Assembly (NCBI GenBank): GCA_024683775.1 | Contig: GCA_024683775.1_4106.1 | Reading direction: 5' to 3' (one strand) | Length of the DNA: 64,000 nt | Source: a phage | Shown here: positions 1-64,000 of the stretch, piece by piece | Numbering within the stretch: position 1 is the stretch's first letter | Layout: every line of letters starts with the position of its first letter | Program-made: the position numbers and the translations under genes | Notes under the pieces: generated by a model | Told to the model about the DNA's origin: nothing | The model's database searches: none | The model's input: the letters and a program-made list of their open reading frames with translations, nothing else

Positions 1-79
1 TATATTATGCCAGTACTTGATAATGCTGTCAATACTTTTTTTTTACTATTCAGTACTGAAAACTATTTTTAAAAAGTAC

Positions 80-107
80 TTGTAAACTATGTTTAAAGGC
101 GTATAAT
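80..107 (+). promoter_or_regulatory. sigma70-like promoter (TTGTAA-16-TATAAT)
   Basis: -35/-10 hexamers read directly; first of two tandem promoters upstream of CDS 258. Confidence 0.6.
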
Positions 108-197
108 GTTTTACATCAGGACGGGGAACGAAATAAGTAACTTCCCGTTAAGTAGCCCAGGAGTAAGGCACACGAAAAACTCCCCTGATAAAATAGT

Positions 198-225
198 TTG
201 ACAATAGAAAGTAAAAGCGTATAAT
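198..225 (+). promoter_or_regulatory. sigma70-like promoter (TTGACA-16-TATAAT)
   Basis: Consensus -35 and -10 hexamers; about 30 nt upstream of CDS 258. Confidence 0.65.
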
Positions 226-257
226 ACTTACATCAACTACTGAATGAGGGTTACAAA

Positions 258-869
258 ATGAAAACTATCACTACTACTACTTTTGTTATGGCTTTTTCTG
301 AACTGAACGCAGAACAAAAAACGGCGGCTATCGAACTGGTTCGGGATCGTGAGCGTTCATGTGAGGATAATTTCTTTGCTGAGGGCGTTATCGAGTACTA
401 TAAAGAAACAGTACTACCAGAATACGGCATAGATGAAGCTGAATTGCAATACAGTGGTTTTTGGTCGCAAGGTGACGGTGCATCAATCAGTACTGACCAC
501 GTTGACGCAGTGAAGTTTTTACGCAAGGTAAGAGCATTAACTAAGTATCGCTCAATCCGTCACTTGCTGAATGAAGATGATTTGGCGATGAGTGTAGAAC
601 GTTCACACTCTCGCTACGCACACGAAAACACGGTAAGCGGGTACATTGAATCGGCTTACACTGATTTAACCGCAAAACAAGAAACGTTAGTTAATGAGCT
701 TGAGGAACTACTCACTGAAACTATTCGTGAATTGTCCCGCAAGTTGTACCGTGATTTAGAGAATGCATATGAGGATCAATTCACTACTGAAAACATTACG
801 GCACTGATTGAGGGTAACGAATATCAATTCAATGTTATTGATGGCGTAGTGGAATCAATCGAATATTAA
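258..869 (+). CDS. hypothetical protein (203 aa)
   Basis: Long ORF; tandem promoters and structured leader upstream; SD-like GAGGG before ATG. Confidence 0.75.
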   Translation: MKTITTTTFVMAFSELNAEQKTAAIELVRDRERSCEDNFFAEGVIEYYKETVLPEYGIDEAELQYSGFWSQGDGASISTDHVDAVKFLRKVRALTKYRSIRHLLNEDDLAMSVERSHSRYAHENTVSGYIESAYTDLTAKQETLVNELEELLTETIRELSRKLYRDLENAYEDQFTTENITALIEGNEYQFNVIDGVVESIEY

Positions 870-881
870 TTTAAAAAGTAC

Positions 882-909
882 TTGCAAACTAAGTTTAAAA
901 GCGTATAAT
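882..909 (+). promoter_or_regulatory. sigma70-like promoter (TTGCAA-16-TATAAT)
   Basis: Hexamers read directly; followed by leader hairpin GGCGGGGAATGGTTCCCCGC and RBS. Confidence 0.6.
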
Positions 910-959
910 ACTTTATATCGAGGCGGGGAATGGTTCCCCGCTCAAACGAGGATTTAAAA

Positions 960-1199
960 ATGGCTAGTACTAAAACTTACAACGGACACAAAAACAAAAC
1001 TCATTGGAATGTAAGCCTTTGGATTAATAACGGTGAGTCATTGTATCGGCTTGCACAAAGTTGCATCGCACAAAGTAGAACTAAAGATATTGCTGCGGAA
1101 TGTATGTACCGCAGATTAAAAGCCAACGGTACTACTACAACGCCGGACGGCTTTAAGTATAGCACTACTGCGATCCGTGCTGCAATGGTTGGAATGTAA
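960..1199 (+). CDS. hypothetical protein (79 aa)
   Basis: ORF; promoter, leader hairpin and SD upstream; start trimmed from track ORF 930 to ATG after SD. Confidence 0.7.
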   Translation: MASTKTYNGHKNKTHWNVSLWINNGESLYRLAQSCIAQSRTKDIAAECMYRRLKANGTTTTPDGFKYSTTAIRAAMVGM

Positions 1200-1256
1200 T
1201 ATTCAGTACTGAGATAATGGCGGGTAATAGTTCCCGCCTTTACTGAGGGTTATCTA

Positions 1257-1517
1257 ATGAGTAAAGTAATTAGCTATACAGCACTAAGCAAGACATTATC
1301 TATTAGCCAGTGCACCGATGGTTATTGGCTATTTGATGAAACGCGTGGCATGAATTTAGCCATGCGTGCAAAAACTGCTGAGGCGGCGTATCTTGAAGCA
1401 TTGGAATACTACCAGGAACGTTTAAAGGAAGTAGAAGAAGATTATAAAAGCCTCAAAGCGAAAGTAGATCATTTCGTCGGTCAATTCATCGAGGAAGACG
1501 ACGACAAACAATATTGA
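1257..1517 (+). CDS. hypothetical protein (86 aa)
   Basis: ORF; leader hairpin GGCGGGTAATAGTTCCCGCC and SD GAGGG upstream. Confidence 0.65.
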   Translation: MSKVISYTALSKTLSISQCTDGYWLFDETRGMNLAMRAKTAEAAYLEALEYYQERLKEVEEDYKSLKAKVDHFVGQFIEEDDDKQY

Positions 1518-1525
1518 AAAAGTAC

Positions 1526-1553
1526 TTGCAATTAGTTTTCAGTACTGTATAAT
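1526..1553 (+). promoter_or_regulatory. sigma70-like promoter (TTGCAA-16-TATAAT)
   Basis: Hexamers read directly; followed by leader hairpin and RBS. Confidence 0.6.
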
Positions 1554-1603
1554 GGTTTACATCAAAGGGAGAAATGGTTCTCCCTGGTAATGAGGAAAAT
1601 AAA

Positions 1604-1825
1604 ATGGCTAATATCACTACTCTTTCCCAACTGGAAGCACTGGTTAAATCTATGCGGGAACATGCCGACAAAATCGGCGTACAAGATCCAGCCGTTTGCT
1701 TCTGCGACGAATTGAATGATGATACCCTGGTAATAGCAGAAGTCCAGGACGTTTCTAACTATTCCTCGCGTTACACTGGCGGCGTAGCAAATAAAGGCGA
1801 CTTCTGTTTATACCTTACAAAATAA
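1604..1825 (+). CDS. hypothetical protein (73 aa)
   Basis: ORF; promoter, hairpin, SD AATGAGGAAA upstream; trimmed from track ORF 1574. Confidence 0.7.
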   Translation: MANITTLSQLEALVKSMREHADKIGVQDPAVCFCDELNDDTLVIAEVQDVSNYSSRYTGGVANKGDFCLYLTK

Positions 1826-1993
1826 CAACGCGGGGAGATAATAACTCCCCGTTACTTTTTCAGTACTGAATCATTTAATAGACGGATCTCGGCACCCGGT
1901 GGGTTAGTGACTGTTTCGTCTTGATGTAGTAATTATGCCAGTACTGGATGCACTTGTCAACAACTATTTTTCAAATACTTTTTATTAAAATAC

Positions 1994-2021
1994 TTGCAAT
2001 TAGTTTTTAAACGCGTATAAT
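1994..2021 (+). promoter_or_regulatory. sigma70-like promoter (TTGCAA-16-TATAAT)
   Basis: Hexamers read directly; followed by hairpin GGGGGAGCGGTTCCCC. Confidence 0.6.
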
Positions 2022-2068
2022 GTTTTGCATAGGGGGAGCGGTTCCCCTGGTAACTAAGGAATAATAAA

Positions 2069-2305
2069 ATGCTTGAACAAATCAAATCAACGTCTGCGAA
2101 TGTAACGGGAACGGTAGTACACTTTACTAGTGATGAATCGCGGGGTGTACCCTATTGTGCTGTACATGTAAACACTGAGGGTAACTACTGGTTTACGGTT
2201 TACGGATCATATTCATTTGGACGACCAGGGCATCAAAAAATTCTGGATAAAGTACAGCCAACGGGTAAAAATATCACTGCTGAAATGTTTTATAAAAAAT
2301 CATAA
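2069..2305 (+). CDS. hypothetical protein (78 aa)
   Basis: ORF; promoter, leader hairpin and SD AAGGAA upstream. Confidence 0.7.
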   Translation: MLEQIKSTSANVTGTVVHFTSDESRGVPYCAVHVNTEGNYWFTVYGSYSFGRPGHQKILDKVQPTGKNITAEMFYKKS

Positions 2306-2389
2306 AGTACTTGATAATAGTTTTTAGTACTGTATAATATTTTACATCGCAAGGGGGAGCGGTTCCCCCTGGTAACTAAGGATAATCAA

Positions 2390-2689
2390 ATGAAAATTAC
2401 AATCATCGCCCTGGCTTTATCTGTTTCCTCTTTCGCTGTTAATGCGTCATTAGATGTAAGTAGTGAAAAATTCATTCAGTGCACTGTTGCAATGACCGAT
2501 GAAAGTACTGGCGAGATTGTATTAAAGGATCTGGAGATTCAGCCGGAAGCATTTAAAAACGGCCCGTTCCATGAAGAAGACGAAAACGGTAGCACGACAA
2601 TTTATTATGATGCCAGTACTAAACGCGGTTCGGTCACTGTAATGGATACCGAGAAAGTAACTCATACCGGCGTTATTAATTGCCGTTGA
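2390..2689 (+). CDS. small secreted or periplasmic protein (99 aa, N-terminal signal-peptide-like segment)
   Basis: ORF; N-terminus MKITIIALALSVSSFAVNA is hydrophobic with an AxA-like end; promoter, hairpin, SD upstream. Confidence 0.65.
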   Translation: MKITIIALALSVSSFAVNASLDVSSEKFIQCTVAMTDESTGEIVLKDLEIQPEAFKNGPFHEEDENGSTTIYYDASTKRGSVTVMDTEKVTHTGVINCR

Positions 2690-2710
2690 TAGATACTACG
2701 GGGTAACATC

Positions 2711-2941
2711 ATGACTAAGCGAATTGTTTTACTTAACGAAAGCAGTACTACACAACTACTTAACGCCGTGCATTATGATATTGAAACGAGCGTTAATCTT
2801 ATCAGTACTGTCGTACTGTTGGACACTGGAAAGGTCGCCAATGATAAAGCGATTGCAGGTATACTAACGGATCTTGAGCCTGGTAGCAGTGCACCAATAA
2901 CGTTAAATGGTAAAGTGTTTAATATTTTACTCACTGATTAA
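2711..2941 (+). CDS. hypothetical protein (76 aa)
   Basis: ORF; SD-like GGGG before ATG; intrinsic terminator immediately downstream. Confidence 0.6.
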   Translation: MTKRIVLLNESSTTQLLNAVHYDIETSVNLISTVVLLDTGKVANDKAIAGILTDLEPGSSAPITLNGKVFNILLTD

Positions 2942-2947
2942 GTACAT

Positions 2948-2970
2948 AGCCCACCTGGTGGGCTTTTTTG
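2948..2970 (+). terminator. rho-independent terminator
   Basis: GC-rich hairpin AGCCCACC/GGTGGGCT followed by a T-run. Confidence 0.7.
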
Positions 2971-3174
2971 TTTTTGTAGTATCGTAGTACTGAGATACTT
3001 TGAAAATAGTTTTAAGAAAGTAGTTGACATTACCGCAGAAAAGCGTAGAATGTATTACATCAAGACGGGGAGCACTAAGTAGACCGCCAGTAAGTCGAAC
3101 GAAAAACTGGACACGTCGAGAAAACTTTGATACACTAATAAACGTAAACTAAACTTTAATTGAGGATTTATAAA

Positions 3175-3657
3175 ATGGCTAATGTAAAATCATTCATCAA
3201 AGCACTGGTAGCAAATGAAACTAACGTCGCGGCTGAGATCCTGGCTGAACTGGATAACGATACCATGAAAGCGGTACGCAATAATTTTAACATCGCGTAC
3301 AGTACTGCGAAAGAACTACAAGCAAATAAAGCGGCAGAAATTGAAGCGGCAAAGGCGGCCCGTGAAGCAGAACTACAAGCAACAATCGAAAGTATTCAGG
3401 CGGCAGTAGTTGGATTGGATCTGGAAGTAGTTACAGAGATGGCACAAAAAGCCCTGGCGGTTAAGTATGGGGAAGACAAGCCAGAAGTAAAAGCCAAAAA
3501 ATGGATTCAGGAACGCGTAGCGGTAGTACTGGACAACGGGGAAGAATATCTGATTCCGGTGCGTGGTAACTGCATTGCGGTAGTACTGGATGCGATTAAC
3601 TCCAGTGGTATGACTCGCGAGGAATGGATCAAAGCTCATCGCAAAGTTGAAGCATAA
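3175..3657 (+). CDS. hypothetical protein (160 aa, Ala/Glu-rich helical N-terminal half)
   Basis: ORF; SD TGAGGA upstream of ATG; trimmed from track ORF 3160. Confidence 0.7.
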   Translation: MANVKSFIKALVANETNVAAEILAELDNDTMKAVRNNFNIAYSTAKELQANKAAEIEAAKAAREAELQATIESIQAAVVGLDLEVVTEMAQKALAVKYGEDKPEVKAKKWIQERVAVVLDNGEEYLIPVRGNCIAVVLDAINSSGMTREEWIKAHRKVEA

Positions 3658-3678
3658 CAATTAAAGTACTGAATCACT

Positions 3679-3706
3679 AGCCCACTGTATAAGTGGGCTT
3701 TTTTGT
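3679..3706 (+). terminator. rho-independent terminator
   Basis: Hairpin AGCCCACT-GTATAA-GTGGGCT followed by a T-run. Confidence 0.75.
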
Positions 3707-3785
3707 GTTTATCGTTTACCATGCCACCAGCACCGCCTAGAAACGATTCTAACGCATTAAACTGATTATCTGATGCATTGCCCTA

Positions 3786-3793
3786 GCTGGTGG
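3786..3793 (+). other. Chi octamer GCTGGTGG
   Basis: Exact match read in sequence; paired with an inverted copy at 3724-3731. Confidence 0.8.
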
Positions 3794-3941
3794 CGTTAAG
3801 GCTGTAAGAACGCGATTGAGAGCGTTTAAAGTATTTTGCAAAAAGTAATAAAAAGTACTTGCACGATTAAGAGATTAGCGTATAATGTTTTACATCGAGA
3901 GGGGGAAACGGTTCTCCTTCCAAATCAAAGGAATTAAAACA

Positions 3942-4169
3942 ATGGCTATCGTAATCACTCGCGTAACTGGTACTACTGGCAATTCTTCTACTGTTGCTGT
4001 AATTACTAATAAGAAAGGTGCGGAATTGCATTTTGCAATGGATAAATGGGCCGTTAATGAGTTCGGTCAGTGGGCAAGTGTAGCATACATTGAAACCTAT
4101 CAAGTGCCGTCGATTAGTTTAACTGATTTGGGCGTTGAGCGTATCCTTTGCCTGGATGAATTAAATTAA
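3942..4169 (+). CDS. hypothetical protein (75 aa)
   Basis: ORF; promoter, hairpin GGGGGAAACGGTTCTCC and SD upstream; track start 3885 lies in the -10 box. Confidence 0.7.
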   Translation: MAIVITRVTGTTGNSSTVAVITNKKGAELHFAMDKWAVNEFGQWASVAYIETYQVPSISLTDLGVERILCLDELN

Positions 4170-4255
4170 AAAAGTACTTGCAAAGTAAATCAGATAAAGT
4201 ATAATACATTACATCAAGGGGAGAAATGGTTCTCCCTGATAATGAGGAAACTAAT

Positions 4256-4399
4256 ATGAAAACTTGTCAATGTGGTAAAAAATCTATTACTGGTTTAAAG
4301 CGGGGCGTTGCACTTTGCCAGTACCATTATAATTTACAAGTATGGGGTAAAGAATGGGCCGACCAGGTGGAAGCAGCAAAGAAAGCAAAAAGTAAGTAA
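4256..4399 (+). CDS. hypothetical small Cys-containing protein (47 aa)
   Basis: Short ORF not in track; promoter, hairpin GGGGAGAAATGGTTCTCCCC and SD AATGAGGAAA upstream. Confidence 0.5.
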   Translation: MKTCQCGKKSITGLKRGVALCQYHYNLQVWGKEWADQVEAAKKAKSK

Positions 4400-4417
4400 A
4401 ATATTATCACAGTACTA

Positions 4418-4446
4418 TTGACATAGTTTGATAGTACTGGCATAAT
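4418..4446 (+). promoter_or_regulatory. sigma70-like promoter (TTGACA-17-CATAAT)
   Basis: Hexamers read directly; the same cassette recurs near 7260, 7520 and 15450. Confidence 0.6.
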
Positions 4447-4489
4447 AGATTTTATCAAGACGACACATATTAATTTAAGGAATACTAAA

Positions 4490-4813
4490 ATGGCTAAAAC
4501 TATCATTAACACCGTTTCCCTGGCTGCAATCCGTGCAATCAATGTTGACGGTAAACGTTGGACTGATTCATATGGCAATACTTATCATTCTTGTCATGTA
4601 AGCGTTGAACTGGATAACGGTTTGAATGATCTGGCGGTTGAATCATTTACTTATGGCTATGAAGATGCATATCAACAAACGGCGTTAGATCTCTTAAAGG
4701 AATCAGTAGACGGGCTTAATACTGATGACACCTCCCTTACTCGTTTGTGCAATGATCTTAATATCCCGTTGCATTGTACTGTACAGAATGTTAAACGCAA
4801 AAAAGATCTTTAA
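4490..4813 (+). CDS. hypothetical protein (107 aa), paralog of CDS 10978
   Basis: ORF; shares RWTDSxGNTYHSC and FTYGY motifs and C-terminal KRKKD with CDS 10978. Confidence 0.7.
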   Translation: MAKTIINTVSLAAIRAINVDGKRWTDSYGNTYHSCHVSVELDNGLNDLAVESFTYGYEDAYQQTALDLLKESVDGLNTDDTSLTRLCNDLNIPLHCTVQNVKRKKDL

Positions 4814-4893
4814 TTAGCTTTACTTTATGCAGATACTTTGATATAGTGTCTGCATAGGGGAAAGAAATTAAATTAACTTAAGAGGAACGTATA

Positions 4894-5163
4894 ATGAAAA
4901 ATATCAGTACTTTAATCGACGCAGGTACACATGTTCGGCGGTCTATGGTTGCAACCAGTACTACAAAACAAGTACCAAGCGGTTATCTTGTATTTGTGCA
5001 CGATGGTAAACTCCTGGAACGTTCAATCAATTTTGATGTTAAAAACAATTGCCGTTTTATTATCTTTAAGCGTGAGCAATATAAAATTGATTTACCAGCA
5101 AAGCCCATAAGCGGGGCGTACAACGTGCAATCATTGTTTGAACGTCAACCATACACCTATTAA
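4894..5163 (+). CDS. hypothetical protein (89 aa)
   Basis: ORF; SD AAGAGGAA upstream. Confidence 0.65.
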   Translation: MKNISTLIDAGTHVRRSMVATSTTKQVPSGYLVFVHDGKLLERSINFDVKNNCRFIIFKREQYKIDLPAKPISGAYNVQSLFERQPYTY

Positions 5164-5214
5164 TCAAAACATCGTTAGCGGTCGATTTAGGCCGCTTATA
5201 TTGGGGATTATACC

Positions 5215-5487
5215 ATGAACGTTAATCAAGTACTGAATGAGATCGAAAGCATCATTAAACCGATGAAGCGTACTGATGCTATGTTAACACCGGAAGAATG
5301 CCGCCTTTATGAGCGTTACAGCGTCGAACAAGTCCAGGCGATGGCTATGGCTACCCCAGCCGTTAAACCGCCTGAGAATGCGTTACAGGACGTTACAGGG
5401 GATTATATCATCAATCCAGTACTAGGGAAGATGGCTGCAATCACCGAAGATCAACAAGACTACTTAAGCCAGTACTTAAAAGGTTAA
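5215..5487 (+). CDS. hypothetical protein (90 aa)
   Basis: ORF; SD-like GGGG before ATG. Confidence 0.6.
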   Translation: MNVNQVLNEIESIIKPMKRTDAMLTPEECRLYERYSVEQVQAMAMATPAVKPPENALQDVTGDYIINPVLGKMAAITEDQQDYLSQYLKG

Positions 5488-5492
5488 TTAAT

Positions 5493-5702
5493 ATGCTTAC
5501 TGTACAGGATAAGATCGACATCTTAAAGGTTAATATGTATGTGATTGATGCAGTACCTGGTAAAGTATTTGCATACGATGACAGTACTGTAAGCGATTTC
5601 TACTATAGCCAGGCCGTGGGGGATCTTTCTGTACAGTCGGTTATTGAAAACGTAGTTAATGCAGCGTATGAGCATTTACTTTCAAATAGTACTTGCAATT
5701 AG
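5493..5702 (+). CDS. hypothetical protein (69 aa)
   Basis: ORF 5 nt after previous stop; likely co-translated. Confidence 0.55.
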   Translation: MLTVQDKIDILKVNMYVIDAVPGKVFAYDDSTVSDFYYSQAVGDLSVQSVIENVVNAAYEHLLSNSTCN

Positions 5703-5771
5703 TTTTTAAACGCGTATAATGTTTTACATGAAGGGGAGAAATGATTCTCCCCACTAATTAAGGAATATGAA

Positions 5772-5918
5772 ATGAAAGCATCAAAAAAGAGTACTAACAA
5801 GAAAGCACGTTCAACCTTAGATGGGGTATTCCCTTTACGTTTCGTTGATGAAGTAGTTTCCTACCCGCCGGGCCTTACTCCTGAGATGGTAGAAAGTTTG
5901 CGTAAATCTAAAAAATAG
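5772..5918 (+). CDS. hypothetical small basic protein (48 aa)
   Basis: Short ORF not in track; promoter, hairpin and SD AAGGAA upstream. Confidence 0.5.
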   Translation: MKASKKSTNKKARSTLDGVFPLRFVDEVVSYPPGLTPEMVESLRKSKK

Positions 5919-5999
5919 TACTTGCAATTAGTTTTTAGTACTGTATAATGTTTTACATGAAGGGGAGAAATGATTCTCCCCAATAACAGGAGAAACAAA

Positions 6000-6152
6000 A
6001 TGAAACAATACAACGCTCGGTTTGATGTTACTATCGGTAACGGCAAAGGTCAATTCTCTTTCAGTACTCGCAAAAGTTATACAGAAAACTTCCTGCGTAA
6101 TTGTGCACTGACCGCCGCTCAAATTAAACATTATTTTCAGGCTAAAAAATGA
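6000..6152 (+). CDS. hypothetical protein (50 aa)
   Basis: ORF; promoter, hairpin, SD AGGAGA upstream; trimmed from track ORF 5970. Confidence 0.6.
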   Translation: MKQYNARFDVTIGNGKGQFSFSTRKSYTENFLRNCALTAAQIKHYFQAKK

Positions 6153-6238
6153 GATCATTAGCTTATTACAGTTCGGCCCTGGTCGGTGCATTGATCGCGG
6201 CGTTGTTAGTAACCTATCTATTCTTTATGGTGATTTAA
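6149..6238 (+). CDS. possible hydrophobic peptide (29 aa)
   Basis: ATGA overlap with previous stop; single hydrophobic helix; very short, so speculative. Confidence 0.3.
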   Translation: MRSLAYYSSALVGALIAALLVTYLFFMVI

Positions 6239-6382
6239 ATGAATCCAACAGGTTTAAACTATAAAAGTTGTTCGGCGTTTACGAAAGCAAATAAAGCGAA
6301 TGCACGTAAAGCGAAAGTACAGGAATACATCAAGCAAGGCATGACGCGAAAGGCGGCGATTCTAAAAGCTAAAAATAAATGA
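6239..6382 (+). CDS. hypothetical small basic protein (47 aa)
   Basis: Short ORF directly after previous stop; Lys/Ala-rich; terminator downstream. Confidence 0.4.
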   Translation: MNPTGLNYKSCSAFTKANKANARKAKVQEYIKQGMTRKAAILKAKNK

Positions 6383-6384
6383 AA

Positions 6385-6478
6385 AAAGTGGTTGACTCCG
6401 GTCAGCCATTTTGCTATTATATATTCATTGAGAGATAGCTCACTAGCCCACAGGGTGCATAAGTGTATCTATTATATG
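6385..6478. repeat. composite intergenic repeat, copy 1
   Basis: Terminator hairpin (6389-6414) overlapping TTGACT-17-TATTAT, then conserved box CCCACAGGGTGCATAAGTGTATCT; similar copies at about 10025, 13310, 16082. Confidence 0.7.
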
Positions 6479-6593
6479 AGTATTGAGTACTGAAAACTAT
6501 TTGATAAAAAGTACTTGCAAACTATCTCAATAAGCGTATAATGTTTTACATCGAAAGGGGAAACGGTTTCCCCTGGTAATAAGGAAACGAATC

Positions 6594-6935
6594 ATGACTA
6601 TCTCAATTGCTCAATCTAACTTTGAAAATGAAATCATCGCCCAGGCACTGCGTTTAAATGATGGTCGGGCCGAAATTAATTACGGTTTCAATTCAGGCGG
6701 TTGCGAAAACTATCAGTACTTTGTAACGGCTGATGGCGGTGTCCTGGGTATCAATACAGTTATTGTAAACATCCAAAAAATTAATTTCAATGATCCAGAC
6801 GATAGCCAGTTTTACATCACTGGCGTAGACGTGAACTATGAGGATGACTCACTAACTGATGATTACACTGGCGAGCGGTTAGAAAGTGCATACGGTGAAG
6901 ATGATTATCAGTCCGGTCCAGAAGATTTCGAATAA
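6594..6935 (+). CDS. hypothetical acidic protein (113 aa)
   Basis: ORF; promoter, hairpin GGGGAAACGGTTTCCCC and SD upstream. Confidence 0.7.
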   Translation: MTISIAQSNFENEIIAQALRLNDGRAEINYGFNSGGCENYQYFVTADGGVLGINTVIVNIQKINFNDPDDSQFYITGVDVNYEDDSLTDDYTGERLESAYGEDDYQSGPEDFE

Positions 6936-7028
6936 TATAAAAAAATAGTTTGACAATAGATTATAGTACTGTATAATGTTTTACATGAAGGGGAGAATAG
7001 TTCTCCCCACTAACAGAGAGAAAACAAA

Positions 7029-7241
7029 ATGGCTAATATCTGCACTGTACTGAAAAATGCAAAACAAGTTTTATTTTCTGATCACGATCATTTAAACAAG
7101 GATATTACTGGCGTTCGGAATATCAAAGATGTAAAAAGTGTTATGGGTATCTATTGCAATATGAAACGTGTCGGCACGTTCGGCGATAAAGTACTATACC
7201 AGGCAGGGGATTACAATTTTACACTGACTATCATTAACTAA
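7029..7241 (+). CDS. hypothetical protein (70 aa)
   Basis: ORF; promoter TTGACA...TATAAT, hairpin and SD upstream. Confidence 0.7.
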   Translation: MANICTVLKNAKQVLFSDHDHLNKDITGVRNIKDVKSVMGIYCNMKRVGTFGDKVLYQAGDYNFTLTIIN

Positions 7242-7324
7242 AAATATTATCACAGTACTATTGACATAGTTTTATAGTACTGACATAATAACTTTTATCA
7301 ACTACACTACTAAGGAATTAAAAA

Positions 7325-7504
7325 ATGGCTATCATCGCAAAAACTGAAATCGTTGGTCTGGATTCTATCATCATGACGTTTGAAGATCAAAAAGGTATGT
7401 ATGTAGTTTCATATGGTGATTATGTTCGGGAGTATGAAACGGTAGACGAAGCCTTTGAAAGTTATATTCGCCAGGTGAATAAAGCATACGACGACTACCG
7501 CTAA
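7325..7504 (+). CDS. hypothetical protein (59 aa)
   Basis: ORF not in track; type-III promoter and SD AAGGAA upstream. Confidence 0.55.
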   Translation: MAIIAKTEIVGLDSIIMTFEDQKGMYVVSYGDYVREYETVDEAFESYIRQVNKAYDDYR

Positions 7505-7594
7505 AATATATTACCAGTACTATTGACATTGTTTGATAGTACTGTATAATAAGTTTTATAAACAGTAGTTAACTTAACCTAAGAGAGAAATAAA

Positions 7595-7738
7595 ATGATC
7601 GCACTGGATTCATTCATCGACGCAGTACTGGCAAAAACTGGCGAGGATCTGACCGCAGAACAATACGCGATGATCGAGCAATGTCAGCAAAACGGTAAAT
7701 CGGTGAAAGATACTGTTAAGATTATCCGCAAGATGTAA
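7595..7738 (+). CDS. hypothetical protein (47 aa)
   Basis: ORF not in track; promoter and SD AAGAGAGA upstream; hairpin downstream. Confidence 0.5.
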   Translation: MIALDSFIDAVLAKTGEDLTAEQYAMIEQCQQNGKSVKDTVKIIRKM

Positions 7739-7759
7739 TATTATAGCCCACTGGTTAAC

Positions 7760-7767
7760 GCTGGTGG
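7760..7767 (+). other. Chi octamer GCTGGTGG
   Basis: Exact match inside the hairpin after CDS 7595. Confidence 0.8.
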
Positions 7768-7837
7768 GCTATAATCATTTACCCTATACAATGCCAGTAC
7801 TCAACCGTTTATCTCGTTAGAATGCGTTACAGGACGT

Positions 7838-8041
7838 TTGACAATGATTAGCATGAAATCAGTACAAAAACAAATAGAAACATTATCAAAAATTAAACGT
7901 AAACAGTACTCGTTAGAATATACAATCAATGGTAACTATCATCTAATGAAAGAGAATAATTTCATTGTCATTGATGAATCATTGCAAGTTATTAGTATAG
8001 TACTGAAAGCATTAATCAATGACAGAAAAAAATTAAAATAA
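7838..8041 (+). CDS. hypothetical protein (67 aa)
   Basis: ORF only; no clear promoter cassette or SD. Confidence 0.35.
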   Translation: MTMISMKSVQKQIETLSKIKRKQYSLEYTINGNYHLMKENNFIVIDESLQVISIVLKALINDRKKLK

Positions 8042-8268
8042 TCTATTGACAATATCCTCCAGTACTGGCATAATACTTACATCAAGACGAGAACGTCACT
8101 AACCCATAGGGTGCACAAATGTAACTATATAATATCGATCAATAAATGATCAAAAAGTACTGGATCAATTTAGCATAAGGCGTATAATTCTGATCAATTC
8201 TTGATCAAAGGCAATATACGCAGTTGAATTTATATAGACAGTACAAAGGCGTTACTATCCGTGGTAAT

Positions 8269-8276
8269 GCTGGTGG
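8269..8276 (+). other. Chi octamer GCTGGTGG
   Basis: Exact match read in sequence. Confidence 0.8.
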
Positions 8277-8369
8277 ATATGTAGTATCATATGGTTTGAA
8301 TAAGATAAACACTAGTAGTATTATTGTAGCATTACAGTACTATAGTATTTTTATAATGAGGTTAAAATA

Positions 8370-8627
8370 ATGGCAGTAGGATACGCGAAAGACGGGGCCG
8401 AACAAGACGAGATTCACGCAGTGATTCAGGCAGCCGTTAACCACGCTAGAAAGCAAATTAACGCACAAAGAGAATCACTGGTACATTGCCTCGACTGCGG
8501 CGATAAAATCCCTGAGAATCGACGCCAGGCCGTTATAGGGTGCATGTATTGTATTACTTGCCAGGAGGATCATGATAGTACTTTTAAAAGAGATCCGCGT
8601 AATTGTTGGCATAGATCTATGAGATAA
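8370..8627 (+). CDS. TraR/DksA-family C4 zinc-finger protein (85 aa)
   Basis: CxxC-17-CxxC spacing (CLDCG...CMYCITC) near the C-terminus as in TraR/DksA proteins; SD TGAGG upstream. Confidence 0.7.
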   Translation: MAVGYAKDGAEQDEIHAVIQAAVNHARKQINAQRESLVHCLDCGDKIPENRRQAVIGCMYCITCQEDHDSTFKRDPRNCWHRSMR

Positions 8628-8690
8628 AAAGTATTGACAGTACTGAAAGATAGTGTATAATGTTTTATATCTTAACTGAGGATAGTAATC

Positions 8691-9047
8691 ATGGGAATAC
8701 AACATATCACGCGTACTACTGACAATGGCGAGATCACTGGTTATCAGGTACAGGGCAAAGTAGCACAATTGCAGTACTGGTTTGTTAAACGTGGAATCAT
8801 TGCACCGGATCTTGATTATGACCGTGTAGCGTTTATTGATTCTCTTTATGTTGATCCTGATAGTCGGGGCAATGGTGAAGGTAACGAATTAATGAATGCC
8901 TTTATTGATGCCGCCGATGATTCAGATTGTATCATCTTAGAATGCGATACGGGAGAAGATAACGCCTTTAATCTTAAAGAATGGTACGAAGGTTTCGGAT
9001 TCGAGGTACTGATCGATAGTGAATATCCTATCATGATTTTATCATAG
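8691..9047 (+). CDS. GNAT-family N-acetyltransferase-like protein (118 aa)
   Basis: Motif LYVDPDSRGNGEGNELMNAFI resembles the GNAT acetyl-CoA binding motif A; promoter and SD upstream. Confidence 0.6.
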   Translation: MGIQHITRTTDNGEITGYQVQGKVAQLQYWFVKRGIIAPDLDYDRVAFIDSLYVDPDSRGNGEGNELMNAFIDAADDSDCIILECDTGEDNAFNLKEWYEGFGFEVLIDSEYPIMILS

Positions 9048-9125
9048 TACTTGCATTTAGTTTTCAGTACTGTTATAGTACTTGCATCAAGGGGAAACAT
9101 CTTCCCCTACTAAGAGGAAATAAAA

Positions 9126-9314
9126 ATGGAAAACTTATCAAGTATTTTAGTACAAGATGATTTCGGTAATCCTGGAAGTGCTATCATTGTTCGGGGCAAT
9201 AAAGCAACGTTTGTTATTGCTGGTGGACCCGTACAGCGTAGCATTAAAAATAATGCTGTTACCATTAATAATGTACGCTATCGCTTAGATAAAGAATTAA
9301 TTCATAAACTGTAA
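9126..9314 (+). CDS. hypothetical protein (62 aa)
   Basis: ORF; hairpin GGGGAAACATCTTCCCC and SD AAGAGGAAA upstream; contains a Chi octamer. Confidence 0.65.
   Translation: MENLSSILVQDDFGNPGSAIIVRGNKATFVIAGGPVQRSIKNNAVTINNVRYRLDKELIHKL
9219..9226 (+). other. Chi octamer GCTGGTGG
   Basis: Exact match read in sequence. Confidence 0.8.
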
Positions 9315-9399
9315 AAAAGTACTGGACAATAGATTATAGTACTGTATAATAGTTTACATGAAGGGGAGAAATGATTCTCCCCACTAAGAGGAAAGAAAA

Positions 9400-9612
9400 A
9401 TGCAAGGTCAACTAATCGTTCGTAAATGGTCTGATACTAACGAAAAACCGTGGGATGTACAATACATCGCCCCAAATGGTGAATCCAGATATCAACCAGG
9501 TGTAACGCATAGTACTGAGCAATTCGCCGCCGCTCATCGCGAACGTCTGTTACAATCAATGCAGCACGGTTCCGGTGAAAAATTCATTCAGGATCATTGG
9601 CTGAAAGATTAA
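9400..9612 (+). CDS. hypothetical protein (70 aa)
   Basis: ORF; promoter, hairpin GGGGAGAAATGATTCTCCCC and SD upstream. Confidence 0.7.
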   Translation: MQGQLIVRKWSDTNEKPWDVQYIAPNGESRYQPGVTHSTEQFAAAHRERLLQSMQHGSGEKFIQDHWLKD

Positions 9613-9698
9613 AAAGTACTTGCACAGTACTGAATAAAGTGTATAATGTTTTATATCGGAAGGGGAATAGTTCCCCTCCTAACAAAGAGGAAAGTATA

Positions 9699-9872
9699 AT
9701 GGTCCAGGTAGAATTAACAGTACTGAAAGATCTGTTTTATCGGATTGGTACTACTGGCGAATATCCGAAGGGTGATAATGCAAAACTTTACGTATCACTC
9801 GACTTATGGCAACGCGAACAATTAGCAACGGCCTGGCGTAAAGGCAAAGCAGATAGCGAGGTGAAAGCATGA
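9699..9872 (+). CDS. hypothetical protein (57 aa)
   Basis: ORF; promoter, hairpin and SD AAGAGGAAA upstream; trimmed from track ORF 9597. Confidence 0.6.
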   Translation: MVQVELTVLKDLFYRIGTTGEYPKGDNAKLYVSLDLWQREQLATAWRKGKADSEVKA

Positions 9873-10018
9873 AAGAATTCTTATTTGAAGTAGTGTTTCA
9901 AGGTGTCGGTAATAACCAACTGATTCGATCAAGTGGTTATAATGTTAACCAGGCATGGAATAACATTAAACAAATGTACCCGAACGCTATCACATATCGC
10001 AACCCGAAAGAAGTTTAA
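9869..10018 (+). CDS. hypothetical protein (49 aa)
   Basis: ORF not in track; ATGA overlap with previous stop. Confidence 0.45.
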   Translation: MKEFLFEVVFQGVGNNQLIRSSGYNVNQAWNNIKQMYPNAITYRNPKEV

Positions 10019-10024
10019 AAATAA

Positions 10025-10112
10025 TTGAAAAAGGGATTGACTCCGGTCAGTCCCTTTGCTATTATATACGCATAGAAACAAATTAGCCCACCGGGTGCAT
10101 AAATGTATCTAT
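10025..10112. repeat. composite intergenic repeat, copy 2
   Basis: Terminator hairpin AAAGGGATTGAC-TCCG-GTCAGTCCCTTT overlapping TTGACT-17-TATTAT, then conserved box CCCACCGGGTGCATAAATGTATCT. Confidence 0.7.
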
Positions 10113-10117
10113 TGTTT

Positions 10118-10125
10118 GCTGGTGG
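10118..10125 (+). other. Chi octamer GCTGGTGG
   Basis: Exact match just downstream of repeat copy 2. Confidence 0.8.
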
Positions 10126-10166
10126 CTAGTACTATCAAGTACTGAAAACTATTTTTAAAAAAGTAC

Positions 10167-10194
10167 TTGCAAAGTATCACGATAAGCGTATAAT
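10167..10194 (+). promoter_or_regulatory. sigma70-like promoter (TTGCAA-16-TATAAT)
   Basis: Hexamers read directly; upstream promoter of a duplicated double-promoter leader. Confidence 0.6.
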
Positions 10195-10282
10195 GTTTTA
10201 CATCAGGACGGGGAACGAAATAAGTAACCCCGTTAAGTAGTCCAGGAGTAAGACATACGAAAAACTCCCCTGATAAAATAGT

Positions 10283-10310
10283 TTGACAATAGAAAGTAAA
10301 CGAGTATAAT
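10283..10310 (+). promoter_or_regulatory. sigma70-like promoter (TTGACA-16-TATAAT)
   Basis: Consensus hexamers; about 30 nt upstream of CDS 10344. Confidence 0.65.
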
Positions 10311-10343
10311 ACTTACATCAACCACTGATAAGGAAACATTAAA

Positions 10344-10619
10344 ATGCGGACTTTACTTACAGCTAACGAAATCGAGCAAGTACTGACTACTAATCTGGAA
10401 CAATGGAAACGTGAAGCAGATATCCAGGCGGTTCAATGCCTTAACGATAAGTTAACGCCAGATGACTTAAGCACGATTGTTGATCCACAATTTTATGAAG
10501 ATATTCACGACACGTCTTTAAGCGTCGAGGATGTACTTGATAAGCACTACATTGATACTGATTTACATGTTTACGGTCGTAAAAACTTTATCACTATTCA
10601 CGACATTTACAATACTTAA
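10344..10619 (+). CDS. hypothetical acidic protein (91 aa)
   Basis: ORF; double-promoter leader and SD AAGGAA upstream. Confidence 0.7.
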   Translation: MRTLLTANEIEQVLTTNLEQWKREADIQAVQCLNDKLTPDDLSTIVDPQFYEDIHDTSLSVEDVLDKHYIDTDLHVYGRKNFITIHDIYNT

Positions 10620-10707
10620 GTATTGACAAAGTATCTTAGTACTGTATAATAGTTTACATCAAGTGAGGGGAAACGGTTCCCCTCCTAACAAAGAGAGAGA
10701 AATTAAA

Positions 10708-10890
10708 ATGGCTAAGTGCACTATCTGTAAGAAAGAAATCGTATTAGTTCCAAGTGCCCGTGAACGTGCCGCTCGGTTCGGTGGCAAAGCGTCAGACTAT
10801 ACAAAAATGTTTACTGCCCATGCAGCTTGTCAAGTAGCAAAACGTTCACAAGAAAGCGTAGAATTAATGCGTAAACTTTCCAAAAAATAA
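10708..10890 (+). CDS. hypothetical protein (60 aa, CxxC plus HxxC)
   Basis: ORF; promoter, hairpin and SD upstream; trimmed from track ORF 10663. Confidence 0.65.
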   Translation: MAKCTICKKEIVLVPSARERAARFGGKASDYTKMFTAHAACQVAKRSQESVELMRKLSKK

Positions 10891-10977
10891 GTATTGACAA
10901 AGTATCTTAGTACTGTATAATAGTTTACATCAAGCGAGGGGAATGGTTCCCCTCCTAACAAAGAGAGAGAAATAAAA

Positions 10978-11301
10978 ATGGCTATGATCCTTACCCAGAA
11001 AGTAGAACTGAAAATTGTAACCTCCTTTGACATTAAAGTTAATCGGTGGACTGATAGCCACGGCAATACTTACCACTCCTGCTACGTGTCCGCATTGATT
11101 GGTGATCGCTGGGAAGACCTGGGACACGAAACCTTTACATACGGTTACGGCACACAAGGTGAGTACACGGGTTTAGAAATCATTAAGGAAACTGTAATAG
11201 GTTTCAACCCGAAAGAGAAAGTACTACACAGAATTGAGAAAGAGATCAACAAAGAAATTACAGTTCGCTACTACGATGTAAAACGTAAGAAAGACATGTA
11301 A
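10978..11301 (+). CDS. hypothetical protein (107 aa), paralog of CDS 4490
   Basis: ORF; upstream cassette almost identical to that of CDS 10708; shares motifs with CDS 4490. Confidence 0.7.
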   Translation: MAMILTQKVELKIVTSFDIKVNRWTDSHGNTYHSCYVSALIGDRWEDLGHETFTYGYGTQGEYTGLEIIKETVIGFNPKEKVLHRIEKEINKEITVRYYDVKRKKDM

Positions 11302-11400
11302 TAGAATCCATTTAAAGTACTATTTGACATTGCCCAGATAGTACTTTATAATAGACTCTAACTTGTAGTACTAATTAACTTAACTAATAGGATGTACACC

Positions 11401-11796
11401 ATGATTACTAAATTCTTCGCTACCCGTGAACAAGCTCGCATCGTTGCCCGTGAGGAAGGTGAAACATTTAAAGACATGGGTAAAGATTCTCCTACTGGTA
11501 AACGCTGGGCGGTACAGTTCAAAGAGATCTCTGATATTGTGAATTCACCTGAGCCTGTACTTACAGCAGCAGAACTAAAGCAAGCTCAAGAACTGGCTGA
11601 AGTACTGAACGCTCAAGATGACTTCTTGAAAGGTTCTGATATTGAAGTTACAGTTAACGCAAATGCATGGACTCACGCGGATCACCTGGCAAACCTTAAG
11701 CGTCCAAGTGAACTGATTCGCAACCAGAAAGAGATCCGACACGACCGTAAGGGTAATCGTGTAACAGTATACAGTAAACGCCGCCAGGTTATCTAA
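11401..11796 (+). CDS. hypothetical protein (131 aa)
   Basis: ORF; promoter TTGACA...TATAAT upstream; start chosen at second ATG after AGGA. Confidence 0.65.
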   Translation: MITKFFATREQARIVAREEGETFKDMGKDSPTGKRWAVQFKEISDIVNSPEPVLTAAELKQAQELAEVLNAQDDFLKGSDIEVTVNANAWTHADHLANLKRPSELIRNQKEIRHDRKGNRVTVYSKRRQVI

Positions 11797-11818
11797 TAAC
11801 TTGCAGTACTAACAACAC

Positions 11819-11843
11819 GGCGGGATCAGTTCCCGCCTTTTTT
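11819..11843 (+). terminator. rho-independent terminator
   Basis: Hairpin GGCGGGA-TCAG-TTCCCGCC followed by TTTTTT. Confidence 0.75.
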
Positions 11844-11857
11844 ATAGGACAAACAAA

Positions 11858-12112
11858 ATGATTAAGGTTCAACTATATAAAGATAACATCTTACGGGTAC
11901 ACTATAAAGCACCTCAGAGAATCATCACAAAGGCCGTACAGCTTGCTAATGAGTTTATTAATGGTAACCTATTACCTAGGAAGTTAAGCAACGGGAAACT
12001 GCGTGTAATCGACGTGGACACTAACAACAGGATAGTAATCGAGAACACAGGAAAGATAAACCTTTATGAGCATCAACAATACAATAAGAAAATAAAACTA
12101 ATATCACGTTGA
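11858..12112 (+). CDS. hypothetical protein (84 aa)
   Basis: ORF; SD-like sequence upstream. Confidence 0.6.
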   Translation: MIKVQLYKDNILRVHYKAPQRIITKAVQLANEFINGNLLPRKLSNGKLRVIDVDTNNRIVIENTGKINLYEHQQYNKKIKLISR

Positions 12113-12165
12113 CAGTACTCAATTGTTTTAGTACTATGTACACATACCAACACGGGAGAAACAAA

Positions 12166-12384
12166 ATGAAATTATCTAAAATCGAAAAGAAAACTATTGA
12201 TGAAGCAGTTAAGCACGGTTATACCTTTCGTAATGATTCACATTTTACCAATTTTCAACAAGGGTATCGTACTATTAAAAAACTAATTGACAAAGGTTTA
12301 TTAGTTGAAGTCAATAACGGTAACGGTATCGAGTATCAACCAACACAAGACGCATTTTATTTTAAGAAATATAATATTATCTAA
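12166..12384 (+). CDS. hypothetical protein (72 aa)
   Basis: ORF; promoter and SD GGGAGAAA upstream; trimmed from track ORF 12109. Confidence 0.65.
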   Translation: MKLSKIEKKTIDEAVKHGYTFRNDSHFTNFQQGYRTIKKLIDKGLLVEVNNGNGIEYQPTQDAFYFKKYNII

Positions 12385-12442
12385 TTGACAGTACTCAATT
12401 GTTTTAGTATTATGTACACATACCAACACGGGGGGAAACAAA

Positions 12443-12685
12443 ATGATTACTTTAGAAAAACGTATCAAAGAAACTACATCGCTGGTGGAACTGTTAACAG
12501 TACTCAAATGTAAAACAACACCATTCAGCACGCCGGACTTTATTAATATGGTTGATGTTAATGGTCGCTATCGTATCACGGTCGAACAAGGAGCGGCGAA
12601 AGTATTCAGTACTAAAAACACTAAGGAAGTGATCCACGCCGTTAATGTTAAAAAAGTAGTTGCCATTGATAGTAAAGTACTGTAA
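12443..12685 (+). CDS. hypothetical protein (80 aa)
   Basis: ORF; upstream about 60 bp is a near-identical copy of the region upstream of CDS 12166. Confidence 0.65.
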   Translation: MITLEKRIKETTSLVELLTVLKCKTTPFSTPDFINMVDVNGRYRITVEQGAAKVFSTKNTKEVIHAVNVKKVVAIDSKVL

Positions 12686-12716
12686 TATAGTTTCATTAAC
12701 TCAAGGAGAACATGCA

Positions 12717-13301
12717 ATGCGTAAATATACTAAATTCATCCGTACACTGTCAGAAATGGAAACCAACAAAGAGATCCTTTCAGCTTGTCGGTTAGCTGGC
12801 CTGGAGATCATCGGTGCTGGTTCTTCCCGTATAGTATTCGCTTTAAATGATCGGTTAGTGATTAAGGTCGCGAATTGTGATGCGGGTGTCGAACAAAATG
12901 AAACTGAATGTAAGGTATGGAATTTTTTAGACTATGACCGCCCTCAGTTGAAACAGTACTTTGCAAAGGTGCATATGCATTTATGCGATCCTGATAATAT
13001 GTTTATCGTTATGGATCGGTTGAGTACTGCAAGCAAAGGCAGTGTGAAGCACGTAAACGCGTGCAATGAATTAAAGTACAATATTAAACGTAATGCAATC
13101 GAACGCCAGCACCGCTTTGCTGATGCACTACAACACGTTGATGATACATTATCAACACTAACGATAAGAGATATCAGAAAACAGAATATCGGCCAGGATC
13201 GTAATGGACTTATTAAAGTACTTGATTACGGTTTAACCAGCAATATCTGGAATCAGTACTATAAAAAGCGTGATGTGGCAGCAAGTAAGGTAACACGATA
13301 A
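12717..13301 (+). CDS. protein-kinase-like protein (194 aa)
   Basis: Gly-rich loop IGAGSSRIVF, VIKVA lysine, catalytic-loop-like RDIRKQNIG and DFG-like VLDYG in the expected order; SD AAGGAGAA upstream; trimmed from TTG-start track ORF 12660. Confidence 0.6.
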   Translation: MRKYTKFIRTLSEMETNKEILSACRLAGLEIIGAGSSRIVFALNDRLVIKVANCDAGVEQNETECKVWNFLDYDRPQLKQYFAKVHMHLCDPDNMFIVMDRLSTASKGSVKHVNACNELKYNIKRNAIERQHRFADALQHVDDTLSTLTIRDIRKQNIGQDRNGLIKVLDYGLTSNIWNQYYKKRDVAASKVTR

Positions 13302-13309
13302 AAAAGATT

Positions 13310-13400
13310 AAAAAAGGGATTGACTCCGGTCAGTCCCTTTGCTATTATATATCCATTGAGAGATAACTCACTGACCCATAGGGTGCGGAAGTGTATCTAT
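13310..13400. repeat. composite intergenic repeat, copy 3
   Basis: Terminator hairpin overlapping TTGACT-17-TATTAT, then box CCCATAGGGTGCGGAAGTGTATCT. Confidence 0.7.
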
Positions 13401-13525
13401 TATATAAGTATTCAGTACTGAAAACTATTTGATAAAAAGTACTTGCAAACTATCTCAATGAGCGTATAATGTTTTATATCGAGAGGGGGAAATGGTTCTC
13501 CCTGGTACTAAAAGGAATCAAGACG

Positions 13526-13747
13526 ATGACTACTATGACCTGCGTTCACGCTTCAAATCTTCTGAATGATGCAGCATTTAAAGCAGGTGAAGAATATCAA
13601 TGCTATCGGGATGAAAATAAAAAAGTTTTCGTCGTTGATGCTAACGGTTTCCATATTGAATTGCAATCCGGCTTCACTGGTTTAAATGGTAAATCAGTAT
13701 GGGGCGTTAATGATGATAATGGTCTTTATCACTTTATCCGTAATTAA
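13526..13747 (+). CDS. hypothetical protein (73 aa)
   Basis: ORF; promoter, hairpin and SD AAAGGAA upstream; trimmed from track ORF 13469. Confidence 0.65.
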   Translation: MTTMTCVHASNLLNDAAFKAGEEYQCYRDENKKVFVVDANGFHIELQSGFTGLNGKSVWGVNDDNGLYHFIRN

Positions 13748-13831
13748 GTATTTGACAAAGTATATCAGTACTGTATAATAGTTTACATCAAGGGGAGAAT
13801 AGTTCTCCCCGATACTAAAAGGAATAAAATC

Positions 13832-14239
13832 ATGACTACTACCAATCAAGCTCGGAACATCACCAACGATAAAAATCATGCTGCAATGGTCGCTGGATAC
13901 ATTGAAGCTATGCAATTCAGTACTGTATACAATGAGAACGGCGATTACCTGGAAGATTATGAATTATCAGAGCAAGCCCATCAAGCGGCAGTGATTGCAT
14001 GTTCACGTTTCCTTGCTGTACATGGTGAAGATATGGAAACAGTACAAAAACACCATAATCCTGATTATACTTATAGTCATGCAGGTCATGATCTCTTTCT
14101 TACTCGCGAAGGTCACGGCACTGGTTTTTGGGATCGTGGTTTAGGTCACTATGGCGATGTATTCACGAAGTACTGCGAAGAAATCAACGTTTGCGATCCC
14201 TATGTAGGCGATGATAACTTAATCTATATGGGCGAATAA
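13832..14239 (+). CDS. hypothetical protein (135 aa)
   Basis: ORF; promoter TTGACA...TATAAT, hairpin GGGGAGAATAGTTCTCCCC, SD upstream. Confidence 0.7.
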   Translation: MTTTNQARNITNDKNHAAMVAGYIEAMQFSTVYNENGDYLEDYELSEQAHQAAVIACSRFLAVHGEDMETVQKHHNPDYTYSHAGHDLFLTREGHGTGFWDRGLGHYGDVFTKYCEEINVCDPYVGDDNLIYMGE

Positions 14240-14328
14240 AAGTATTTGACAAAGTATATCAGTACTGTATAATAGTTTACATCAAGGGGAGAATAGTTCT
14301 CCCCACACCAATAAAAGGAAACAAAATT

Positions 14329-14601
14329 ATGTCCAGCTACTCCGCTACTATGATCATTAAAGATATGAACGGTAATCCTACTTCTGCTGGTGGATCATTT
14401 GGAAATATTAACTTAGATGGGCGGTTATCCATGCAATCAGCCATCGATGCAGCGAAAGAAGTTTTTAAGAATGAATGTACTGTTAGTAAGCTGGATTATA
14501 TGGGTTTCGCTATCGAGAAAACTACTCGTTTTGTGAACTACAAAAATCCACTGATGATTGATACTAACCTGAAAGCTAACGAAGTGGGGTACTTATTATG
14601 A
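14329..14601 (+). CDS. hypothetical protein (90 aa)
   Basis: ORF; upstream cassette duplicates the one upstream of CDS 13832; contains a Chi octamer. Confidence 0.7.
   Translation: MSSYSATMIIKDMNGNPTSAGGSFGNINLDGRLSMQSAIDAAKEVFKNECTVSKLDYMGFAIEKTTRFVNYKNPLMIDTNLKANEVGYLL
14385..14392 (+). other. Chi octamer GCTGGTGG
   Basis: Exact match read in sequence. Confidence 0.8.
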
Positions 14602-14789
14602 CAGTAGAAGAAGTAAAAAAAGTACTGGCAGTACTACGATATCATAATCATTGCAAGGTGAAGAATGATCCTGATTATCTTGATTCATCCCTGGAGGAAG
14701 ACACCTTGAACGCTATAAGCCATATGCAGACATTAGCAAAGCGTATGACTGAAAAGAACATGCCGGACTATATCGGAAATAAAATTTAA
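14598..14789 (+). CDS. hypothetical protein (63 aa)
   Basis: ORF; ATGA overlap with previous stop. Confidence 0.6.
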   Translation: MTVEEVKKVLAVLRYHNHCKVKNDPDYLDSSLEEDTLNAISHMQTLAKRMTEKNMPDYIGNKI

Positions 14790-14876
14790 AAAGTACTTGC
14801 ATTGTAGTTAGATTAACGTATAATGTTTTATATCGAGAGGGGGAAATGGTTTCCCCTCAAGTCCAGGAGATACACC

Positions 14877-15140
14877 ATGAACACTATCGAAATCACTATC
14901 AATGCACACGTATACGACAACGTAGTACTGCAAACTACTATGACCGCCAATGATACCAGTACTTTGCGGAATACTGTTATTAGTGCCGTATGTGCCGCTA
15001 TCGGTGATGTCGCCCTGGAAAATGCAAAACACGTAAACGATGGTTTCACTATGTGCAAACGTGATAACGCAAAACATATCATCGTGGAAGGTTACGGCGG
15101 TGTAGAATTTAATGTTTATATGAAAAAAGTACTTGCATAA
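14877..15140 (+). CDS. hypothetical protein (87 aa)
   Basis: ORF; promoter, hairpin, SD CAGGAGA upstream; trimmed from track ORF 14823. Confidence 0.7.
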   Translation: MNTIEITINAHVYDNVVLQTTMTANDTSTLRNTVISAVCAAIGDVALENAKHVNDGFTMCKRDNAKHIIVEGYGGVEFNVYMKKVLA

Positions 15141-15207
15141 TAACTAAAACAAAGTATAATGTTTTGCATAGGGGGAGATATCCTCCCCCACTAAAAGGAG
15201 TAATAAA

Positions 15208-15432
15208 ATGGCTAACTTTGATGAACTGATGCGGGAAGTAGCTAACCTGGCAGAAGAGAAGAAATCATTCGATTCTATCTATAACACCGCTCACCGTGAT
15301 TCAGTACTGGCATGTAACCAGGATCAAAAAGATGAACTAATCGCCACCTATCATGAAGCATGGAAGTACTACCGACAATGGGAGAAAGAAGAAAGTGAGT
15401 CTACCATTGACGGCCTCAATAATCTAATCTAA
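15208..15432 (+). CDS. hypothetical protein (74 aa)
   Basis: ORF; promoter, hairpin GGGGGAGATATCCTCCCCC and SD upstream. Confidence 0.7.
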   Translation: MANFDELMREVANLAEEKKSFDSIYNTAHRDSVLACNQDQKDELIATYHEAWKYYRQWEKEESESTIDGLNNLI

Positions 15433-15508
15433 AAGTTTTATTTCAGTACTATTGACATAGCTTGATAGTACTGATGTAATAACTTTACTAACTACAAGGG
15501 GAAACATA

Positions 15509-15766
15509 ATGGATCAGTTCACACAATATCGGGTAAATCCTCAAGCTATGGCCTACGTAGAAGACCATAAAACGTTACCAGTACTGCAACCAGTTAAAGG
15601 CCATATCTATCGTGCAATGTCGTGGTGTACGGCCCAGGATGGCTATAAAACCGTAGCCGTGGGTATGTATTGCGGTGATGGTGAATGGTTTGATCCAAAT
15701 AATCCGGTATCCATTGACAGTACTGAAAAAATGAAATGGGCCGACTACATCGAAGATATTTCATAA
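15509..15766 (+). CDS. hypothetical protein (85 aa)
   Basis: ORF; type-III promoter and SD upstream. Confidence 0.65.
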   Translation: MDQFTQYRVNPQAMAYVEDHKTLPVLQPVKGHIYRAMSWCTAQDGYKTVAVGMYCGDGEWFDPNNPVSIDSTEKMKWADYIEDIS

Positions 15767-15856
15767 AAACTATTTGACAGTACTAACCAGTAATGTATAA
15801 TGTTTTACATAGAGCGGGGGAATAGTTCTCCCGCCAATAGTTTGGAGTAAAACATT

Positions 15857-16057
15857 ATGTCTATCGCTATCGCCCTGGTTGAAGTACTGAAAGAAGCTAA
15901 AGCCAACCAGATCGACGTAAAGATCCAGGAACTACAAAACGGCTTAATCGGCTGTACTTGTACCGCTGGTGGAGCGGCAGACTATCGAGAACACGAATCA
16001 CTCGAATCACTGGTTCGGTATCTTACCATGATCGTTGATGATTGGAGAATCATCTAA
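15857..16057 (+). CDS. hypothetical protein (66 aa)
   Basis: ORF; promoter, hairpin and SD upstream; contains a Chi octamer. Confidence 0.65.
   Translation: MSIAIALVEVLKEAKANQIDVKIQELQNGLIGCTCTAGGAADYREHESLESLVRYLTMIVDDWRII
15965..15972 (+). other. Chi octamer GCTGGTGG
   Basis: Exact match read in sequence. Confidence 0.8.
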
Positions 16058-16081
16058 CAAAAAAGAATAAAAAAAGGGATT

Positions 16082-16154
16082 GACTCCGGTCAGTCCTTTT
16101 GCTATTATATACGCATAGACAAAAACTAGCCCACAGGGTGCATAGGTGTATCCA
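16082..16154. repeat. composite intergenic repeat, copy 4
   Basis: Terminator hairpin overlapping TTGACT-17-TATTAT, then box CCCACAGGGTGCATAGGTGTATCC. Confidence 0.7.
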
Positions 16155-16187
16155 AAATATATAGTTAATAACGGTGAGTAACTATCT

Positions 16188-16195
16188 GCTGGTGG
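16188..16195 (+). other. Chi octamer GCTGGTGG
   Basis: Exact match just downstream of repeat copy 4. Confidence 0.8.
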
Positions 16196-16302
16196 AACTA
16201 AAACTATTAATAAAAAAGTATTGACAAAGTATATCAGTACTGCAATAATGTATCTCGTAGGGCGGCAATGGTGCGACGGCCCACAAAGTTAGGAGATTCA
16301 AA

Positions 16303-16638
16303 ATGACTACTTCAATCGCTATCGTTAAAGCTTTCATCCGTACTAATGTTTCCTCTGTATTCATCGACGGCCTCGACCGTAACGTAGAATACTCAATCAT
16401 TATCGCACAAACGGCAAACGGTTCTCGGTACATCCTGAATGATAGTGAAGCAAATCACTACTACTTCACTAAAGCCACTGGCTTTAAACGCATCGATGCT
16501 GATGTAGTATACGCTAAGATGAATAAGCTGGTAGACAAGATTAACGCGAAAGGTACTATCGATTTACAGTACTGGACCGAAACCGATCCAGAGTATGGAT
16601 CTCACCGCTACCTGAATCCAGGTATTAAAATGAAATAG
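16303..16638 (+). CDS. hypothetical protein (111 aa)
   Basis: ORF; promoter TTGACA...(C)AATAAT and SD TAGGAGA upstream. Confidence 0.7.
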   Translation: MTTSIAIVKAFIRTNVSSVFIDGLDRNVEYSIIIAQTANGSRYILNDSEANHYYFTKATGFKRIDADVVYAKMNKLVDKINAKGTIDLQYWTETDPEYGSHRYLNPGIKMK

Positions 16639-16723
16639 TACTTGCATAGTACTTAGATTCATGTATAATGTTTTACATAGAGAGGGGGAAATGGTTCTCC
16701 CTCCTAAATTAAGGAGTTTTATC

Positions 16724-17125
16724 ATGACCTTCTCAATCACTTCCTTCGCTGACGTTTTAGTACTGGCCCGGACTTTTGGTAAAGCTGGCCTTGAACACGC
16801 TGTAAGTAATGGTCATATGCACCCTGAATATTGCCGCATCATTGGAAGCTGCAAACGTTGGGCAGTGTCCCGTAATATTGAGATTGAAAACTTCAATGAC
16901 GGCAACAACGAATATACAGTTGATGCAGTATTCGAAGCCGTTGATCTCGGCGGTATCTATAACACTAACCTGAATGATGTGCGTATCGTTCGCACGGGGT
17001 TCGGTGCTTATGATGTATCTATCCGTGAAGCTATGGACAAGGGATACATTAGCAAGGACCAGTTAGCTTACATCATGCAGCAAACTAAGGAGCGTAATGA
17101 AGCACGTACTATCTTAGGGCTGTAA
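16724..17125 (+). CDS. hypothetical protein (133 aa)
   Basis: ORF; promoter, hairpin and SD TAAGGAG upstream; trimmed from track ORF 16661. Confidence 0.7.
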   Translation: MTFSITSFADVLVLARTFGKAGLEHAVSNGHMHPEYCRIIGSCKRWAVSRNIEIENFNDGNNEYTVDAVFEAVDLGGIYNTNLNDVRIVRTGFGAYDVSIREAMDKGYISKDQLAYIMQQTKERNEARTILGL

Positions 17126-17193
17126 GCAATACACATCACCAAACATCATAGGCCGCTCTCTAGCGGCCTTAACTATATCAGGAGTACATACAC

Positions 17194-17403
17194 ATGATCT
17201 ATACAGTATATAGCGTTCTAGGCACTATTGCAGGCGTACATGATAACGTCGATGGTGCTATGCGTACAGTACTGCAACAGGTTCCACTAAAGCCTAAGAC
17301 CATTAAGCAGATGACAGCACGACTAACCAGGGCGACGGCTGGCGTGGAAGTATGGCAGGACTATGGGGATACACAGATAATCGTAAGCGTAACGAAGGAT
17401 TAA
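17194..17403 (+). CDS. hypothetical protein (69 aa)
   Basis: ORF; hairpin AGGCCGCT-CTCT-AGCGGCCT then SD CAGGAG upstream. Confidence 0.65.
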   Translation: MIYTVYSVLGTIAGVHDNVDGAMRTVLQQVPLKPKTIKQMTARLTRATAGVEVWQDYGDTQIIVSVTKD

Positions 17404-17594
17404 TGCGTAAAAGGATTTAGTACTGAATCATAAAAAAGTCAAGGCATTTTTAAACTTCAGCGTTAAAAAAATGCATAGGTAATCCCTTGACTTTTATGAA
17501 TAAAAAGGGATTGGACTATGGCAAAATGCGTAGGGGGCTAAAGGGCGGGTAACCTTAGCGACTTCGATAAAGGGGTATTACTTATAAAATGTTA

Positions 17595-17622
17595 TTGACT
17601 TTTTATATGAATCGTATATTAT
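17595..17622 (+). promoter_or_regulatory. candidate promoter of the family A operon (TTGACT ... TATTAT)
   Basis: Only sigma70-like hexamer pair between the zone-1 end and the first family A gene. Confidence 0.5.
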
Positions 17623-17652
17623 TGGATTGATATTATTTTTAATGGAGTCCCT

Positions 17653-17850
17653 ATGCGTATTTTAACTCAAGAAGAGCACAACCACACACTCATATCCAAC
17701 ATGGCATATATCCTACATATGTCACATATCCGTGGTATTGCATATAAGCGTGAATTGGTTATGAAACTTTTCATAGGAACTAACTATCAAGAAAAGTATA
17801 TCGAACTATACTTACAAGAATTACGAAGGGACATAAAAGGTAGACTATGA
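17653..17850 (+). CDS. family A small protein (65 aa)
   Basis: ORF; SD AATGGAG upstream; C-terminal motif GTNYQEKYIELYL. Confidence 0.7.
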   Translation: MRILTQEEHNHTLISNMAYILHMSHIRGIAYKRELVMKLFIGTNYQEKYIELYLQELRRDIKGRL

Positions 17851-18047
17851 AAATGCGTATTTTAAATAAAGAAGATTATCAAGAACTGTTACGTAAAAAC
17901 ATGGTAAAGATTTATAACACAGACACAAACTTAGAACGAATTGAGTTATACCTTTTGATTACATTGGGAACAAGCTATCAGGGAAGATGGGTGATTCAAT
18001 ATATGGATGCATTGAAAAATGAAATATTATCCACGAGGAAACAATGA
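17847..18047 (+). CDS. family A small protein (66 aa)
   Basis: Family A motif LGTSYQ; ATGA overlap with neighbour. Confidence 0.7.
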   Translation: MKMRILNKEDYQELLRKNMVKIYNTDTNLERIELYLLITLGTSYQGRWVIQYMDALKNEILSTRKQ

Positions 18048-18253
18048 AAACTATAACACGAACCCAATCATACGGTCTTATCTTGAGATACATGGACTTA
18101 ATGTTGGATATCAGAAAAGACCTTCCTAAAACTGCAATTGAAGTTGCAAGAGCAGAGATCCGCATGTTGGCTGTACTGAACACAAACCATCAGGAAGAGT
18201 ATGTTGACGATTGGATTCGATTTTTAATAGAAGATATTAAGAGGAAACTATGA
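18044..18253 (+). CDS. family A small protein (69 aa)
   Basis: Family A motif LNTNHQEEY; ATGA overlap. Confidence 0.7.
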   Translation: MKTITRTQSYGLILRYMDLMLDIRKDLPKTAIEVARAEIRMLAVLNTNHQEEYVDDWIRFLIEDIKRKL

Positions 18254-18462
18254 TTTTTTTAACACCAGAAGAATATAAGATACGTTTTGTTTCTGTCCAG
18301 AATAAAATCTTAATTATATACAATTCAAATGCAGACCTTAACTTATCAAGGGTATTAGAAAAAGATTTACTTATGGGTGCATTTTTGGATACAGACTTTC
18401 AGGTGTATTATGTAGGGGAATACTTAATTGCACTCCAGAATTACATTAAGAGTAAACTATGA
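18250..18462 (+). CDS. family A small protein (70 aa)
   Basis: Family A motif LDTDFQ; ATGA overlap. Confidence 0.7.
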   Translation: MIFLTPEEYKIRFVSVQNKILIIYNSNADLNLSRVLEKDLLMGAFLDTDFQVYYVGEYLIALQNYIKSKL

Positions 18463-18671
18463 ATAGCATTAACTCAAATCTATATACCGAACGCGTCGCT
18501 GCAAGACAACTTGAAATTCTCATAGTATATGAAGAGACTGATGATTTGAACTTAGCATTAGTATTGGAAAATGATATACTATTGGGTGCATTCCTCGGCA
18601 CAGATTATCAGGAGCACTTCTTGAATGAGTATATAATTGCACTCCAGAAATACATTAAGAGCAAACTATGA
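18459..18671 (+). CDS. family A small protein (70 aa)
   Basis: Family A motif LGTDYQEHF; ATGA overlap; close paralog of 18250. Confidence 0.7.
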   Translation: MNSINSNLYTERVAARQLEILIVYEETDDLNLALVLENDILLGAFLGTDYQEHFLNEYIIALQKYIKSKL

Positions 18672-18886
18672 AACATTTAAGTAATTCCGAGAAGAATAAA
18701 ATTATCATTGCTGCAATAAACAAATATTTTACACTTCCTCACACAGAAGGTTTATGTGTAAGGGAACACAGGATAAACACCACCGATATACGCATGATGG
18801 CTGTACTGGGGACGAACTTTCAGGAAGAGTATGTTGTTGCACACATAGTTGCCCTCACTGATCTAATAAGGGACAAATGTAAATGA
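18668..18886 (+). CDS. family A small protein (72 aa)
   Basis: Family A motif LGTNFQEEY; ATGA overlap. Confidence 0.7.
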   Translation: MKHLSNSEKNKIIIAAINKYFTLPHTEGLCVREHRINTTDIRMMAVLGTNFQEEYVVAHIVALTDLIRDKCK

Positions 18887-19140
18887 AACACTTAACACTA
18901 GATGAATATGAAACTATAGTCCGTAAACTAACCCCTATAGCAAGGATAGTCTACGATGACCCCAGCCTTACATGGAACCAAATGCGAGCTAAAGTTAATG
19001 AGCTATGGTTGCTGTACTTTATGGGGACTCAATATCAAGATAAGTTTTGCACAGAATATGTCGAACAATTAATGAATGTTATACAGGATAAACTAGATGA
19101 TTATTGGCTCACAAAACATGAAGACTTTATCAGGAGTTGA
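18883..19140 (+). CDS. family A small protein (85 aa)
   Basis: Family A motif MGTQYQDKF; ATGA overlap; C-terminal extension overlaps next gene. Confidence 0.65.
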   Translation: MKHLTLDEYETIVRKLTPIARIVYDDPSLTWNQMRAKVNELWLLYFMGTQYQDKFCTEYVEQLMNVIQDKLDDYWLTKHEDFIRS

Positions 19141-19369
19141 GTATCAAACTGCCCTATTCTCTTTAATCCATACCCTTAGAAAAAACAATGCCTTACATGG
19201 TGCACCTGAAGTGGATGTTATCAACGGTGAACTTTATCTTATGAAATTCATTGGAACAAACTATCAAGATCTGTTCATTCAACGATACTTATCAGCATTA
19301 AGAAACCAAATCCAATATAAAACCATCAAGGCCAAAAAAGAATGGAATAAACAATGCGACACAGACTAA
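19118..19369 (+). CDS. family A small protein (83 aa)
   Basis: Family A motif IGTNYQDLF; start trimmed to MKTLSGVEY. Confidence 0.65.
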   Translation: MKTLSGVEYQTALFSLIHTLRKNNALHGAPEVDVINGELYLMKFIGTNYQDLFIQRYLSALRNQIQYKTIKAKKEWNKQCDTD

Positions 19370-19605
19370 ATCACAAAATGTATTGTAAACTATTACAGAC
19401 ACTGGCACAGAAACACTATGACACGGTATCTGGAATATTACCCTATGATATCATGCGTTTACTTCACTGTGAGGCCGAGATGCTTGTACTGATGACAGGC
19501 ACTGATAAAAAAGCAATTGTCAAATCAATAGATATGTTCATCGAAGCACAATGTCAACACATTAGAACCGAGATATGGAGGCGAGAGAATGATAACCCTA
19601 AATGA
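19354..19605 (+). CDS. family A-like small protein, divergent (83 aa)
   Basis: Same size and position in the array; motif degraded to MTGTDKK. Confidence 0.6.
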   Translation: MRHRLNHKMYCKLLQTLAQKHYDTVSGILPYDIMRLLHCEAEMLVLMTGTDKKAIVKSIDMFIEAQCQHIRTEIWRRENDNPK

Positions 19606-19804
19606 GTTTCAGTATCATTGGAGATTACAAGCTATAAGAAGGAAAGTTGTTAGTATTTCTTTAGACAAGTCTATTGCACAAGAGGACAAATGTGTTATAA
19701 TAGCTGAAATGAAGTTGGGTGCTTTCGTAGGGACAAACTATCAAAACATCTACACTGACGTATTGTTAAGTGCCTTACGTAACAAGGTGATATCAAAAGA
19801 ATGA
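19589..19804 (+). CDS. family A small protein (71 aa)
   Basis: Family A motif VGTNYQNIY; overlap with neighbours. Confidence 0.7.
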   Translation: MITLNEFQYHWRLQAIRRKVVSISLDKSIAQEDKCVIIAEMKLGAFVGTNYQNIYTDVLLSALRNKVISKE

Positions 19805-20019
19805 GAAAATTACAAGGCTTTGAATACATCAGACTCCTGAAAACATGCACCAGCAGAAGGAAAATCTTATCAAGCAACAAGAGCATCCCTGCCAACCTAA
19901 AACATGCAATGATAGCTGAACTCTATGTAGAAGCACTCATAGGGACAAACTATCAACAAATGTATATAGACATGTGGGTTGATGCATTAGTCAAGGAGAT
20001 CAAAAGTAAATGCAAATGA
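19801..20019 (+). CDS. family A small protein (72 aa)
   Basis: Family A motif IGTNYQQMY; ATGA overlap. Confidence 0.7.
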   Translation: MRKLQGFEYIRLLKTCTSRRKILSSNKSIPANLKHAMIAELYVEALIGTNYQQMYIDMWVDALVKEIKSKCK

Positions 20020-20228
20020 TTAATTTAAGTAAAGATGAATATTATGATCGTCTTGCAAAAACTTATCCAGCACGTAACGCCGTTTATAATAGTAACATTA
20101 TTGAACGCTCAAAGAAGTTGATTGTAGTAAATGAGATTAAGATGCTTTCAGTCTTAGGAACAAACTATCAAGAGAATGCTGTACTGTTGTTAATTGATGC
20201 CCTCAAGAGAGAGATACAAAGTAAATGA
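20010..20228 (+). CDS. family A small protein (72 aa)
   Basis: Family A motif LGTNYQENA; overlap. Confidence 0.7.
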   Translation: MQMINLSKDEYYDRLAKTYPARNAVYNSNIIERSKKLIVVNEIKMLSVLGTNYQENAVLLLIDALKREIQSK

Positions 20229-20461
20229 TTCATTTATCTTACCATGATTATCAAAAACGTTTAAATGCATCAAGGGATATAAGGATTCAAATCTTCAATA
20301 ACAAAAAATTGAAACCTGATAACAGAAGAATCAAAATGATAGAAGCAGAGTTATGCAACTTCCTGGGGACGAACTATCAGGCAGGTAAGGTAAAAAACTA
20401 TCTTAGAGAACTAATGAATTGTATCGAAAATAAATGCGATGCTTTGGAGAATAAAAAATGA
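20225..20461 (+). CDS. family A small protein (78 aa)
   Basis: Family A motif LGTNYQAGK; ATGA overlap. Confidence 0.7.
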   Translation: MIHLSYHDYQKRLNASRDIRIQIFNNKKLKPDNRRIKMIEAELCNFLGTNYQAGKVKNYLRELMNCIENKCDALENKK

Positions 20462-20715
20462 TCAATTTAAGTAAAGATGAATATACCGAGCGTATGACAA
20501 AAATTACACACAAACGTAATACAATCTATCACAACCAAAAAATTCAACACAGTAAGAAAATGATTATGATGCGTGAGTTAAAGATGGGTGTATTCTTGGG
20601 AACAAACTATCAAGAGCCAGAAGTAAATCGATTAATTGATGAGTTACTATTGGAAATCAAAGGTAAGCTGTACTTTTATCAAATGACCCGTCCACTAAGG
20701 TGTACTGATCGATGA
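20458..20715 (+). CDS. family A small protein (85 aa)
   Basis: Family A motif LGTNYQEPE; ATGA overlap. Confidence 0.7.
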   Translation: MINLSKDEYTERMTKITHKRNTIYHNQKIQHSKKMIMMRELKMGVFLGTNYQEPEVNRLIDELLLEIKGKLYFYQMTRPLRCTDR

Positions 20716-20954
20716 ATATTGTGAATAACATCAGATTAGCAGAAAGATTTGATAGAATTGGGGAAGCTATGAGAAGATACGATAAAGAATATGGTCATTT
20801 AAGCTTTACGATAGAAAAGAGATATGAACTTGAAGCAGAGTTTAAAATGCAGTTCCTTTTAGGTACACAGTATCAAAACCAATATGTAGAAAAATGGATT
20901 TCACTTTTAATCCAGACAATTTACGTAAGGAACATTAAATGCAAAATGAAATGA
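20712..20954 (+). CDS. family A small protein (80 aa)
   Basis: Family A motif LGTQYQNQY; ATGA overlap. Confidence 0.7.
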   Translation: MNIVNNIRLAERFDRIGEAMRRYDKEYGHLSFTIEKRYELEAEFKMQFLLGTQYQNQYVEKWISLLIQTIYVRNIKCKMK

Positions 20955-21175
20955 TATACTTAACACATGATGAGTTAACAGAAAGACTAGATAAATCCAA
21001 AAAACTTACAAAATATCTTCCACACAACCCAAACCAAACCCCAGCAGAAAGGAGTGCAGAAGTTTTATTCCAAACATTACCATACCTTCTTGGAACTGAT
21101 AGGCAAGAGTATCATATTGAACGTATAATTAAATATCTCAAAATTACTATTATGGAAAAAGTAAATGCAAAGTGA
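20939..21175 (+). CDS. family A small protein (78 aa)
   Basis: Family A motif LGTDRQEYH; subgroup with N-terminus MQNEMIYLT. Confidence 0.7.
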   Translation: MQNEMIYLTHDELTERLDKSKKLTKYLPHNPNQTPAERSAEVLFQTLPYLLGTDRQEYHIERIIKYLKITIMEKVNAK

Positions 21176-21395
21176 AATGATATACTTAACGAATGAAGAA
21201 TTTCAAGAGAAGATGTTAAAAGCCAATAACATTACTCTTAAGTTCGTTCCAAATCAATCAATATATGAAATGTCTGCGAATGTATTGTTTCAGAAGCTAC
21301 CATACGTTCTTGGAACTGATAAACAAGAATTTATGGTTCAAAATATGATTGAACATCTTGTAATGAGTATTAAGGAAAAAGTAAATGCAAAATGA
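21165..21395 (+). CDS. family A small protein (76 aa)
   Basis: Family A motif LGTDKQEFM; close paralog of 20939. Confidence 0.7.
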   Translation: MQSEMIYLTNEEFQEKMLKANNITLKFVPNQSIYEMSANVLFQKLPYVLGTDKQEFMVQNMIEHLVMSIKEKVNAK

Positions 21396-21642
21396 AATGA
21401 AATACTTAACAGACGATGAGTTAAAAGAACGATTAATTAAATCCAGAAAACTTACAAATCAACTTCCAAACGACACAAACAAGTCACCTGCCGAAAGGAG
21501 TGCAGAAGTTTTATACATTCAACTCATGTACTTTCTTGGAACTGACAGACAAGAGTATTACATTGAAAGTATGCTTCGATATCTTAAATTCTCTATAAAG
21601 GAAAAGATACATGCTCAAGAATTTAAAAATCCTAACAGTTAA
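21385..21642 (+). CDS. family A small protein (85 aa)
   Basis: Family A motif LGTDRQEYY; close paralog of 20939. Confidence 0.7.
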   Translation: MQNEMKYLTDDELKERLIKSRKLTNQLPNDTNKSPAERSAEVLYIQLMYFLGTDRQEYYIESMLRYLKFSIKEKIHAQEFKNPNS

Positions 21643-21868
21643 TGAATATCATAAGATTGTAATGAAAACTAATAGTGCAATTTCTAAAAAATCAAACCCA
21701 AAGTACATACTGGAACACACATTTGAAGAACGTCAATTAGCTTTAGTTGAAGCAAAACTTCTTGCACTCCTAGGAACAAACTATCAGGAAGAATACATCA
21801 GAAAACTAATATACCTTTTAACTAAACACATCAGGAAAAGAAAAAAGCATGAAGCACTTGACAGATGA
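21611..21868 (+). CDS. family A small protein (85 aa)
   Basis: Family A motif LGTNYQEEY. Confidence 0.7.
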   Translation: MLKNLKILTVNEYHKIVMKTNSAISKKSNPKYILEHTFEERQLALVEAKLLALLGTNYQEEYIRKLIYLLTKHIRKRKKHEALDR

Positions 21869-22079
21869 TGAACATGGGCTTATAGTAATGGATGTAATCA
21901 ACATCGAATACAAAAAGTTGATACGCTACCGTTGTTATGAAGATAAGCAACTCGTTCTAGCAGAACAGAAGTTGTTTCGACTCTTAAACACAAACTTCCA
22001 AGCACAATACGAAGAATCGTATATGTACCTTTTGGCGAGGAAAGCAAAAAGAGATTATGAAAATTTTAAGCCACAGTGA
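21849..22079 (+). CDS. family A small protein (76 aa)
   Basis: Family A motif LNTNFQAQY. Confidence 0.7.
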   Translation: MKHLTDDEHGLIVMDVINIEYKKLIRYRCYEDKQLVLAEQKLFRLLNTNFQAQYEESYMYLLARKAKRDYENFKPQ

Positions 22080-22272
22080 ACAAACAGAATTGTTAATCTT
22101 TAATACAAGTAAATTCTTAAACATAACATTGTCTGATATAGATGAGGATGAAAAAGAGTTACTTAGAGCAGATTTAAGAGTTCTTTTATATATTGGAACT
22201 AACTTCCAAGAGCAATTCGTTGAGGACTACATCGATGAACTTAAAGAATCTGTACTGAGAACATGCAAATGA
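22057..22272 (+). CDS. family A small protein (71 aa)
   Basis: Family A motif IGTNFQEQF. Confidence 0.7.
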   Translation: MKILSHSEQTELLIFNTSKFLNITLSDIDEDEKELLRADLRVLLYIGTNFQEQFVEDYIDELKESVLRTCK

Positions 22273-22505
22273 AAATCCTTTCACCAAGTGAATACCACGA
22301 ACTATTAAGTAGTTTAATTCTAAAATTGTATATAGCAAAGACCACAGATTTACCTGATGAAGAAAAAAATATTCTAATGAGTGAAATCTATGTTAATTCT
22401 ACCCTAGGGACTAACTATCAAGAATGTAATATTAATGATTACATCAAAGAACTAAAAAGGTTTATCCAATGCAAATGCGAATCATTACTGAAACAGAATA
22501 CCTAA
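22263..22505 (+). CDS. family A small protein (80 aa)
   Basis: Family A motif LGTNYQECN. Confidence 0.7.
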   Translation: MQMKILSPSEYHELLSSLILKLYIAKTTDLPDEEKNILMSEIYVNSTLGTNYQECNINDYIKELKRFIQCKCESLLKQNT

Positions 22506-22711
22506 CAATCTTAAATGGACTGTTTTTGAAGTTATTTGCCATTAACACATCAAAACTACCAGATACTGATAAAATTATTAAGTTAAATGAAATCTATGTT
22601 CAAGCTACACTGGGAACTAACTATCAAGAAGCCAATGTGTATAATTACATTAATACACTCAAAAGGGTAATAAAATTAAAATGCACAAACAGCCAATACA
22701 CAAACCCCTAG
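22469..22711 (+). CDS. family A small protein (80 aa)
   Basis: Family A motif LGTNYQEAN; close paralog of 22263. Confidence 0.7.
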   Translation: MQMRIITETEYLTILNGLFLKLFAINTSKLPDTDKIIKLNEIYVQATLGTNYQEANVYNYINTLKRVIKLKCTNSQYTNP

Positions 22712-22911
22712 GAACAGCAGAATACATTGAACTAATGGCTGCAAACTTCTCATCCTTTAAGAAACTGATGCAAGAATCAAATAATGATTTAGAATATCAC
22801 ATCAAAAGTTCAGATTTAAGATTGCTACTCACTCTAGGAACAGATTCCCAAGAGCGATTTGTCAATGAGCATATTAGAGCACTTTTAAATGGCATCAGGA
22901 ATAAACTATGA
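22681..22911 (+). CDS. family A small protein (76 aa)
   Basis: Family A motif LGTDSQERF; start overlaps previous gene by 31 nt. Confidence 0.65.
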   Translation: MHKQPIHKPLGTAEYIELMAANFSSFKKLMQESNNDLEYHIKSSDLRLLLTLGTDSQERFVNEHIRALLNGIRNKL

Positions 22912-23123
22912 AGGAAATATCAAATCAAGAGTACTTGGCACTATTCAGGAAGAATAATCACAAATATATGGCACTTGATTCAAGAACTGATATAAGTGAA
23001 CTTCAGAAAAATCTTTTGCGTTCAGAGATGATAGTACTGACACTCTTAGGAACACAGCATCAAGAGAGAACTGTTAATTCACACATAGAGATTCTTATGC
23101 AGATAGTACAGGAAAAGATATGA
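22908..23123 (+). CDS. family A small protein (71 aa)
   Basis: Family A motif LGTQHQERT; ATGA overlap. Confidence 0.7.
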   Translation: MKEISNQEYLALFRKNNHKYMALDSRTDISELQKNLLRSEMIVLTLLGTQHQERTVNSHIEILMQIVQEKI

Positions 23124-23341
23124 GAATCATAACACAACAAGATATTCTTAAGTTCACAAGGGTTCATGCATCTGAATTTGATGCTATATTATCAAAAAGT
23201 TACAACAACCCTTATACAGAAGATGTACATTACAGTGAATTATGGATGTATATACTTTTAGGTACAAATAAGCAAGAGCAAGCAGTACAGAAGTATTTGA
23301 CAGCTTTACGTGATGCTACAGCTAATGGAGTACGTGTTTAA
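23120..23341 (+). CDS. family A small protein (73 aa)
   Basis: Family A motif LGTNKQEQA; ATGA overlap. Confidence 0.7.
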   Translation: MRIITQQDILKFTRVHASEFDAILSKSYNNPYTEDVHYSELWMYILLGTNKQEQAVQKYLTALRDATANGVRV

Positions 23342-23342
23342 T

Positions 23343-23594
23343 ATGAAAGTACTGACAGAACTAGAAATGTATCATAGATTTAATAAGTACTATCATTTAC
23401 TTAAGCCTATACAGAGGATTAAATGTCCATTTGAAGAGAAACAGGTTTTAATCTATGAGCACAAGTTCTTTGTATCATTAGGTACAGATCAACAAGAGTA
23501 CTATTTGACGTTGTACTTGATTACATTAATAGATTTCATTCACTATAAAACCACACAATCTAAACAAGCTAATAAAGAGAAATATGAAAACTAA
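23343..23594 (+). CDS. family A small protein (83 aa)
   Basis: Family A motif LGTDQQEYY; start trimmed to MKVLTELEMY right after previous stop. Confidence 0.65.
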   Translation: MKVLTELEMYHRFNKYYHLLKPIQRIKCPFEEKQVLIYEHKFFVSLGTDQQEYYLTLYLITLIDFIHYKTTQSKQANKEKYEN

Positions 23595-23922
23595 TATAAA
23601 ACTCAAGGTATATAAATCATTTGCAAGTACATACATCAAATGCCATACATGTAACTCTGTAATGGACTACAAAGGTAAGCCATTTGCACTTACTTATGAT
23701 AATACAAGAGGTTTTTATATATCTTTTGCTGATTACAAATATAACATGTACGAACACATTGACATTGAAGATTTAAGTACTTTATCTGAAGAGGAATACT
23801 TTCAAGAATCATTAGTATGGGATTTGGAGTTTCCTATGCCATTAGTACATAAAATGATAGTACTAATAAAAGAAACTAAACCTGTACCTAATGGTTATGA
23901 AGAACACATTATTGAGTATTAA
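23584..23922 (+). CDS. family B protein (112 aa)
   Basis: Motif EEEYFQESLVWD; near-identical tandem duplicate of CDS 23937. Confidence 0.7.
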   Translation: MKTNIKLKVYKSFASTYIKCHTCNSVMDYKGKPFALTYDNTRGFYISFADYKYNMYEHIDIEDLSTLSEEEYFQESLVWDLEFPMPLVHKMIVLIKETKPVPNGYEEHIIEY

Positions 23923-23936
23923 TATATAAGGTAACT

Positions 23937-24278
23937 ATGAAAACTAATATACAACTCAATGTATACAGTTCAGAAGAACATACATATATCAAATGCAGTC
24001 TATGTAAAGATGTAATGGACTACAAAGGTAAGCCATTCACAATTACTTATGATTCTGATGTTAATGATTTATATATATCATTTCTTAATTACGAAAAGAA
24101 AATATACAAGCACGTTGATATTAAAGATTTAAGTACTTTATCAGCAGAGGAATACTTTCAAGAATCATTAGTATGGGATTTAGAATTTCCTATGCCATTA
24201 GTACATAAAATGGTAGTCCTAATGAAAGAAGCTAAACCGGAGTTTAATGGTTATGAAGAACACATCGTTGAGTACTGA
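23937..24278 (+). CDS. family B protein (113 aa)
   Basis: Motif AEEYFQESLVWD; SD AAGGTAA upstream. Confidence 0.7.
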   Translation: MKTNIQLNVYSSEEHTYIKCSLCKDVMDYKGKPFTITYDSDVNDLYISFLNYEKKIYKHVDIKDLSTLSAEEYFQESLVWDLEFPMPLVHKMVVLMKEAKPEFNGYEEHIVEY

Positions 24279-24281
24279 ACA

Positions 24282-24497
24282 ATGAAAATATTATCATACG
24301 AAGATTACCGCAAGCTTCGCGGTATTTTGCGACCAGAAATTCAAAGAATTAATTCTCTTCCTATATCTAATGCAGAATGTTCAGTACTGAAAGATGAGTT
24401 AATATTAAAACACACAGTAGGAACTAACTATCAAGCTGATAGTGTTCGATATCTAATTTGGGGATTAATATGCATAGTAAAGGAAAAACAAGCTTGA
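24282..24497 (+). CDS. family A small protein (71 aa)
   Basis: Family A motif VGTNYQADS. Confidence 0.7.
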   Translation: MKILSYEDYRKLRGILRPEIQRINSLPISNAECSVLKDELILKHTVGTNYQADSVRYLIWGLICIVKEKQA

Positions 24498-24522
24498 CAG
24501 TACTTTTCATTACTGATATAGT
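24494..24522 (+). promoter_or_regulatory. candidate sigma70-like promoter (TTGACA-17-TATAGT)
   Basis: Hexamers read directly upstream of CDS 24554. Confidence 0.5.
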
Positions 24523-24553
24523 ACCTGTACGTTAATCATTAGGGTAGAAAATT

Positions 24554-24799
24554 ATGTTGAATTTTTTAAATTTCCTTATCGTCTTGTGTATTGTTCTTGG
24601 GATTGCACCATTTGTATTGTATTTCATGGATTCCGATGAAATGCAAAAGATGAATTGCACAAGGACAGGACAGAGTAGAGAAGAGACGATTCTTATGCCT
24701 GTTACCGTTATTGTTAATAATATGCCCATTACAAACATGGTCCCTACCCTAACGACAACGTACCAGTACTCTTGTACAGACGGAGAGAGGTGGAGATAA
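24554..24799 (+). CDS. small membrane protein (81 aa)
   Basis: ORF; SD AGGGTAGAAA upstream; hydrophobic N-terminal helix FLNFLIVLCIVLGIAPFVLYF. Confidence 0.6.
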   Translation: MLNFLNFLIVLCIVLGIAPFVLYFMDSDEMQKMNCTRTGQSREETILMPVTVIVNNMPITNMVPTLTTTYQYSCTDGERWR

Positions 24800-25122
24800 T
24801 GCGTAAGTTCAATTGTATTGTACGTAAGAATTCATGTTACATTGTAGTAGCTGATTTTAATACAGGTTCTGGGTTGAAGATATTTGAGTACAGAAAATGC
24901 AATAATTCTTTTCATTGGAAATTGGGTGCAAGAAAAGCAAAAACAATTTCAGTACCGAATTTATGTTCTATCTCTGAAGAAGAAGAGTTTCAGTACTTGT
25001 TAGTACATGATGATTCTTTAGGATTTACATTCGAAGATATGAAGGAAGTACAAAAGCAGATGATTGCACATTGTCATCTTCCACCGAATTTTGTTCAACG
25101 CGTATGTGAATTCTACATATAA
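24799..25122 (+). CDS. family B protein (107 aa)
   Basis: Motif EEEEFQYLLVHD; SD GGAGAGAGG upstream; trimmed from track ORF 24772. Confidence 0.65.
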   Translation: MRKFNCIVRKNSCYIVVADFNTGSGLKIFEYRKCNNSFHWKLGARKAKTISVPNLCSISEEEEFQYLLVHDDSLGFTFEDMKEVQKQMIAHCHLPPNFVQRVCEFYI

Positions 25123-25131
25123 GAGAAGAAT

Positions 25132-25443
25132 ATGAAATTTAATATAGCAAAAACATCGAGTATATGTATTTTTGGTTATGCAGAAGAGTTAGGTGATATT
25201 GACATTCTTTTGTACAAAAAGGATGGTGTTATGCATTTCAAGTACCAGGATGAAGAGGCAGACAATTATCTTTTACCTAATTTAGTACAAATGCAGGAAG
25301 AGGAATTATTCCAGTACAGCTTAATATACGACATTGATATTTGCACGATGCCAGTATTAATTAGTATTCAAAAAGTGATGCTCGATATGTATGATAATTT
25401 AATACAAGGTACAGCAGGGATAACCAAACATGTCAATATATAA
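25132..25443 (+). CDS. family B protein (103 aa)
   Basis: Motif EEELFQYSLIYD. Confidence 0.7.
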   Translation: MKFNIAKTSSICIFGYAEELGDIDILLYKKDGVMHFKYQDEEADNYLLPNLVQMQEEELFQYSLIYDIDICTMPVLISIQKVMLDMYDNLIQGTAGITKHVNI

Positions 25444-25636
25444 GGATTTACCTAATGCATATATGTTGAAGTATAAAGAGTTTATTAAAGATGTATATGT
25501 AGATCCGTTCAATATAAAATTATCAGAGTTCGATGTATCATTTTATCTAGGGACAATAGTACAGGAACAATACGTTGATAAGCTCATAAGGTGCATGAAA
25601 AATGAGATTCGATGGAGATTAGATGCAAATGTATAA
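25430..25636 (+). CDS. family A-like small protein (68 aa)
   Basis: Motif LGTIVQEQYVDKLI; located inside array B. Confidence 0.65.
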   Translation: MSIYKDLPNAYMLKYKEFIKDVYVDPFNIKLSEFDVSFYLGTIVQEQYVDKLIRCMKNEIRWRLDANV

Positions 25637-25880
25637 AAAGATAGATGCTTATTTGTATGCTTCAAAGTACAGGGATTTTTGTTTACGAGGGGGAGAGGAA
25701 GATTTCGCTCTGAGATTATCTGAATTTAATATGTTATTTTATCTTGGTACAAAAGAACAAGAAGATACAGTACAGAAATTTCTCAATCATCTTGTACAAA
25801 AAATTAATATGCAAATTTTGATGCTTAAGTTACAGAATGAGATAAATGAATATGAATCCAGAAATAGTTCAGGATCTTAA
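25623..25880 (+). CDS. family A-like small protein (85 aa)
   Basis: Motif LGTKEQEDTVQKFL; located inside array B. Confidence 0.65.
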   Translation: MQMYKKIDAYLYASKYRDFCLRGGEEDFALRLSEFNMLFYLGTKEQEDTVQKFLNHLVQKINMQILMLKLQNEINEYESRNSSGS

Positions 25881-26256
25881 AAAAGTAATATTTCTTTTGA
25901 ATACAAGAAGCTCTTTATATAAGGAGTTCAAGGATATTAAAACATCGTGTAATATAGATTTTTTTGAAACCATACATGCGGAGTTTCGTGATTTAATTGC
26001 AGATGCATTGTTTGAATTTTCCGAGAAATATCAAGGTACAGTCTTCGGTGTTAAGAATGTTCTTCGTCCAAGTACAGGTACAAGGAAGATTGAGTTATCA
26101 CATTTTACAATTGGTAACAACGATTTATTCAGTTATAACCCCAGTACATCTTTATATTTTATTCCTGTTTCAGACAAAAATCATCCTATTCATTACGGAT
26201 GGATTATATCTTATACAATAAATGGAACGGAGTATCCTATCAAATGGCACGATTAG
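25846..26256 (+). CDS. hypothetical protein (136 aa)
   Basis: ORF; no family motif recognised. Confidence 0.55.
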   Translation: MNMNPEIVQDLKKVIFLLNTRSSLYKEFKDIKTSCNIDFFETIHAEFRDLIADALFEFSEKYQGTVFGVKNVLRPSTGTRKIELSHFTIGNNDLFSYNPSTSLYFIPVSDKNHPIHYGWIISYTINGTEYPIKWHD

Positions 26257-26396
26257 GGTGTGAAGATTATAATATGAATATATTATTAAGAAATATTAAT
26301 GCAGATTATTGTGTATGGGTTAAGAATAGAGATATGATGTATTATGATTTTTATTTAGATTGTGCCATTAAGCGTTATTTGAGGGAAGAATTTTAA
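26244..26396 (+). CDS. hypothetical protein (50 aa)
   Basis: ORF overlapping previous stop; start uncertain (track ORF 26199). Confidence 0.4.
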   Translation: MARLGCEDYNMNILLRNINADYCVWVKNRDMMYYDFYLDCAIKRYLREEF

Positions 26397-26578
26397 TGAA
26401 ATCATATGAAGCAAGAACATTTGATGATTTAAATAATTCATTGATTACAAGCATTAAGATGTATTACAATATACATTTAAAGGGTGGAATTAATGATTTT
26501 AGTTATTATCTTAGTGCAATATTACAAGAGCATTTAAATTATCAAGATCGTTTATTACATCCAAATCCACCAAATTAA
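26396..26578 (+). CDS. hypothetical protein (60 aa)
   Basis: ORF; start abuts previous stop. Confidence 0.5.
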   Translation: MKSYEARTFDDLNNSLITSIKMYYNIHLKGGINDFSYYLSAILQEHLNYQDRLLHPNPPN

Positions 26579-26589
26579 GGAATACCAAT

Positions 26590-27150
26590 ATGAATGATAT
26601 TGAGTTATTGGTACATAAGATTTGCACAATATCGTTAGTGCTGAACAATGCGAATACAGTACAGAGTTCCCTTTTAAGAATTAATAAAGTTGGGAGTAGT
26701 TTATATTTGGAAGTAAAAGCTGGTTTTGCAGGACAGTACAATGATAAAATCAAAGAAGAAGTTAAGGGAAATGAAGATGCTTTCATTGAGGTTTGTGCAA
26801 CAGTTGGTTCAAATCCAATTTCAGTATCACCTTTAATGCGAAATGAAAATTCAGAATTTGATTCCAGTTTTGAAGGTTATTTGTGGTACAATTATGGTGA
26901 TGATTATTTTATATATCAAAATTCCAAAACGGATTATAGTGAAGAAGGTATAAAATTCATTGATCCTTACAATGAAGCAGAAGTATTTCAGACATCCCTA
27001 ATATACAATACAAATCAAATGAAGTATCTTATGTTGTTTAGTACAATGCATTTGAATCCATTGAAAGATAATTTAAAATTTTTCATTCGTTTAGAATTAG
27101 TTGATATTGCTTATGATCTTTTAATGCAAGGATATAGTTATGAAGTATAA
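26590..27150 (+). CDS. family B protein (186 aa)
   Basis: Motif EAEVFQTSLIYN. Confidence 0.7.
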   Translation: MNDIELLVHKICTISLVLNNANTVQSSLLRINKVGSSLYLEVKAGFAGQYNDKIKEEVKGNEDAFIEVCATVGSNPISVSPLMRNENSEFDSSFEGYLWYNYGDDYFIYQNSKTDYSEEGIKFIDPYNEAEVFQTSLIYNTNQMKYLMLFSTMHLNPLKDNLKFFIRLELVDIAYDLLMQGYSYEV

Positions 27151-27451
27151 AATGCTGTATACATTAACATTAATATATGTAGAATTAGAATCCGATTCAG
27201 ATGCATGGAATTTGGTTAAAGAGGTCGATACCAATCAATGGTACATGGCAAATTTAGACGAACATGTTGTTACGGATTATTTTATAGATTTTAATACATT
27301 ATCTGAAGAAGAATTTTTCCAAATGCAATTGGTGGTTGACATGTACGGACATGACATGGTAACATTAAGAAATATACAGAAAGTCGTTAATGAATTCCAA
27401 AGCAAGAAAGATTATGAGGTAGGAGCGTATTATGACATCGACGTACAGTGA
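27140..27451 (+). CDS. family B protein (103 aa)
   Basis: Motif EEEFFQMQLVVD; tandem duplicate of next gene. Confidence 0.7.
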   Translation: MKYKMLYTLTLIYVELESDSDAWNLVKEVDTNQWYMANLDEHVVTDYFIDFNTLSEEEFFQMQLVVDMYGHDMVTLRNIQKVVNEFQSKKDYEVGAYYDIDVQ

Positions 27452-27798
27452 AAGCAATGAGTACAATAGTTATGATATATAAAATGCTTTATACAGTATC
27501 GGGGATATATGTAGAATTAGAACCCGATTATCCAGATGGATGGAATTTTATTAAACGCTCCGAAAGAAATACATGGCACATGGCACATTTGGATAATGAC
27601 GTAATATTAGACAATTTTGTGGATTTTAATACATTATCAGAAGAAGAATTCTTCCAAATGCAATGTGTGCTTGACACAAAAGGATTTGATGTGCTATTAT
27701 TAAAGAATATACAGAAAGCTGTTAACGAATTAATATCCAATGACGAGTTAGGCAAAGTGAGGCTGTTCCATGATCTCGAAGTACCGTACCAGCAATGA
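27448..27798 (+). CDS. family B protein (116 aa)
   Basis: Motif EEEFFQMQCVLD; true start may be the internal Met at 27472. Confidence 0.65.
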   Translation: MKAMSTIVMIYKMLYTVSGIYVELEPDYPDGWNFIKRSERNTWHMAHLDNDVILDNFVDFNTLSEEEFFQMQCVLDTKGFDVLLLKNIQKAVNELISNDELGKVRLFHDLEVPYQQ

Positions 27799-28339
27799 AA
27801 TTCAGTACACCTACGCTAATGCAATCCTAATGGGACAAAAGTTAGCTTGTATTGTTGCAGCCTTATATAATGTACAAAAAGCAGCACATAATAAAAAACC
27901 ATATACAAGAATCATTAACGCATTCATGGGGTTTAAACCATCTGATTTTGATTCACATATTGCGTGCACAAGTTATTTTGACAAACGATTCAATACACCT
28001 GATACCCCAAATGCCCGTAGTGTTATTAGTCTTTTACAGTTTAATCCAACACCAGTTATATCAAAGAATGATTTGGATTACACATGGTACAATTCAAATC
28101 AAGATTCATTTTATTCTAATGATCAATCGATTGAATATAATAAAATTAAATCAGAGGAAGCATTTTTTCAGGAATCATTATTTACACATGAACGTTCTTT
28201 GTTTTATAGTGTTATGTTGAGTACAGTATACAATAGTCCATTACACAAGAATAACAAAATTAATTTCAGTTTTTGTGCTTATGCGATTGATGGTGTTTAT
28301 GAGTGCTTAATGGAGGTATTGAGTTATGAAGCTGAATAA
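27770..28339 (+). CDS. family B protein (189 aa)
   Basis: Motif EEAFFQESLFTH. Confidence 0.65.
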   Translation: MISKYRTSNEIQYTYANAILMGQKLACIVAALYNVQKAAHNKKPYTRIINAFMGFKPSDFDSHIACTSYFDKRFNTPDTPNARSVISLLQFNPTPVISKNDLDYTWYNSNQDSFYSNDQSIEYNKIKSEEAFFQESLFTHERSLFYSVMLSTVYNSPLHKNNKINFSFCAYAIDGVYECLMEVLSYEAE

Positions 28340-28667
28340 TACATTTGATATTAAGAAGTTAAGAGAATGGTTTTATAGTATTGAAATTGAAGCCATTCCT
28401 TATCATAGATATGAACAAAGTGATTTACAAAGTATTGATATCAGAGAGTTGTACAAATATTATCAGAGTGCATTAGAGATGCATAAGTTATTTTTGAGTA
28501 CAAATTTCATTCTAAATTACAATTTTGAGGAATTTAATAATTATAATTTAGTACAGAAATATGTAGTAGCAAAGTACATGTACAATCAAGGTATCAAAGG
28601 TTGCCTCGAATTCAATACCGTTCTTATTTTAGTTGAGGTAATTTTATGCACCGCATGTCTGATTTAG
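28326..28667 (+). CDS. hypothetical protein (113 aa)
   Basis: ORF in array; no family motif recognised. Confidence 0.55.
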   Translation: MKLNNTFDIKKLREWFYSIEIEAIPYHRYEQSDLQSIDIRELYKYYQSALEMHKLFLSTNFILNYNFEEFNNYNLVQKYVVAKYMYNQGIKGCLEFNTVLILVEVILCTACLI

Positions 28668-29143
28668 AGTTCAGTTTAGATGCAGCCTTTAAATTTGTTC
28701 ACAAAATTGAAACAATATATCGTACATTATGTGCAATAACATCAGTATCAAAAGAGTTTGATGTTGGTGAAAGGTATCAGGTGTGGAATAATTCATTTTA
28801 TAATAAAGAACATTCTGCGACGGCATTTTATATTTTAGCATTTAATCCCAGCAATTGTTACCCAGAGAAGCATGAACGTTATCCAAATGACGACATGTGG
28901 TTTGAGTACAAAGAAGATGCTGATATGTCGTCAATTGTAGTTCCTGATGATTTTAATGCACAAGATTTAACAGAAGAGTGGTGGTTCCAGCAGAATTTAG
29001 TACATGATGATATTGATTTATTTTTCTATATTGCATTTAAAATGCTTTATCACAACAATATAGTTAAAGAAAGTTTATCGTTTTCATGTCTATATATTGA
29101 TGATTTGTACAATGAAATTCAAATAAACATGCCTGTATCGTAA
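28646..29143 (+). CDS. family B protein (165 aa)
   Basis: Motif EEWWFQQNLVHD. Confidence 0.7.
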   Translation: MHRMSDLEFSLDAAFKFVHKIETIYRTLCAITSVSKEFDVGERYQVWNNSFYNKEHSATAFYILAFNPSNCYPEKHERYPNDDMWFEYKEDADMSSIVVPDDFNAQDLTEEWWFQQNLVHDDIDLFFYIAFKMLYHNNIVKESLSFSCLYIDDLYNEIQINMPVS

Positions 29144-29161
29144 GATATGGGCTTTTTTTGT

Positions 29162-29190
29162 TTGACACGAGTACAAATGCATGGTACAAT
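29162..29190 (+). promoter_or_regulatory. sigma70-like promoter (TTGACA-17-TACAAT)
   Basis: Hexamers read directly; internal promoter within array B. Confidence 0.6.
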
Positions 29191-29215
29191 GTGTAATCAT
29201 TTTAAGGAGATACCT

Positions 29216-29791
29216 ATGGAAAATTTTAAAATACCAGATGATTTCAATTCAGTACAAGAGATTGTACACAAGGTTCATTATATTTTTAATGAATTAATTA
29301 TTGCCAATTCATCCGGTATGCAAATTGAGTTAAAGGATATTGATAGAGAAGAAGTTTTTTTGGGTTCCCCAAATTCAATCATTCCTTTTTATGGACAAGA
29401 TCGTTTATGGTTCATGAGAGATACCCCAATTGACAAATACAAAATACAAACAAAATCAGAGTTTTATTCTATTTTTGAATATCTTAATATTACATTACAA
29501 ACACAAGATATAAATGCAATAAGTGCCATGAGTGCTGAGGAATATTTTCAGTACAGTACATTGCATAGTCCAGAAGAAATCTTTGTTGTTATGCTCGTTG
29601 CAAAATTAAGTACAGTTGATTTTGGGACGTACCCAAATAAATCATTCAAGATTATTATTCCTGCATTCGTTGATCTTTATGATTTCATTGTGCACAAGAA
29701 AGAAAGTACAGTGTACGATATGTATCGTTCAAATATCAGTTTATTTGCATCAAGTGCAGTAAATGCAGTGATTACAGGGGAATTAAAATGA
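29216..29791 (+). CDS. family B protein (191 aa)
   Basis: Motif AEEYFQYSTLHS; SD TAAGGAGA upstream; trimmed from track ORF 29147. Confidence 0.7.
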   Translation: MENFKIPDDFNSVQEIVHKVHYIFNELIIANSSGMQIELKDIDREEVFLGSPNSIIPFYGQDRLWFMRDTPIDKYKIQTKSEFYSIFEYLNITLQTQDINAISAMSAEEYFQYSTLHSPEEIFVVMLVAKLSTVDFGTYPNKSFKIIIPAFVDLYDFIVHKKESTVYDMYRSNISLFASSAVNAVITGELK

Positions 29792-30396
29792 ACATAGACC
29801 AATTAATGAAGTACAGTACAAGTGCAATCACAGTGCTAAGTAAAGCATTAGATTCATTCAATGCTAAGTACCCTGAAGGTTCAGAGTTAAATATTCCTTT
29901 TACCACAGAGGGGATTGTTGATACGTACATTGTAAACATCAGTAGTACAGGTATTGTTTTGAAGCAAAAGTACGGCGAAAGTGAATATTATGGATTGAAG
30001 CTGGATAATATTTCAGGAGAGAAGACACCTTATGAGTTTTGGGTTCCGAATAACATTGAGTCATGGAAAACAAATATTAATAAGAGAGACGAAAGAAATT
30101 TACCTCTTGTACAAAATAATGAAAAAAGAATTGATGTATTTTATTATTACAGTACAGCCCAGTTTCCAGAAGAGATTTATTTAAATTCAGAGGTGCATGA
30201 AGATATTGAATCATTTTTCTTTCAGTTATCATTGGTACAGGATATCATGCCTGTGCAAATGTTCAGGGATGAAATAAATTTAGCGAAAGAGATTTCGGAT
30301 ATGTTACCTGAATTTAGTGTTCTTTATGGTAGTAGAGCTTTACCTGAAAATGTTTACAAAGAATTTATTTCCATTGTTAAAGGGTTGAATATATAA
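29788..30396 (+). CDS. family B protein (202 aa)
   Basis: Motif ESFFFQLSLVQD; ATGA overlap. Confidence 0.7.
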   Translation: MNIDQLMKYSTSAITVLSKALDSFNAKYPEGSELNIPFTTEGIVDTYIVNISSTGIVLKQKYGESEYYGLKLDNISGEKTPYEFWVPNNIESWKTNINKRDERNLPLVQNNEKRIDVFYYYSTAQFPEEIYLNSEVHEDIESFFFQLSLVQDIMPVQMFRDEINLAKEISDMLPEFSVLYGSRALPENVYKEFISIVKGLNI

Positions 30397-30397
30397 T

Positions 30398-30592
30398 ATG
30401 ACCGCCTATGATATCAAACAAAGGCATACGAAGTTTGATTTGTTCACATACCAATTCCACAATGATATAGTGAATTTTAACATCAATGCGTCATTGCATC
30501 CTACATCACAAGATGATTTTGACAACAGAGTGCTTAACATCGTGGTGCTTTTGTGTTATAATCATTTCAGTGAATATTTTAACACAAGATAA
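30398..30592 (+). CDS. hypothetical protein (64 aa)
   Basis: ORF between family B genes; no motif. Confidence 0.5.
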   Translation: MTAYDIKQRHTKFDLFTYQFHNDIVNFNINASLHPTSQDDFDNRVLNIVVLLCYNHFSEYFNTR

Positions 30593-30605
30593 GGTTGAGG
30601 CACAC

Positions 30606-31124
30606 ATGTATCAGGCCAAGTACAATACATCATATGCATTTGCACACAACATTTTGAAGATCATCAAAGCGTTAGAGGGTGGATTGCTTAGTCATAAGTA
30701 CACCAAAGTAGGTGACAATTGGTTCAGAAATGATGATGAGTTCAGAAGTCATAAGATTGTTTACAGCAATAATTACAGTGCTAATTACCTTCAGGATGTT
30801 GCTATGTGCTTCGAATACGTGTTACAGTTCAGGGGTTCCATCAGTCCTGAGCTAAGAGAACACATGTACATTCGATACCTACCAATGCTTAAGGATGAGA
30901 AAACAATATTCAATTCAGTACACCACAGAGTACGAGAGAGAACATTCAGGGATATTTTAGAAGATGAAGCTGCATATTTCCAGCAATCATTGATTGATGC
31001 TCCTGATGTGTTACAGATGCAGAATTTGTATAATGTATTAGATGCGAACATCGATACGGATATCTTTTTTTCCTTAAGTGATTATGAAACATTTTTGGAA
31101 GATTTAAAGGAAATAGGATTATGA
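30606..31124 (+). CDS. family B protein (172 aa)
   Basis: Motif EAAYFQQSLIDA; SD AAGGTTGAGG upstream; trimmed from track ORF 30486. Confidence 0.7.
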   Translation: MYQAKYNTSYAFAHNILKIIKALEGGLLSHKYTKVGDNWFRNDDEFRSHKIVYSNNYSANYLQDVAMCFEYVLQFRGSISPELREHMYIRYLPMLKDEKTIFNSVHHRVRERTFRDILEDEAAYFQQSLIDAPDVLQMQNLYNVLDANIDTDIFFSLSDYETFLEDLKEIGL

Positions 31125-31465
31125 GTAGATTTTCAGTTTATATAGTAAACGTCAGTAAAGATGGTAGTTTAATTGAATTTGATGTAGTTGATGACAATGA
31201 TAATTCATATGGTATTAAGGTACAGGACAATGATGTACAGTTCAGTACAAGGACAAATTTTGAGAATCCAGTCCAAGTTCCGAATTTCATAGAAGATGAA
31301 GCTGCACGATTCCAATACGAAACGGCCTTTGATAATTTAGCGATGCATATTATTATGCAACAAAGTTTAGTTCAATTGCTTCAGGTATTCAGACAAAATA
31401 TATATGTACATGAAGTGTCGATTAATGGCATTCAAAGTTCCGTTTTGTTCGGTACAAATATGTAA
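31121..31465 (+). CDS. family B protein (114 aa)
   Basis: Motif EAARFQYETAFD; ATGA overlap. Confidence 0.65.
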   Translation: MSRFSVYIVNVSKDGSLIEFDVVDDNDNSYGIKVQDNDVQFSTRTNFENPVQVPNFIEDEAARFQYETAFDNLAMHIIMQQSLVQLLQVFRQNIYVHEVSINGIQSSVLFGTNM

Positions 31466-31475
31466 GGAAAGTACA

Positions 31476-32030
31476 ATGAGTTCAATGAGTTTATTAGATA
31501 CATTAGAAAAAGACAGAAGTGCCATTAAGAGATTAAAAAATCTTGTCCAGAGCATTGCGAACAACGCTGAGAAGTTCAGTGACAATCTTAGTATAGGTGA
31601 TATAACCAGTACAGGAATAAAATCCCTGAAGTCAGATTTATTAATTCATAAGGAAGATAAATTATTATTTGTATTGAGTTCAGATTTAATGGTTGCAAGT
31701 AATGGTTTCAATTCGATATCAACACAAGATGGTAGCACAGGATTATATCTATCACAGGGTGTCCAGACGAACGAACAAAAGTGTTTTAGTTCAGGAGTAC
31801 AGAATCCCTTTAAGTTCAGTACAGAACAAGCCACAGAGCTTTTAGAGGCTTCAGAAGAGATGTTATTTCAGTACAAAACGGTTCATACAGATTTTGAATT
31901 ACGATGCATGTACGCTGTTAAGCATTATGTTCAGGAGTTCGAGAATTTAAGTTATCTTTTAGTTCGAACGAATACAAAGAACATTGGTGCATTAGAAGAT
32001 TACATTTCAAAAGTTGTTAAAGGGTGCTAA
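31476..32030 (+). CDS. family B protein (184 aa)
   Basis: Motif EEMLFQYKTVHT; SD TAAGGAAAG upstream; trimmed from track ORF 31404. Confidence 0.7.
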   Translation: MSSMSLLDTLEKDRSAIKRLKNLVQSIANNAEKFSDNLSIGDITSTGIKSLKSDLLIHKEDKLLFVLSSDLMVASNGFNSISTQDGSTGLYLSQGVQTNEQKCFSSGVQNPFKFSTEQATELLEASEEMLFQYKTVHTDFELRCMYAVKHYVQEFENLSYLLVRTNTKNIGALEDYISKVVKGC

Positions 32031-32193
32031 AGGGTGCTGATGAAAGAGTTATTTGAAGAACAGTTCGATACATATGTGGATAATATTCTTTATTCTAGCC
32101 GTGCTAGTCAACGAGGAAATCGTGCTTACAACATAGATTACCTATTAACGGTGCTGAGTTCACAGTACACCTACGCTGTGCAGAGGACATATT

Positions 32194-32397
32194 ATGGATA
32201 ATTTTAGAGATGTTGCAAAGGAGAAGTTCAAGTGCAGTTTAGATTACGGTTTAAATGATTTTCTTACATGCACAATGTACAGGAATGATGATTATGAGCA
32301 ATCCGTAATTTCGTTGCACAGATATTTCGAAATAATTTACGCAAGATATCTTAGAAGGTTAGATGGGATAGGGGATTGGAATTATGATTACGTTTGA
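32194..32397 (+). CDS. hypothetical protein (67 aa)
   Basis: ORF; no family motif. Confidence 0.5.
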   Translation: MDNFRDVAKEKFKCSLDYGLNDFLTCTMYRNDDYEQSVISLHRYFEIIYARYLRRLDGIGDWNYDYV

Positions 32398-32599
32398 AGA
32401 GCCGGAAGTGGTATATTGCTTTAGTGTGAAAGGTTTTGAATACATGATGGATTCGATTTTGAAGGATACATATTTGGTTCAGATTGCAGATGCAGATAAT
32501 GCAGTACAACGAGTATTGAATATATACGAGAAGACGAGTCGAAGGCTTTGTGCGATGAAAAGGATTGAAGAAATCAAGCTTTCTAGGCTGAATAAATAG
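32384..32599 (+). CDS. hypothetical protein (71 aa)
   Basis: ORF overlapping previous; no family motif. Confidence 0.5.
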   Translation: MITFEEPEVVYCFSVKGFEYMMDSILKDTYLVQIADADNAVQRVLNIYEKTSRRLCAMKRIEEIKLSRLNK

Positions 32600-32758
32600 A
32601 GACGTTTAGTTTTCACAGGCCGCAGGGGGGGTCAAAAAAATTTTCGCTGAAAAACATGTTAAGGTATATGTTTAATATAAAGTTTTAAAATGTGTTTTCA
32701 GAGTACAGTTCATGTTTCCTGAAACAAAAAATACCCCGCCGCAAACGTTCTCCTTATA

Positions 32759-33172
32759 TTGGAGTTTACCTTATTAATTACAGTAGAGATTATTATGGAA
32801 ATAAAATATAAAGAATTTTGTATAGGGACATGGATGTACACGGGTGAGTTGATTACGTGTTGTAATTTGTACAAAGGTGATTTAAACTACACAAGGGGCA
32901 AGGTTATAAAGTTCTGGAATTCACAATTTTATTTAATGGATCTTGGTACTGGATTTAGTTGTAAAGCAACCGATATGCTGGACTATACCTTAATGGATGA
33001 TGCTGCACTATTTCAGGAGTCATTAGTATTTGACAAGAAGTACATCTGTACATTAGAAGAGATTGTTGAAATCCAGCGTAGAATTAAATGCATTCACAGG
33101 GAATGTATAGATAAATGGTGTAAAACTGGTGAAACTAATTTTAGTAATCATTTCAATCTAGGGGAAGAGTGA
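32759..33172 (+). CDS. family B protein (about 137 aa)
   Basis: Motif DAALFQESLVFD; track start is TTG, first ATG at 32795; N-terminus aligns with paralog 33169 from the TTG. Confidence 0.6.
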   Translation: MEFTLLITVEIIMEIKYKEFCIGTWMYTGELITCCNLYKGDLNYTRGKVIKFWNSQFYLMDLGTGFSCKATDMLDYTLMDDAALFQESLVFDKKYICTLEEIVEIQRRIKCIHRECIDKWCKTGETNFSNHFNLGEE

Positions 33173-33525
33173 TGGAATTTGATTTTGTAATATCAGTACA
33201 TTCTTTTAAGAACAGTTTTCAGTACTTTTGTAATTTAAACAAAGGTGATTTGATGCACAGTGCAAATGAGTATATTCATTTCACTCAGGGTAAATTTACA
33301 TTCATTGATTACAATTCATTACAGTATCCGCATCAGGATATGCCGGATTATACAGTAATGGATGCCGCTGAACTATTTCAGGAGTCATTAGTATTTGATA
33401 AGAAGTACTTGTGTACATTTGAAGAAGTTATTGCAATACAAAATGAAATGAAAGAGTATGCTTCTTTGAATAAAGGCAATGTCAGTATTAATCAAGAATA
33501 CAAATTCAATATAGGAATTACATAA
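33169..33525 (+). CDS. family B protein (118 aa)
   Basis: Motif AAELFQESLVFD; ATGA overlap. Confidence 0.7.
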   Translation: MMEFDFVISVHSFKNSFQYFCNLNKGDLMHSANEYIHFTQGKFTFIDYNSLQYPHQDMPDYTVMDAAELFQESLVFDKKYLCTFEEVIAIQNEMKEYASLNKGNVSINQEYKFNIGIT

Positions 33526-33890
33526 TGACATATGATTATTCAATGTACGTTTGCAAGTCCAGAACGGGGTGGGATTTGTGCTGTAATCTTGTCAAGGGTG
33601 ATTCGGAACATGAGTTGAGTTTATATATTCAGTACTCGGATTTGTGTTTTAATTTCATTGATGTATTGCATGATGACTTCGACTATAACTCTGAAAGTAT
33701 TACAGATTATACAGTACTGGATGATGTTGAACTATTTCAAGCTTCTTTGGTGTTTGACAAGAATAAGTACTCATGTACAATAGAAGATATGATTTTTATA
33801 CAAAATGAAATGAAGAGATATGTTAAAGAAAACACCTTTGATACATCTACCACAACAACAAGTAACTATTATTTCAATGCAGGTAAGTAA
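33525..33890 (+). CDS. family B protein (121 aa)
   Basis: Motif DVELFQASLVFD. Confidence 0.7.
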   Translation: MTYDYSMYVCKSRTGWDLCCNLVKGDSEHELSLYIQYSDLCFNFIDVLHDDFDYNSESITDYTVLDDVELFQASLVFDKNKYSCTIEDMIFIQNEMKRYVKENTFDTSTTTTSNYYFNAGK

Positions 33891-33891
33891 T

Positions 33892-34236
33892 ATGGAATAT
33901 GATTTTTCTATGTTTATACCTAAGATTAGTACTTCACTGGAAGTGTATTGCAATCTTAACAAAGGTGATTATGAACACAAAATGGATCAGTACATTAAAT
34001 TTAATGGTTCTTACTTTAGCTTCATTGATTATCAGGCCAAAGGAACAGTTGTAGAAAATATGAAAGACTATACAACTGTACAGGGTGAGGCTGAAATATT
34101 TCAAGAGTCATTAATATTTGACAAGAAGTACTTGTGTACACTAGAGGAAGTCATTGAACTCCAACAGAAGATGAAAGAATATAGAAGAATCTGTATAGAG
34201 ACTGATTCCAAAGATAGGTATCGTTTTAAGATATGA
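33892..34236 (+). CDS. family B protein (114 aa)
   Basis: Motif EAEIFQESLIFD; trimmed from track ORF 33820. Confidence 0.7.
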   Translation: MEYDFSMFIPKISTSLEVYCNLNKGDYEHKMDQYIKFNGSYFSFIDYQAKGTVVENMKDYTTVQGEAEIFQESLIFDKKYLCTLEEVIELQQKMKEYRRICIETDSKDRYRFKI

Positions 34237-34418
34237 ATAAAAAAGAACAAATGGAATCATTCATGAATACAATACTTCGACGATTCGTAATTGATATTAG
34301 ACATAACAACAGCATTAGGAATGACATGTACTTCGGTACATATGATATTAGTGAATTGTATATAGCTAATATTCACATGGTTTACCGAGATTATATCAAG
34401 ACACAACACAGGAGTTGA
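34233..34418 (+). CDS. hypothetical protein (61 aa)
   Basis: ORF with ATGA overlap; possibly a divergent family A relative (MYFGTYD). Confidence 0.5.
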   Translation: MNKKEQMESFMNTILRRFVIDIRHNNSIRNDMYFGTYDISELYIANIHMVYRDYIKTQHRS

Positions 34419-34419
34419 T

Positions 34420-34890
34420 ATGAGTTTTGCAAGAGCATTAGAAATTGCTAAGTTAATTGATTTATGTAAAAAGGAAATAGTACTCAATCAACTCAATGGG
34501 TATCTATTCAAGGAAGGTAAAGCTTATTGTCGAATGATATACGATGACAGTAGTGAGTACATTCACATGTACGAAGAAAACTTAGATTCTTCTGAAACAA
34601 CACTCAATGGGTGTGATGTTAATCTGGAAGATAATTACATGTACTTCTGTCGTGATGCTGATATTTTAATACAAGATTCTGACATTATAACTGGTGCAGC
34701 AGAGCAACATCTCCCGTATTCAGTACTGGATAATGACTGGGGAAGTGAAGAGTTCTACTTCCAGCAGAATACTATCTACGAGGAATATGTGCTTGACAAG
34801 CTTGTCATTCTGTGGTACTTTAATAATACCGATTGTCCTAGCTTCTATCTGGACTTGGATCTACTACGAGTTATTAAAGAGGATATATGA
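34420..34890 (+). CDS. family B protein, MSxxSAL subgroup (156 aa)
   Basis: Motif SEEFYFQQNTIY followed by LVILWYFNN. Confidence 0.7.
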   Translation: MSFARALEIAKLIDLCKKEIVLNQLNGYLFKEGKAYCRMIYDDSSEYIHMYEENLDSSETTLNGCDVNLEDNYMYFCRDADILIQDSDIITGAAEQHLPYSVLDNDWGSEEFYFQQNTIYEEYVLDKLVILWYFNNTDCPSFYLDLDLLRVIKEDI

Positions 34891-35327
34891 GTTTAGCAAG
34901 TGCACTTAAACTGGCACACAAAATACATCACTTCCACGATAACATAAAAAGTGGTTTCTATGGTGATAAAGTAAGTGCATTTGGTAATGAGTATTATCTA
35001 TCAGGTATAAAGACATACTCTGATGATATTTTACTTATGGGCCATGATAAAGACAATACTATACAGTACTCTTCATGTAGTCAATATACTAGTTTTTTTG
35101 TATATATTCCAGGTACTAAGATTACTTTTGACACATCAAATACACCTGTTGACTTCGGGGTACTTGATGGGCCGTGGGGTACTGAAGAGTATTACTTCCA
35201 ACAGAGTCTTATTTTTAACCAAGAAATGCTTGATTCCTTGGTTGTTTTGTGGTACTTTAAGGAATTGAATTTTGAACCCTTCTTCCTTGACTGGGGAGCA
35301 TGTGAATATTTAAGTACAGGGGATTAG
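34887..35327 (+). CDS. family B protein, MSxxSAL subgroup (146 aa)
   Basis: Motif TEEYYFQQSLIF followed by LVVLWYFKE. Confidence 0.7.
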   Translation: MSLASALKLAHKIHHFHDNIKSGFYGDKVSAFGNEYYLSGIKTYSDDILLMGHDKDNTIQYSSCSQYTSFFVYIPGTKITFDTSNTPVDFGVLDGPWGTEEYYFQQSLIFNQEMLDSLVVLWYFKELNFEPFFLDWGACEYLSTGD

Positions 35328-35329
35328 TA

Positions 35330-35821
35330 ATGTCATTAGAAAGTGCATTGAAAGAAGCAAAGAAGATTCATGAGTACATGATTATGGTACAAGAAGGTTC
35401 AGTGCCTGGTGTGTATAAAACATCTGATACTGAATTTTTTGTAAAAGACCGCGACGATTATGATGAGTCAGAGATATGTGCAGAAACGTTAGTACTACAC
35501 ACTGATACGGGTGATACTGATGACTGTGAATATCATATGTACAATCAGTACATTAGTTATTGTAGAGATGAAGATATTATAATTTACAGCCCTGATTACG
35601 ATGATGATGACACAATCATTCCGTATTCAGTACTAGAAGGTCCGTGGGATAGTGAAGAATATTACTTCCAGAACAGTACTGTGTACAATGAAGAAGAATT
35701 AGATGTTATTGTAATTATGTGGTACTTTAAAAGTATTGGTTCTGATAGTTTCTATTTCGATTATGAATACGTAGAGAATACTGTAGGGGAAGATAATGTC
35801 ATTACAAAGTGCACTGGATAA
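35330..35821 (+). CDS. family B protein, MSxxSAL subgroup (163 aa)
   Basis: Motif SEEYYFQNSTVY followed by IVIMWYFKS. Confidence 0.7.
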   Translation: MSLESALKEAKKIHEYMIMVQEGSVPGVYKTSDTEFFVKDRDDYDESEICAETLVLHTDTGDTDDCEYHMYNQYISYCRDEDIIIYSPDYDDDDTIIPYSVLEGPWDSEEYYFQNSTVYNEEELDVIVIMWYFKSIGSDSFYFDYEYVENTVGEDNVITKCTG

Positions 35822-36239
35822 AGCAAAAGAACTACAGGTATATATTGAAGATATCAAGGCTGGGAAGTTCGAAGAAGTATACAAAGCCGAGAATGGTAAC
35901 TACTACAAGGATAGTGATTTTACCACAACTACAGTTATTCTTGGGCTGAATTCCAAAAGTCCCGCAGATTTTTCACAATACAATCCAGATGCAGAATTTA
36001 TCAGTTATGCTTATGGTGGTGAAATCCGTTTTTATAATCGCAGCAGACCTTTAAAATTGAACTTTGAAGTACTGAAAGGTCCGTGGGATAGTGAAGAGTA
36101 TTACTTTCAGAATAGTACTTTGTATGATGATGAAGTACTAGATACTTTAGTTATTATGTGGTACTTTAAAAGTATTGATAGTACAAGATTTTATTTGGAT
36201 TATGAATATGTACGTGAAGCATATAAGGGCAAACGATGA
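35796..36239 (+). CDS. family B protein, MSxxSAL subgroup (147 aa)
   Basis: Motif SEEYYFQNSTLY followed by LVIMWYFKS. Confidence 0.7.
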   Translation: MSLQSALDKAKELQVYIEDIKAGKFEEVYKAENGNYYKDSDFTTTTVILGLNSKSPADFSQYNPDAEFISYAYGGEIRFYNRSRPLKLNFEVLKGPWDSEEYYFQNSTLYDDEVLDTLVIMWYFKSIDSTRFYLDYEYVREAYKGKR

Positions 36240-36550
36240 AATTCTTATACAGTATTCAGTACATTCCTGGTACAATTAGTTTAATGTATTTCTTCGATCA
36301 TGATAATTTCCAGCACCTTGCCGTTAGAAGATGTAATGAATCTTTAATGATTGAATATCTTCACGATTGTGATTATATTCCTGACTTCCTTGAATGTGAT
36401 TATAGAGATGATCATGAAACATTTCTTTTTCAGGAATCACTTGTATGGGATAAGAGAATTAATTTTCATGCCTTAATTGAGATACAAAAACAAGTGAAGT
36501 ACTACTGGGATTACTTAATTACCCAAGAATATATAGAGATTGAAATATAA
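36236..36550 (+). CDS. family B protein (104 aa)
   Basis: Motif ETFLFQESLVWD; ATGA overlap. Confidence 0.7.
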   Translation: MKFLYSIQYIPGTISLMYFFDHDNFQHLAVRRCNESLMIEYLHDCDYIPDFLECDYRDDHETFLFQESLVWDKRINFHALIEIQKQVKYYWDYLITQEYIEIEI

Positions 36551-37023
36551 TGTACGAAAGTGATCTTAAGCACGCTGAAGAATTAGTTAATATAGTAAAG
36601 TTCTTTCAAAATAATGTAAAGTACTTAGACTATAAAGGGGCATATATTAGTACTATAAGTGTTGGAACAGATATACTAGGATTAGGTAATGAATATAAGT
36701 ACGAGTCCCATGATTATGATTTGGAATTCAAGTACTTCGTATGGGATTCTGGAACTTTCTATTATATAGAGGAAGGTGGAAAATATTTTGAATTCACAGA
36801 AGAAGAAGTACTATTTTTAAATTCAGAAGATGCTTACTTCCAGTACAGTACTATATACCCAAATAGTGCATTAAGAGCTTTGGTAGTTTTTAATGCATTC
36901 CTGAAAGAGAACTTTAATAATTCTATATTCATTGATTTAGATTATGTATATGAACTAAATCAGGTGATATATATGGAGTCCAGAAAAAATGAGTTACGAA
37001 AGTGCAATCAAGAAAGCAAATGA
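36550..37023 (+). CDS. family B protein (157 aa)
   Basis: Motif EDAYFQYSTIYP. Confidence 0.7.
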   Translation: MYESDLKHAEELVNIVKFFQNNVKYLDYKGAYISTISVGTDILGLGNEYKYESHDYDLEFKYFVWDSGTFYYIEEGGKYFEFTEEEVLFLNSEDAYFQYSTIYPNSALRALVVFNAFLKENFNNSIFIDLDYVYELNQVIYMESRKNELRKCNQESK

Positions 37024-37435
37024 TATTCTAAAAGTTGTTAAGTTCTTCAAAGAAAATCCTGAATACGTAGATGATGAACGCAGAGAAGTTTCTAATGGTA
37101 CGAAGATTACAATTGATTCTTTATTTGACACTAGCAACAACAACTGTAGTACTATTGAATTAGCATACGATTATATTTCATTGAACAGAAAATATGATGA
37201 AGTTACGATAGAGCGTCATGAGAATGAAGAATCTTTTAAAATTTCTGATATTTTATCTCTGAGTACAGAAGAAGGGTACTTCCAGGGAAGTACTGTTTTT
37301 AATGAAGGAACACTAGACAATCTATGTACATTTAGTGTACTATATCAGAAGTCAGTACTGGATATATTTTATCTAGACACTGAAAAACTTGATAGGTTAG
37401 TTGATTTCGTTACTATAGAAGAGGCATCCGTTTGA
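36989..37435 (+). CDS. family B protein (148 aa)
   Basis: Motif EEGYFQGSTVFN; overlaps previous gene by 35 nt. Confidence 0.65.
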   Translation: MSYESAIKKANDILKVVKFFKENPEYVDDERREVSNGTKITIDSLFDTSNNNCSTIELAYDYISLNRKYDEVTIERHENEESFKISDILSLSTEEGYFQGSTVFNEGTLDNLCTFSVLYQKSVLDIFYLDTEKLDRLVDFVTIEEASV

Positions 37436-37968
37436 GAAAAATTAACATTAATGATTACAATGCATTACAAGATTTATCAAAAAAGATTCGCACTATCGTA
37501 CCAGTACTGAAAAAATGCAGTACTGGATTAATTGATCCTAGTACTGTTGTTAATGAGAAGTACAATTTTCATTATGTATTACAGGGTACTGGGGCATTCC
37601 AGAAGTGTGAGGTGCGTGAGAAACACGTAATTGATACATCATTGTTTTCTATTGGTGCACCTATGTCGAATAATACTATTTTCCTGGATGACGCAGGAAA
37701 TATTCAACAATTAACATTTAAGAAAAGGAAAAAGAACAATAACATTGGTGTGTACGCGATGAAGTGGGGTCAACCTGATTTGAAGCGTGAAATTCACATC
37801 CCTAAGTACAATTACAATTCATTTGAAGAACAGTGCTTTCAACTATCTTGTACTGACCCTGACTATGCTATCATTCAGTTCTATATGGAATTGCAGATTG
37901 CATTTAACAGTAATTTGTATATTAACTTATTGGCGATGAACATCGATGAAGTATTCAAAAACATTTAA
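37432..37968 (+). CDS. family B protein (178 aa)
   Basis: Motif EEQCFQLSCTDP; ATGA-type overlap. Confidence 0.65.
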   Translation: MRKININDYNALQDLSKKIRTIVPVLKKCSTGLIDPSTVVNEKYNFHYVLQGTGAFQKCEVREKHVIDTSLFSIGAPMSNNTIFLDDAGNIQQLTFKKRKKNNNIGVYAMKWGQPDLKREIHIPKYNYNSFEEQCFQLSCTDPDYAIIQFYMELQIAFNSNLYINLLAMNIDEVFKNI

Positions 37969-38164
37969 TCGAATTGAATACATGAGAACTGTGAGTGCAG
38001 TGTGGGACATATGGTTCACTACTAAACCAAAAATGGATTACCATGACTTTAAGCTATTGTTCTTCGTTGGCTCTAACAAACAGGATGTTGCAATGAAGGG
38101 TTATATTCAGCACTTACAGGAACTAATCCAGAAGAGAATATATGAAAATAATAGACCAAGATGA
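37946..38164 (+). CDS. family A-like small protein (72 aa)
   Basis: Motif VGSNKQDVAMKGYI; inside array B. Confidence 0.65.
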   Translation: MKYSKTFNRIEYMRTVSAVWDIWFTTKPKMDYHDFKLLFFVGSNKQDVAMKGYIQHLQELIQKRIYENNRPR

Positions 38165-38333
38165 TATTGCTAAACTATTCAATATATATTCTTCTAAAAT
38201 GATGCAAACCGACTCATATAGTACTGAATTCAAAGAATTAAAAGTACTGATGTATTTGGGCACACAGTATCAGGAACAAGTTGTTAAAGAATATATTGAT
38301 TCTTTACAGAAGGATATCCGTTATGTACAATGA
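38142..38333 (+). CDS. family A small protein (63 aa)
   Basis: Motif LGTQYQEQVVKEYI; inside array B. Confidence 0.7.
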   Translation: MKIIDQDDIAKLFNIYSSKMMQTDSYSTEFKELKVLMYLGTQYQEQVVKEYIDSLQKDIRYVQ

Positions 38334-38877
38334 ACTTGACTTGGCATTTGAGCGTGTAAAAATCTTCATTGAAACTTATATTATGCATGAAACTATACTG
38401 AAAACAAAAGGAATATGGTTCACTGATAAATTTCTTACTATGGCTATGAGAGGTGGAATGAAACATCTGTACTGCACAGATAATTCAAGAATTTCAGTAC
38501 TGAATTATGATGAAAGTGTAGCATCCAGTACCAGTTTAATTTCTACATACAATGATAATGTTATTAGTATTATGTGCAATATGAATGTCCCATCTATTTC
38601 TGTATATAAAAACTGTGATAGTTCATTGGAGTACAAGATTGAGCAGTACTTATATCCTAACACAGAAGAAAACATCTTTCAAAATAGTCTTATGTGGGAT
38701 GATACATCTACTAAGTGCATATATCTTTATAATAAATTAAAAGAGTACATTGTTGATAGTTCAATTAGTACTGCTGTATTCAGTGTTACTGTTTTTAATG
38801 ATAATCGTGAAGATATGAGTTATTACAGAGACATTGTAAGAATACATGCAATGTATAAGGATCTACTATGTTATTAA
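38323..38877 (+). CDS. family B protein (184 aa)
   Basis: Motif EENIFQNSLMWD; trimmed from TTG-start track ORF 38281. Confidence 0.65.
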   Translation: MYNELDLAFERVKIFIETYIMHETILKTKGIWFTDKFLTMAMRGGMKHLYCTDNSRISVLNYDESVASSTSLISTYNDNVISIMCNMNVPSISVYKNCDSSLEYKIEQYLYPNTEENIFQNSLMWDDTSTKCIYLYNKLKEYIVDSSISTAVFSVTVFNDNREDMSYYRDIVRIHAMYKDLLCY

Positions 38878-39470
38878 ATGCAAATAAATGTTGTAGTACT
38901 GAGGTTCATTTGTATTTTAAGAAATTAGTAAATGATATTATCTATATGCAAGAAATCATTTATCACAAAAGAATGGACTTAGAAAAAGCATTAGTTCAGT
39001 TCTCTTTTAATCTCGATGGTGATATATCGTTAGATGGTGATGGATTGCGTATAGCATTTGACGGTAATACAAATAGGGTTTTCTTTTGGATAGATAATAA
39101 ATTATGTTCATCAATATGTCGTACTTTTTATAACCCTATTTCGGACTTATATCAATTGGTGTATTCTAAAGGTGCAGTAGAAGCATCATACGGTGATAGC
39201 TTTGCACTAGGAAAGAGTATCCCATATATGCAATCATTTGATATTGAATTAGTCAGTACTGATGAAGATGCGATGTTCACAAATGATATAACAATGCAGC
39301 GTGAATCTGCAATGAGATATATTACAAATTCTATGCATACATTCTTCGAAAGAACAGAATTTGATAATGTGTATATAGCAAATGTAAATATTTTTACTGA
39401 CCTTTGTCAGTTCTTGAGAAGTATTTTTGATTTCGATGAAAGCTATTGTAAGCTTTATACTGAGGTTTAA
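38868..39470 (+). CDS. hypothetical protein (200 aa), possibly divergent family B
   Basis: ORF in array; motif weak. Confidence 0.55.
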   Translation: MLLNANKCCSTEVHLYFKKLVNDIIYMQEIIYHKRMDLEKALVQFSFNLDGDISLDGDGLRIAFDGNTNRVFFWIDNKLCSSICRTFYNPISDLYQLVYSKGAVEASYGDSFALGKSIPYMQSFDIELVSTDEDAMFTNDITMQRESAMRYITNSMHTFFERTEFDNVYIANVNIFTDLCQFLRSIFDFDESYCKLYTEV

Positions 39471-39475
39471 ATGCC

Positions 39476-39835
39476 ATGAATACCATTAGTATTACGTACT
39501 ACACAACGAAAAAATACGTTTGTTGTTTACTTTCGTTAAAGACAAATGATGATATGTTTGAAATGGCGGCATATACATTAGAATTATCAGAAGATGGTTT
39601 TCAATGTCATGAAGCGTACTCAAATACACGTGAAGATACAATTGATACTACGCTAATGCAAGAAGATGAGTTATTTCAAGAAAGTTTAGTATGGGATAAA
39701 AAATACTATTGTGATTTTGATTTTCTTTGTTTAATCCAGAAAGAAATGAAAAGGATCTTCGACAATTATCCGGTGAAGAGATTGAGTACTAAGCCGGAGC
39801 AGTACAGGAGAATTTTATTCCGTTATGAAGACTGA
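39476..39835 (+). CDS. family B protein (119 aa)
   Basis: Motif EDELFQESLVWD. Confidence 0.7.
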   Translation: MNTISITYYTTKKYVCCLLSLKTNDDMFEMAAYTLELSEDGFQCHEAYSNTREDTIDTTLMQEDELFQESLVWDKKYYCDFDFLCLIQKEMKRIFDNYPVKRLSTKPEQYRRILFRYED

Positions 39836-40163
39836 ATTAGTAAAAATAATGTACGCAACTCACACTAAGTTATTATTGGTTAAAATGAATTATAACAGAA
39901 AACATAATGAATTCTGTACATTAATCCGAAATGAGGAATCATTTACATTGCGTACCAATGATAAGCCAATGCTAACTATAAATGATTTTTCATGTTTAGA
40001 TACAGGTGAATTGTTCCAGGAGTCATTAGTACTGGATAGTAGTATACATTTGGAAATTGAAGTACTACAACAGTACCAGATACTTTTGAATCGTATTATG
40101 GAAAATTATCCATGTGAAGTTGGTGGACCAATGCAATTCAAATCAAAGATGTATGAACTATGA
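39825..40163 (+). CDS. family B protein (112 aa)
   Basis: Motif TGELFQESLVLD. Confidence 0.7.
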   Translation: MKTELVKIMYATHTKLLLVKMNYNRKHNEFCTLIRNEESFTLRTNDKPMLTINDFSCLDTGELFQESLVLDSSIHLEIEVLQQYQILLNRIMENYPCEVGGPMQFKSKMYEL

Positions 40164-40170
40164 GGTTAGT

Positions 40171-40704
40171 ATGTTAGATAAAATAAAGAACGAGGGAACT
40201 CTATACAATCATCTTAAGTTGGATACGTTCGAGGCAGCAATCAGTACTGCACAAGATATAATTGATATTATCAAGTACATTAAAGAAAATAAGTTAAAAT
40301 GTGTGAAAACGCCAGAACGTACAATATACAAAGATGACGACCTTCACGTATCAGTTGTTAAGCCAAAAGATAAGGATGGTAATAGAGATTTCTATAATAA
40401 CAGTGGACAGTATGAATGTGAATATGATCCCGAATTTAGAGGTGGATTCATGTGCTTCAGTAAAACAGATACTTCACATGTTGAGATACGTACATTAAAA
40501 GGTCTAGGTAGATTTGAGTTCATGGATATAGAACTAAATGAAGAAAACTACTTCCAACAATCATTACTTAACACTGAATACAATTTAGGTGTACTATTCA
40601 TGTACAAGTACTTATATGAGCACTTAAATGAAGACTTCTATCTGGACTTAGAAGATTACCATTTAGTATGGAAAGAAATGGTAGAACTTCGTGAGAACTA
40701 TTGA
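40171..40704 (+). CDS. family B protein (177 aa)
   Basis: Motif EENYFQQSLLNT; trimmed from track ORF 40114. Confidence 0.65.
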   Translation: MLDKIKNEGTLYNHLKLDTFEAAISTAQDIIDIIKYIKENKLKCVKTPERTIYKDDDLHVSVVKPKDKDGNRDFYNNSGQYECEYDPEFRGGFMCFSKTDTSHVEIRTLKGLGRFEFMDIELNEENYFQQSLLNTEYNLGVLFMYKYLYEHLNEDFYLDLEDYHLVWKEMVELRENY

Positions 40705-40730
40705 CACCCTCCAAATCTTTGTGATATAAT
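40701..40730 (+). promoter_or_regulatory. sigma70-like promoter (TTGACA-18-TATAAT)
   Basis: Hexamers read directly upstream of CDS 40764. Confidence 0.55.
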
Positions 40731-40763
40731 CTCTTTATATTAATTGTAAAGGGTTATATCACT

Positions 40764-41243
40764 ATGTCCAAAGACCTATCATTTAGCAATGCACAAAAAA
40801 TCGCACAAAATATCATTAAACTTCATAAGTTCTTTGTAACAGTTAAAGAGAATATAATTCTCCCACGATGCACACTTTATGCGTACAAAAATTATTTGTC
40901 AATGAATAGCAATTTGTTGCATACTACAGATGAGAATTTCTGTGGTATTCGTGTACTTGACGATGCACCATCAGGGGATTTTATCTCATATTGTTTCCAT
41001 ACATCTGATAGTTTTAAGTACTATCATCCTAGATCTAATGATGATGATGAATATGACACATTTAATGTTAGATCAGAAGAAGAATTCTTCCAGTACAGTA
41101 CTTTGTACAATGAGAGAATCGTGTTTAGTTCTACAATTTTTACAGTACTTAAAGATGAACTCAATGACGCAAATGATAGATTCTATATGGATTTAAACTT
41201 CGTAGATGAAATCATTGAGTACATGGAGAAAAATGGTCTATGA
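40764..41243 (+). CDS. family B protein, MSxxSAL-like subgroup (159 aa)
   Basis: Motif EEEFFQYSTLYN. Confidence 0.7.
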   Translation: MSKDLSFSNAQKIAQNIIKLHKFFVTVKENIILPRCTLYAYKNYLSMNSNLLHTTDENFCGIRVLDDAPSGDFISYCFHTSDSFKYYHPRSNDDDEYDTFNVRSEEEFFQYSTLYNERIVFSSTIFTVLKDELNDANDRFYMDLNFVDEIIEYMEKNGL

Positions 41244-41722
41244 TTACAACAGAATATGATTACGATGGTGTTTTAGAATTTGCATCTAACATTCATCGCA
41301 TTGCAAAGGAGTTCAGAAGTCCCCAACCTTTCGGTGGAATGCCTTTTGGTGGAATGTTCCAATATGACCAATTCAGTTCAACCAAAGGAAGACTTGCCTT
41401 TAAAAATAATAAGGGCAATCAAGTATATGCTGAGTTCTTTGACGATAATGACTTTCACTACAGAGCTGAATATATTTCATATTGCCAAGGGTCTGATTTG
41501 AAGATTAACATTGATACATTTAGAGATTCAGTGTTTATCCCTTATAGTGAGTTAGTTTTCATGACAGAAGAAATGTACTTCCAAGGGTCTTGTATTCATG
41601 ATGCAAAAGTACTTAATGCTATATTACTTTATGGTGCACTACTTCATCATTACAAATACAAACAACGATTCTTTATAGATTTAGTTGTATACCATCAATG
41701 CGTGGATTATTTGAATGCATAA
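41240..41722 (+). CDS. family B protein (160 aa)
   Basis: Motif EEMYFQGSCIHD; ATGA overlap. Confidence 0.7.
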   Translation: MITTEYDYDGVLEFASNIHRIAKEFRSPQPFGGMPFGGMFQYDQFSSTKGRLAFKNNKGNQVYAEFFDDNDFHYRAEYISYCQGSDLKINIDTFRDSVFIPYSELVFMTEEMYFQGSCIHDAKVLNAILLYGALLHHYKYKQRFFIDLVVYHQCVDYLNA

Positions 41723-42077
41723 TACAACAACAATTCAGTACATGACGGATGGCAATGATTGCTTTGCTTCAAGATATGAATTCATCAAGAACCATTTCGT
41801 AACCTATATCCCTGAATATAATCAGTTTTATCTACAGATTTACCAAAATGATTCATATATGAATGAGATATATTCTGAAATAAAAATCCCTGATTATAGT
41901 ACTTTATCAGAAGAGGAATTGTTTCAGGAGAGCACTGTCAATACTGAAGATGTGTACGAACTAATGGAATACCAGAAGGTACTTAAATATTTCCATGAAG
42001 TTCAGGATATACAAATGGATAGTGTTAAAACGTGGAATTATAACACATACGAGGTAAATTATGTTCGAAATGATTAA
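41715..42077 (+). CDS. family B protein (120 aa)
   Basis: Motif EEELFQESTVNT. Confidence 0.7.
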   Translation: MHNTTTIQYMTDGNDCFASRYEFIKNHFVTYIPEYNQFYLQIYQNDSYMNEIYSEIKIPDYSTLSEEELFQESTVNTEDVYELMEYQKVLKYFHEVQDIQMDSVKTWNYNTYEVNYVRND

Positions 42078-42474
42078 AATTATGCAACGATGCATTGTTG
42101 ACCAACATGGAATATATGGATATAGTTTAAGTGCAGCTATTGACAAAAACAAAACAACATATGTAAGCTATAATGCAGTACTTGGATTTGATATATTCAT
42201 TAATGCCAACAATAAAATCAAACAAGCCAAGGATGTATCTATAATGACCCCTGATGAGCTATTTCAGTACAGCTTAGTTCTGCCGGGCTGTATTGATTTA
42301 CAACGTCTAGGAGCTATACAGAAGGTTTTACGCGAACATAAAGTACAACCAAATAAAATCACACACATTCCAGAAACATTCTACAAACCCATAGAAGTAG
42401 AAACACCTGATTATATGTTAAGTGATGATGAGTTCTACGAGAAACACTTCCCTGGTAAAGTTTGGAGAGACTAA
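42061..42474 (+). CDS. family B protein (137 aa)
   Basis: Motif PDELFQYSLVLP. Confidence 0.7.
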   Translation: MFEMIKIMQRCIVDQHGIYGYSLSAAIDKNKTTYVSYNAVLGFDIFINANNKIKQAKDVSIMTPDELFQYSLVLPGCIDLQRLGAIQKVLREHKVQPNKITHIPETFYKPIEVETPDYMLSDDEFYEKHFPGKVWRD

Positions 42475-42956
42475 TGAACCGAAAGTACAGAGAAACTATG
42501 AAGTTCGCTAAGGAGTGTTTAGAGACAATTGATTTCATTTTCGATAACAAAGACTCATTGGGCCGTCACTTCGTAATTACAAAGAAAGAAGATAAGAGAT
42601 ACAAGTGTCAACGATTAGGATACAGTATTGAGTTCTCCTTAATGATTGATGGCATGATAAACTCCTTATATGAATGTGGTAAGACTTATTACATTTCATT
42701 TAGATCTTGGAGTGAACGTGTCATGTTCTTGACTCCAAATGGAGTTGTATATCCTTTTCTTGATGATTTATCAGAAGAAAGTTACTTTCAAAATAGTTTA
42801 ATTTACACAGAAAAAGAACTCAAAATGCTATTCATTATGTCGTACTTTAAAAAGTACTGCAAATTTAAATCATTAGCTTTTGAGATTTCTGCAATGAAAG
42901 TATTCATTAAAAATGTAAAAGAATTAAAGAGGATTTACGATGTACATAGAAAATGA
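42462..42956 (+). CDS. family B protein (164 aa)
   Basis: Motif EESYFQNSLIYT followed by LFIMSYFKK. Confidence 0.7.
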   Translation: MERLMNRKYRETMKFAKECLETIDFIFDNKDSLGRHFVITKKEDKRYKCQRLGYSIEFSLMIDGMINSLYECGKTYYISFRSWSERVMFLTPNGVVYPFLDDLSEESYFQNSLIYTEKELKMLFIMSYFKKYCKFKSLAFEISAMKVFIKNVKELKRIYDVHRK

Positions 42957-43482
42957 TAATGTAAAATGCATTTCCGACATTTGTATAAAATTAATGAAAA
43001 TTTTCATTAACCCAAAATACAAGACTCGTTCATTACGTCATGACATTGATGAACATTGTGTAATTACTATTCTAGGTAATATGCTTGATGTAAAGTACGA
43101 TGGTAAATTGTTATTCGGTGTCCGAGAAGAGAAGATAGATGATGTCTTCTTTTCTCCTAAAGATAAGTTTGAACCTTCTGATTATAAAGTAATTATTCGT
43201 GATGATAGTATCTACATTAGCAGTGATCATTCAAATTACGTCGAACAGATATACACTGAAAATGTTGACTACAACCATGAACTACTAGATTTACCAACAT
43301 CAGACATAGATATGGAGAGAATCAAATTTTCATTATCAAATAATGAGTACTTAGGTATACAAACATATTATGCACTTCAGGGAAAGATTCCACCTGCGAT
43401 GTATATAAGAATTGAGATTGGTAATGTATTCAATGACAAGGTTATATCAATTGCTGATAAAATATTGAAGGTACAATTATGA
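42940..43482 (+). CDS. hypothetical protein (180 aa)
   Basis: ORF in array; no family motif recognised. Confidence 0.55.
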   Translation: MYIENDNVKCISDICIKLMKIFINPKYKTRSLRHDIDEHCVITILGNMLDVKYDGKLLFGVREEKIDDVFFSPKDKFEPSDYKVIIRDDSIYISSDHSNYVEQIYTENVDYNHELLDLPTSDIDMERIKFSLSNNEYLGIQTYYALQGKIPPAMYIRIEIGNVFNDKVISIADKILKVQL

Positions 43483-44036
43483 ATTTTACTAATTATAATT
43501 TACATAGACTTGAATTACGTCATTGTATTGCATTTGCAAAAACATTAATGTGCATCATTGATACACTATCATCTAAAACTTTTCGAAAGGATAATGATTT
43601 ATGCCTTAAAAAAGGTAAAGTACAAAAATACGATTATACAGATGAAACGTATTTTGATATCTTTTTGGGAACAAATGATAGTACAAGAGTAGGATGTTTG
43701 GGAACAGTTGGAACACATTGCTTTACATGGAATCCAAATTCAAGTACAGTACGAATTGACACCAACGATACATGTTATGCTGACCTTAGTACTGAATCTG
43801 ATTTAGAATCAGTTATGTTCCAACACATGTTAATTCATAAACCAAATGAAATTCTTTATCTTGTTGCTTTTAGTTATCTCTTACAAAATTATAAATCAGG
43901 TTTTACTATTGAAACTGATATCGATGAGATTATGGATGAGATTCCTAGTTTAAAAGATATTCTTGAAGAAAAAGATTTCTATCAGGACTTTAGAGATTTA
44001 TACAACATGCACAGGGAGTTATCTGATAATGAATAA
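43479..44036 (+). CDS. family B protein (185 aa)
   Basis: Motif ESVMFQHMLIHK; ATGA overlap. Confidence 0.65.
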   Translation: MNFTNYNLHRLELRHCIAFAKTLMCIIDTLSSKTFRKDNDLCLKKGKVQKYDYTDETYFDIFLGTNDSTRVGCLGTVGTHCFTWNPNSSTVRIDTNDTCYADLSTESDLESVMFQHMLIHKPNEILYLVAFSYLLQNYKSGFTIETDIDEIMDEIPSLKDILEEKDFYQDFRDLYNMHRELSDNE

Positions 44037-44547
44037 AGATGATATTCTAATCAGACTAATCAACAGTCTGTTAAAATTCGTGAATAGTGATAGCGATACA
44101 CACAATGTAGGTGACATTGAATTCAAATCATTTGGAATGTACGGTGAGGACAAAACATATTATGCATCAATGAAATTCCAAGATTATTATGAAATGTTAA
44201 TTGCGTTAACATACGAAGATGTGGACCCAAGATGGAGTTCCAGTATTTCTCTGTCGAGAATGGTAATTCGTAGTAAACATCGTTACATTTCGTCAAAGAA
44301 TACTCCTAATTTGTTTGATATTGTTTTGAATGAAAATACCAACCCCCCATCTAAACATGATATCGTACCTTTAACTGATGAAGTACAGTTTCAATTGAGT
44401 ACCATTTGTGATGAAGATGTGATATCATGTATGAAAATTTACGAGAAGATTGGTAGTGATATCCCTAAGAACTATTACATAACAATAGATGGAACGTACC
44501 TCCGAGATGAGGCTCTAGCGTACATTGACAGCGTTTTACCAAAATAA
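44029..44547 (+). CDS. family B protein (172 aa)
   Basis: Motif DEVQFQLSTICD; trimmed from track ORF 43963. Confidence 0.65.
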   Translation: MNKDDILIRLINSLLKFVNSDSDTHNVGDIEFKSFGMYGEDKTYYASMKFQDYYEMLIALTYEDVDPRWSSSISLSRMVIRSKHRYISSKNTPNLFDIVLNENTNPPSKHDIVPLTDEVQFQLSTICDEDVISCMKIYEKIGSDIPKNYYITIDGTYLRDEALAYIDSVLPK

Positions 44548-44568
44548 AGACCCTTATGGGTCTTTTTG
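44548..44568 (+). terminator. rho-independent terminator
   Basis: Hairpin AGACCC-TTAT-GGGTCT followed by TTTTT. Confidence 0.75.
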
Positions 44569-44578
44569 TGTTTAGTGC

Positions 44579-44607
44579 TTTACATGAGCATTCAGGTGTG
44601 TTATAAT
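44579..44607 (+). promoter_or_regulatory. sigma70-like promoter (TTTACA-17-TATAAT)
   Basis: Hexamers read directly; SD ACAGGAGAAG follows before CDS 44635. Confidence 0.6.
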
Positions 44608-44634
44608 CGCTTTTAACAGAGTACAGGAGAAGAT

Positions 44635-45198
44635 ATGAGTACTGAATTAATTAAAGAAATCACATTGTTGGTAAAGCATTGTTTTAAGTTCATTGATGAT
44701 AATGGTTCACGCCAGTACATTAAAGTTAATGAGAAATATAACATTAACGTCCTAAAGAATGAAACCGTTAACAGTTATGCAAACATTGAGTTAGATGTTG
44801 AGGACAAATACACAGCATTACACATCATTTCGTCCGGCGATAGAAAACAAGATTATCGTTCTACATTTTATGATGATAGTGTTACTGTTGGTTATAAATT
44901 TCATAAAAATAAAATTGCTTATAAGAATACATACACACATGAAGTAATTGAAGAGTACAATTATAAAATTAAAAAAGACGAGTACGATGTACTTTTATTC
45001 AATGCGAATCTCATACACAACGCTGGTACTGTTCGCAATCTTATGTTAGCATATGAAATTCCAAAGATTATAGAAAGAAATGAATTGATAATCTTTAAAA
45101 CTATATTAAAATTCAGTACAGAAGAATTAGAAGATCTAGTACTGGCTCTTAAGACGTTCATCAATGAACATGTACCTGTTAAATTAGAGGACTTATAA
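44635..45198 (+). CDS. hypothetical protein (187 aa)
   Basis: ORF with promoter and SD; no family motif recognised. Confidence 0.65.
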   Translation: MSTELIKEITLLVKHCFKFIDDNGSRQYIKVNEKYNINVLKNETVNSYANIELDVEDKYTALHIISSGDRKQDYRSTFYDDSVTVGYKFHKNKIAYKNTYTHEVIEEYNYKIKKDEYDVLLFNANLIHNAGTVRNLMLAYEIPKIIERNELIIFKTILKFSTEELEDLVLALKTFINEHVPVKLEDL

Positions 45199-45782
45199 TG
45201 CAAGCTGAACACATTCAAATTATGAAATTGATGCATGACATTGCAGAACTATCTGAAAAGCACAACATTACTGAACATGAGCCTATTGGAAATTATCGTC
45301 TTAAAGTTGAATGCAAATCACCATATCGTTTTGGTTCAGTAGTACTGGAGTCTTATAAAGTTTACGATTATGGAACGACAAAAAAAGGTTCATGGGATAC
45401 TATGGCAATGTATATCCGTACATCAAGGCATAGTGAGCGAATTGGTTCCATTACTCCAAACATGATATTTGTCAATGCTTTACACGAAGATATTAATCGA
45501 ATTGTTGAATCTAATTTTGATGACGTAGAGAATGATACATATTTGGAAATTCCACCAGAACTAGATCAAAGTGAAGACATTCGTGAAGCATACATTTTCC
45601 AGAGATCAGTACTTGACAACTTCAAGGAGTTTGAGTACATGATGCTTTGCTATGAAACTGCAAAAGCTATTGACACTGGTGAATTGGTAATGTATAGTAA
45701 GTTCATTAACTGTGAATCCGATACATTAAAAGAGCTACACACGGCAATCAAAAACATCAAGGATACATATGAACGCTTATAG
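45198..45782 (+). CDS. family B protein (194 aa)
   Basis: Motif EAYIFQRSVLDN. Confidence 0.65.
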   Translation: MQAEHIQIMKLMHDIAELSEKHNITEHEPIGNYRLKVECKSPYRFGSVVLESYKVYDYGTTKKGSWDTMAMYIRTSRHSERIGSITPNMIFVNALHEDINRIVESNFDDVENDTYLEIPPELDQSEDIREAYIFQRSVLDNFKEFEYMMLCYETAKAIDTGELVMYSKFINCESDTLKELHTAIKNIKDTYERL

Positions 45783-46347
45783 TTATATGACAGCCCGACA
45801 CCAACAGCTATATGATATCAGTACAAAGATGCTACACATTGTTGGTAGTGCCAAAGAAATTAACAAACATTACCTCATTCGTGATGTGTCATTTTCATCT
45901 AAATGTTTGTCCAAAGAATATTACGATCACGGTATTCTTACTATTTCTGGTGCCAGGAATATTTGTATTGTAAAAAATAATAGTAAAAGTAATGAAGAGT
46001 GCGAGATTAGATCCGATATCCAAATTAATGATGATGGAAGTTTTTCACACCATCCATTTCATATTAGTACTGTTGGTGTTTTATATAATATTAAAGTACT
46101 ATTCGGTGATAAAGAGTATGAGTTAAAAGCTATCAATCCAGAATCAAGTACAGTTGATGAAGAACTGTTTCAGATGAGCACCGTTATACCTGAAGAGGTT
46201 CTTAGTACTGTTGTTTTTTGTAGTTTAATTTATCACACATACAAAAAGAACCAGTTCGATTTCCACATTTTAGGAACGTACATCTTCAATACTTTGAATG
46301 TTGATCGTTTAAAAGCATTAAATGCAGCAATGGATAAGGTGCTATAA
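45769..46347 (+). CDS. family B protein (192 aa)
   Basis: Motif DEELFQMSTVIP. Confidence 0.7.
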   Translation: MNAYSYMTARHQQLYDISTKMLHIVGSAKEINKHYLIRDVSFSSKCLSKEYYDHGILTISGARNICIVKNNSKSNEECEIRSDIQINDDGSFSHHPFHISTVGVLYNIKVLFGDKEYELKAINPESSTVDEELFQMSTVIPEEVLSTVVFCSLIYHTYKKNQFDFHILGTYIFNTLNVDRLKALNAAMDKVL

Positions 46348-46775
46348 TGACAAGAGATGAATGCTTATACATATGGGATATAATTGAAACTACACTTTCA
46401 AATCCAGAAAATTATAAAACAAAAAAAAGACAACGACACAAAATATGGATAGATTTGTTCGTTGAGGGCATACACGCAGTGACTATTTGGGATTCACCGA
46501 GGGCATCATCATCTACTCTGTTGGACAATGAATGCATTGATTGCATTAATTCCAATTTTCATCTCCACGGTACTACATATTTCGGCACATTTCTGGATAT
46601 TGAAAGTAAAGATGATATTGATTCACTTGCTTTACAATACGGAGTACTGTATGATACTAAATTAATTTACGATTTAGTACTAGCTTCTTATGTGTATAAA
46701 TTAATGATGAAATACAATCACATTTCTGTATCAGTTTATACTAAGGATATTCTTTCATTAAGAGACAAAACATGA
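46347..46775 (+). CDS. hypothetical protein (142 aa), possibly divergent family B
   Basis: ORF; weak motif DSLALQYGVLYD. Confidence 0.55.
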   Translation: MTRDECLYIWDIIETTLSNPENYKTKKRQRHKIWIDLFVEGIHAVTIWDSPRASSSTLLDNECIDCINSNFHLHGTTYFGTFLDIESKDDIDSLALQYGVLYDTKLIYDLVLASYVYKLMMKYNHISVSVYTKDILSLRDKT

Positions 46776-47278
46776 GTTTATTAAATGCACGAGAATTAGT
46801 TGAGATGTATGAGATCTTATCTTCATATAAAAATTCCCCAAAAGATGTAATTCTAAACAAAAAGTTCCATGTCAGTGTTGAACATATAACAAATATAGAT
46901 ATGATTTCTTTGGTGGAAAGTAATAAGTCAGGTCTGGAGCGTGATATCATGCGTTTGATTTATATTCCTAAACCATCATATACTAATGATAGTACTATTA
47001 GCAATGAGACATTCATGTATAGTCCTGGTACGGATTCTACTATAGTATCGCTGTCAAATAAATCAATGGATACTTTCCAATTCATCTATACCAGTACTGA
47101 TAACATTGAAGAAAATGAATTCCAAAACAATACATTAAGTTCATGTAGTAGTGTTATAACCTTTATGTCATATCTGTGGTCAATCAAATCAAATGCAATT
47201 GTATATAGTTCTAATTACACACAAGATAGTATTGTTGAATCATTTAAAGTTCTAAAGGAATACTATGAAAATAACTAA
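46772..47278 (+). CDS. family B protein (168 aa)
   Basis: Motif EENEFQNNTLSS; ATGA overlap. Confidence 0.65.
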   Translation: MSLLNARELVEMYEILSSYKNSPKDVILNKKFHVSVEHITNIDMISLVESNKSGLERDIMRLIYIPKPSYTNDSTISNETFMYSPGTDSTIVSLSNKSMDTFQFIYTSTDNIEENEFQNNTLSSCSSVITFMSYLWSIKSNAIVYSSNYTQDSIVESFKVLKEYYENN

Positions 47279-47846
47279 TGATTTTATTAGAAGCTTAGTG
47301 CACCCTATGCTTGGTGTTATGAAAAAATTACAAACTCTACCTGAAGACAACGATTACAAGTTTAATCGTTTTGATTCAGATGTGTTTTGTATTGAAATGG
47401 AAATTAATAACAATCGTTATTTTCATTTAAAATTCAAAGAATCGTCGAGTTCGCACTACAACTTTGACATGAATTTTAAAATAAGCAATGATATTGAAGA
47501 AAACGCAATATCAAATCATATTAGCAGAAATGGTTTCATGCATAGAACTAATATGTTCAATAATAAAAACAGTATTATATCTAAATGGAATCATCAATTC
47601 ACTAAAATTTGTGATATTGATTGCAGTACATTTGGTGAAGAACAATACTTTCAGTTAAGTACAATACATGAACTTCCACCATATGATTGTGTAAAAACAT
47701 GGTTTGATATTCATAATATAATTGATGATGCAATCGTACTTCCATTTGGGTTGTCAATATCATATACTGCACCTAAAACGTTTGTTTTTACTGAAGATAT
47801 GATTATGAAAAAGATATGGGCGATGATGCCACTTATGCTTGATTAA
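47265..47846 (+). CDS. family B protein (193 aa)
   Basis: Motif EEQYFQLSTIHE; paralog of 47858. Confidence 0.7.
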   Translation: MKITNDFIRSLVHPMLGVMKKLQTLPEDNDYKFNRFDSDVFCIEMEINNNRYFHLKFKESSSSHYNFDMNFKISNDIEENAISNHISRNGFMHRTNMFNNKNSIISKWNHQFTKICDIDCSTFGEEQYFQLSTIHELPPYDCVKTWFDIHNIIDDAIVLPFGLSISYTAPKTFVFTEDMIMKKIWAMMPLMLD

Positions 47847-47857
47847 CGGAGAACTAC

Positions 47858-48409
47858 ATGAATCAAAGTCATGATCTTTTTAAATTATGTGCATCCAAAG
47901 ATGTGGAAGGATGGGCAGATAAAATCAATACAATTATTAACCGTTATCTTGGCTTCTGTGCACGTTCACGAAGTGAAGGTTCAATGCGTTTCCAAATAAC
48001 CATGACAATCGATGGTGTTACGATTTATGTCAACGAAGAGCGTCTTGGTATTATTCTCTATGATAGTTGTGTCTTTGCTATTCACCAGAAAATGGGGGCA
48101 GGTTGGGGTTGTAATAATATGAACACCAATGCTTTTTTCTGGGTAGGTCATAGCAACACAGTACTTGATCCTTCAAAGAAATCAAACCTTTTAGATGATA
48201 ATTTGGTATATGATTTAGCTTACTCTGAAGAACAACATTTCCAGTTAAGTACAATACATAGCTTAGTTCAATATGAAGATTGTATCAAAGCATTAGAATT
48301 ATGTCATTCACTTGAACTTAAAGAAAAATTGATACAAATTTACCCGTTGTTCTTCCATGAAGAAGTACAATGCACACTAGATCATATTTTATATGGGTAC
48401 GACAAATGA
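47858..48409 (+). CDS. family B protein (183 aa)
   Basis: Motif EEQHFQLSTIHS. Confidence 0.7.
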   Translation: MNQSHDLFKLCASKDVEGWADKINTIINRYLGFCARSRSEGSMRFQITMTIDGVTIYVNEERLGIILYDSCVFAIHQKMGAGWGCNNMNTNAFFWVGHSNTVLDPSKKSNLLDDNLVYDLAYSEEQHFQLSTIHSLVQYEDCIKALELCHSLELKEKLIQIYPLFFHEEVQCTLDHILYGYDK

Positions 48410-49008
48410 GAAAAAGTTATCAAGAAGCTATTGACCTAGTTCGAGAAGTTATTAAGGTGGCTCCAGGTGCGATAGCATTCAAGAAGTCCCTATATAAAAA
48501 GTATGGTCCCATGTCAAGTATGTGCTGTCAAAAGAAACGTAGTAAATTCACTACGCAGTACTGGCATGATTCTATTATCCTGAGTAATGAACATCAGCGT
48601 ATTTTAACAATCGAATCAGTAGATAATCAATATGGTGAAGGAATGATTTGTGTTCCTGACTATGATGAAATTAATTTCAATTGTGGAGATTATGAGACTA
48701 CATTATTATTACACGAGGGTTACCCTGAAGGTGATGTAATGGCAGAGTATAACCCAAAAACCAAAATACTGAAACGTGGTATGCAGTTCAAAATCAATAA
48801 CAAAGATGATGTGGAAGCAGCACTAATGCAACTTAGTACTAGTGAACCTATCACTATTGATGTAGAAGAGTTATGGGGAATCATTTCAGTACTTAATGAG
48901 TGTTATAAAATTAAATCATTACACAAGTACGCTATCATTTTACATACTAATTGTGCAATGATAAAATGCAAGAACATACAAGAGATGGCGGTTCCAGATG
49001 AACTTTAA
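48406..49008 (+). CDS. hypothetical protein (200 aa), possibly divergent family B
   Basis: ATGA overlap; weak motif VEAALMQLSTSE; trimmed from track ORF 48370. Confidence 0.55.
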   Translation: MRKSYQEAIDLVREVIKVAPGAIAFKKSLYKKYGPMSSMCCQKKRSKFTTQYWHDSIILSNEHQRILTIESVDNQYGEGMICVPDYDEINFNCGDYETTLLLHEGYPEGDVMAEYNPKTKILKRGMQFKINNKDDVEAALMQLSTSEPITIDVEELWGIISVLNECYKIKSLHKYAIILHTNCAMIKCKNIQEMAVPDEL

Positions 49009-49582
49009 AGAAATAGAAAGTAAAATTAAGTACTTTAAAGATATTAAAAAACTTTGGGAAAAGTATAAAATTGATTATCAATTCCAAGATGATGATACTG
49101 TTCAAAACATTGATATTAATATTCGTGTAAAGTTCAAGAATGGCAATTATGGCGAAGTTAAATTGAATGCTATTGGTATATTCCTTAAGGATTATGATGG
49201 TTCTTCACTCGCTCAATTCGATTTCACACCTGATCCTGATGATATGTTATTGAGTGAAGTCAATGCATATGACCTTGAGATGTTTAATGGTAAACCTTTA
49301 CTATTCCGCTTATCAGATGAATGGGATGAGATTTACTACACATACAAAGATGGTGTGATTCGAGACGCAAATGATGAAGTAGTAAATGATATGGAAGAAC
49401 GTCTATTTCAAGAATCATGTGTGTCATCGGAGTCATATACATATCAATATCTACTTGACATGTTCGATTTGTATAGTAAAATAGATTCAGAAATGAGTAC
49501 ATTGGGTATTCATTATCTTACAATCAACGACTTTGCACAACTTGAAACAGCGGTTAAAGCCCTTGTCAAAGTACTGAAATAG
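48998..49582 (+). CDS. family B protein (194 aa)
   Basis: Motif EERLFQESCVSS. Confidence 0.65.
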   Translation: MNFKEIESKIKYFKDIKKLWEKYKIDYQFQDDDTVQNIDINIRVKFKNGNYGEVKLNAIGIFLKDYDGSSLAQFDFTPDPDDMLLSEVNAYDLEMFNGKPLLFRLSDEWDEIYYTYKDGVIRDANDEVVNDMEERLFQESCVSSESYTYQYLLDMFDLYSKIDSEMSTLGIHYLTINDFAQLETAVKALVKVLK

Positions 49583-49591
49583 GAATGAATA

Positions 49592-50005
49592 ATGAAACTG
49601 TATCATGCGAGTACTGTAAAAATTGATAACTTTTATATCCCGTATGGTGGCCTTCATATGGGTGGCAAACACAGTGCTTTAGAAGCTGCATTACGCAAGC
49701 TGAGAAGCCCACTGAACGTTGTTGACGCTGATACAGTATACTTACATACCTTAGAAGTTGATGTTGATAACGTGCTTCTGTGGACGGATATGGGCAGTGA
49801 CGACGAATGGCGTGGAGTGATTGAGTACTGCGAAATTAACGGCTATGATGCAGTTCAGTACAAAAACGATTACGAACCAGATACAGTTCCTAGCTATATG
49901 ATTTGGGATACGTCTAAGGTTCGCATTGTTGAAGTTGATGCTATGCACATGGATGACGCAGAAATGATCATCGAAGATTTCCTTGATGAATATGAAGGTG
50001 TATAA
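49592..50005 (+). CDS. hypothetical acidic protein (137 aa), compositionally distinct
   Basis: ORF; SD TAGGAATGAATA upstream; visibly higher GC than neighbours; no family motif. Confidence 0.65.
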   Translation: MKLYHASTVKIDNFYIPYGGLHMGGKHSALEAALRKLRSPLNVVDADTVYLHTLEVDVDNVLLWTDMGSDDEWRGVIEYCEINGYDAVQYKNDYEPDTVPSYMIWDTSKVRIVEVDAMHMDDAEMIIEDFLDEYEGV

Positions 50006-50523
50006 TGATTGAACCTATGACAGTACTAGCACGTACTAAATTATTATTGAAGATTGCTGAAATATTCACTGTTCTTATGTACAATAATAAAGACATAAAT
50101 GACTTAGATATTAAGCAACCGTGGCAAATTACAAAGTTCACGGCGTTCCACCGATTGTCATATAATGGTGAAACTGTTCTTGATTTTAATCCAAAAGCCA
50201 AGTTCGTGAATTACGCTGCATTATATGGATGTAATGGTGGATTAACAAATGACTTCACTAAAATAAAAGTACAATCAGAATCATTAGAATTTAATGACTT
50301 ACTATATCCAGAATTTAAGTTAACTGAAGAATCACTATTTCAGTACTCACTAATTATAAAAGATGTATATGATCTTGAGTACTACAAAGAGTTAGTAGAT
50401 ATTTTTAAGAATACTCGACTTTCAAAAGATATTGTGATATTCTGGTATGTTGAGTATGTTACAGAGGAATTGCTTGAAGAATTTCTTCTAAATATGACAG
50501 CAATCAAGGAGAAGTTATGTTAG
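50005..50523 (+). CDS. family B protein (172 aa)
   Basis: Motif EESLFQYSLIIK. Confidence 0.7.
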   Translation: MIEPMTVLARTKLLLKIAEIFTVLMYNNKDINDLDIKQPWQITKFTAFHRLSYNGETVLDFNPKAKFVNYAALYGCNGGLTNDFTKIKVQSESLEFNDLLYPEFKLTEESLFQYSLIIKDVYDLEYYKELVDIFKNTRLSKDIVIFWYVEYVTEELLEEFLLNMTAIKEKLC

Positions 50524-50990
50524 ACATTTTAGGAAACATCGATACAGCAAATTATTTTATTCAAGATGCACTGTTCAATACAGTACAGAAAGGGTTGGAT
50601 GTACGATGTAATATCCATCAGGGAGATGGGTATTTTGTTGATATCACTGAAACACGCAAGAACGTGTTCAATTTAAACATTACCACATTAGCACGTCAGA
50701 ACATTGCACGCATTCTGGTCAATAAAGATGAAATAGTTCTTCGTTATAATTCCAAATTCTTGTTCACATACAAGAAGAAGACTGACATGTTCAGTACTAA
50801 TTTGTTTGATGAACCCTTCAATCTGGAAGACTTAGAAGCAACTTTCTTTACACAGAACACTATGCTGAAATTCAATGATGTTGAATTTTCATCAGAAGTA
50901 ATGTCTGAAACACTACAAATGGTTAAGGTAGTATTCTATGCTTTTCAACAGTTTAACGAAGAACGAAACAAGGTTAACAACAACAGATGA
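50517..50990 (+). CDS. hypothetical protein (157 aa), possibly divergent family B
   Basis: Weak motif LEATFFTQNTML. Confidence 0.55.
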   Translation: MLDILGNIDTANYFIQDALFNTVQKGLDVRCNIHQGDGYFVDITETRKNVFNLNITTLARQNIARILVNKDEIVLRYNSKFLFTYKKKTDMFSTNLFDEPFNLEDLEATFFTQNTMLKFNDVEFSSEVMSETLQMVKVVFYAFQQFNEERNKVNNNR

Positions 50991-51351
50991 ACTAATCGCG
51001 GCGATGGGAGCCAATGAGAAATACTTCAATGGGATTCATTTTTTTAAAACAGATCTTAGTGAAAGTAAAGTACTATATGTGTATGGTTCCCAGTACTGCA
51101 TTGTTACAAAGCACCCCGATGCGATTTCACTAAAATTTAATACTTATTCAAAAAACTTCTTGACGATTAATAAAAGCAATGTTACTATGTCTGGTATAGG
51201 GAATCAGGTTGTTGAGATTCCTTTGGACTCAATTGATTCTATTGAGTTCTTTCAATACGAGTGCTTAGGTGTTGATTTTGGTACTGTCAGTACTGAATCT
51301 ATGCGAACATTAATTAATTTACTTAAAGGTAAAGTTCATGCTTTTAACTAA
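50938..51351 (+). CDS. family B protein (137 aa)
   Basis: Motif SIEFFQYECLGV; start overlaps previous gene by 53 nt, alternative ATG at 51004. Confidence 0.55.
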   Translation: MLFNSLTKNETRLTTTDELIAAMGANEKYFNGIHFFKTDLSESKVLYVYGSQYCIVTKHPDAISLKFNTYSKNFLTINKSNVTMSGIGNQVVEIPLDSIDSIEFFQYECLGVDFGTVSTESMRTLINLLKGKVHAFN

Positions 51352-51838
51352 TTCGATGAAGTATTCATTTAAAATTATCAAAGAAATACTAAATGGATCT
51401 AAAAATCATAGTGGGTCTTCCTTTACTAGTGACCAGATCCAACACAGTACAAAGGATTGTACTGTAATCTTTGGGTTACATAGTCTGCGTTTGACAATAG
51501 TAAATAATATTGATAACACAGCAATTGTAATCACCCCATGTCATATTCAGAATGATACTGGTGTATACTTACACCACATGGGGACTGTATTCTACATCTT
51601 CAATACTGAAGAAAACATTGTTAAAGAATACAACACACTCAATGTTGATGCAGGTGAGTTATTCCAATTGAGTACTGTCAATGATTGTAACTTCAGTGAC
51701 AATGCAGAAGTACTTCCATTGTTTCTAAGTCTTCTCAATAACATGGAAAAACTAACCACTGCATACAACAAAAGTGACGTACCGCAAGCAGTATTGAATA
51801 TCACCGAAGCAATGGAGAAATACAAAGCTGTGACCTAA
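51338..51838 (+). CDS. family B protein (166 aa)
   Basis: Motif AGELFQLSTVND. Confidence 0.7.
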   Translation: MLLTNSMKYSFKIIKEILNGSKNHSGSSFTSDQIQHSTKDCTVIFGLHSLRLTIVNNIDNTAIVITPCHIQNDTGVYLHHMGTVFYIFNTEENIVKEYNTLNVDAGELFQLSTVNDCNFSDNAEVLPLFLSLLNNMEKLTTAYNKSDVPQAVLNITEAMEKYKAVT

Positions 51839-51880
51839 TATATGTGCACATGGAGTGCCTTTGAAGATCAAGGATAGATC

Positions 51881-52354
51881 ATGGAGATTAAAACTGTTGA
51901 GAATGGAAAGATAGATGACATTTTAGAGTTGGACGCATTCAAAGTTCATGATATAATGTTCAATGTAAAGGACATAATTCAGTGCTTGTTTTTATGCAGT
52001 AAAACTATGCACGACTTCTTTCACAATCCAAATACTAATGTTTTCATACTAACAATCAGTACTAGTAATTCGTTTATCATGGGTATGCCTATGAGTACAA
52101 ATGACGAGTACATTGATTGTGTTATTCGTAACAATGATAATATTACCCCACAATCTGAAGTACGTAAGAAAAAGAATACATACACCATCAAAGATGATAA
52201 AATCATGATGTGTTGTAGTAAAGGGTTTATTTTGGATAATTTTAAAGTGAAAGATAGTTATCATGATTTTAAAGTATCAGAGACACAAACTAATGTAGTT
52301 CTTTACGCAAGTGATATTGAAAGCCTAACAGTTAAAGATCCCGATTTGGAGTAA
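51881..52354 (+). CDS. hypothetical protein (157 aa)
   Basis: ORF; no family motif. Confidence 0.55.
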   Translation: MEIKTVENGKIDDILELDAFKVHDIMFNVKDIIQCLFLCSKTMHDFFHNPNTNVFILTISTSNSFIMGMPMSTNDEYIDCVIRNNDNITPQSEVRKKKNTYTIKDDKIMMCCSKGFILDNFKVKDSYHDFKVSETQTNVVLYASDIESLTVKDPDLE

Positions 52355-52356
52355 GT

Positions 52357-52488
52357 ATGGCTAAAAATGTAAACAACTTTGTACAAAAGCATATGAATGA
52401 GTTTAATAAACCTCAAACACATGTGGACCGTAAAAAAGCAATGAAGAATGGTAAAGTAAAACACAAGTCGAGATTTATTCTCGACTAA
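52357..52488 (+). CDS. hypothetical Lys-rich small protein (43 aa)
   Basis: ORF not in track; starts 3 nt after previous stop. Confidence 0.4.
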   Translation: MAKNVNNFVQKHMNEFNKPQTHVDRKKAMKNGKVKHKSRFILD

Positions 52489-52521
52489 TTTTTTGTCCGA
52501 AATTTAGGAGATTGTATTACG

Positions 52522-53370
52522 ATGGATATCGCAGATTTTCGTAATTTCAAAAAGTATTCAGTACTTGAGCATATAAATGAATTTCTGAATTCCCCAACAC
52601 CGTTTGGTATCAGTTCATCAGATGCATACGATGGGTATACAATCTTCCCATGCAATGACTTTCAAATTTCTGTCAAAAAAGGTACTTCAAAAGAAGTTGC
52701 AATTCGTGATGTTGTACTGTATAGCGATTCTTCTATTTCTTACTGTCATGATGTGAACAATTTTGAATCTCTTTCAACACCTAATTGTTCATACTACAAA
52801 TCCAATGACACAATGATGTACAAAGAAGAACACGTCAATGGGGTTTCGTTTTATAAAACCGCCAGTGATAAATCTTATACATCTAGAGATGATTTTGGAA
52901 AATATACATGCACTATGTATACGGATGATGAAACATCAAATCGTATTCATTCATTCGAATCCAAATTCAAAGAGAGTGAAGTTTCAAATATCACTATACA
53001 AGAAAAGGTTACCGAAGATGGTGTTGTGTATCGTAGTACTGCATTCTTCCGAATGAAAGATATTGCATCTGGTCGCCCAATGATGTATAATATTGACATA
53101 TCCATGAAAGGTGAATCATCGGAAGTAGTGATTAGTACTGGTTATCGTGCCAACTACACATTTACAATGGAATCACCTGATGCATCGTTGGTACATCTAT
53201 TCAACAATTTATATACTTTCCAATTCGAACTTGGTTTCGAAACAAATGAATATCAAATATTTGAGATATTAAAAAGTAATATTATTAATAAATTGGAATA
53301 TTACTTCAAGTTAGGCGGGAAGATGAACATAGTTAATACTATGTTACGCAACATAAAAGAAACAATGTAA
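52522..53370 (+). CDS. hypothetical protein (282 aa)
   Basis: Long ORF; SD TAGGAGA upstream. Confidence 0.7.
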   Translation: MDIADFRNFKKYSVLEHINEFLNSPTPFGISSSDAYDGYTIFPCNDFQISVKKGTSKEVAIRDVVLYSDSSISYCHDVNNFESLSTPNCSYYKSNDTMMYKEEHVNGVSFYKTASDKSYTSRDDFGKYTCTMYTDDETSNRIHSFESKFKESEVSNITIQEKVTEDGVVYRSTAFFRMKDIASGRPMMYNIDISMKGESSEVVISTGYRANYTFTMESPDASLVHLFNNLYTFQFELGFETNEYQIFEILKSNIINKLEYYFKLGGKMNIVNTMLRNIKETM

Positions 53371-53386
53371 TTATGGAGGATTTGGT

Positions 53387-53680
53387 ATGGATACTAAATT
53401 CAAACTTATTTTCAAAACAGAGCCGTATATCCCTTATACTGGTGAACGTTTTATTCCACCTGGTGCAGTGGAGATTGAGCATCCTGATGGAACAAAATTG
53501 TATCTCAGCCCATGTTCGTATGAACGTGCAGTTGAAATGCTAATTATGAATAGCAAACACTGTAGTAATAAGTACATTAGCTACTTATACAATGAACATA
53601 TTCTAGAATTTAATGATGAGAATATGTTTATGCTGGCTATTAACGATTTCAATAACTGGCACGAAAGTTTGACTATTTGA
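53387..53680 (+). CDS. hypothetical protein (97 aa)
   Basis: ORF; SD TGGAGGA upstream. Confidence 0.65.
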   Translation: MDTKFKLIFKTEPYIPYTGERFIPPGAVEIEHPDGTKLYLSPCSYERAVEMLIMNSKHCSNKYISYLYNEHILEFNDENMFMLAINDFNNWHESLTI

Positions 53681-53751
53681 TAAAATATTGTGGACATGAC
53701 AATTCCTTGTGATATAATGTTCACATCTTTTTTTGATAAATGGAGATATAG

Positions 53752-54138
53752 ATGAATACAAGTTCTGTTCTAAAAGCTATTGGTGGTGTACTTCTGATTG
53801 AAGTCCAGGGTGAACCTAAGCTATGTTGCTTAGAAGACATGAAGAATACTAAACACTTCAGTACTGGACAGATTTTCAATGCTATTCGTGTTCTTAACGA
53901 CAAATCAGTACAAGACTATGGAAAGGTATGGCCTTCGTATGTAAATCCTGAAGGTGAAATTAGTGCTGATTGGAAAACAATTGAAGCAGTACGTGTGAGT
54001 TGTGAGAGCGATTGGGATTTCATCGTTGAAGTATGTGACCAACTGCAAGAAGATGTGCCAGAGATTGTCGAACGTAAAGAAGTTCTTGCACAACTTGATA
54101 AATTCCGTCACGGTACTCTACCGTATGACGTAATCTAA
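53752..54138 (+). CDS. hypothetical protein (128 aa)
   Basis: ORF; extended -10 promoter (TGATATAAT) and SD AAATGGAGA upstream. Confidence 0.65.
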   Translation: MNTSSVLKAIGGVLLIEVQGEPKLCCLEDMKNTKHFSTGQIFNAIRVLNDKSVQDYGKVWPSYVNPEGEISADWKTIEAVRVSCESDWDFIVEVCDQLQEDVPEIVERKEVLAQLDKFRHGTLPYDVI

Positions 54139-54189
54139 TCTGATTTATTAAAAACTATCTAACTAACATTATATAAAAAGGAATTTAAA

Positions 54190-54495
54190 ATGGAAGACAA
54201 CGGAATGAAATTTGATATGTTTGAAGGTGTACCAGAGTTCGATTTCAATAAACTTGAAAATGGTGAAGAATCAGAACTAGTAAGTGTTACACTAAAATCA
54301 GATACCAAAAAGAAATATTCCCCATCAGTTCGTTCACGTTCTCAAGAAGAATATGAAACCTTCATTGAGAGTATTCATTACGAAACGTTCCATCATGCAG
54401 ATGGTACTCCGTATGAAGTTCGTGTTACAGTACTGAAGCCTGAAGTAAACCCAATGGAAAATCTACGTCCTGTTTACTGCTGGGCAAGCCACTAA
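54190..54495 (+). CDS. hypothetical protein (101 aa)
   Basis: ORF; SD AAAGGAA upstream; terminator downstream. Confidence 0.65.
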   Translation: MEDNGMKFDMFEGVPEFDFNKLENGEESELVSVTLKSDTKKKYSPSVRSRSQEEYETFIESIHYETFHHADGTPYEVRVTVLKPEVNPMENLRPVYCWASH

Positions 54496-54504
54496 TAAAC
54501 CAAA

Positions 54505-54535
54505 GGACGGGATATAATATCTCGTCCTTTTTTTG
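54505..54535 (+). terminator. rho-independent terminator
   Basis: Hairpin GGACGGG...CTCGTCC followed by TTTTTTT. Confidence 0.7.
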
Positions 54536-54546
54536 TCTGGAGATAT

Positions 54547-55395
54547 ATGAAACTTTATCTAATCGTTGACTACAGTAAGGGTTATTATGACTACGCAGAA
54601 GAATCTGAAGGGTATTGCTCGTCTACTAATGTCAATGTACGCACCAGTAGTACACATGAGCATGAATCTATTACAAACCTAAAAGATTTCATCGCATATC
54701 GAGCATTTGAAAAGAATTTCTGTCGTAGTAGATATTCGAAGTTTGAGTACCCGTTAATTGATGTTCCTGATGAATTGATGTTCCAGTTAATGCTAACTGG
54801 AGTTCAAGATTATGATTACATCGCGTACAATCACATTACTAAGAAAATTTATATCGGTACGTCAACACATGACATTTCTATGTATGCATCATGCCCGGAT
54901 GATCGAATGAATGATAGAAAATCATACTATAGTGGATCAGTTGGTTCAAATGATTCATTAAATGAAAATTTATTCTTTGAGTACGAGTTTGATAATCATC
55001 GAGGGAAAAAAGACCGAGAAGATTATTGTACTGAAATTGATAGTACCAATGGATATGAAGAAGTGAAAGAAGCGATAATGCCATATATCCTTGACAAGTA
55101 CTACAAAGATTTTCAGTACTGTAGTAATTTTCTAATCCGAAATTCTATCATAATCGGTCGTCAAAGTACTGCATTCTCTAAGTACTACAATGATTCCCCT
55201 GTTGCTGAAAATGAAAACTGTAATATTCTCTCAATCCCACGTGAAGATATGGTATTCATGTTCACATCTTTCATTGAAGATGATGAGTTGTATGTAAAAA
55301 ACAAGCACAGGTTCATGCCAAGTAAGATTGAGGTTATGAGAAGCTTAAGTGCAGATATCTTAACGAATTTCACTGAAAAAACAGAATACAACTGA
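54547..55395 (+). CDS. hypothetical protein (282 aa)
   Basis: Long ORF; SD CTGGAGATA upstream; contains a family B-like motif DELMFQLMLTGV. Confidence 0.65.
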   Translation: MKLYLIVDYSKGYYDYAEESEGYCSSTNVNVRTSSTHEHESITNLKDFIAYRAFEKNFCRSRYSKFEYPLIDVPDELMFQLMLTGVQDYDYIAYNHITKKIYIGTSTHDISMYASCPDDRMNDRKSYYSGSVGSNDSLNENLFFEYEFDNHRGKKDREDYCTEIDSTNGYEEVKEAIMPYILDKYYKDFQYCSNFLIRNSIIIGRQSTAFSKYYNDSPVAENENCNILSIPREDMVFMFTSFIEDDELYVKNKHRFMPSKIEVMRSLSADILTNFTEKTEYN

Positions 55396-55425
55396 GACAT
55401 ACCATAAGTTTATGATATAATGTAA

Positions 55426-55456
55426 GGTGACAGCAGAATATGTTGTCACCTTTTTT
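55426..55456 (+). terminator. rho-independent terminator
   Basis: Hairpin GGTGACA...TGTCACC followed by TTTTTT. Confidence 0.7.
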
Positions 55457-55986
55457 AATCCTGAAAGGTTCCATATGGAAATGATTAAAGCCTAATCCAC
55501 TCGAAAAGTAGAGGGTAGATGAGTAGTCCTTTCAGTACGAACAGCAAATGAAACCCGTTAGATGATGGCATAGTTTGAACCACTCACGGCAATGCGGCTG
55601 TATAAAGAACTCCAATAGGATAAAGAGAGTTCCTCGATAGACATATAAGGATCGCACCTTACCAATTATCTAAGGGAGATTTCATGAGAAATTTGCGGTC
55701 GTAATTTATACAATATAGTTGCGTCCAAAATTCGTGAAATCAAATACAAGTACTGGTCATATGGTATTTGTATTATGTGTCGGGATGTTTAAGACCGACG
55801 ACCGTTGCTACAAGAACCGCGATAGAGAGAAACAGAGCAACCCGCTTTCGCCTCGTAAGAGAATTCGTGATATGAACTATGTGAAGGCCACCAGCGTCAA
55901 ACTTTTTGTTCTTTCCCCTGCGGGGGGATGAAATATGCTCAAGCAAACCCCGTCAATATTAATTAAAACAAATCATAGTACTTTCG

Positions 55987-56015
55987 TTGAATTAGACATG
56001 CGAAGCGTGTATAAT
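55987..56015 (+). promoter_or_regulatory. sigma70-like promoter (TTGAAT-17-TATAAT)
   Basis: Hexamers read directly upstream of CDS 56074. Confidence 0.55.
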
Positions 56016-56073
56016 TCGACTGGTGTTGATGAAGTCAACGCCATGTACAGTCATTGATGTTTCCATAGGAATA

Positions 56074-56619
56074 ATGATGTCATTTATTAAAAAATCTAAA
56101 AGCGTCACTTATAAAACACTAGAATTTGTTGATTCAGACAATCAGAACCAAGACCAAGAGAATTTTACTGGTTTTGTTGTGATTAAAGAAAAGGGATGTA
56201 TTTCGTACATCAAAGAGTTGCAGTGCGGTTTTGAATTAACTTCCATTAAGTTATTTCCAACCAAGAAGCCTACAATTCTTAAAGCTCGTTATGGGAACTA
56301 CTACGAAGAGCGTTATAGTAATAATCTAATCAGTGCGAAAGCACATATCGTCAATGGAGAACTAGAAGGAGAATATAGAAAATTCAACCCACAAGGAAAA
56401 TGTGTTTGGGTTAAATACTTCAATTCAGGAAATGATGTAACATCAGAAATTATTGAGTTTTTAGGTTTAACATGTACCCTTGAAACTCTTCATGATTACA
56501 AATTTAATACTGAAGAAGAGTTTAATCTGATGATGCGTTATGGATCACATTTTAAATTTTTATATGAATACAACATTGACAGTAGTACTTTTGATGACAT
56601 AGTACTTAACTGTCTATAA
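56074..56619 (+). CDS. hypothetical protein (181 aa)
   Basis: ORF; SD ATAGGAATA upstream; trimmed from track ORF 56023. Confidence 0.6.
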   Translation: MMSFIKKSKSVTYKTLEFVDSDNQNQDQENFTGFVVIKEKGCISYIKELQCGFELTSIKLFPTKKPTILKARYGNYYEERYSNNLISAKAHIVNGELEGEYRKFNPQGKCVWVKYFNSGNDVTSEIIEFLGLTCTLETLHDYKFNTEEEFNLMMRYGSHFKFLYEYNIDSSTFDDIVLNCL

Positions 56620-56635
56620 TCAAAGGAAATTATGT

Positions 56636-57160
56636 ATGTCGAAGAAGGATGCTTCGAAGAAAAAACAATCAGTACATTTCAGTACTGGAAAAGATAACTG
56701 GACTACTCCAAAGGATTTCTTTGAAGATTTGGATGAACTCTGGGAATTTACACTAGATGCAGCGTGTGTCAAAGAAACTGCATTGTGTGATAAGTTCTTT
56801 ACACCAGAAGACAATTCACTTGAACAGGACTGGGGAAACAATATCGTGTGGCTCAACCCACCGTACAGTGATTTGAAAACGTGGTTATCTAAGGCAGTTG
56901 ATGCATATAACAAAGGTGCTACAGTACTGATTCTCGTACCATCAAGAACTGATACTATAGCCTTTCAGGATTATGCTGCGAAAGTTTGTGATTGTATTTG
57001 TTTTATAAAAGGTCGCTTAAAGTTCGGTATCCCTGAAGAACCAGATAAAAAGACGGACAGTGCACCATTCCCTAGTTGTTTAATAGTACTGGATAAGTAT
57101 TTGACTCCAGCTAAAATCAACTATCTTAAATCTATTGGTCAGGTGATGAAGAACATATGA
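56636..57160 (+). CDS. DNA N6-adenine methyltransferase, phage Dam family (174 aa)
   Basis: Motifs WTTPKDFF, FTLDAAC and NPPY in the arrangement typical of the small phage Dam family; SD AAAGGAAA upstream. Confidence 0.75.
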   Translation: MSKKDASKKKQSVHFSTGKDNWTTPKDFFEDLDELWEFTLDAACVKETALCDKFFTPEDNSLEQDWGNNIVWLNPPYSDLKTWLSKAVDAYNKGATVLILVPSRTDTIAFQDYAAKVCDCICFIKGRLKFGIPEEPDKKTDSAPFPSCLIVLDKYLTPAKINYLKSIGQVMKNI

Positions 57161-57690
57161 AAGAAACATGTATACTATCATTCATGAGATGTAACCCAAT
57201 ACATCACGGACATGGCTTAGTGTTTGAAAAAGCTCAAGCACTACAAGAACAGTACAATGCTGATTTGAAAATATTCCTTAGTACCAGTACTGATGCCGTA
57301 AAAAATCCATTACCTCCTGAACTGAAAATGTACTATACAGAAGGATTTTACCCATCTGTACAAGAAAATATCTATACAGAAGATAATCTGTTTGATATAA
57401 TGAGAGAACTGGATGGAAAGTACTTAGATGTTCTTTTCATATGTGGTTCAGACAGACTTGAACCATTCCAAAAAACGCTTGACACGTACAATGGGAAGTT
57501 ATATAATTTTTGTTCAATCAAGGCAGTTCAAGCTGGAATTGACCGAAATGTAAGTCGCTACAGTTCCACACAGATGCGTGAGTTTGCCAAGAATGAAGAT
57601 TTTAATAGCTTCAGTACTTTTCTACCTGGTAATGATGATGCACTGAAAACTAAACTATTTGAAGATGTAATAAAATACATGAGGAAATAA
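57157..57690 (+). CDS. HxGH-motif nucleotidyltransferase, NMN/NaMN adenylyltransferase-like (177 aa)
   Basis: N-terminal CNPIHHGH (nucleotidyltransferase HxGH) and C-terminal SSTQMR (ISSTxxR-like); ATGA overlap with the methyltransferase gene. Confidence 0.55.
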   Translation: MKETCILSFMRCNPIHHGHGLVFEKAQALQEQYNADLKIFLSTSTDAVKNPLPPELKMYYTEGFYPSVQENIYTEDNLFDIMRELDGKYLDVLFICGSDRLEPFQKTLDTYNGKLYNFCSIKAVQAGIDRNVSRYSSTQMREFAKNEDFNSFSTFLPGNDDALKTKLFEDVIKYMRK

Positions 57691-57692
57691 CT

Positions 57693-57986
57693 ATGTCAGT
57701 ACTGTTTAAAACTAACCCAGTACTTTGGGATCAGAATGAGGATTCGGGTTTCCGTTCAATCCATGTTGAATTCAAAGGTAATACGGTGGTTGCAATCATT
57801 GCAAACAAAACTTTAGGAAACTGGACTGCACAAGTTGTTCCTATGGGATATTCTTATACATCTGATGAAGTTGCGTTTCTGGCTGAATTATATAGTCAAA
57901 CACCATTCATCATCAATGTTCTAGAGCGTAGTGATAAGTTAACACATGACGAAGTAATTGACTTCCTGGCGAACTTACATGTCTGA
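57693..57986 (+). CDS. hypothetical protein (97 aa)
   Basis: ORF 3 nt after previous stop. Confidence 0.6.
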   Translation: MSVLFKTNPVLWDQNEDSGFRSIHVEFKGNTVVAIIANKTLGNWTAQVVPMGYSYTSDEVAFLAELYSQTPFIINVLERSDKLTHDEVIDFLANLHV

Positions 57987-58266
57987 TGATTCGAATCTAA
58001 CAGGTTATTTTTTGCAAGAATCAATGATCAAATTCAGTGAACATTTTCCAGTACTAGATGGTGTGGAGATGTGGCATGTAAAACCACTCTTCCACACTTT
58101 CAGTAAAGAGCACAAAATGTTATTGACTGAGGCTTGTAAATCGAATAAAATATGCCAAATCAAGATTGGTGTAAATGTCTACAAAGGATTAGTCATCTTT
58201 TTTGACAACAACAGCAACTACTTTTATATTGTTAAGGAGCATTACGTTGACAAATACAAATACTAA
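57979..58266 (+). CDS. hypothetical protein (95 aa)
   Basis: ORF overlapping previous stop; trimmed from TTG-start track ORF 57958. Confidence 0.55.
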   Translation: MSDDSNLTGYFLQESMIKFSEHFPVLDGVEMWHVKPLFHTFSKEHKMLLTEACKSNKICQIKIGVNVYKGLVIFFDNNSNYFYIVKEHYVDKYKY

Positions 58267-58861
58267 TACATACTTTCGTTATCTTCGCCTAGGGCTTTCC
58301 CTACGCCCAATCCGTGGTAAGTGTGATTCACTTGCTGATTTGGATTATGCATATGCATTACATTGTGATGGTGTTCAATATGTATTAGGTGACTATGGCA
58401 CATTCGAAGAATCCAATGACAGTTCAGAAATTATTGCTGGTGTTGCTAACCTTAACAACATTGCCAATAGTTCTCGTCATGAAATCGTTCTTGAAATTCA
58501 GAACTTCATTGAGAAAAATACTGGCAAGCGTACATGGTCATATGTCGGTACTGATGCACAAATGTCAATCGCATTTGGTAACGAAGATGGTTATGTAGCA
58601 CAACTTATTATGGATTTTGAATCAGAAGAGAAGTTCCAAGAATACAAAGAAAAAATCATCCAATCCTTATTGCAAATGGGTATTCCTGAAGATCGTATGC
58701 CTGAAATTCAAAGCATTGATGAGTTTGTTCTTATCCCATCTGATGAAAAATATGATGCGATGTTCACAGCACTGAACATTCCTGGTGTAGTGGTTGAGTA
58801 CTTCGATGATGGTGATAGTGACATTTACCTAGATCTCGACGACGATGATGACGATGAATAA
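58202..58861 (+). CDS. hypothetical acidic protein (up to 219 aa; start uncertain)
   Basis: Long ORF with poly-Asp C-terminus; track start is TTG 65 nt inside previous gene; no in-frame ATG until far downstream. Confidence 0.5.
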   Translation: MTTTATTFILLRSITLTNTNTNTYFRYLRLGLSLRPIRGKCDSLADLDYAYALHCDGVQYVLGDYGTFEESNDSSEIIAGVANLNNIANSSRHEIVLEIQNFIEKNTGKRTWSYVGTDAQMSIAFGNEDGYVAQLIMDFESEEKFQEYKEKIIQSLLQMGIPEDRMPEIQSIDEFVLIPSDEKYDAMFTALNIPGVVVEYFDDGDSDIYLDLDDDDDDE

Positions 58862-58867
58862 TACATA

Positions 58868-58896
58868 TAGCCCGACATAAGTTCGGGCTATTTTTG
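58868..58896 (+). terminator. rho-independent terminator
   Basis: Hairpin TAGCCCGAC-ATAAG-TTCGGGCTA followed by TTTTT. Confidence 0.75.
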
Positions 58897-58907
58897 TAAG
58901 GGGAAAT

Positions 58908-59177
58908 ATGAATTACAAACATATACAATTCACTTATATGGAATTATTTAAATTACACCACAATCACCGAAGTACTAACACAATTAATAAAAATGCGTTT
59001 ACCCATAAAATATGGTCAAATTATCTAGAAGAATTACGTGAGTATTTTGTTAATACTGAAATTGTCATTAATGGAAAAAAACGAAAGATACTTAGAGTAG
59101 ATAGTTTCGGTGGTAGATTAGTACTTTCATATAAATTTGATAACGACCTATTCTCTGTGGATTTGGTGAATATATGA
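58908..59177 (+). CDS. family C protein (89 aa)
   Basis: N-terminal motif HIQFTYMELF; SD AAGGGGAAAT upstream. Confidence 0.65.
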   Translation: MNYKHIQFTYMELFKLHHNHRSTNTINKNAFTHKIWSNYLEELREYFVNTEIVINGKKRKILRVDSFGGRLVLSYKFDNDLFSVDLVNI

Positions 59178-59434
59178 ATTATAAAGATTTCCAATTAACA
59201 TTCAAGTGCATTCGTGACCTAGCAAATAAAAATAATAGTATATTTTTAGAAGATACATGTAATGAAATGATTAATACTGTGCGTGAGAGGATTAAAGAAA
59301 AATTCAGTACTGTAATTATTAATAACGATCATGCAGAATTTTCAGATATAATCATTAAGCTCGATGGTAAAGTAGAGGTACAGTTCTACACTGATTTTGG
59401 ATTTACGAGTGTTCCTCTGGAGATATTCCCTTGA
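59174..59434 (+). CDS. family C protein (86 aa)
   Basis: N-terminal motif DFQLTFK; ATGA overlap. Confidence 0.65.
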   Translation: MNYKDFQLTFKCIRDLANKNNSIFLEDTCNEMINTVRERIKEKFSTVIINNDHAEFSDIIIKLDGKVEVQFYTDFGFTSVPLEIFP

Positions 59435-59742
59435 AATTAAATTTGAATGATGTTCAATTCACATATAAAAATATATACGGTTTGTATGACATGTATCTTT
59501 TTAGTGGGAAGATTGGTGAACATGTAGAATCAAAAGAATCACCATTTATTCATAATTACTATGATTACTTAGATTCTATTGCTGAATATATAAAAAAGAA
59601 TTACAGTACTTACACTGATGGCGATGATATATTCGAATATTCAGGTGTCAAATCTTATCAAGGTATTATCCATGTAGAATTTCTTGAAAAAACTGATAGG
59701 GAATTTATGGAGATCAAAGTTTTGAAGTTGACAGACCTATAA
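59431..59742 (+). CDS. family C protein (103 aa)
   Basis: N-terminal motif DVQFTYKNIY; overlap. Confidence 0.65.
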   Translation: MKLNLNDVQFTYKNIYGLYDMYLFSGKIGEHVESKESPFIHNYYDYLDSIAEYIKKNYSTYTDGDDIFEYSGVKSYQGIIHVEFLEKTDREFMEIKVLKLTDL

Positions 59743-59752
59743 GGATTGACAT

Positions 59753-60064
59753 ATGAATCTTAATGATATACAATTCACATACAAATTTTTGTATATCCAA
59801 TACGCTACGGTTGATGCTGGAGAATATCTCTACGGTGAAATCTATCGTTCGGTATGGATAAAGTTTTTGGATGAATTACATGAATATTACCATGATTTGT
59901 GTATAGTTCGTGATAATAAAATATACAAATTCCGCGATATTGTTAGTCATAGCGGTAAGCTACGATTGGAATTAAGTACTGATAGTGATGTTGATTGGAT
60001 TGGTGTAAATTTACTGGAGTTGGAGAATGAAAAACAACTTAAAGGAAATACAAGTATTTTATAA
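59753..60064 (+). CDS. family C protein (103 aa)
   Basis: N-terminal motif DIQFTYKFLY; SD AAGGATTGA upstream. Confidence 0.65.
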   Translation: MNLNDIQFTYKFLYIQYATVDAGEYLYGEIYRSVWIKFLDELHEYYHDLCIVRDNKIYKFRDIVSHSGKLRLELSTDSDVDWIGVNLLELENEKQLKGNTSIL

Positions 60065-60311
60065 ATTCTTATACTTGTCATATGTAAAAGATGAGTACTA
60101 TGAAAGTGTGTATTATTTTTTATGGCAACATTACCGTACTATAGTAAGAGATTTATATATAGGAAAATCTATCATATCCAATGGTGAAAAATGTATATGT
60201 ACTGATGTTGTTAGTTTTAATGGTTCTTTAACACTGTGTTTCAGATGCGATAATAATAGTGGGTCATTTTCATTAAACGTATATCAGTTAGAAGGAATAA
60301 ATTTTGAATAA
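60027..60311 (+). CDS. family C protein (94 aa)
   Basis: N-terminal motif EIQVFYKFLY; SD GGAGTTGGAGA upstream; overlaps previous gene. Confidence 0.6.
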   Translation: MKNNLKEIQVFYKFLYLSYVKDEYYESVYYFLWQHYRTIVRDLYIGKSIISNGEKCICTDVVSFNGSLTLCFRCDNNSGSFSLNVYQLEGINFE

Positions 60312-60504
60312 ATGTCCATATTGCAACAGTACTCAATTAGCTCGTTTCCGTTTAGATTCAGACTGGGCCACTGGTGCTGGTGATTTCTTTCCCATCAATG
60401 ATGATTCGGAATACACTGAAGAACAGCACAAAGATTTCGATAAATCATGGCGACCTGACATTGAGTGCATTTATTGCCTTAATTGTGAGCGTATCCATGA
60501 CTAA
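60304..60504 (+). CDS. zinc-ribbon protein (66 aa)
   Basis: Two CxxC pairs (CPYC ... CLNC) about 45 residues apart. Confidence 0.6.
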   Translation: MNKCPYCNSTQLARFRLDSDWATGAGDFFPINDDSEYTEEQHKDFDKSWRPDIECIYCLNCERIHD

Positions 60505-60760
60505 AGCTGAACTGATCGTGCAAACACTGCGTTTATTGAGGGATTTAGATATCCCACGCATGGATGTGAAACTTGAAGATATCTACATTGAATCTCTTAG
60601 TGAAGATTACACCGATACCGTAATGATGCTGAATGACGTGCTTTATCGTATAGATAGCATCAGTCGTCTTGGAAGTACTTTAAAAGTGAATATGGAAAGA
60701 GTTGATAAACTTTACGTACATATATATAGTCTACCCATTTCAATATTAAACTATAGATGA
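60497..60760 (+). CDS. hypothetical protein (87 aa)
   Basis: ORF overlapping previous stop; trimmed from track ORF 60374. Confidence 0.5.
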   Translation: MTKAELIVQTLRLLRDLDIPRMDVKLEDIYIESLSEDYTDTVMMLNDVLYRIDSISRLGSTLKVNMERVDKLYVHIYSLPISILNYR

Positions 60761-61047
60761 ATATTATATTGATACAAAAAACATATGCTATACTGATGAA
60801 AGAATATGATAAAATTTATGATGAAAAGTGTAGTGCAAGTCATAATATGTATAAATTCATTACTCAAGAGTACAGGGATTATATATATGCTGTGTTAGTG
60901 GGTAGATATTTCAGTACTAGAAAATACCCAAAACTTCAAATAGTTGATGTTTCTTTTTATTTCAATGGTCATATTACTATTCATAGTTTAGACCAAGATT
61001 CAACAACGTACTTAAACTTTTCATTTGATGAGGTAACATTTTTATGA
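60757..61047 (+). CDS. hypothetical protein (96 aa)
   Basis: ORF; ATGA overlap. Confidence 0.6.
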   Translation: MNIILIQKTYAILMKEYDKIYDEKCSASHNMYKFITQEYRDYIYAVLVGRYFSTRKYPKLQIVDVSFYFNGHITIHSLDQDSTTYLNFSFDEVTFL

Positions 61048-61217
61048 GAACAGTATTTTTTATCTGGAGTCTTTTTTCATTGGCAGTACTGACAGCTTCA
61101 GGTGCTTATTCCTTTTTAACAATGAACACATGGTATGTTAATTTACTATTCCCAATTGTTGGTGTTGGTTTAGGATTTACTTTACATAGTGTTTGTAAGG
61201 ATTTTAATGGCAAATAA
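61044..61217 (+). CDS. small membrane protein (57 aa, two hydrophobic segments)
   Basis: ORF not in track; ATGA overlap with previous stop. Confidence 0.45.
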   Translation: MRTVFFIWSLFSLAVLTASGAYSFLTMNTWYVNLLFPIVGVGLGFTLHSVCKDFNGK

Positions 61218-61491
61218 ATCGAATGAAGTACTTGTTGCTGAAACAATGAAGATGGTTTATGCCATAACAACTAGTAATGATTTGTCTTACCCAATTAAGT
61301 CCAAGTTGAGGGATATAACTCTTCAGGTTATACAGCAGTACTACAAATCTAAACACAAAAGTATTATTAGTGTTTATCGTGATTATGAAAGGATTCGTAT
61401 TCTGTTCTGGAACAAGAACCGAGTTCGTGAGGAATGTGATATAGAGAACTTTAAATTTGAGAATCTTTATTGTTACAAAGCGGGACAATAG
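61207..61491 (+). CDS. hypothetical protein (94 aa)
   Basis: ORF; SD TAAGGA upstream; trimmed from track ORF 61189. Confidence 0.55.
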   Translation: MANKSNEVLVAETMKMVYAITTSNDLSYPIKSKLRDITLQVIQQYYKSKHKSIISVYRDYERIRILFWNKNRVREECDIENFKFENLYCYKAGQ

Positions 61492-61549
61492 CTCAAGTAG
61501 TGATATAATATTGGATGAGGAACAATAACTAACACAAGGAGTGTGTAAA

Positions 61550-62278
61550 GTGCTTGACCGTATCCGTTTCGCTACAGAGATGGCGAATGAATTAAACATG
61601 GCAAATTTTCAAATGTTAACATCAGTGATGGCTGAACATGCATGTGCTTATTCTGTAAGTGGTGTGCAGTGCGGTCAGGAGAATATGTTAGCAGATGTAT
61701 ATAGCGAAGTTCAAAGTAAACAATACAGTGTAAAGACGTACAAGGATAAGTTCGTTAGTCTTTATATGAATGAAGACATTGCAGAAGACCGCAAATATAC
61801 TGATTTTATTATTGAACGAAGAGTATCAGGTGTATCCAACCCAAATGCTGACAGTACTACAGTATTTGAAGAAGTACTTCAAGATATATATGAAAATGAA
61901 TTGAAAAGTAAGAATCATTACAATGTACGTGAAACTAACACAGTGCTCTTGGGATATGATGAAGACGATCAATATTATTATTTCCGTATGACTGAAGTTC
62001 CTTTTGAATATAAATCACCAAGTACTACTGCTGTAAAAGAATTTACCGAGAAAAGCAAGAACTACAAGAAACATGAAGGCAACCGTTGTAGTATAAATGG
62101 TTATAATGAAGATGGTGTTCATATATATGAATGGGTTCATCCTAATTGCCAGACATATACCCGTTGCTTGAAGAAACGTTATAATTTAGAAGACAATGAA
62201 TCCTTCTACTTTAAAGTTAAGAAACAAGGCTATACTCGCCCTGAAGATTCAGAATTGATGGGTATGGTATATTTCTAA
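61550..62278 (+). CDS. hypothetical protein (242 aa; probable GTG start)
   Basis: Long ORF; SD AAGGAG 8 nt before GTG at 61550; first in-frame ATG only at 61583. Confidence 0.6.
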   Translation: MLDRIRFATEMANELNMANFQMLTSVMAEHACAYSVSGVQCGQENMLADVYSEVQSKQYSVKTYKDKFVSLYMNEDIAEDRKYTDFIIERRVSGVSNPNADSTTVFEEVLQDIYENELKSKNHYNVRETNTVLLGYDEDDQYYYFRMTEVPFEYKSPSTTAVKEFTEKSKNYKKHEGNRCSINGYNEDGVHIYEWVHPNCQTYTRCLKKRYNLEDNESFYFKVKKQGYTRPEDSELMGMVYF

Positions 62279-62287
62279 GGAACTGTT

Positions 62288-62569
62288 ATGGATTTTTACC
62301 TACACACATGGTCATACGAACAATACATTACATTATATCTTGAGATTATTAATACTGATCCCAGATATGGTTGTGATTTTGCTGATATTATAAAAGAGTA
62401 TGCAGATGAGTTTGAGTTTGTATATCTTGGCTCTGACCTATTCGTGAAGAGTGTAGGTAAAACCGGACGCATCACTGAGATTGATTATGATACTGTTAGT
62501 GTGAATTTCTATGTTGATTTTCCTTGTGATGGCGTTGATGGTGTATATTGTCTATATGAAATAATTTAA
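62288..62569 (+). CDS. hypothetical protein (93 aa)
   Basis: ORF; SD TAAGGAA upstream; terminator downstream. Confidence 0.65.
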   Translation: MDFYLHTWSYEQYITLYLEIINTDPRYGCDFADIIKEYADEFEFVYLGSDLFVKSVGKTGRITEIDYDTVSVNFYVDFPCDGVDGVYCLYEII

Positions 62570-62576
62570 ATTTTGA

Positions 62577-62600
62577 GGCCAGCGTTTGCTGGTCTTTTTT
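62577..62600 (+). terminator. rho-independent terminator
   Basis: Hairpin GGCCAGC-GTTT-GCTGGTC followed by TTTTTT. Confidence 0.7.
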
Positions 62601-62613
62601 CGCAGGTACAAAG

Positions 62614-62916
62614 ATGATTAGTATAGATTTAATTAACAGTACTATAAAGTTGTTGGCTGATGTAGTGAGAGAATCCAATGGAACTGTATACACATCAATG
62701 TATAAAATCTTTGAACGATACATCAAGGATTGTAATATATCCTTATATGGACTGGCTGTTGATATAGACGACCACTATGAAATTAATACTTCATATAAAA
62801 CTGGAATGTTAATTGGTATTAATATAAAGATGGGATATTTTCCTTATTACTGTATAGGATTACCAGATAGTACTATGGTAGATTACCCAGCCAGTACTAT
62901 TAAACTAAGAGGATAG
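62614..62916 (+). CDS. hypothetical protein (100 aa)
   Basis: ORF after terminator; SD-like CAGG upstream. Confidence 0.55.
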   Translation: MISIDLINSTIKLLADVVRESNGTVYTSMYKIFERYIKDCNISLYGLAVDIDDHYEINTSYKTGMLIGINIKMGYFPYYCIGLPDSTMVDYPASTIKLRG

Positions 62917-62920
62917 AATT

Positions 62921-63610
62921 TTGATTAAAGATTTAGATAGAATTTTATATGTACTGAGGGGTGTAATTACATTACAACCACAGGTTAATCGTATGGAGAG
63001 AGCCTTTGAATTAAAATCAAGAGAAACTCCATATTCACATATATCAAATGTAGTTGGATCATTCAGTGCTGAAGACTCGCCTTATGATATTTGTGTATGT
63101 GAAGTACAGCCAAGTTCGGATCTTGGATTTGCTATTTTTGATAAAAATCAAAATCTAATTAGTATGTTTCAGTGCAATAATCCTTTTTGGAAAACATGCC
63201 TGTATCCAGAGTGGGCTATGCTTGATCCAACCAAGAGTTCCATTAAAGTATATGACTCTAAAAATGATGAAGTCGTTATTGATTTGGATGAGTCAATGTC
63301 AGAGGAAGAACACTTTCAGCTAATGATGATGCGTGCTATGCCTGAATACAATGCAATGATTAACACTGTGCAATACATTAAGGATACCATGCCATCGTTG
63401 CGTACACATGAGTTTTGTCATCCGGTATTGTATGAACATTTGGATTTAGATTTCAGTACTATTAAATTTAAAGATAATGTTATTAATTACATTCAAGAGA
63501 ATGTTAAATTTGATTTTATTAGTACAATGACAAATAATCCAAATACTAATTTCAGGCATCAGTACAATGAATCTTTGTCTGGTGGTCGTGATACAACTTG
63601 GTGGAAATAA
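62921..63610 (+). CDS. hypothetical protein (229 aa) with family B-like motif
   Basis: Long ORF; motif EEEHFQLMMMRA resembles the family B core. Confidence 0.6.
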   Translation: MIKDLDRILYVLRGVITLQPQVNRMERAFELKSRETPYSHISNVVGSFSAEDSPYDICVCEVQPSSDLGFAIFDKNQNLISMFQCNNPFWKTCLYPEWAMLDPTKSSIKVYDSKNDEVVIDLDESMSEEEHFQLMMMRAMPEYNAMINTVQYIKDTMPSLRTHEFCHPVLYEHLDLDFSTIKFKDNVINYIQENVKFDFISTMTNNPNTNFRHQYNESLSGGRDTTWWK

Positions 63611-63611
63611 T

Positions 63612-63875
63612 ATGAATATCCAAGATAGATTGCAATTGTTGCACACACTTGAAGAAGCTGCTTTTGAACTTGTTAATAAAATTGCACAAGAACTCCCAAA
63701 AGGAACCAAAGTTCGTGTTCGTGAAATGGATTATTTAACGGGAAAAATTGATGAAAAAGTTCTAACAGTGATCAAAGTAACATACTATGAATCAGAGTTA
63801 TCAATTCAATGTAATTCAGATAATGGTTACGTTTCCTACTATGGCACAGATGTAGATATAGAGGTAATAAAATGA
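63612..63875 (+). CDS. hypothetical protein (87 aa)
   Basis: ORF 1 nt after previous stop; SD TGGTGGAAATA upstream; trimmed from track ORF 63567. Confidence 0.6.
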   Translation: MNIQDRLQLLHTLEEAAFELVNKIAQELPKGTKVRVREMDYLTGKIDEKVLTVIKVTYYESELSIQCNSDNGYVSYYGTDVDIEVIK

Positions 63876-64000
63876 CCCTTTTACAAATATATGAAGATTT
63901 AATGCACTTATGTAATACTCGTGAGGCTTTCTTTTATGTGGATCATAAAAGTCCTGCTGGTGGAACATATCGTGTATTCAGTTATCGTCTAGCATCATAT
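63872..64000 (+). CDS. rnlA: RNA ligase 1, T4 RnlA-like, N-terminal fragment (continues past window end)
   Basis: Translation MTLLQIYEDLMHLCNTREAFFYVDHKSPAGGTYRVFSYRLASY matches the T4 RnlA N-terminus as recalled (..NLMELC...FFYSDD...GRTYRIFSYNYASY); ATGA overlap. Confidence 0.8.
   Translation, partial: MTLLQIYEDLMHLCNTREAFFYVDHKSPAGGTYRVFSYRLASY
63956..63963 (+). other. Chi octamer GCTGGTGG
   Basis: Exact match inside the RNA ligase gene. Confidence 0.8.

Follow-up and report, generated by a model that had tools for sequence, protein, structure and literature searches.

A YbiI-type zinc-finger gene and a minimal GNAT acetyltransferase gene within the terminal repeat of a jumbo coliphage of the genus Asteriusvirus

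Gene order and genomic setting

The interval from 8370 to 9047 of the window (the whole 64,000-nt stretch of phage DNA analysed here) runs exactly from the ATG of an 85-aa open reading frame (ORF) to the stop codon of a 118-aa ORF, both on the plus strand. The first (8370..8627) encodes a YbiI/TraR-type C4 zinc-finger protein of the DksA family, recognized by its matches to PF01258, to the solved structure 2KGO and to TraR profiles, and the second (8691..9047) encodes a GNAT N-acetyltransferase of reduced size. Every other gene scanned between 6.5 and 10.6 kb belongs to a PHROG with no assigned function, and the two genes are therefore conspicuous only through their recognizable folds. In public phage records they bear the names "DksA-like zinc-finger protein" and "GNAT family N-acetyltransferase"; the fold annotation of both is thus already public, and the observation itself is not new.

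The 4 kb around the locus are 98.5% identical to Escherichia phage fEgEco12 and 90–98% identical to about 20 further Asteriusvirus coliphages with genomes of about 350–380 kb, including 121Q, SP27, phAPEC6 and vB_Ec-M-J; the window comes from an Asteriusvirus jumbo coliphage. Window position 7000 corresponds to position 10043 or thereabouts in fEgEco12, whose direct terminal repeat of 20,993 bp has been confirmed by restriction digests (PMC13070987), and the locus falls within the repeat annotated at 1–21525 in the vB_Ec-M-J record. From this positional match and the annotated repeats, both genes therefore lie inside a direct terminal repeat of about 21 kb. The G+C content of the window drops from about 0.39 to about 0.31 at about 18–20 kb, which is consistent with the boundary of the terminal repeat.

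No strong promoter was found directly upstream of the zinc-finger gene. The nearest, a predicted near-consensus sigma-70 promoter (8046..8074, plus strand; TTGACA-17-CATAAT with a TG before the -10 hexamer, 11 of 12 consensus matches), is located about 295 nt away and is separated from the gene by a GATC-rich leader and a small ORF. This promoter is also a member of the repeated promoter-module families D1/D2. The leader (8081–8235) was considered as a possible regulatory RNA, and this candidate was rejected: Rfam returned nothing at E-values up to 1, and the fold z-score was -1.64, so that the structure is not notable. A degenerate copy of the promoter module (8161..8188, plus strand; TGGATC-16-TATAAT, with three of six matches in the -35 hexamer) lies just upstream of the small ORF and belongs to repeat family D9, which aligns with promoter-like copies at 9604–9647 and 10151–10194.

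The small ORF (8224..8370, plus strand), taken from the ORF list and from existing annotation, encodes 48 aa from a TTG start, and its stop codon overlaps the ATG of the zinc-finger gene in the sequence TAATG, so the two are probably translationally coupled. Annotated copies exist in fEgEco12 (g029) and in 121Q (gp293), and phAPEC6 lacks the ORF. Its product matches PHROG 38664, to which no function is assigned, and a dN/dS of 0.13 against 121Q indicates purifying selection.

The GNAT gene has a predicted promoter of its own, a perfect sigma-70 consensus (8634..8661, plus strand; TTGACA-16-TATAAT, 12 of 12 matches), which begins 7 nt past the zinc-finger stop codon and ends 30 nt ahead of the GNAT ATG. 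A scan of the intergenic stretch found no terminator-like site, and transcripts begun in the zinc-finger unit could run on into the GNAT gene beside those that start at this promoter.

Such promoters are abundant in the surrounding region. When near-consensus is defined as at least 11 of 12 consensus matches, the first 16.3 kb of the window contain 20 such sigma-70 promoters. Eleven of these are perfect and every one lies on the coding strand; the other 47.7 kb contain 14 on the plus strand. These promoters are part of a module that recurs throughout the region, in which a short hairpin at the 5' end and then a ribosome-binding site lie between the promoter and the ATG. Our search of the Asteriusvirus literature found no transcriptome or promoter analysis. 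The position in the terminal repeat, together with the dense coding-strand sigma-70 promoters, thus makes early transcription by the host polymerase well supported by context. The preliminary description had called both genes early, and this is plausible on the same contextual grounds, namely location and promoter density.

The zinc-finger protein

The 85-aa protein matched Pfam PF01258 (zf-dskA_traR) with 36.9 bits (cut-off 24.9; E-value = 3.7e-9) and PHROG 54 ("DksA-like zinc-finger protein") with an E-value of 8e-19. Its best solved relative is E. coli YbiI (2KGO; E-value = 2.4e-11), aligned from residue 1, and the TraR structures (6N57/5W1S) were also matched, with an E-value of 5e-6 in a phmmer search (6N57_M). 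These results bear out the TraR/DksA-type zinc finger that had been read at 8370–8627. The four cysteines of the zinc knuckle pair, C40-x2-C43 and C61-x2-C64 (8487..8561, plus strand), are arranged as CxxC-x17-CxxC and are invariant in both alignments that were made, including one of 17 homologues. The N-terminus M-A-x-G-[FWY]-A-K-D-G-A-x-Q is common to phage and bacterial members, with M1, A2, G4, A6, K7, D8, G9 and A10 invariant. Across six or seven Asteriusvirus genomes dN/dS was 0.08–0.25, and the gene is under purifying selection.

The homologues fall into three groups, those of Asteriusvirus, those of T4-like phages and bacterial YbiI. The T4-like homologues are 62–72% identical and end in the same C-terminal tail, FKRxPRNCWHRSMR, as those of Asteriusvirus; an example is orf95 of JS98, which lies between mobD.3 and mobD.1 in the tk-mobD region. 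The bacterial YbiI homologues have 88 aa, about 45–60% identity and another tail. Relatives of the zinc finger, those of the lambdoid Orf73 type included, are held in 954 phage records. By its sequence, the window protein is assigned to the YbiI branch, not the TraR branch, of the DksA/TraR family.

[quoted passage not shown] An hhalign comparison of the phage protein with TraR gave a probability of 98.5% and an E-value of 1.5e-15 over residues 21–71 only, and the first 20 residues do not align. The DxxDxA motif is not present in register: in an ungapped comparison D3, D6 and A8 of TraR fall on A6, G9 and E11 of the phage protein, where the local sequence is AKDGAEQD. This absence matters because the N-terminal DxxDxA is needed for the activity of both TraR and lambda Orf73 (PMC9239242). 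Five phage homologues of TraR, including lambda Orf73, bind RNA polymerase and reprogram transcription; they inhibit rRNA promoters and can stand in for DksA in a dksA-null strain, and lambda orf73 increases phage yield 3–4 fold (PMC9239242). For YbiI, Blankschien et al. reported that a dksA mutant is relieved of its amino-acid auxotrophy when the protein is over-expressed ("data not shown"; PMC2613031), and our literature search on ybiI found no functional study beyond this one.

It is possible, if somewhat unlikely, that the phage protein does not regulate RNA polymerase, and that the YbiI branch acts on some other partner while the phage tail FKRxPRNCWHRSMR binds something else. The unaligned N-terminal residues and the missing DxxDxA point in this direction, and so does the tail, which is invariant in Asteriusvirus and T4-like phages, unlike that of bacterial YbiI, and which also matches a separate PHROG, phrog_25948, with no function assigned. 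However, the zinc domain, the part that makes the channel-rim contact in TraR, is clearly homologous, the reported rescue of dksA auxotrophy speaks for a polymerase-related activity in the YbiI branch, and the alignment shows that the phage members carry an acidic pair, D8-x-x-E11, which keeps the spacing of DxxD. Binding to RNA polymerase is accordingly regarded here, with only moderate confidence, as the most likely function of the zinc finger. Binding to the secondary channel, as given in the preliminary description, is favored by the homology of the zinc domain to that of TraR; the YbiI-type sequence and the lack of an in-register DxxDxA weaken it.

The mini-GNAT

The product of the second gene passed the cut-offs of three Pfam models, PF00583 Acetyltransf_1 (37.2 bits; cut-off 20.7), PF13508 (33.5; cut-off 27) and PF13673 (26.3; cut-off 23.6). 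A single-sequence AlphaFold2 prediction was unusable (pLDDT 47.6) and an alignment of 39 sequences was needed, with which a model of the GNAT fold was obtained at a pLDDT of 94.4. The acetyltransferase proposed at 8691–9047 is thereby confirmed as to fold, and profile searches, the check suggested at the outset, support both this fold and the zinc finger.

At 118 aa the protein is small among GNATs, and its match to PF00583 covers only the C-terminal half of the profile, beginning at profile position 53 of 116. The topology of the model is strand-strand-helix-strand-helix-strand-helix-strand-strand, which is that of the GNAT core lacking the usual pair of helix 1 and helix 2; two strands and one short helix (25–33) stand ahead of strand 4, and the full N-terminal arm is absent. 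In GNATs this arm (strand 1 and helices 1 and 2) shapes the acceptor site. The reduced arm and the half-profile match are the reason for the name mini-GNAT. Motif A, R59-G-N-G62-E-G64 (8865..8882, plus strand; R/Q-x-x-G-x-G/A), which corresponds to the acetyl-CoA pyrophosphate-binding loop in the alignment and the model, lies between the strand 45–54 and the helix 63–74. Tyr99 (codon 8985..8987, plus strand) is the tyrosine of motif B, within WYE..GF. G64 and Y99 are invariant in the 39-member alignment, and G17, Y18, R59, G62, L83, D86, L95, W98, F104, P113 and M115 are kept in at least 90% of its members. Both the R-x-x-G-x-G loop for acetyl-CoA and the tyrosine of motif B are therefore intact. 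In a PDB profile search Tyr99 aligned with the F-Y of Naa50 and AAC(3)-XI, and its role is presumably catalytic, as is general among GNATs. Across six or seven Asteriusvirus genomes dN/dS was 0–0.13, and this gene is likewise under purifying selection. In view of the Pfam scores and the purifying selection on both genes, the two fold assignments are therefore far beyond chance. The mini-GNAT is very probably an active, phage-specific enzyme.

A word-indexed search found only the Asteriusvirus copies of the gene, a related-locus search with the single protein found phage 121Q only, and a profile re-search of the indexed database yielded 12 proteins; the family was recovered when 1.84 billion representatives were searched exhaustively with HMMER, which returned 290 relatives at E-values of 1e-3 or less, 44 of them at 1e-10 or less. 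Most of the relatives have 118–140 aa and match over their full length, and some are terminal domains of larger proteins: GNAT+PARP+ParB_N in one (P0064), ASCH+GNAT in two (P0068 and P0097, with ASCH matches below the Pfam cut-off) and DUF5661+GNAT in another (P0076). A scan of 50,697 deposited phage genomes recovered the family only from Asteriusvirus and from two phages of about 146 kb, Shigella phage SF1-1 (95.8% identical) and Klebsiella phage 05F01 (47% identical). Two metagenomic members occur in phage-like settings, among small ORFs of unknown kind: HNH and RNase H genes lie close to the first, and RtcB and a nucleotidyltransferase gene of the poly(A)-polymerase family (PF01743) close to the second.

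Iyer et al. (2017) described a GNAT family in polyvalent proteins of gammaproteobacterial phages, typically located beside an ART domain and also existing in solo versions; they placed it in a RimI-like protein-modifying clade, predicted that it modifies proteins, and assigned polyvalent proteins to phage-host conflict (PMC5512222). From the shared architecture, we infer that the phage family studied here is the same one.

AcrVA5 (6IUF) is among the closest solved structures to the model, with a Foldseek TM-score of 0.76 normalized to AcrVA5. To our knowledge Cas12a, the protein that AcrVA5 inactivates, is not normally carried by E. coli, and so the target of a mini-GNAT acting against defence would differ from that of AcrVA5. 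We consider an anti-defence role like that of AcrVA5 fairly unlikely for the mini-GNAT, which would then disable a host immunity protein by acetylation instead of acting on the transcription or translation machinery. This idea gains from the structural match, from an hhalign probability of 81% (E-value = 1.2e-5), from the region of helices 1 and 2, which is missing in AcrVA5 too, from relatives in polyvalent proteins tied to conflict with the host (PMC5512222), and from the acetylation of Cas12a by AcrVA5, which inactivates it (bioRxiv 10.1101/2021.11.16.468554). However, the hhalign match is marginal (65 columns at 18% identity), identity to AcrVA5 is just 18–22% and confined to the cofactor-binding half, and two uncharacterized bacterial GNATs, 1Y9W and 2G3A, match the model slightly better. 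PADLOC defence models also gave no meaningful match, and no defence-related context was found around the GNAT gene.

Acetylation of a small molecule (a polyamine, an aminoglycoside-like compound, an amino acid or a nucleotide-sugar) in place of a protein is also rather improbable. The top PDB sequence matches are indeed AAC(3)-XI and phosphinothricin, puromycin and glucosamine acetyltransferases, and the sub-threshold NCBIfam matches include resistance enzymes, but the PDB matches span only the generic cofactor-binding half (profile positions of about 50–120). Against a small-molecule substrate also stand the occurrence of the family in polyvalent proteins, where it is joined to effector domains directed at protein and DNA, and the placement of the family of Iyer et al. 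in the RimI-like protein-modifying clade (PMC5512222), as far as the shared architecture makes the two families one. A protein is therefore the better guess for the substrate.

A reading that covers both proteins at once, and that we think quite unlikely, is that the mini-GNAT is a counter-defence or takeover effector of a new kind, a minimal AcrVA5-like acetyltransferase used as an early solo gene or as an injected polyvalent domain, which silences one E. coli protein by a single acetylation, and that the YbiI-type finger represents a second, DxxDxA-independent route to RNA polymerase. The targets under such a reading would be an immunity factor or a component of RNA polymerase or the ribosome.

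Two independent genes, their proposed roles and known systems

The two genes are independent cassettes and not a conserved or co-evolving pair. JS98, a T4-like phage, has the zinc finger and lacks the GNAT neighbor, SF1-1 and 05F01 have the GNAT and lack the zinc finger, and among the phage genomes compared the adjacency is confined to Asteriusvirus. Between the window and vB_Ec-M-J, dS was 0.36 for the zinc-finger gene and 0.057 for the GNAT gene, and this discordance implies a recombination breakpoint between them. A functional couple, either toxin-antitoxin-like or with the zinc finger docking the GNAT onto RNA polymerase, is very improbable: the genes do lie side by side on one strand without an intervening terminator, and a small gene followed by a GNAT is, superficially, the order seen at the TacA/TacT and AtaR/AtaT loci, but a perfect promoter stands between them, they are neighbors only in Asteriusvirus, and the discordant dS shows recombination between them. 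The toxin-antitoxin reading (TacAT, AtaRT) was set aside because the upstream gene encodes a zinc finger of the TraR type and not an RHH/DUF1778 antitoxin, because of the intervening promoter, and because SF1-1, 05F01 and JS98 lack the pairing; in the Foldseek ranking, moreover, the toxin GNATs AtaT, TacT and 7BYY ("bacterial toxin") came only 40th–48th.

The best explanation, which we hold with moderate confidence, is that these are two separate accessory genes in early-type promoter cassettes of the terminal repeat, one for a zinc finger that binds RNA polymerase and the other for a GNAT that acetylates a host protein. The zinc finger would bind the secondary channel of the host RNA polymerase soon after infection, in the manner of TraR, lambda Orf73 and, more weakly, YbiI. 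Transcription might then be shifted away from ribosomal and growth promoters, and the polymerase so freed could pass to the many consensus promoters of the phage. Because of its divergent N-terminal tip and phage-specific tail, the effect of the zinc finger may differ in detail from that of TraR. The GNAT, for its part, would acetylate a lysine or the N-terminus of a host protein, which could belong to the transcription or translation machinery or be an immunity protein, as with AcrVA5.

A role in host takeover is plausible for both genes, and reading them as early and host-directed is reasonable. Earlier work has put forward host-directed roles both for the GNATs of jumbo phages generally (PMC7824862) and for TraR homologues from phages (PMC9239242), and none of these results will surprise a specialist. 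What is added here is that the zinc finger is YbiI-type and has no canonical TraR tip, that the GNAT is minimal, AcrVA5-like and a member of the polyvalent-protein family, and that the two genes are independent, with the toxin-antitoxin reading set aside. If the proposal is true, these would be two more cases in which a giant virulent phage uses very small proteins to reprogram the host cell within minutes of infection, here a binder of the polymerase channel and an enzyme that modifies a protein in one step. Being compact, strongly conserved and employed again in polyvalent proteins, the mini-GNAT family offers a tractable starting point for finding a new host-shutoff or anti-defence activity based on acetylation. 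The YbiI branch of the TraR family, which occurs both in 954 phage records and in E. coli itself, is likewise of practical value.

In comparison with known systems, the zinc finger is most like E. coli YbiI (2KGO; NF008243), with a full-length match from Met1 at about 50% identity, the N-terminal MAxG[FWY]AKDGA motif and the CxxC-x17-CxxC zinc site in common. However, it scores 78.6 bits against the YbiI equivalog NF008243, below the cut-off of 96, and is matched over residues 1–73 only. The tail is FKRxPRNCWHRSMR in the phage protein and GYNRRGSKDSQLR in YbiI, and position 11 is Glu in the phage members and Val in bacterial YbiI. With TraR and lambda Orf73 (6N57, 5W1S) it shares a homologous globular zinc domain and preceding helix, similarly small size and coding by a mobile element. 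It differs from them in an N-terminal tip that is 3 residues longer and has no in-register DxxDxA, and in residues 72–85, a tail that does not align with the C-terminal helix region of TraR. Furthermore, TraR and Orf73 come from a plasmid or a temperate phage, whereas the zinc finger comes from a virulent jumbo phage.

The mini-GNAT and AcrVA5 are alike in the missing region of helices 1 and 2, but AcrVA5 has only 92 aa and lacks the conserved N-terminal G-x-x-G-Y hairpin of the phage family. Full-length homologues of the mini-GNAT occur fused to PARP/ART, ParB_N and ASCH domains, which fits the published account of the GNATs of polyvalent proteins (PMC5512222), whereas the mini-GNAT of the window is a solo gene behind an early-type promoter and not a domain of a large protein. 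A published precedent for a takeover GNAT is the Rac acetyltransferase of phiKMV-like Pseudomonas phages, in which a phage GNAT is used against host transcription (Ceyssens et al. 2020, as cited in PMC7824862); its likeness to the GNAT of the window is one of concept only.

Sequences upstream of the zinc-finger gene

The gene for the zinc-finger protein (85 aa, YbiI/TraR-type, DksA family; 8370-8627, + strand) is preceded by a 329-bp cassette (8042-8370) consisting of a promoter module, a GATC-rich leader and a 48-aa ORF, and a 9-nt direct repeat, TTAAAATAA, is found at both borders. The cassette is precisely absent from the related phage phAPEC6 (positions 1155-1195 of locus L007), in which the stop codon of the upstream gene overlaps the zinc-finger ATG instead. 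It looks as though the cassette has been gained or lost via recombination at short repeats.

Within the leader, five GATC sites, mostly TGATCAA, exist in 70 bp (8138-8207), compared with an average of 2.25 per kb in the window. This cluster lies between the sigma-70 promoter at 8046-8074 and the 48-aa ORF (8224-8370), and overlaps a degenerate promoter copy (TGGATC-16-TATAAT; 8161-8188). A similar cluster is recognized in phage SP27. The zinc-finger transcription unit could thus have an operator here, or a control region sensitive to Dam/SeqA.

The zinc-finger tail and the GNAT gene

Residues 72-85 of the zinc-finger protein (8583-8627) form a C-terminal tail, FKRxPRNCWHRSMR, that is invariant across both Asteriusvirus and T4-like phages, whereas bacterial YbiI lacks it. 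The tail has a match in a different PHROG, phrog_25948, whose function is unknown, and in phage JS09 the tblastn match was limited to residues 47-85, the tail end of the protein.

The GNAT protein encoded just downstream (118 aa; 8691-9047) is 100% identical across 18 Asteriusvirus records, in which the flanks differ by up to 10%, and is 95.8% identical in the unrelated 146 kb Shigella phage SF1-1 (L009, 1501-1857). The occurrence of a near-identical gene amid diverged flanks and in an unrelated phage suggests a recent horizontal spread of GNAT as a single-gene cassette.

Promoter-hairpin modules and neighboring small genes

A module of about 90 nt recurs in front of many small genes at about 6900-11400, for example at 6940-7035, 9313-9402, 10613-10714 and 10884-10984. 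Its components are, in order, AAAAAGTACT, TTGACA, AGTACTG, TATAAT, TTTACAT, a GGGGA...TCCCC hairpin, CTAA..GAGG and ATG. Because the hairpin is located in the 5' leader and no T-run follows it, its role is probably in transcript stabilisation or processing and not in termination.

A megablast search with 4 kb of this region (7000-11000) matched Phapecoctavirus and Justusliebigvirus, as well as records named as Campylobacter (five), Salmonella (eight), Acinetobacter and Klebsiella phages; all of these matches may come from cassettes of small genes that the phages have in common, or from records that are mislabelled. The public annotation of two ORFs in this neighborhood is doubtful: a 113-aa ORF (6594-6935; only a weak match to PHROG 18452) is called "DNA ligase" in vB_Ec-M-J, and fEgEco12 lists a 47-aa ORF (7595-7738) as "tail fiber protein". 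Each is far too small for the function given.

Promoter density and comparison with phage T5

Positions 1-16300 of the window contain 20 near-consensus sigma-70 promoters (at least 11 of 12 matches) on the + strand, 11 of which are perfect, and the following 47.7 kb (16300-64000) contains 14. The G+C content drops from about 0.39 to about 0.31 near 18-20 kb. The promoter-rich first 16.3 kb, together with this fall in G+C, resembles the terminal-repeat (pre-early) region of phage T5.

Follow-up and report, generated by a model that had tools for sequence, protein, structure and literature searches.

The 64,000-nucleotide stretch of phage DNA analysed here (the window) carries at 12717..13301 a gene for a 194-residue protein whose membership of the protein-kinase-like superfamily is well supported, because the profile matches, the AF2 and Foldseek results and an HHpred note deposited for the orthologue of phage Muenster all agree. 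The kinase core of this protein is confined to Hanks subdomains I-VII: the chain ends 22 residues past the DYG motif, a feature of the whole family, and in consequence the activation segment and subdomains VIII-XI (with them the APE motif and helices F-I) are missing. We infer the early expression of the gene and the enzymatic activity, protein targets and biological role of its product, and the reading that is favoured, with a probability a little better than even, is that of an early minimal protein kinase, constitutively active or partner-activated and of low intrinsic selectivity, that acts on host proteins.

The gene and its start site

12703..12709, + strand: Shine-Dalgarno sequence AAGGAGA, 7 nt before the ATG (read directly)
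12717..13301, + strand: coding sequence, stop codon included, of the 194-aa minimal protein-kinase-like protein, PHROG 4301 (ORF, profiles, AF2 model, dN/dS)

The open reading frame runs from the ATG at 12717 to the TAA at 13299-13301, giving 194 codons for amino acids, and the ATG is preceded by a strong ribosome-binding site. In a mechanical list of open reading frames the same frame is lengthened to a TTG at 12660; the ATG start is common to every annotated orthologue, and the 80-aa ORF that lies upstream stops at 12685, past this alternative TTG. The gene is genuine and under purifying selection, with dN/dS values of 0.03-0.18 among orthologues. The profile of PHROG 4301, a family labelled 'unknown function', matches residues 4-188 of the protein with E=2e-41, and no paralogue of the gene was found in the window.

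Catalytic motifs

12813..12836, + strand: Gly-rich ATP-binding loop, G33-A-G35-S-S-R38-I-V40 (sequence, 14- and 55-sequence alignments)
12858..12866, + strand: V48-I49-K50, with the invariant beta-3 lysine (alignments)
12906..12908, + strand: E64, the invariant helix-C glutamate, inside the family motif G57-x-x-Q60-N61-x-x-E64 (alignments, AF2 model)
13170..13187, + strand: catalytic loop, D152-I-R-K-Q-N157 (sequence, alignments)
13224..13232, + strand: D170-Y-G172, the DFG-equivalent metal-binding motif, followed by the last 22 residues (sequence, alignments, AF2 model)

The motifs of an ePK core are all present, namely a Gly-rich loop, a beta-3 lysine with a helix-C glutamate, a D-x4-N catalytic loop and a DFG-type motif at D+18. 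Counting from D152, N157 lies at D+5 and the aspartate of DYG, D170, at D+18, which is the spacing of D166, N171 and D184 in PKA. The sequence-only reading had named four hallmarks of a kinase, the Gly-rich loop, the VIK lysine, D-x-x-x-x-N and DYG, and each was indeed found in the 194-residue product with kinase-like spacing. Among 14 close homologues (39-96% identity) the invariant residues are G33, G35, S36, R38, K50, E64, D152, D170 and G172, and N157 is present in 13 of the 14. Across a wider set of 55 homologues, reaching to about 20% identity, R38, K50, G57, Q60, E64, D170 and G172 are invariant, S36, S37, N61, D152 and G159 recur in no fewer than 90% of the sequences, and conservation of N157 is lost. 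The invariant R38 takes the place of the third glycine of the canonical GxGxxG. The family alignments have no conserved arginine before D152, making this a non-RD kinase, and the lysine at D+2 that is typical of Ser/Thr kinases is variable in the family.

These departures raise the possibility of a pseudokinase, or of a regulator that binds or hydrolyses ATP, acting through the binding of a host protein and not by phosphotransfer. The truncated C-lobe, the unusual Gly-rich loop with its arginine, and the variation of the catalytic-loop asparagine and the D+2 lysine in the wider family are all consistent with such a role, as is the precedent of NleH, whose binding to RPS3 does not depend on its kinase activity (PMC12756638). 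However, it is made quite improbable by the conservation of the catalytic residues themselves: the beta-3 lysine, the helix-C glutamate and the DxG aspartate are invariant and the catalytic aspartate is kept in at least 90% of the 55 sequences, down to about 20% identity, whereas in pseudokinases one or more of them has usually been lost. Furthermore, the purifying selection on the gene is evidence against it.

Sequence searches

The top Pfam match of the 194-residue protein is Pkinase (PF00069) with E=0.0041, which at 17 bits does not reach the gathering cut-off of 31.7, and NCBIfam gave no match. Searches of the PDB with the single sequence returned weak matches (best E 0.005), but all 19 are protein kinases, with alignments in register. 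A family profile, A1, aligns residues 29-183 to MKK7 over a stretch that reaches from the Gly-rich loop past the DFG motif, and its 60 listed matches include two haemoglobin chains, each without a significant matched stretch. A second profile, A2, built from the 55-sequence alignment, has 102 PDB matches at E<0.01; all 60 of those listed are kinases, the best being MKK4 (E=4.9e-5). Across the 55 family members Pkinase is the sole recurrent Pfam family (six members at E<0.01, best E=5.7e-6), and no member matches Pfam APH. PADLOC gave just a weak generic similarity to PD-T4-6 models (E=7e-4). The GenBank record of Klebsiella phage Muenster annotates the orthologue with 'HHpred 6J5T_M 99.9% probability', the match being to a plant kinase chain.

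Given that the individual E-values are weak (0.004 in Pfam, 0.005 for the best single-sequence PDB match), it could be argued that the motifs arose by chance in an unrelated small phage protein with no kinase fold. Chance resemblance is effectively excluded: the single-sequence PDB matches are all kinases and in register, nearly all profile matches are kinases too, the residues of the motifs coincide exactly with the columns that do not vary in the family alignment, and an HHpred result of 99.9% was recorded independently for an orthologue. Kinases therefore head the profile searches, with Pkinase in Pfam, 19 of 19 matches in the PDB and 60 of the 60 listed for A2, and the earlier reading of the gene as a kinase is upheld.

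Predicted structure and truncation

The AF2 model used was made with the 55-sequence alignment and has a pLDDT of 95.1 and a pTM of 0.91; the 14 close sequences alone gave a pLDDT of 55.7. The predicted order of elements begins with two N-terminal helices (residues 4-26), followed by beta 1-3, a long helix C, more strands and helices D and E, after which come the catalytic loop, beta 7-8, the DYG motif and one short helix (175-182). This model supports a predicted fold in which a kinase N-lobe is followed by the catalytic half of the C-lobe. Confidently modelled and matched to protein-kinase-like structures, the predicted fold agrees with the earlier proposal of a eukaryotic-like kinase as regards these two parts. 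The C-lobe is cut short, without activation segment, APE motif or helices F-I.

Comparison of the model with the PDB by Foldseek returned OSR1, MEK1, Lpg2603, Rio2 and APH(2''), with TM scores of only 0.40-0.45 and about 125 of the 194 residues aligned; the top PDB match is APH(2'')-IIa, and SAICAR synthetase is also among the top fold matches. Against viral models, many small phage proteins were found, including T7-like 'protein kinase' entries whose query-normalised TM of 0.51-0.57 is above that of any PDB kinase. The family is remote from every solved structure.

The loss of all peptide-docking elements makes it possible that the substrate is not a protein and that the enzyme phosphorylates a small molecule, nucleotide, sugar, lipid or RNA. 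Models for such an activity on the same ATP-binding core are the aminoglycoside phosphotransferases, the Kdo/LPS kinases and the archaeal tRNA 2'-kinase ArkI. In keeping with it, the peptide-binding part of the C-lobe is absent, the top PDB match is an aminoglycoside phosphotransferase and the top fold matches include SAICAR synthetase, and tandem paralogues in phage CBB sit in a tRNA gene cluster. Nevertheless, a non-protein substrate is unlikely: the profiles match protein kinases and not the APH or choline-kinase families (none of the 55 members matches Pfam APH), and the C-terminal helical substrate-binding subdomain that defines the APH/choline kinases (CAK) is absent as well, which places the protein outside that group. 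In addition, a tRNA scan of the 64-kb window found no tRNA genes, and the closest viral structural matches include T7-like protein kinases.

Genome position and transcription

12385..12413, + strand: sigma-70-type promoter-like site, TTGACA-17-TATTAT, 11 of 12 matches
12443..12685, + strand: 80-aa ORF directly upstream of the kinase-like gene
13313..13340, + strand: terminator-like 12-bp hairpin, 12 nt past the kinase stop codon

The window comes from a jumbo coliphage of the genus Asteriusvirus: the 2.5 kb around the gene share 90-96% identity with such phages (350-385 kb), among them vB_Ec-M-J, fEgEco12, G17, Sharanji and 121Q, and the 194-aa protein is 100% identical to one of Escherichia phage EC.P1. 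In vB_Ec-M-J the orthologue lies inside an annotated direct terminal repeat of 21.5 kb, the orthologue of Muenster is likewise inside the terminal repeat, and the repeat of fEgEco12 has been confirmed by restriction digestion (PMC13070987). When the records are aligned to the window, the inner end of the repeat falls near 17.5 kb and the start of the window about 3 kb from the genome end, so that the kinase-like gene falls about 4.8 kb inside a repeat of roughly 21 kb. As part of a direct terminal repeat the gene would be carried by packaged DNA in two copies, and genome records that hold both repeats give two matches to it.

Perfect TTGACA-N16-18-TATAAT sites number 13 in the window against 0.19 expected by chance; every one is on the + strand, and 11 of the 13 lie within the first 16 kb. 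That the gene sits among early genes, as had been proposed, is supported indirectly by the terminal-repeat location and by the concentration there of these 11 perfect promoters, all of them on the + strand, and early transcription of the gene by the host polymerase can reasonably be inferred. The promoter-like site at 12385..12413 belongs to a 68-nt module with a duplicate at 12099-12166, and probably drives a two-gene unit that ends with the kinase-like gene. The 80-aa ORF, which has no Pfam or PHROG match, is probably co-transcribed with it, and weak homologues of this ORF are found directly upstream of the kinase gene in phages Munch and EJP2.

The hairpin that follows the gene shares part of its stem with the -35 element of the promoter-like site that comes next. 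This hairpin is part of a 93-nt module that occurs three times in the window (10017-10109, 13300-13392 and 16060-16152; 67-89% identity), in which the 12-bp hairpin AAAGGGATTGAC...GTCAGTCCCTTT, its stem containing a -35-like TTGACT, precedes TATTAT and another, small hairpin, with a fold z-score of -4.5. An Rfam scan of the window, the 93-nt module included, was empty.

Several other features of the window were observed. On the + strand are 86 of the 87 ORFs of at least 100 aa. The 11 perfect sigma-70 consensus promoters between 198 and 15801, all rightward, belong to two types of repeated promoter-plus-leader module, each ending in a leader hairpin of the GGGGAA-N-TTCCCC type just before the ribosome-binding site; the repetition of these modules gives rise to spurious repeated ORFs such as 'MFYIERGKWF'. 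Just past the repeat boundary, about 30 paralogous small genes of 65-93 aa are arranged head-to-tail (17653-23594, 24282-24497 and 25430-25880) with overlapping stops and starts; their products share the motif [LF]-G-T-[ND]-[YF]-Q-[EDQ] at 25-56% mutual identity and match PHROG 4148 (unknown function) and no Pfam family.

An 84-aa ORF at 11858-12112 encodes a domain like that of ParE toxins, which passes the Pfam cut-off (PF24732, E=6.4e-11), and no obvious antitoxin was called for it. Its homologues are found immediately before the kinase gene in a metagenomic relative (L009 7745-7996) and near the kinase in Muenster, where the gene is annotated YafQ-like, and in Hallingskeid. A functional link between the two genes was considered and rejected: the pairing recurs in four lineages, but the flanking genes recur too, so that it looks like plain synteny. 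A depletion of phosphorylatable residues was likewise set aside as a sign of a promiscuous kinase. Ser, Thr and Tyr together make up 13.9% of the kinase-like protein, and 17.0% of terminal-repeat ORFs (1-17500) against 19.2% elsewhere (17500-64000; Mann-Whitney p=0.03), a difference that is weak and also confounded by the second kinase of these phages.

Distribution and existing annotation

By tblastn the gene is found in 60 phage records, and all of those listed are jumbo phages of 310-386 kb: Asteriusvirus, Alcyoneusvirus (RaK2, K64-1, Muenster), Munch-like Salmonella phages, Yersinia phages fHe-Yen9-03/04, Erwinia phage Hallingskeid and CBB. An IMG/VR locus search with the 14-sequence alignment found phage 121Q alone. 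An exhaustive HMM search extends the family to at least 2,070 cluster representatives (50% identity) at E<=1e-3, mostly of 180-280 aa, and more distant structural relatives are scattered among many phages in the Foldseek viral models. The orthologue in Sharanji, gp063 (WNN14351.1), is 98.5% identical, and those in Munch (gp046, AZU97990.1), Muenster (gp043, QOE32215.1) and RaK2 (H6X4G3) are 36-40% identical; the orthologues of Rak2-like jumbo phages, g044 of fEgEco12 also among them, are about 194 aa long as here and show no substantive difference.

Some relatives have other arrangements. Two metagenomic polypeptides, P0021 (693 aa; L011 1051-3132) and P0023 (923 aa), each contain three or four tandem minimal kinase domains; P0021 is found on contigs of 150-185 kb and adjoins a metallophosphatase gene. 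Further relatives form part of larger proteins, of 2,130 and 3,248 aa. In Pectobacterium phage CBB, gp535 and gp534 (L014 3374-4483) are adjacent paralogues of 194 and 168 aa inside the tRNA gene cluster.

The annotation 'protein kinase' is attached to the orthologues of Munch, Muenster, ph0011, fEgEco12 and the Turkey phages, qualified as putative in Munch, Muenster and fEgEco12; many orthologue records still read 'hypothetical protein', and the names PRP4 or PknA are automatic over-annotations. The 2025 paper on Sharanji calls WNN14351.1 'another protein kinase' (PMC11895373). Given that the kinase prediction is already known, from GenBank and this one paper, the discovery is a modest one; what the present analysis adds is the truncated architecture, the separation from the kinase of T7 gp0.7 (T7K), the breadth of the family and the terminal-repeat and promoter context.

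Proposed role

For the favoured early minimal protein kinase, the following course of events is suggested. Right after DNA entry the gene would probably be transcribed by host sigma-70 RNA polymerase, in a likely unit that runs from the promoter at 12385-12413 through the 80-aa ORF and the kinase-like gene to the hairpin at 13313-13340. The conserved residues and the model suggest that the G33-x-G35-S-S-R38 loop, together with the K50-E64 pair, would bind ATP, that N157 and D170 would hold Mg2+, and that D152 would serve as the catalytic base. Without an activation segment, and with no arginine conserved ahead of D152, the kinase would be beyond regulation by phosphorylation of an activation loop, and would be either constitutively active or dependent on a binding partner for its activation. 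The loss of the peptide-docking P+1 loop and of helices F-G would leave an open cleft, and specificity is therefore expected to be low or partner-dependent. By analogy with T7K, the enzyme would probably phosphorylate host proteins during takeover, or to blunt host defences, alongside the T7K-type kinase that Asteriusviruses encode at a different locus.

A more far-reaching reading is put forward only tentatively, as one that is possible and somewhat doubtful: the protein may be the coliphage member of a large lineage of half-size kinases, most of them viral or metagenomic, that is separate from T7K (subdomains I-VII, GxGSSR ... GxxQNxxE ... DYG, at least 2,070 clusters at 50% identity), and its placement in the terminal repeat, which would be the first DNA to enter, may produce an immediate, unregulated burst of broad-specificity phosphorylation that disables host defences. 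If so, jumbo phages deploy two unrelated minimal kinases, and the fused proteins with three or four copies point to a strategy of dosage or multivalency. In Rak2-like jumbo phages this second minimal kinase, unrelated to the other, is encoded in the terminal repeat, where the strongest host-type promoters of the genome are found. Should the enzyme be active, it would be a candidate for early host takeover or anti-defence, and would offer a natural way to learn how small a part of the kinase fold is enough for catalysis.

Comparison with known kinases

Rio, Bud32, ArkI and the aminoglycoside phosphotransferases are compact protein-kinase-like folds without an activation loop, as is the protein described here. 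In contrast to it, they keep extra C-terminal helices or substrate-binding subdomains, and the profile searches (Pfam with the 55 members, A2 against the PDB) gave no matches to any of these families.

A likeness in architecture is seen with OspG of Shigella and NleH1/2 of pathogenic E. coli, which also consist of Hanks subdomains I-VII, have a comparable length of about 190-200 aa and are without activation-loop control. Despite lacking subdomains VIII-XI, OspG and NleH are active, and OspG autophosphorylates (PMC12756638). They are, however, type III effectors that act in eukaryotic cells and are activated by E2~ubiquitin, and the resemblance seen here is one of architecture only.

The kinase of T7 had been named as an example of phage kinases that phosphorylate host transcription and translation proteins. 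Early expression is established for T7 gene 0.7, an early gene, and inferred for the present one, and a generic kinase core is common to both proteins, but no sequence homology was detected beyond this core: hhalign gives the DYG family a probability of 7.6% against T7 gp0.7 and of 1.2% against its homologue in Sharanji, gp144, and homology to T7K was accordingly rejected. The two belong to different PHROGs, and the DYG of the present protein stands against DPV in T7K (PMC13645617). T7K also has a C-terminal shut-off/DNA-binding domain, whereas the 194-aa protein has no extra domain; this domain has also been lost from the T7K homologues of jumbophages (PMC13645617).

Two kinases are named in the Sharanji paper, one of which is the T7K homologue WNN14432.1 (PMC11895373). 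This protein, gp144 (L006 28183-28857, outside the window), has 224 aa, an ITDP motif and 27% identity to T7 gp0.7 (E=4e-8); it matches 770 phage records, most of those listed being T7-like phages of about 40 kb with the annotation protein kinase. The 64-kb window holds no T7K-type copy; Asteriusviruses carry both kinase genes. A 2026 study of T7K described diverged jumbophage homologues with a DP(V)-type motif in G17 and Munch (PMC13645617). Given this motif and the match of gp144 to T7 gp0.7, these homologues appear to be of the gp144 type and not the DYG gene. The same study reports that T7K phosphorylates most host proteins and disarms several defence systems (PMC13645617), a result that makes other phage kinases more valuable. 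Structurally the two families have features in common: the T7-like kinase models resemble the present protein at the TM values of 0.51-0.57 given above, gp144 ends 19 residues past its DFG-equivalent DP motif where the present chain ends 22 past DYG, and both the T7K family and the present protein are phage-encoded kinase cores that dispense with the canonical C-lobe.

Follow-up and report, generated by a model that had tools for sequence, protein, structure and literature searches.

A conserved palindrome and fixed-spacing boxes beside the right chromosome end of an Asteriusvirus jumbo coliphage: a candidate end-forming or packaging module

Phage chromosomes of the T7, T5, and SPO1 types have fixed ends, with an exact repeat at both, early genes for the host polymerase within the repeat, and conserved non-coding DNA adjoining the cut. 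In these systems, a site-specific terminase cuts the concatemer at both repeat boundaries. Terminases of the T4 gp17 family are normally sequence-independent and are best known for headful packaging. At lambda cos, short boxes, some of them inverted, flank the cut on its packaged side, and at the T7 concatemer junction a polymerase pause site (class II) and a proposed hairpin intermediate have been linked to processing. A terminator at the T7 junction has also been mentioned (bioRxiv 10.64898/2026.02.12.705533). By analogy of layout, T5 is the closest parallel to the locus described here. Its Repeat Region 3 is a conserved, palindrome-rich, untranslated segment spanning the inner edge of the left terminal repeat; it is the presumed site of the injection stop signal, and paired DnaA boxes within its inverted repeats have been proposed (bioRxiv 10.1101/866236).

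The locus studied here lies in a stretch of 64,000 nucleotides of phage DNA (GCA_024683775.1, contig GCA_024683775.1_4106.1), hereafter the window, which belongs to a jumbo coliphage of the genus Asteriusvirus (121Q/PBECO4 group). Positions 17100-17900 have matches in 37 phage records, the best at 99%, and phage fEgEco12 is 100% identical to the window over 17380-17660. The annotation of vB_Ec-M-J includes "Direct Terminal Repeats 1..21525", the end of which aligns to window position 17555. Indeed, the linear records of vB_Ec-M-J, fEgEco12, and G17, which come from different depositors, all stop at the base equivalent to 17555 (…GGGCGGGTAACCT); their shared last letters are …GGGGGCTAAAGGGCGGGTAACCT-3', 152 nt past the stop codon of a 69-aa gene. 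In WPEC5, the offset from gene to end equals that of G17, making it a fourth linear genome that ends at the equivalent of 17555. The direct terminal repeat (DTR) of fEgEco12 was determined to be 20,993 bp by PhageTerm and confirmed by restriction digests (PMC13070987), and read coverage of G17 indicated a terminal redundancy of ~20 kb (PMC6563267). In fEgEco12 and vB_Ec-M-J, the left repeat copy runs on into TAGCGAC… and a tandem gene array (array A); the right copy halts at …AACCT. In fEgEco12, a start of the repeat maps to 353741, and window position 1 is position 3284 of that genome. Across the boundary, GC content changes from ~0.41 to 0.31-0.33.

From these records, position 17555^17556 is almost certainly the inner (right) edge of a direct terminal repeat of ~21 kb and the right end of the virion chromosome, the position in the window's own isolate being read from identical sequence in its relatives. 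Because the repeat boundary maps to 17555, the early region termed zone 1 in the initial annotation is the terminal repeat. The "boundary" or "recombination junction" suspected there is thus the edge of this repeat, a terminase cut or end-forming site rather than a true recombination junction. Nine Chi sites lie on the + strand of the repeat, against 0.09 expected, all oriented for RecBCD entry at the right end, which makes an exposed DNA end plausible; none was found inside 17300-17750. The existence of the repeat and its coordinates are already published for near-identical phages.

The resemblance to T7-, T5-, and SPO1-type ends thus extends to the fixed ends, the exact repeat, its early genes, and the conserved non-coding DNA at the cut, but there are differences. 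Here, the repeat is ~21 kb in a genome of ~375 kb, the spacing pattern of its boxes (TTGACTTTT from 69 nt, GGACTATG up to 35 nt, and CT^TAGC) is group-specific, and the Rak2-like phages, to which this group belongs, encode a large terminase of the T4 gp17 type together with a truncated paralogue (PMC5259590). As in T5 Repeat Region 3, a conserved untranslated segment rich in palindromes and repeats occupies the inner repeat boundary and is more conserved than the neighbouring genes; it is, however, 249 bp long rather than 1.2-1.6 kb.

Table 1. Features around the inner repeat boundary of the window, with the repeat boundaries of related phages.
Feature	Position	Strand	Sequence or detail	Basis
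Last gene of terminal repeat	17194-17403	+	69 aa	phrog_17833, E = 5.8e-36
Imperfect copy of dispersed TCAGTACTGA palindrome family	17414-17429		GATTTAGTACTGAATC	inverted repeat
Nested imperfect palindrome (hairpin H1)	17428-17499	+		inverted-repeat search and folding
H1 peripheral arms	17428-17435 / 17492-17499		TCATAAAA / TTTTATGA; 8/8 complementary	
H1 base extension	17428-17431 / 17496-17499			fold
H1 outer arms	17434-17448 / 17481-17495		15 nt, 93% complementary	
H1 clean core of outer arms	17434-17444 / 17485-17495		AAAAGTCAAGG / CCTTGACTTTT	
H1 inner arms	17444-17451 / 17467-17474		GCATTTTT / AAAAATGC; 8/8 complementary	
H1 inner stem	17445-17451 / 17467-17473			fold
H1 loop	17452-17466		15 nt	
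H1 unpaired 3'-side bulge	17475-17484		ATAGGTAATC; 10 nt	
Alternative hairpin H2	17481-17488 / 17505-17512	+	AATCCCTT / AAGGGATT; 16-nt loop	inverted repeat
TTGACTTTT box	17487-17495	+	H1 3' arm and U-run; starts 69 nt from end	
GATTGGACTATG box	17509-17520	+	last base exactly 35 nt from cut	
Terminal 30 bp of virion DNA	17526-17555	+	ATGCGTAGGGGGCTAAAGGGCGGGTAACCT	record ends of vB_Ec-M-J, fEgEco12, G17
G-rich stretch	17530-17549		GTAGGGGGCTAAAGGGCGGG; within last 30 bp of virion DNA	
Cut site CT^TAGC	17554-17559, cut 17555^17556		…GGGTAACCT^TAGCGAC…; repeat / unique-region boundary	record ends, annotated DTR
Sigma-70-type promoter	17595-17622	+	TTGACT-16-TATTAT; 10/12 consensus positions	
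First array A gene	17653-17850	+	65 aa, paralogous family	phrog_4148 match
Right end, Klebsiella fENko-Kae01 (Kae01)			…TGCCT^TAGCC	PhageTerm, 19,736-bp repeat
Right end, Klebsiella Muenster			…AGGCT^TAGCA	PhageTerm, 20,030 bp
Right end, Erwinia Kaldavass			…GTAATGCT (…GCT)	record end
Right end, Erwinia Hallingskeid			…GTAATGCT (…GCT)	record end
Corresponding site, Serratia BF			…GTAATGCT TAGCA	internal sequence, no end determined
Left boundary			fEgEco12/window CACTA^AGT; Muenster CACTA^AGT; Kae01 CGCTA^TAT	
Right boundary (reverse complement)			fEgEco12/window CGCTA^AGG; Muenster TGCTA^AGC; Kae01 GGCTA^AGG	

The long imperfect palindrome that drew attention to this region (H1, Table 1) bore out its initial description: the quoted sequence is present with nested arms, a G-rich stretch follows, and the whole stands between the last zone-1 gene and the family A promoter. 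It lies 60-127 bp inside the cut, that is, some 60 bases from the chromosome end. The fold prediction suggested as a check separated H1 from dinucleotide-preserving shuffles of the same 91 nt (17420-17510), with values of -15.2 kcal/mol as DNA (z = -5.15; 0/200 shuffles equal), -21.2 kcal/mol as + strand RNA (z = -3.64), and -19.7 kcal/mol as - strand RNA (z = -3.56). Because the fold is of similar strength on both strands, these values leave DNA-level and RNA-level roles unseparated. The 64-kb window has only 19 inverted repeats that are 14 nt or longer and have their arms no more than 60 nt apart, and several of the others are members of a promoter family. H1 competes with an alternative hairpin, H2, and the two are mutually exclusive, as both need the CCCTT of the H1 3' arm. 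In a search of Rfam, no family reached its gathering score; the best, snoR74, scored 23.1 bits against a threshold of 44, with an E value of 0.75, which is chance level.

The flanking proteins gave no match to known function. The 69-aa gene is syntenic in other genera, together with an upstream gene of 133-154 aa, and the neighbour of the first array A gene also matches phrog_4148. Array A itself consists of many tandem genes of ~70 aa located 3' of the promoter, whose -35 is conserved among relatives and whose -10 varies only within TAnnnT (TATTAT or TAAAAT). Several smaller motifs were also recorded. Overlapping the 5' edge of H1 is a copy of a dispersed palindrome family, for which the pattern TYAGTACTGA gives 22 matches over both strands, at 13 separate window positions (0.44 matches expected); AGTACTGAATCA recurs beside terminator-like hairpins at 1862 and 3665. 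An 18-codon open reading frame at 17496-17552, ending 3 nt before the chromosome end, was rejected as a gene, since it lacks a ribosome-binding site and 121Q-type genomes do not keep its ATG. An apparent direct repeat (17468-17516 / 17523-17581; AAAATGCrTAGG…GGTAAyCC…TTrrC) was also noticed.

When 14 Asteriusvirus relatives were aligned to the region, H1 was found to be conserved in most of them. In Turkey5 and JNE01, unrelated A/T-rich sequence stands in place of H1, and the TTGACTTTT box is likewise absent, yet the chromosome end is retained. These two phages keep, without change in length, AGGGATTGGACTATG (17506-17520), ATGCGTRGGGGG (17526-17537), GGGTAACC^TTAGC (17547-17559), and the -35 region of the promoter, and their sole remaining palindrome is the equivalent of H2, CCAATACCT…AGGGATTGG. 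The central 8-9 nt of the G-rich stretch vary freely among relatives. Immediately to the right of the cut lies a hot spot for mosaic change, with an insertion of ~0.6 kb carrying an extra 366-nt gene in BF17, an insertion of similar size in PBECO4, a deletion of ~80 bp that removes the promoter in the Salmonella SD-* records, and a sequence substitution in Turkey5 and JNE01. Within the H1 stem, three substitutions were detected, namely C17445T in vB_Ec-M-J, A17446G in the 121Q type, and a change of the U17431-A17496 pair to G-U. All three yield G-U pairs in + strand RNA and A-C mismatches on the other strand, which weakly favours a role at the RNA level, the comparison resting on three events (p ~0.125). 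Scans beyond the named genomes added little: a 30-nt pattern matched only 121Q among viral contigs, a 14-mer scan of the same contigs returned at least 120 unrelated matches, and a metagenome scan yielded three near-identical contigs and one spurious match. The added diversity for the comparisons was thus taken from GenBank relatives.

Homologues of the 133-154-aa gene occur in other Rak2-like jumbo phages, typically ~19 kb from the start of a record or ~435-460 nt from its end, and right ends determined independently in three other genera, from PhageTerm repeats or record ends, likewise read CT^TAGC (Table 1). The terminal 80 nt of the window align with those of three other phages at 63-69% identity, a level reached by 0 of 500 shuffles, and the alignment across genera is essentially gap-free even though most bases diverge. 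Within it, the TTGACTTTT box starts 68-70 nt from the end in the window, 121Q, Kae01 (70), Hallingskeid, Kaldavass, and Serratia BF, and its columns are invariant in a nine-sequence alignment covering four genus-level groups. Kaldavass and Hallingskeid combine TTGACT at 69 nt from the end with CTATG-N35. Asteriusvirus, its divergent members JNE01 and Turkey5 included, shares an identical GATTGGACTATG box at the same 35-nt spacing with Kae01; the GGACTATG or CTATG box has its last base exactly 35 nt from the end in Asteriusvirus, Kae01, Kaldavass, and Hallingskeid, and TAAAGGnCnGGTAAnnCT is common to Asteriusvirus and Hallingskeid. A sigma-70-like promoter is also found 3' of the cut in Kae01 and Muenster.

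The 5' side of the hairpin behaves differently. Across genera, the distance from the stop codon to TTGACTTTT ranges from 75 to 96 nt, and this side is rich in indels. Hairpins are kept with different 5' partner arms, and the inner stems also differ; one inner pair, G:C in the window, is U:A in Kae01 (alignment columns 29 and 59), the cross-genus stem pairs having been inspected by hand because the 5' arms do not fall in homologous columns. RNA folding at the homologous place gave z values of -5.84 for Hallingskeid, -3.6 for the window, -3.51 for Kaldavass, -3.35 for the 121Q type, -2.36 for Serratia BF, and -1.95 for Kae01, with -0.35 for JNE01 and 0.24 for Muenster, in which a mere 6-bp hairpin is present.

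Because the boxes stand at fixed distances from a conserved cut and on its packaged side, a cis-acting signal for end formation or packaging can be inferred. As would be expected of a pac- or cosB-like site, conserved elements keep their distance from the cut (TTGACTTTT, CTATG followed by 35 nt, and CT^TAGC). In the proposed scheme, the packaging enzyme would cut concatemers at 17555^17556, thereby creating the right virion end. The ~125 bp inside the cut (17428-17555) would form a conserved cis-acting end module composed of a hairpin with the 3' arm TTGACTTTT, which begins at 69 nt from the end, the box GATTGGACTATG, whose last base is at 35 nt, and the terminal TAAAGGGCGGGTAACCT. The boxes, which like those of pac or cosB lie on the packaged side, may determine where the cut falls or label the end for packaging; judged from sequence and spacing, a function in end formation or packaging seems somewhat the better bet for them. 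The likeness to lambda cosB and pac sites comprises short boxes, some inverted, within ~120 bp on the packaged side and a spacer of A/T tracts. It does not extend to IHF, as no match to the consensus WATCAANNNNTTR was found in 17300-17750, and the cut is deposited as a flush boundary rather than a 12-nt stagger; the recognition site here is putative. No Fis-like site was found in 17300-17750 either. Since Turkey5 and JNE01 lack H1 and Muenster has only its 6-bp hairpin, and yet the end is kept, H1 itself is dispensable for end formation. Overall, we regard the segment as probably a cis-acting end-forming or packaging module whose hairpin is probably also a terminator of the early DTR genes.

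The second function assigned to the hairpin concerns transcription. Its location ~25 nt past the stop codon at 17403, together with the run of U that follows the stem, suggests a terminator or attenuator. Early rightward transcripts, initiated at the many strong sigma-70 promoters of the repeat, would carry the palindrome as an RNA hairpin with a U-run, at which their synthesis would be halted or reduced 60 nt short of the DNA end. In the left repeat copy, the stop would fall before the separately promoted gene array that begins from 17595. Taken on its own, termination of early transcription by the hairpin is a serious possibility, a little short of an even chance. Like Rho-independent terminators, including the bidirectional A-tract/U-tract kind, H1 follows a stop codon, is flanked by an A-run and a U-run, and shows pairing-preserving changes; its tail is UUUUAUGA (UUUUUUGA in the 121Q type), and the short U-run can pair with the upstream A-run. 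It departs from them in its low GC content, short U-run, and the ~40 nt, with a nested stem, between its outer arms. Canonical terminators have a compact GC-rich stem and a loop of 3-8 nt, whereas only 4 of the 11 pairs of the H1 outer stem are G-C, ~40 nt separate its arms, and the U-run in the window type has only 4 U. The "bidirectional terminator" of the initial annotation therefore survives in part: a terminator is plausible from the stop codon, the U-run, and the G-U changes, albeit a non-canonical one, but nothing requires two directions, as the neighbouring genes are all on the + strand. The T7 concatemer junction similarly has, beside the cut, a palindrome and an element at which transcription pauses or stops, although the enzyme here would be the host sigma-70 polymerase and there is no sequence similarity.

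Whether termination could account for the locus by itself is a separate matter. In this alternative, H1 would simply be the intrinsic terminator that closes the last early operon. It would lie near the repeat boundary by coincidence, and end formation would not involve the conserved boxes. The position after the stop codon, the UUUUAU that comes next (in the 121Q type, UUUUUU), and the G-U compatibility of all three stem substitutions on the + strand agree with such a view, as does the retention in other genera of hairpins ending in UUGACUUUU with shifting 5' arms, as if only the fold were selected. The 3' arm, however, is conserved as sequence and fixed at 68-70 nt from the end in four genus-level groups, and between the arm and the end there are essentially no indels, although most bases of this stretch diverge. 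Because both the sequence of the 3' arm and its spacing to the end are fixed, a terminator alone is insufficient. Moreover, neither of two terminator scans calls H1: a scan of the window did not report it, and the G17 record has ARNold terminators annotated elsewhere but none at this position. Elsewhere in the repeat, terminators are compact, rich in GC, and carry long T-runs, unlike H1. We thus consider the plain terminator unlikely.

Less probable still is a hairpin or cruciform acting as DNA during end processing, either as a snap-back primer for duplication of the repeat or as a target of the packaging nuclease. A snap-back primer was reportedly proposed by Chung, Nardone and Hinkle in 1990 for duplication of the T7 terminal repeat in concatemer maturation. 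At the present locus, the fold statistic is strongest for DNA (z = -5.15), the palindrome is located on the packaged side of the cut, and nested palindromes occur at the same place in five lineages; on the other hand, the stem substitutions produce G-T mismatches in DNA, and phages in which H1 is absent (Turkey5, JNE01) or nearly so (Muenster) have the same end. This role is therefore improbable.

By analogy with T5, the segment might instead be an injection stop signal, such that the left repeat with its host-takeover genes enters first and the repeat-rich inner end halts transfer. The T5-like layout (a long terminal repeat with small early genes and strong host-type promoters) and the conserved palindrome-rich non-coding segment at the inner edge would suit this role. 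However, no DnaA box (TTWTNCACA, both strands) was found in 17300-17750, the non-coding segment is 249 bp compared with ~1.6 kb in T5, two-step injection is unreported for the group in the literature examined, and the boxes, being tied to their distance from the cut, are a better fit to end formation; an injection stop is accordingly very unlikely. Finally, the "operator" of the initial annotation, or a divergent promoter pair in which the TTGACT motifs of the arms bind RNA polymerase or a regulator of array A or the last early gene, can be largely dismissed: although TTGACTTTT(T)ATGA occurs three times (- strand 17428-17442, + strand 17487, and the real -35 at 17595), neither arm has a usable -10 at 16-18 nt, for which reason promoters within the arms were rejected, no leftward or divergent gene is present, the left arm shifts position between genera, and Turkey5 and JNE01 retain the promoter at 17595 without the palindrome.

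Returning to the end-forming module, the two boundaries of the repeat offer a lead as to what might be cut. G17 and fEgEco12 have the same left repeat end (AGTAGGCAGAGG…). When six boundaries from three genera are read from outside into the repeat, the right ones as reverse complement (Table 1), CTA^AG appears in five of six, in inverted orientation, a short motif that was noticed after the fact. With CTA^AG at both boundaries in inverted orientation, both virion 5' ends would begin with AG. It is thus a possible common cut motif and is offered as a lead only. A bolder extension would make the ~125-bp module the site-specific packaging and cleavage signal of all Rak2-like jumbo phages, with their gp17-family terminase cutting CTA^AG, inverted, at both boundaries; we hold this to be speculative and rather unlikely. 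If true, it would show a headful-type terminase turned site-specific, possibly via the truncated second paralogue.

In the published literature searched, the conserved module, its fixed spacings, and the cross-genus CT^TAGC cut appear undescribed; the words promoter and palindrome are absent from the fEgEco12 paper (PMC13070987). The analysis turns an unexplained palindrome into a defined landmark, namely a jumbo phage's exact right chromosome end, which is also where its repeat of early genes stops. Many deposited genomes of the group are permuted or lack the repeat, and one repeat has been flagged as mis-assigned (PMC13070987); the rule …CT^TAGC, 35 nt past GGACTATG, could serve to orient and close them. 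The region also lends itself to asking whether the next block of genes is shielded from early transcription. Moreover, the fixed-spacing boxes provide a concrete candidate packaging or cleavage signal for the whole Rak2-like group.

The 17.5-kb terminal repeat portion of the window is rich in Chi (GCTGGTGG), with nine sites on the + strand compared with an expectation of 0.09, each lying in a different sequence context; the 46-kb unique part contains only one per strand. The + strand sites are oriented so as to be read by RecBCD entering from the right chromosome end, which lies 1.37 kb from the closest of them. In phages of other Rak2-like genera (Klebsiella phages Kae01 and Muenster and Serratia phage BF), + strand Chi sites likewise occur upstream of the right end of the repeat, at distances of up to about 1.8 kb, and Kae01 has two inside the final ~1 kb. 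Close to the left end, the relative fEgEco12 contains an inverted Chi pair (578/590).

Coordinates of sequence features in the window
Feature	Position	Strand	Remarks
Chi sites	3786, 7760, 8269, 9219, 10118, 12481, 14386, 15965, 16188	+	repeat portion
Chi site	3724	-	repeat portion
Perfect sigma-70 promoters	198, 6950, 7523, 8634, 10283, 10623, 10894, 11324, 13752, 14246, 15774	+	12/12 match
Four-copy intergenic module	6385-6412, 10030-10057, 13313-13340, 16073-16100		each plus about 90 nt downstream
TCAGTACTGA-type sites	50, 487, 1203, 1860, 12606, 13412, 17417, 24381, 38494, 39253, 43786, 50791, 51287		
Perfect GC-rich hairpin, AGGCCGCT-CTCT-AGCGGCCT	17150-17169		directly 3' of 154-aa gene

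Early promoters are also unusually dense in the terminal repeat. Eleven perfect sigma-70 consensus promoters (TTGACA-16/17-TATAAT) occur in window 1-17555, all on the + strand, alongside about 20 near-perfect ones, and an extended consensus, AAAAAGTACTTGCAA…(AGTACTG)TATAATGTTTTACA, is common to the repeat promoters. A further promoter type (TTGACT-17-TATTAT with TG) belongs to an intergenic module, AAAGGGATTGACTCCGGTCAGTCCCTTTGCTATTATAT…TAGCCCACAGGGTGCATAAGTGTATCT, that is present in four copies. Here, the -35 element is contained in a palindrome with a 12-bp stem, and the promoter is followed by a conserved untranslated leader, although this conserved stretch could possibly represent a small RNA instead. 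Part of the module, AAAGGGATTGACT, is similar to the terminal box AAAGGGATTGGACT (17503-17516).

Across the window, in coding and non-coding DNA alike, AGTACT, which is the ScaI site, occurs far more often than expected, as does the 10-bp palindrome TCAGTACTGA; for the latter, 22 matches were found over the two strands (13 sites) versus 0.44 matches expected. In three genera, copies of ATTCAGTACT are also found beyond the left boundary of the repeat, at a distance of 15-22 nt from it. Candidate roles for these motifs include promoter part, protein site, and modification target.

The hairpin that follows the 154-aa gene showed no T-run on the + strand upon sequence inspection. A terminator scan called it solely as a - strand terminator, and there is no leftward transcription at this location; it may act in RNA stabilisation or processing.

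The terminal repeat begins outside the window, and its initial ~1.7 kb (fEgEco12 1-1688; sequence handle L018) lacks annotated genes and constitutes a second long non-coding end region. It bears repeated boxes, one example being AGTACTCCATCCTAAATC, which is kept in Kae01.

To the right of the cut, the records of Salmonella phages SD-15_S21 and SD-1_S14 (handles L008 and L016) lack ~80 bp containing the array-A promoter (equivalent to window ~17570-17650), such that the repeat end directly adjoins the first array gene. Because these records are 20-40 kb shorter than those of relatives, the stretch may be genuinely deleted, or its absence may be an artefact of assembly.

The end module itself varies among relatives. 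Turkey5, which also has a tandem duplication of ~85 bp immediately 3' of the last repeat gene, and JNE01 carry an alternative version, AAACCAATACCTTAGCG…ATAGTTTAGGGATTGG (L006 1500-1840 and L007 1500-1756, respectively). This version resembles the AAACCAATACCTTATAC…ATAGTTTCGGACTG module of Muenster, a sequence similarity suggesting that end modules have been exchanged between genera.
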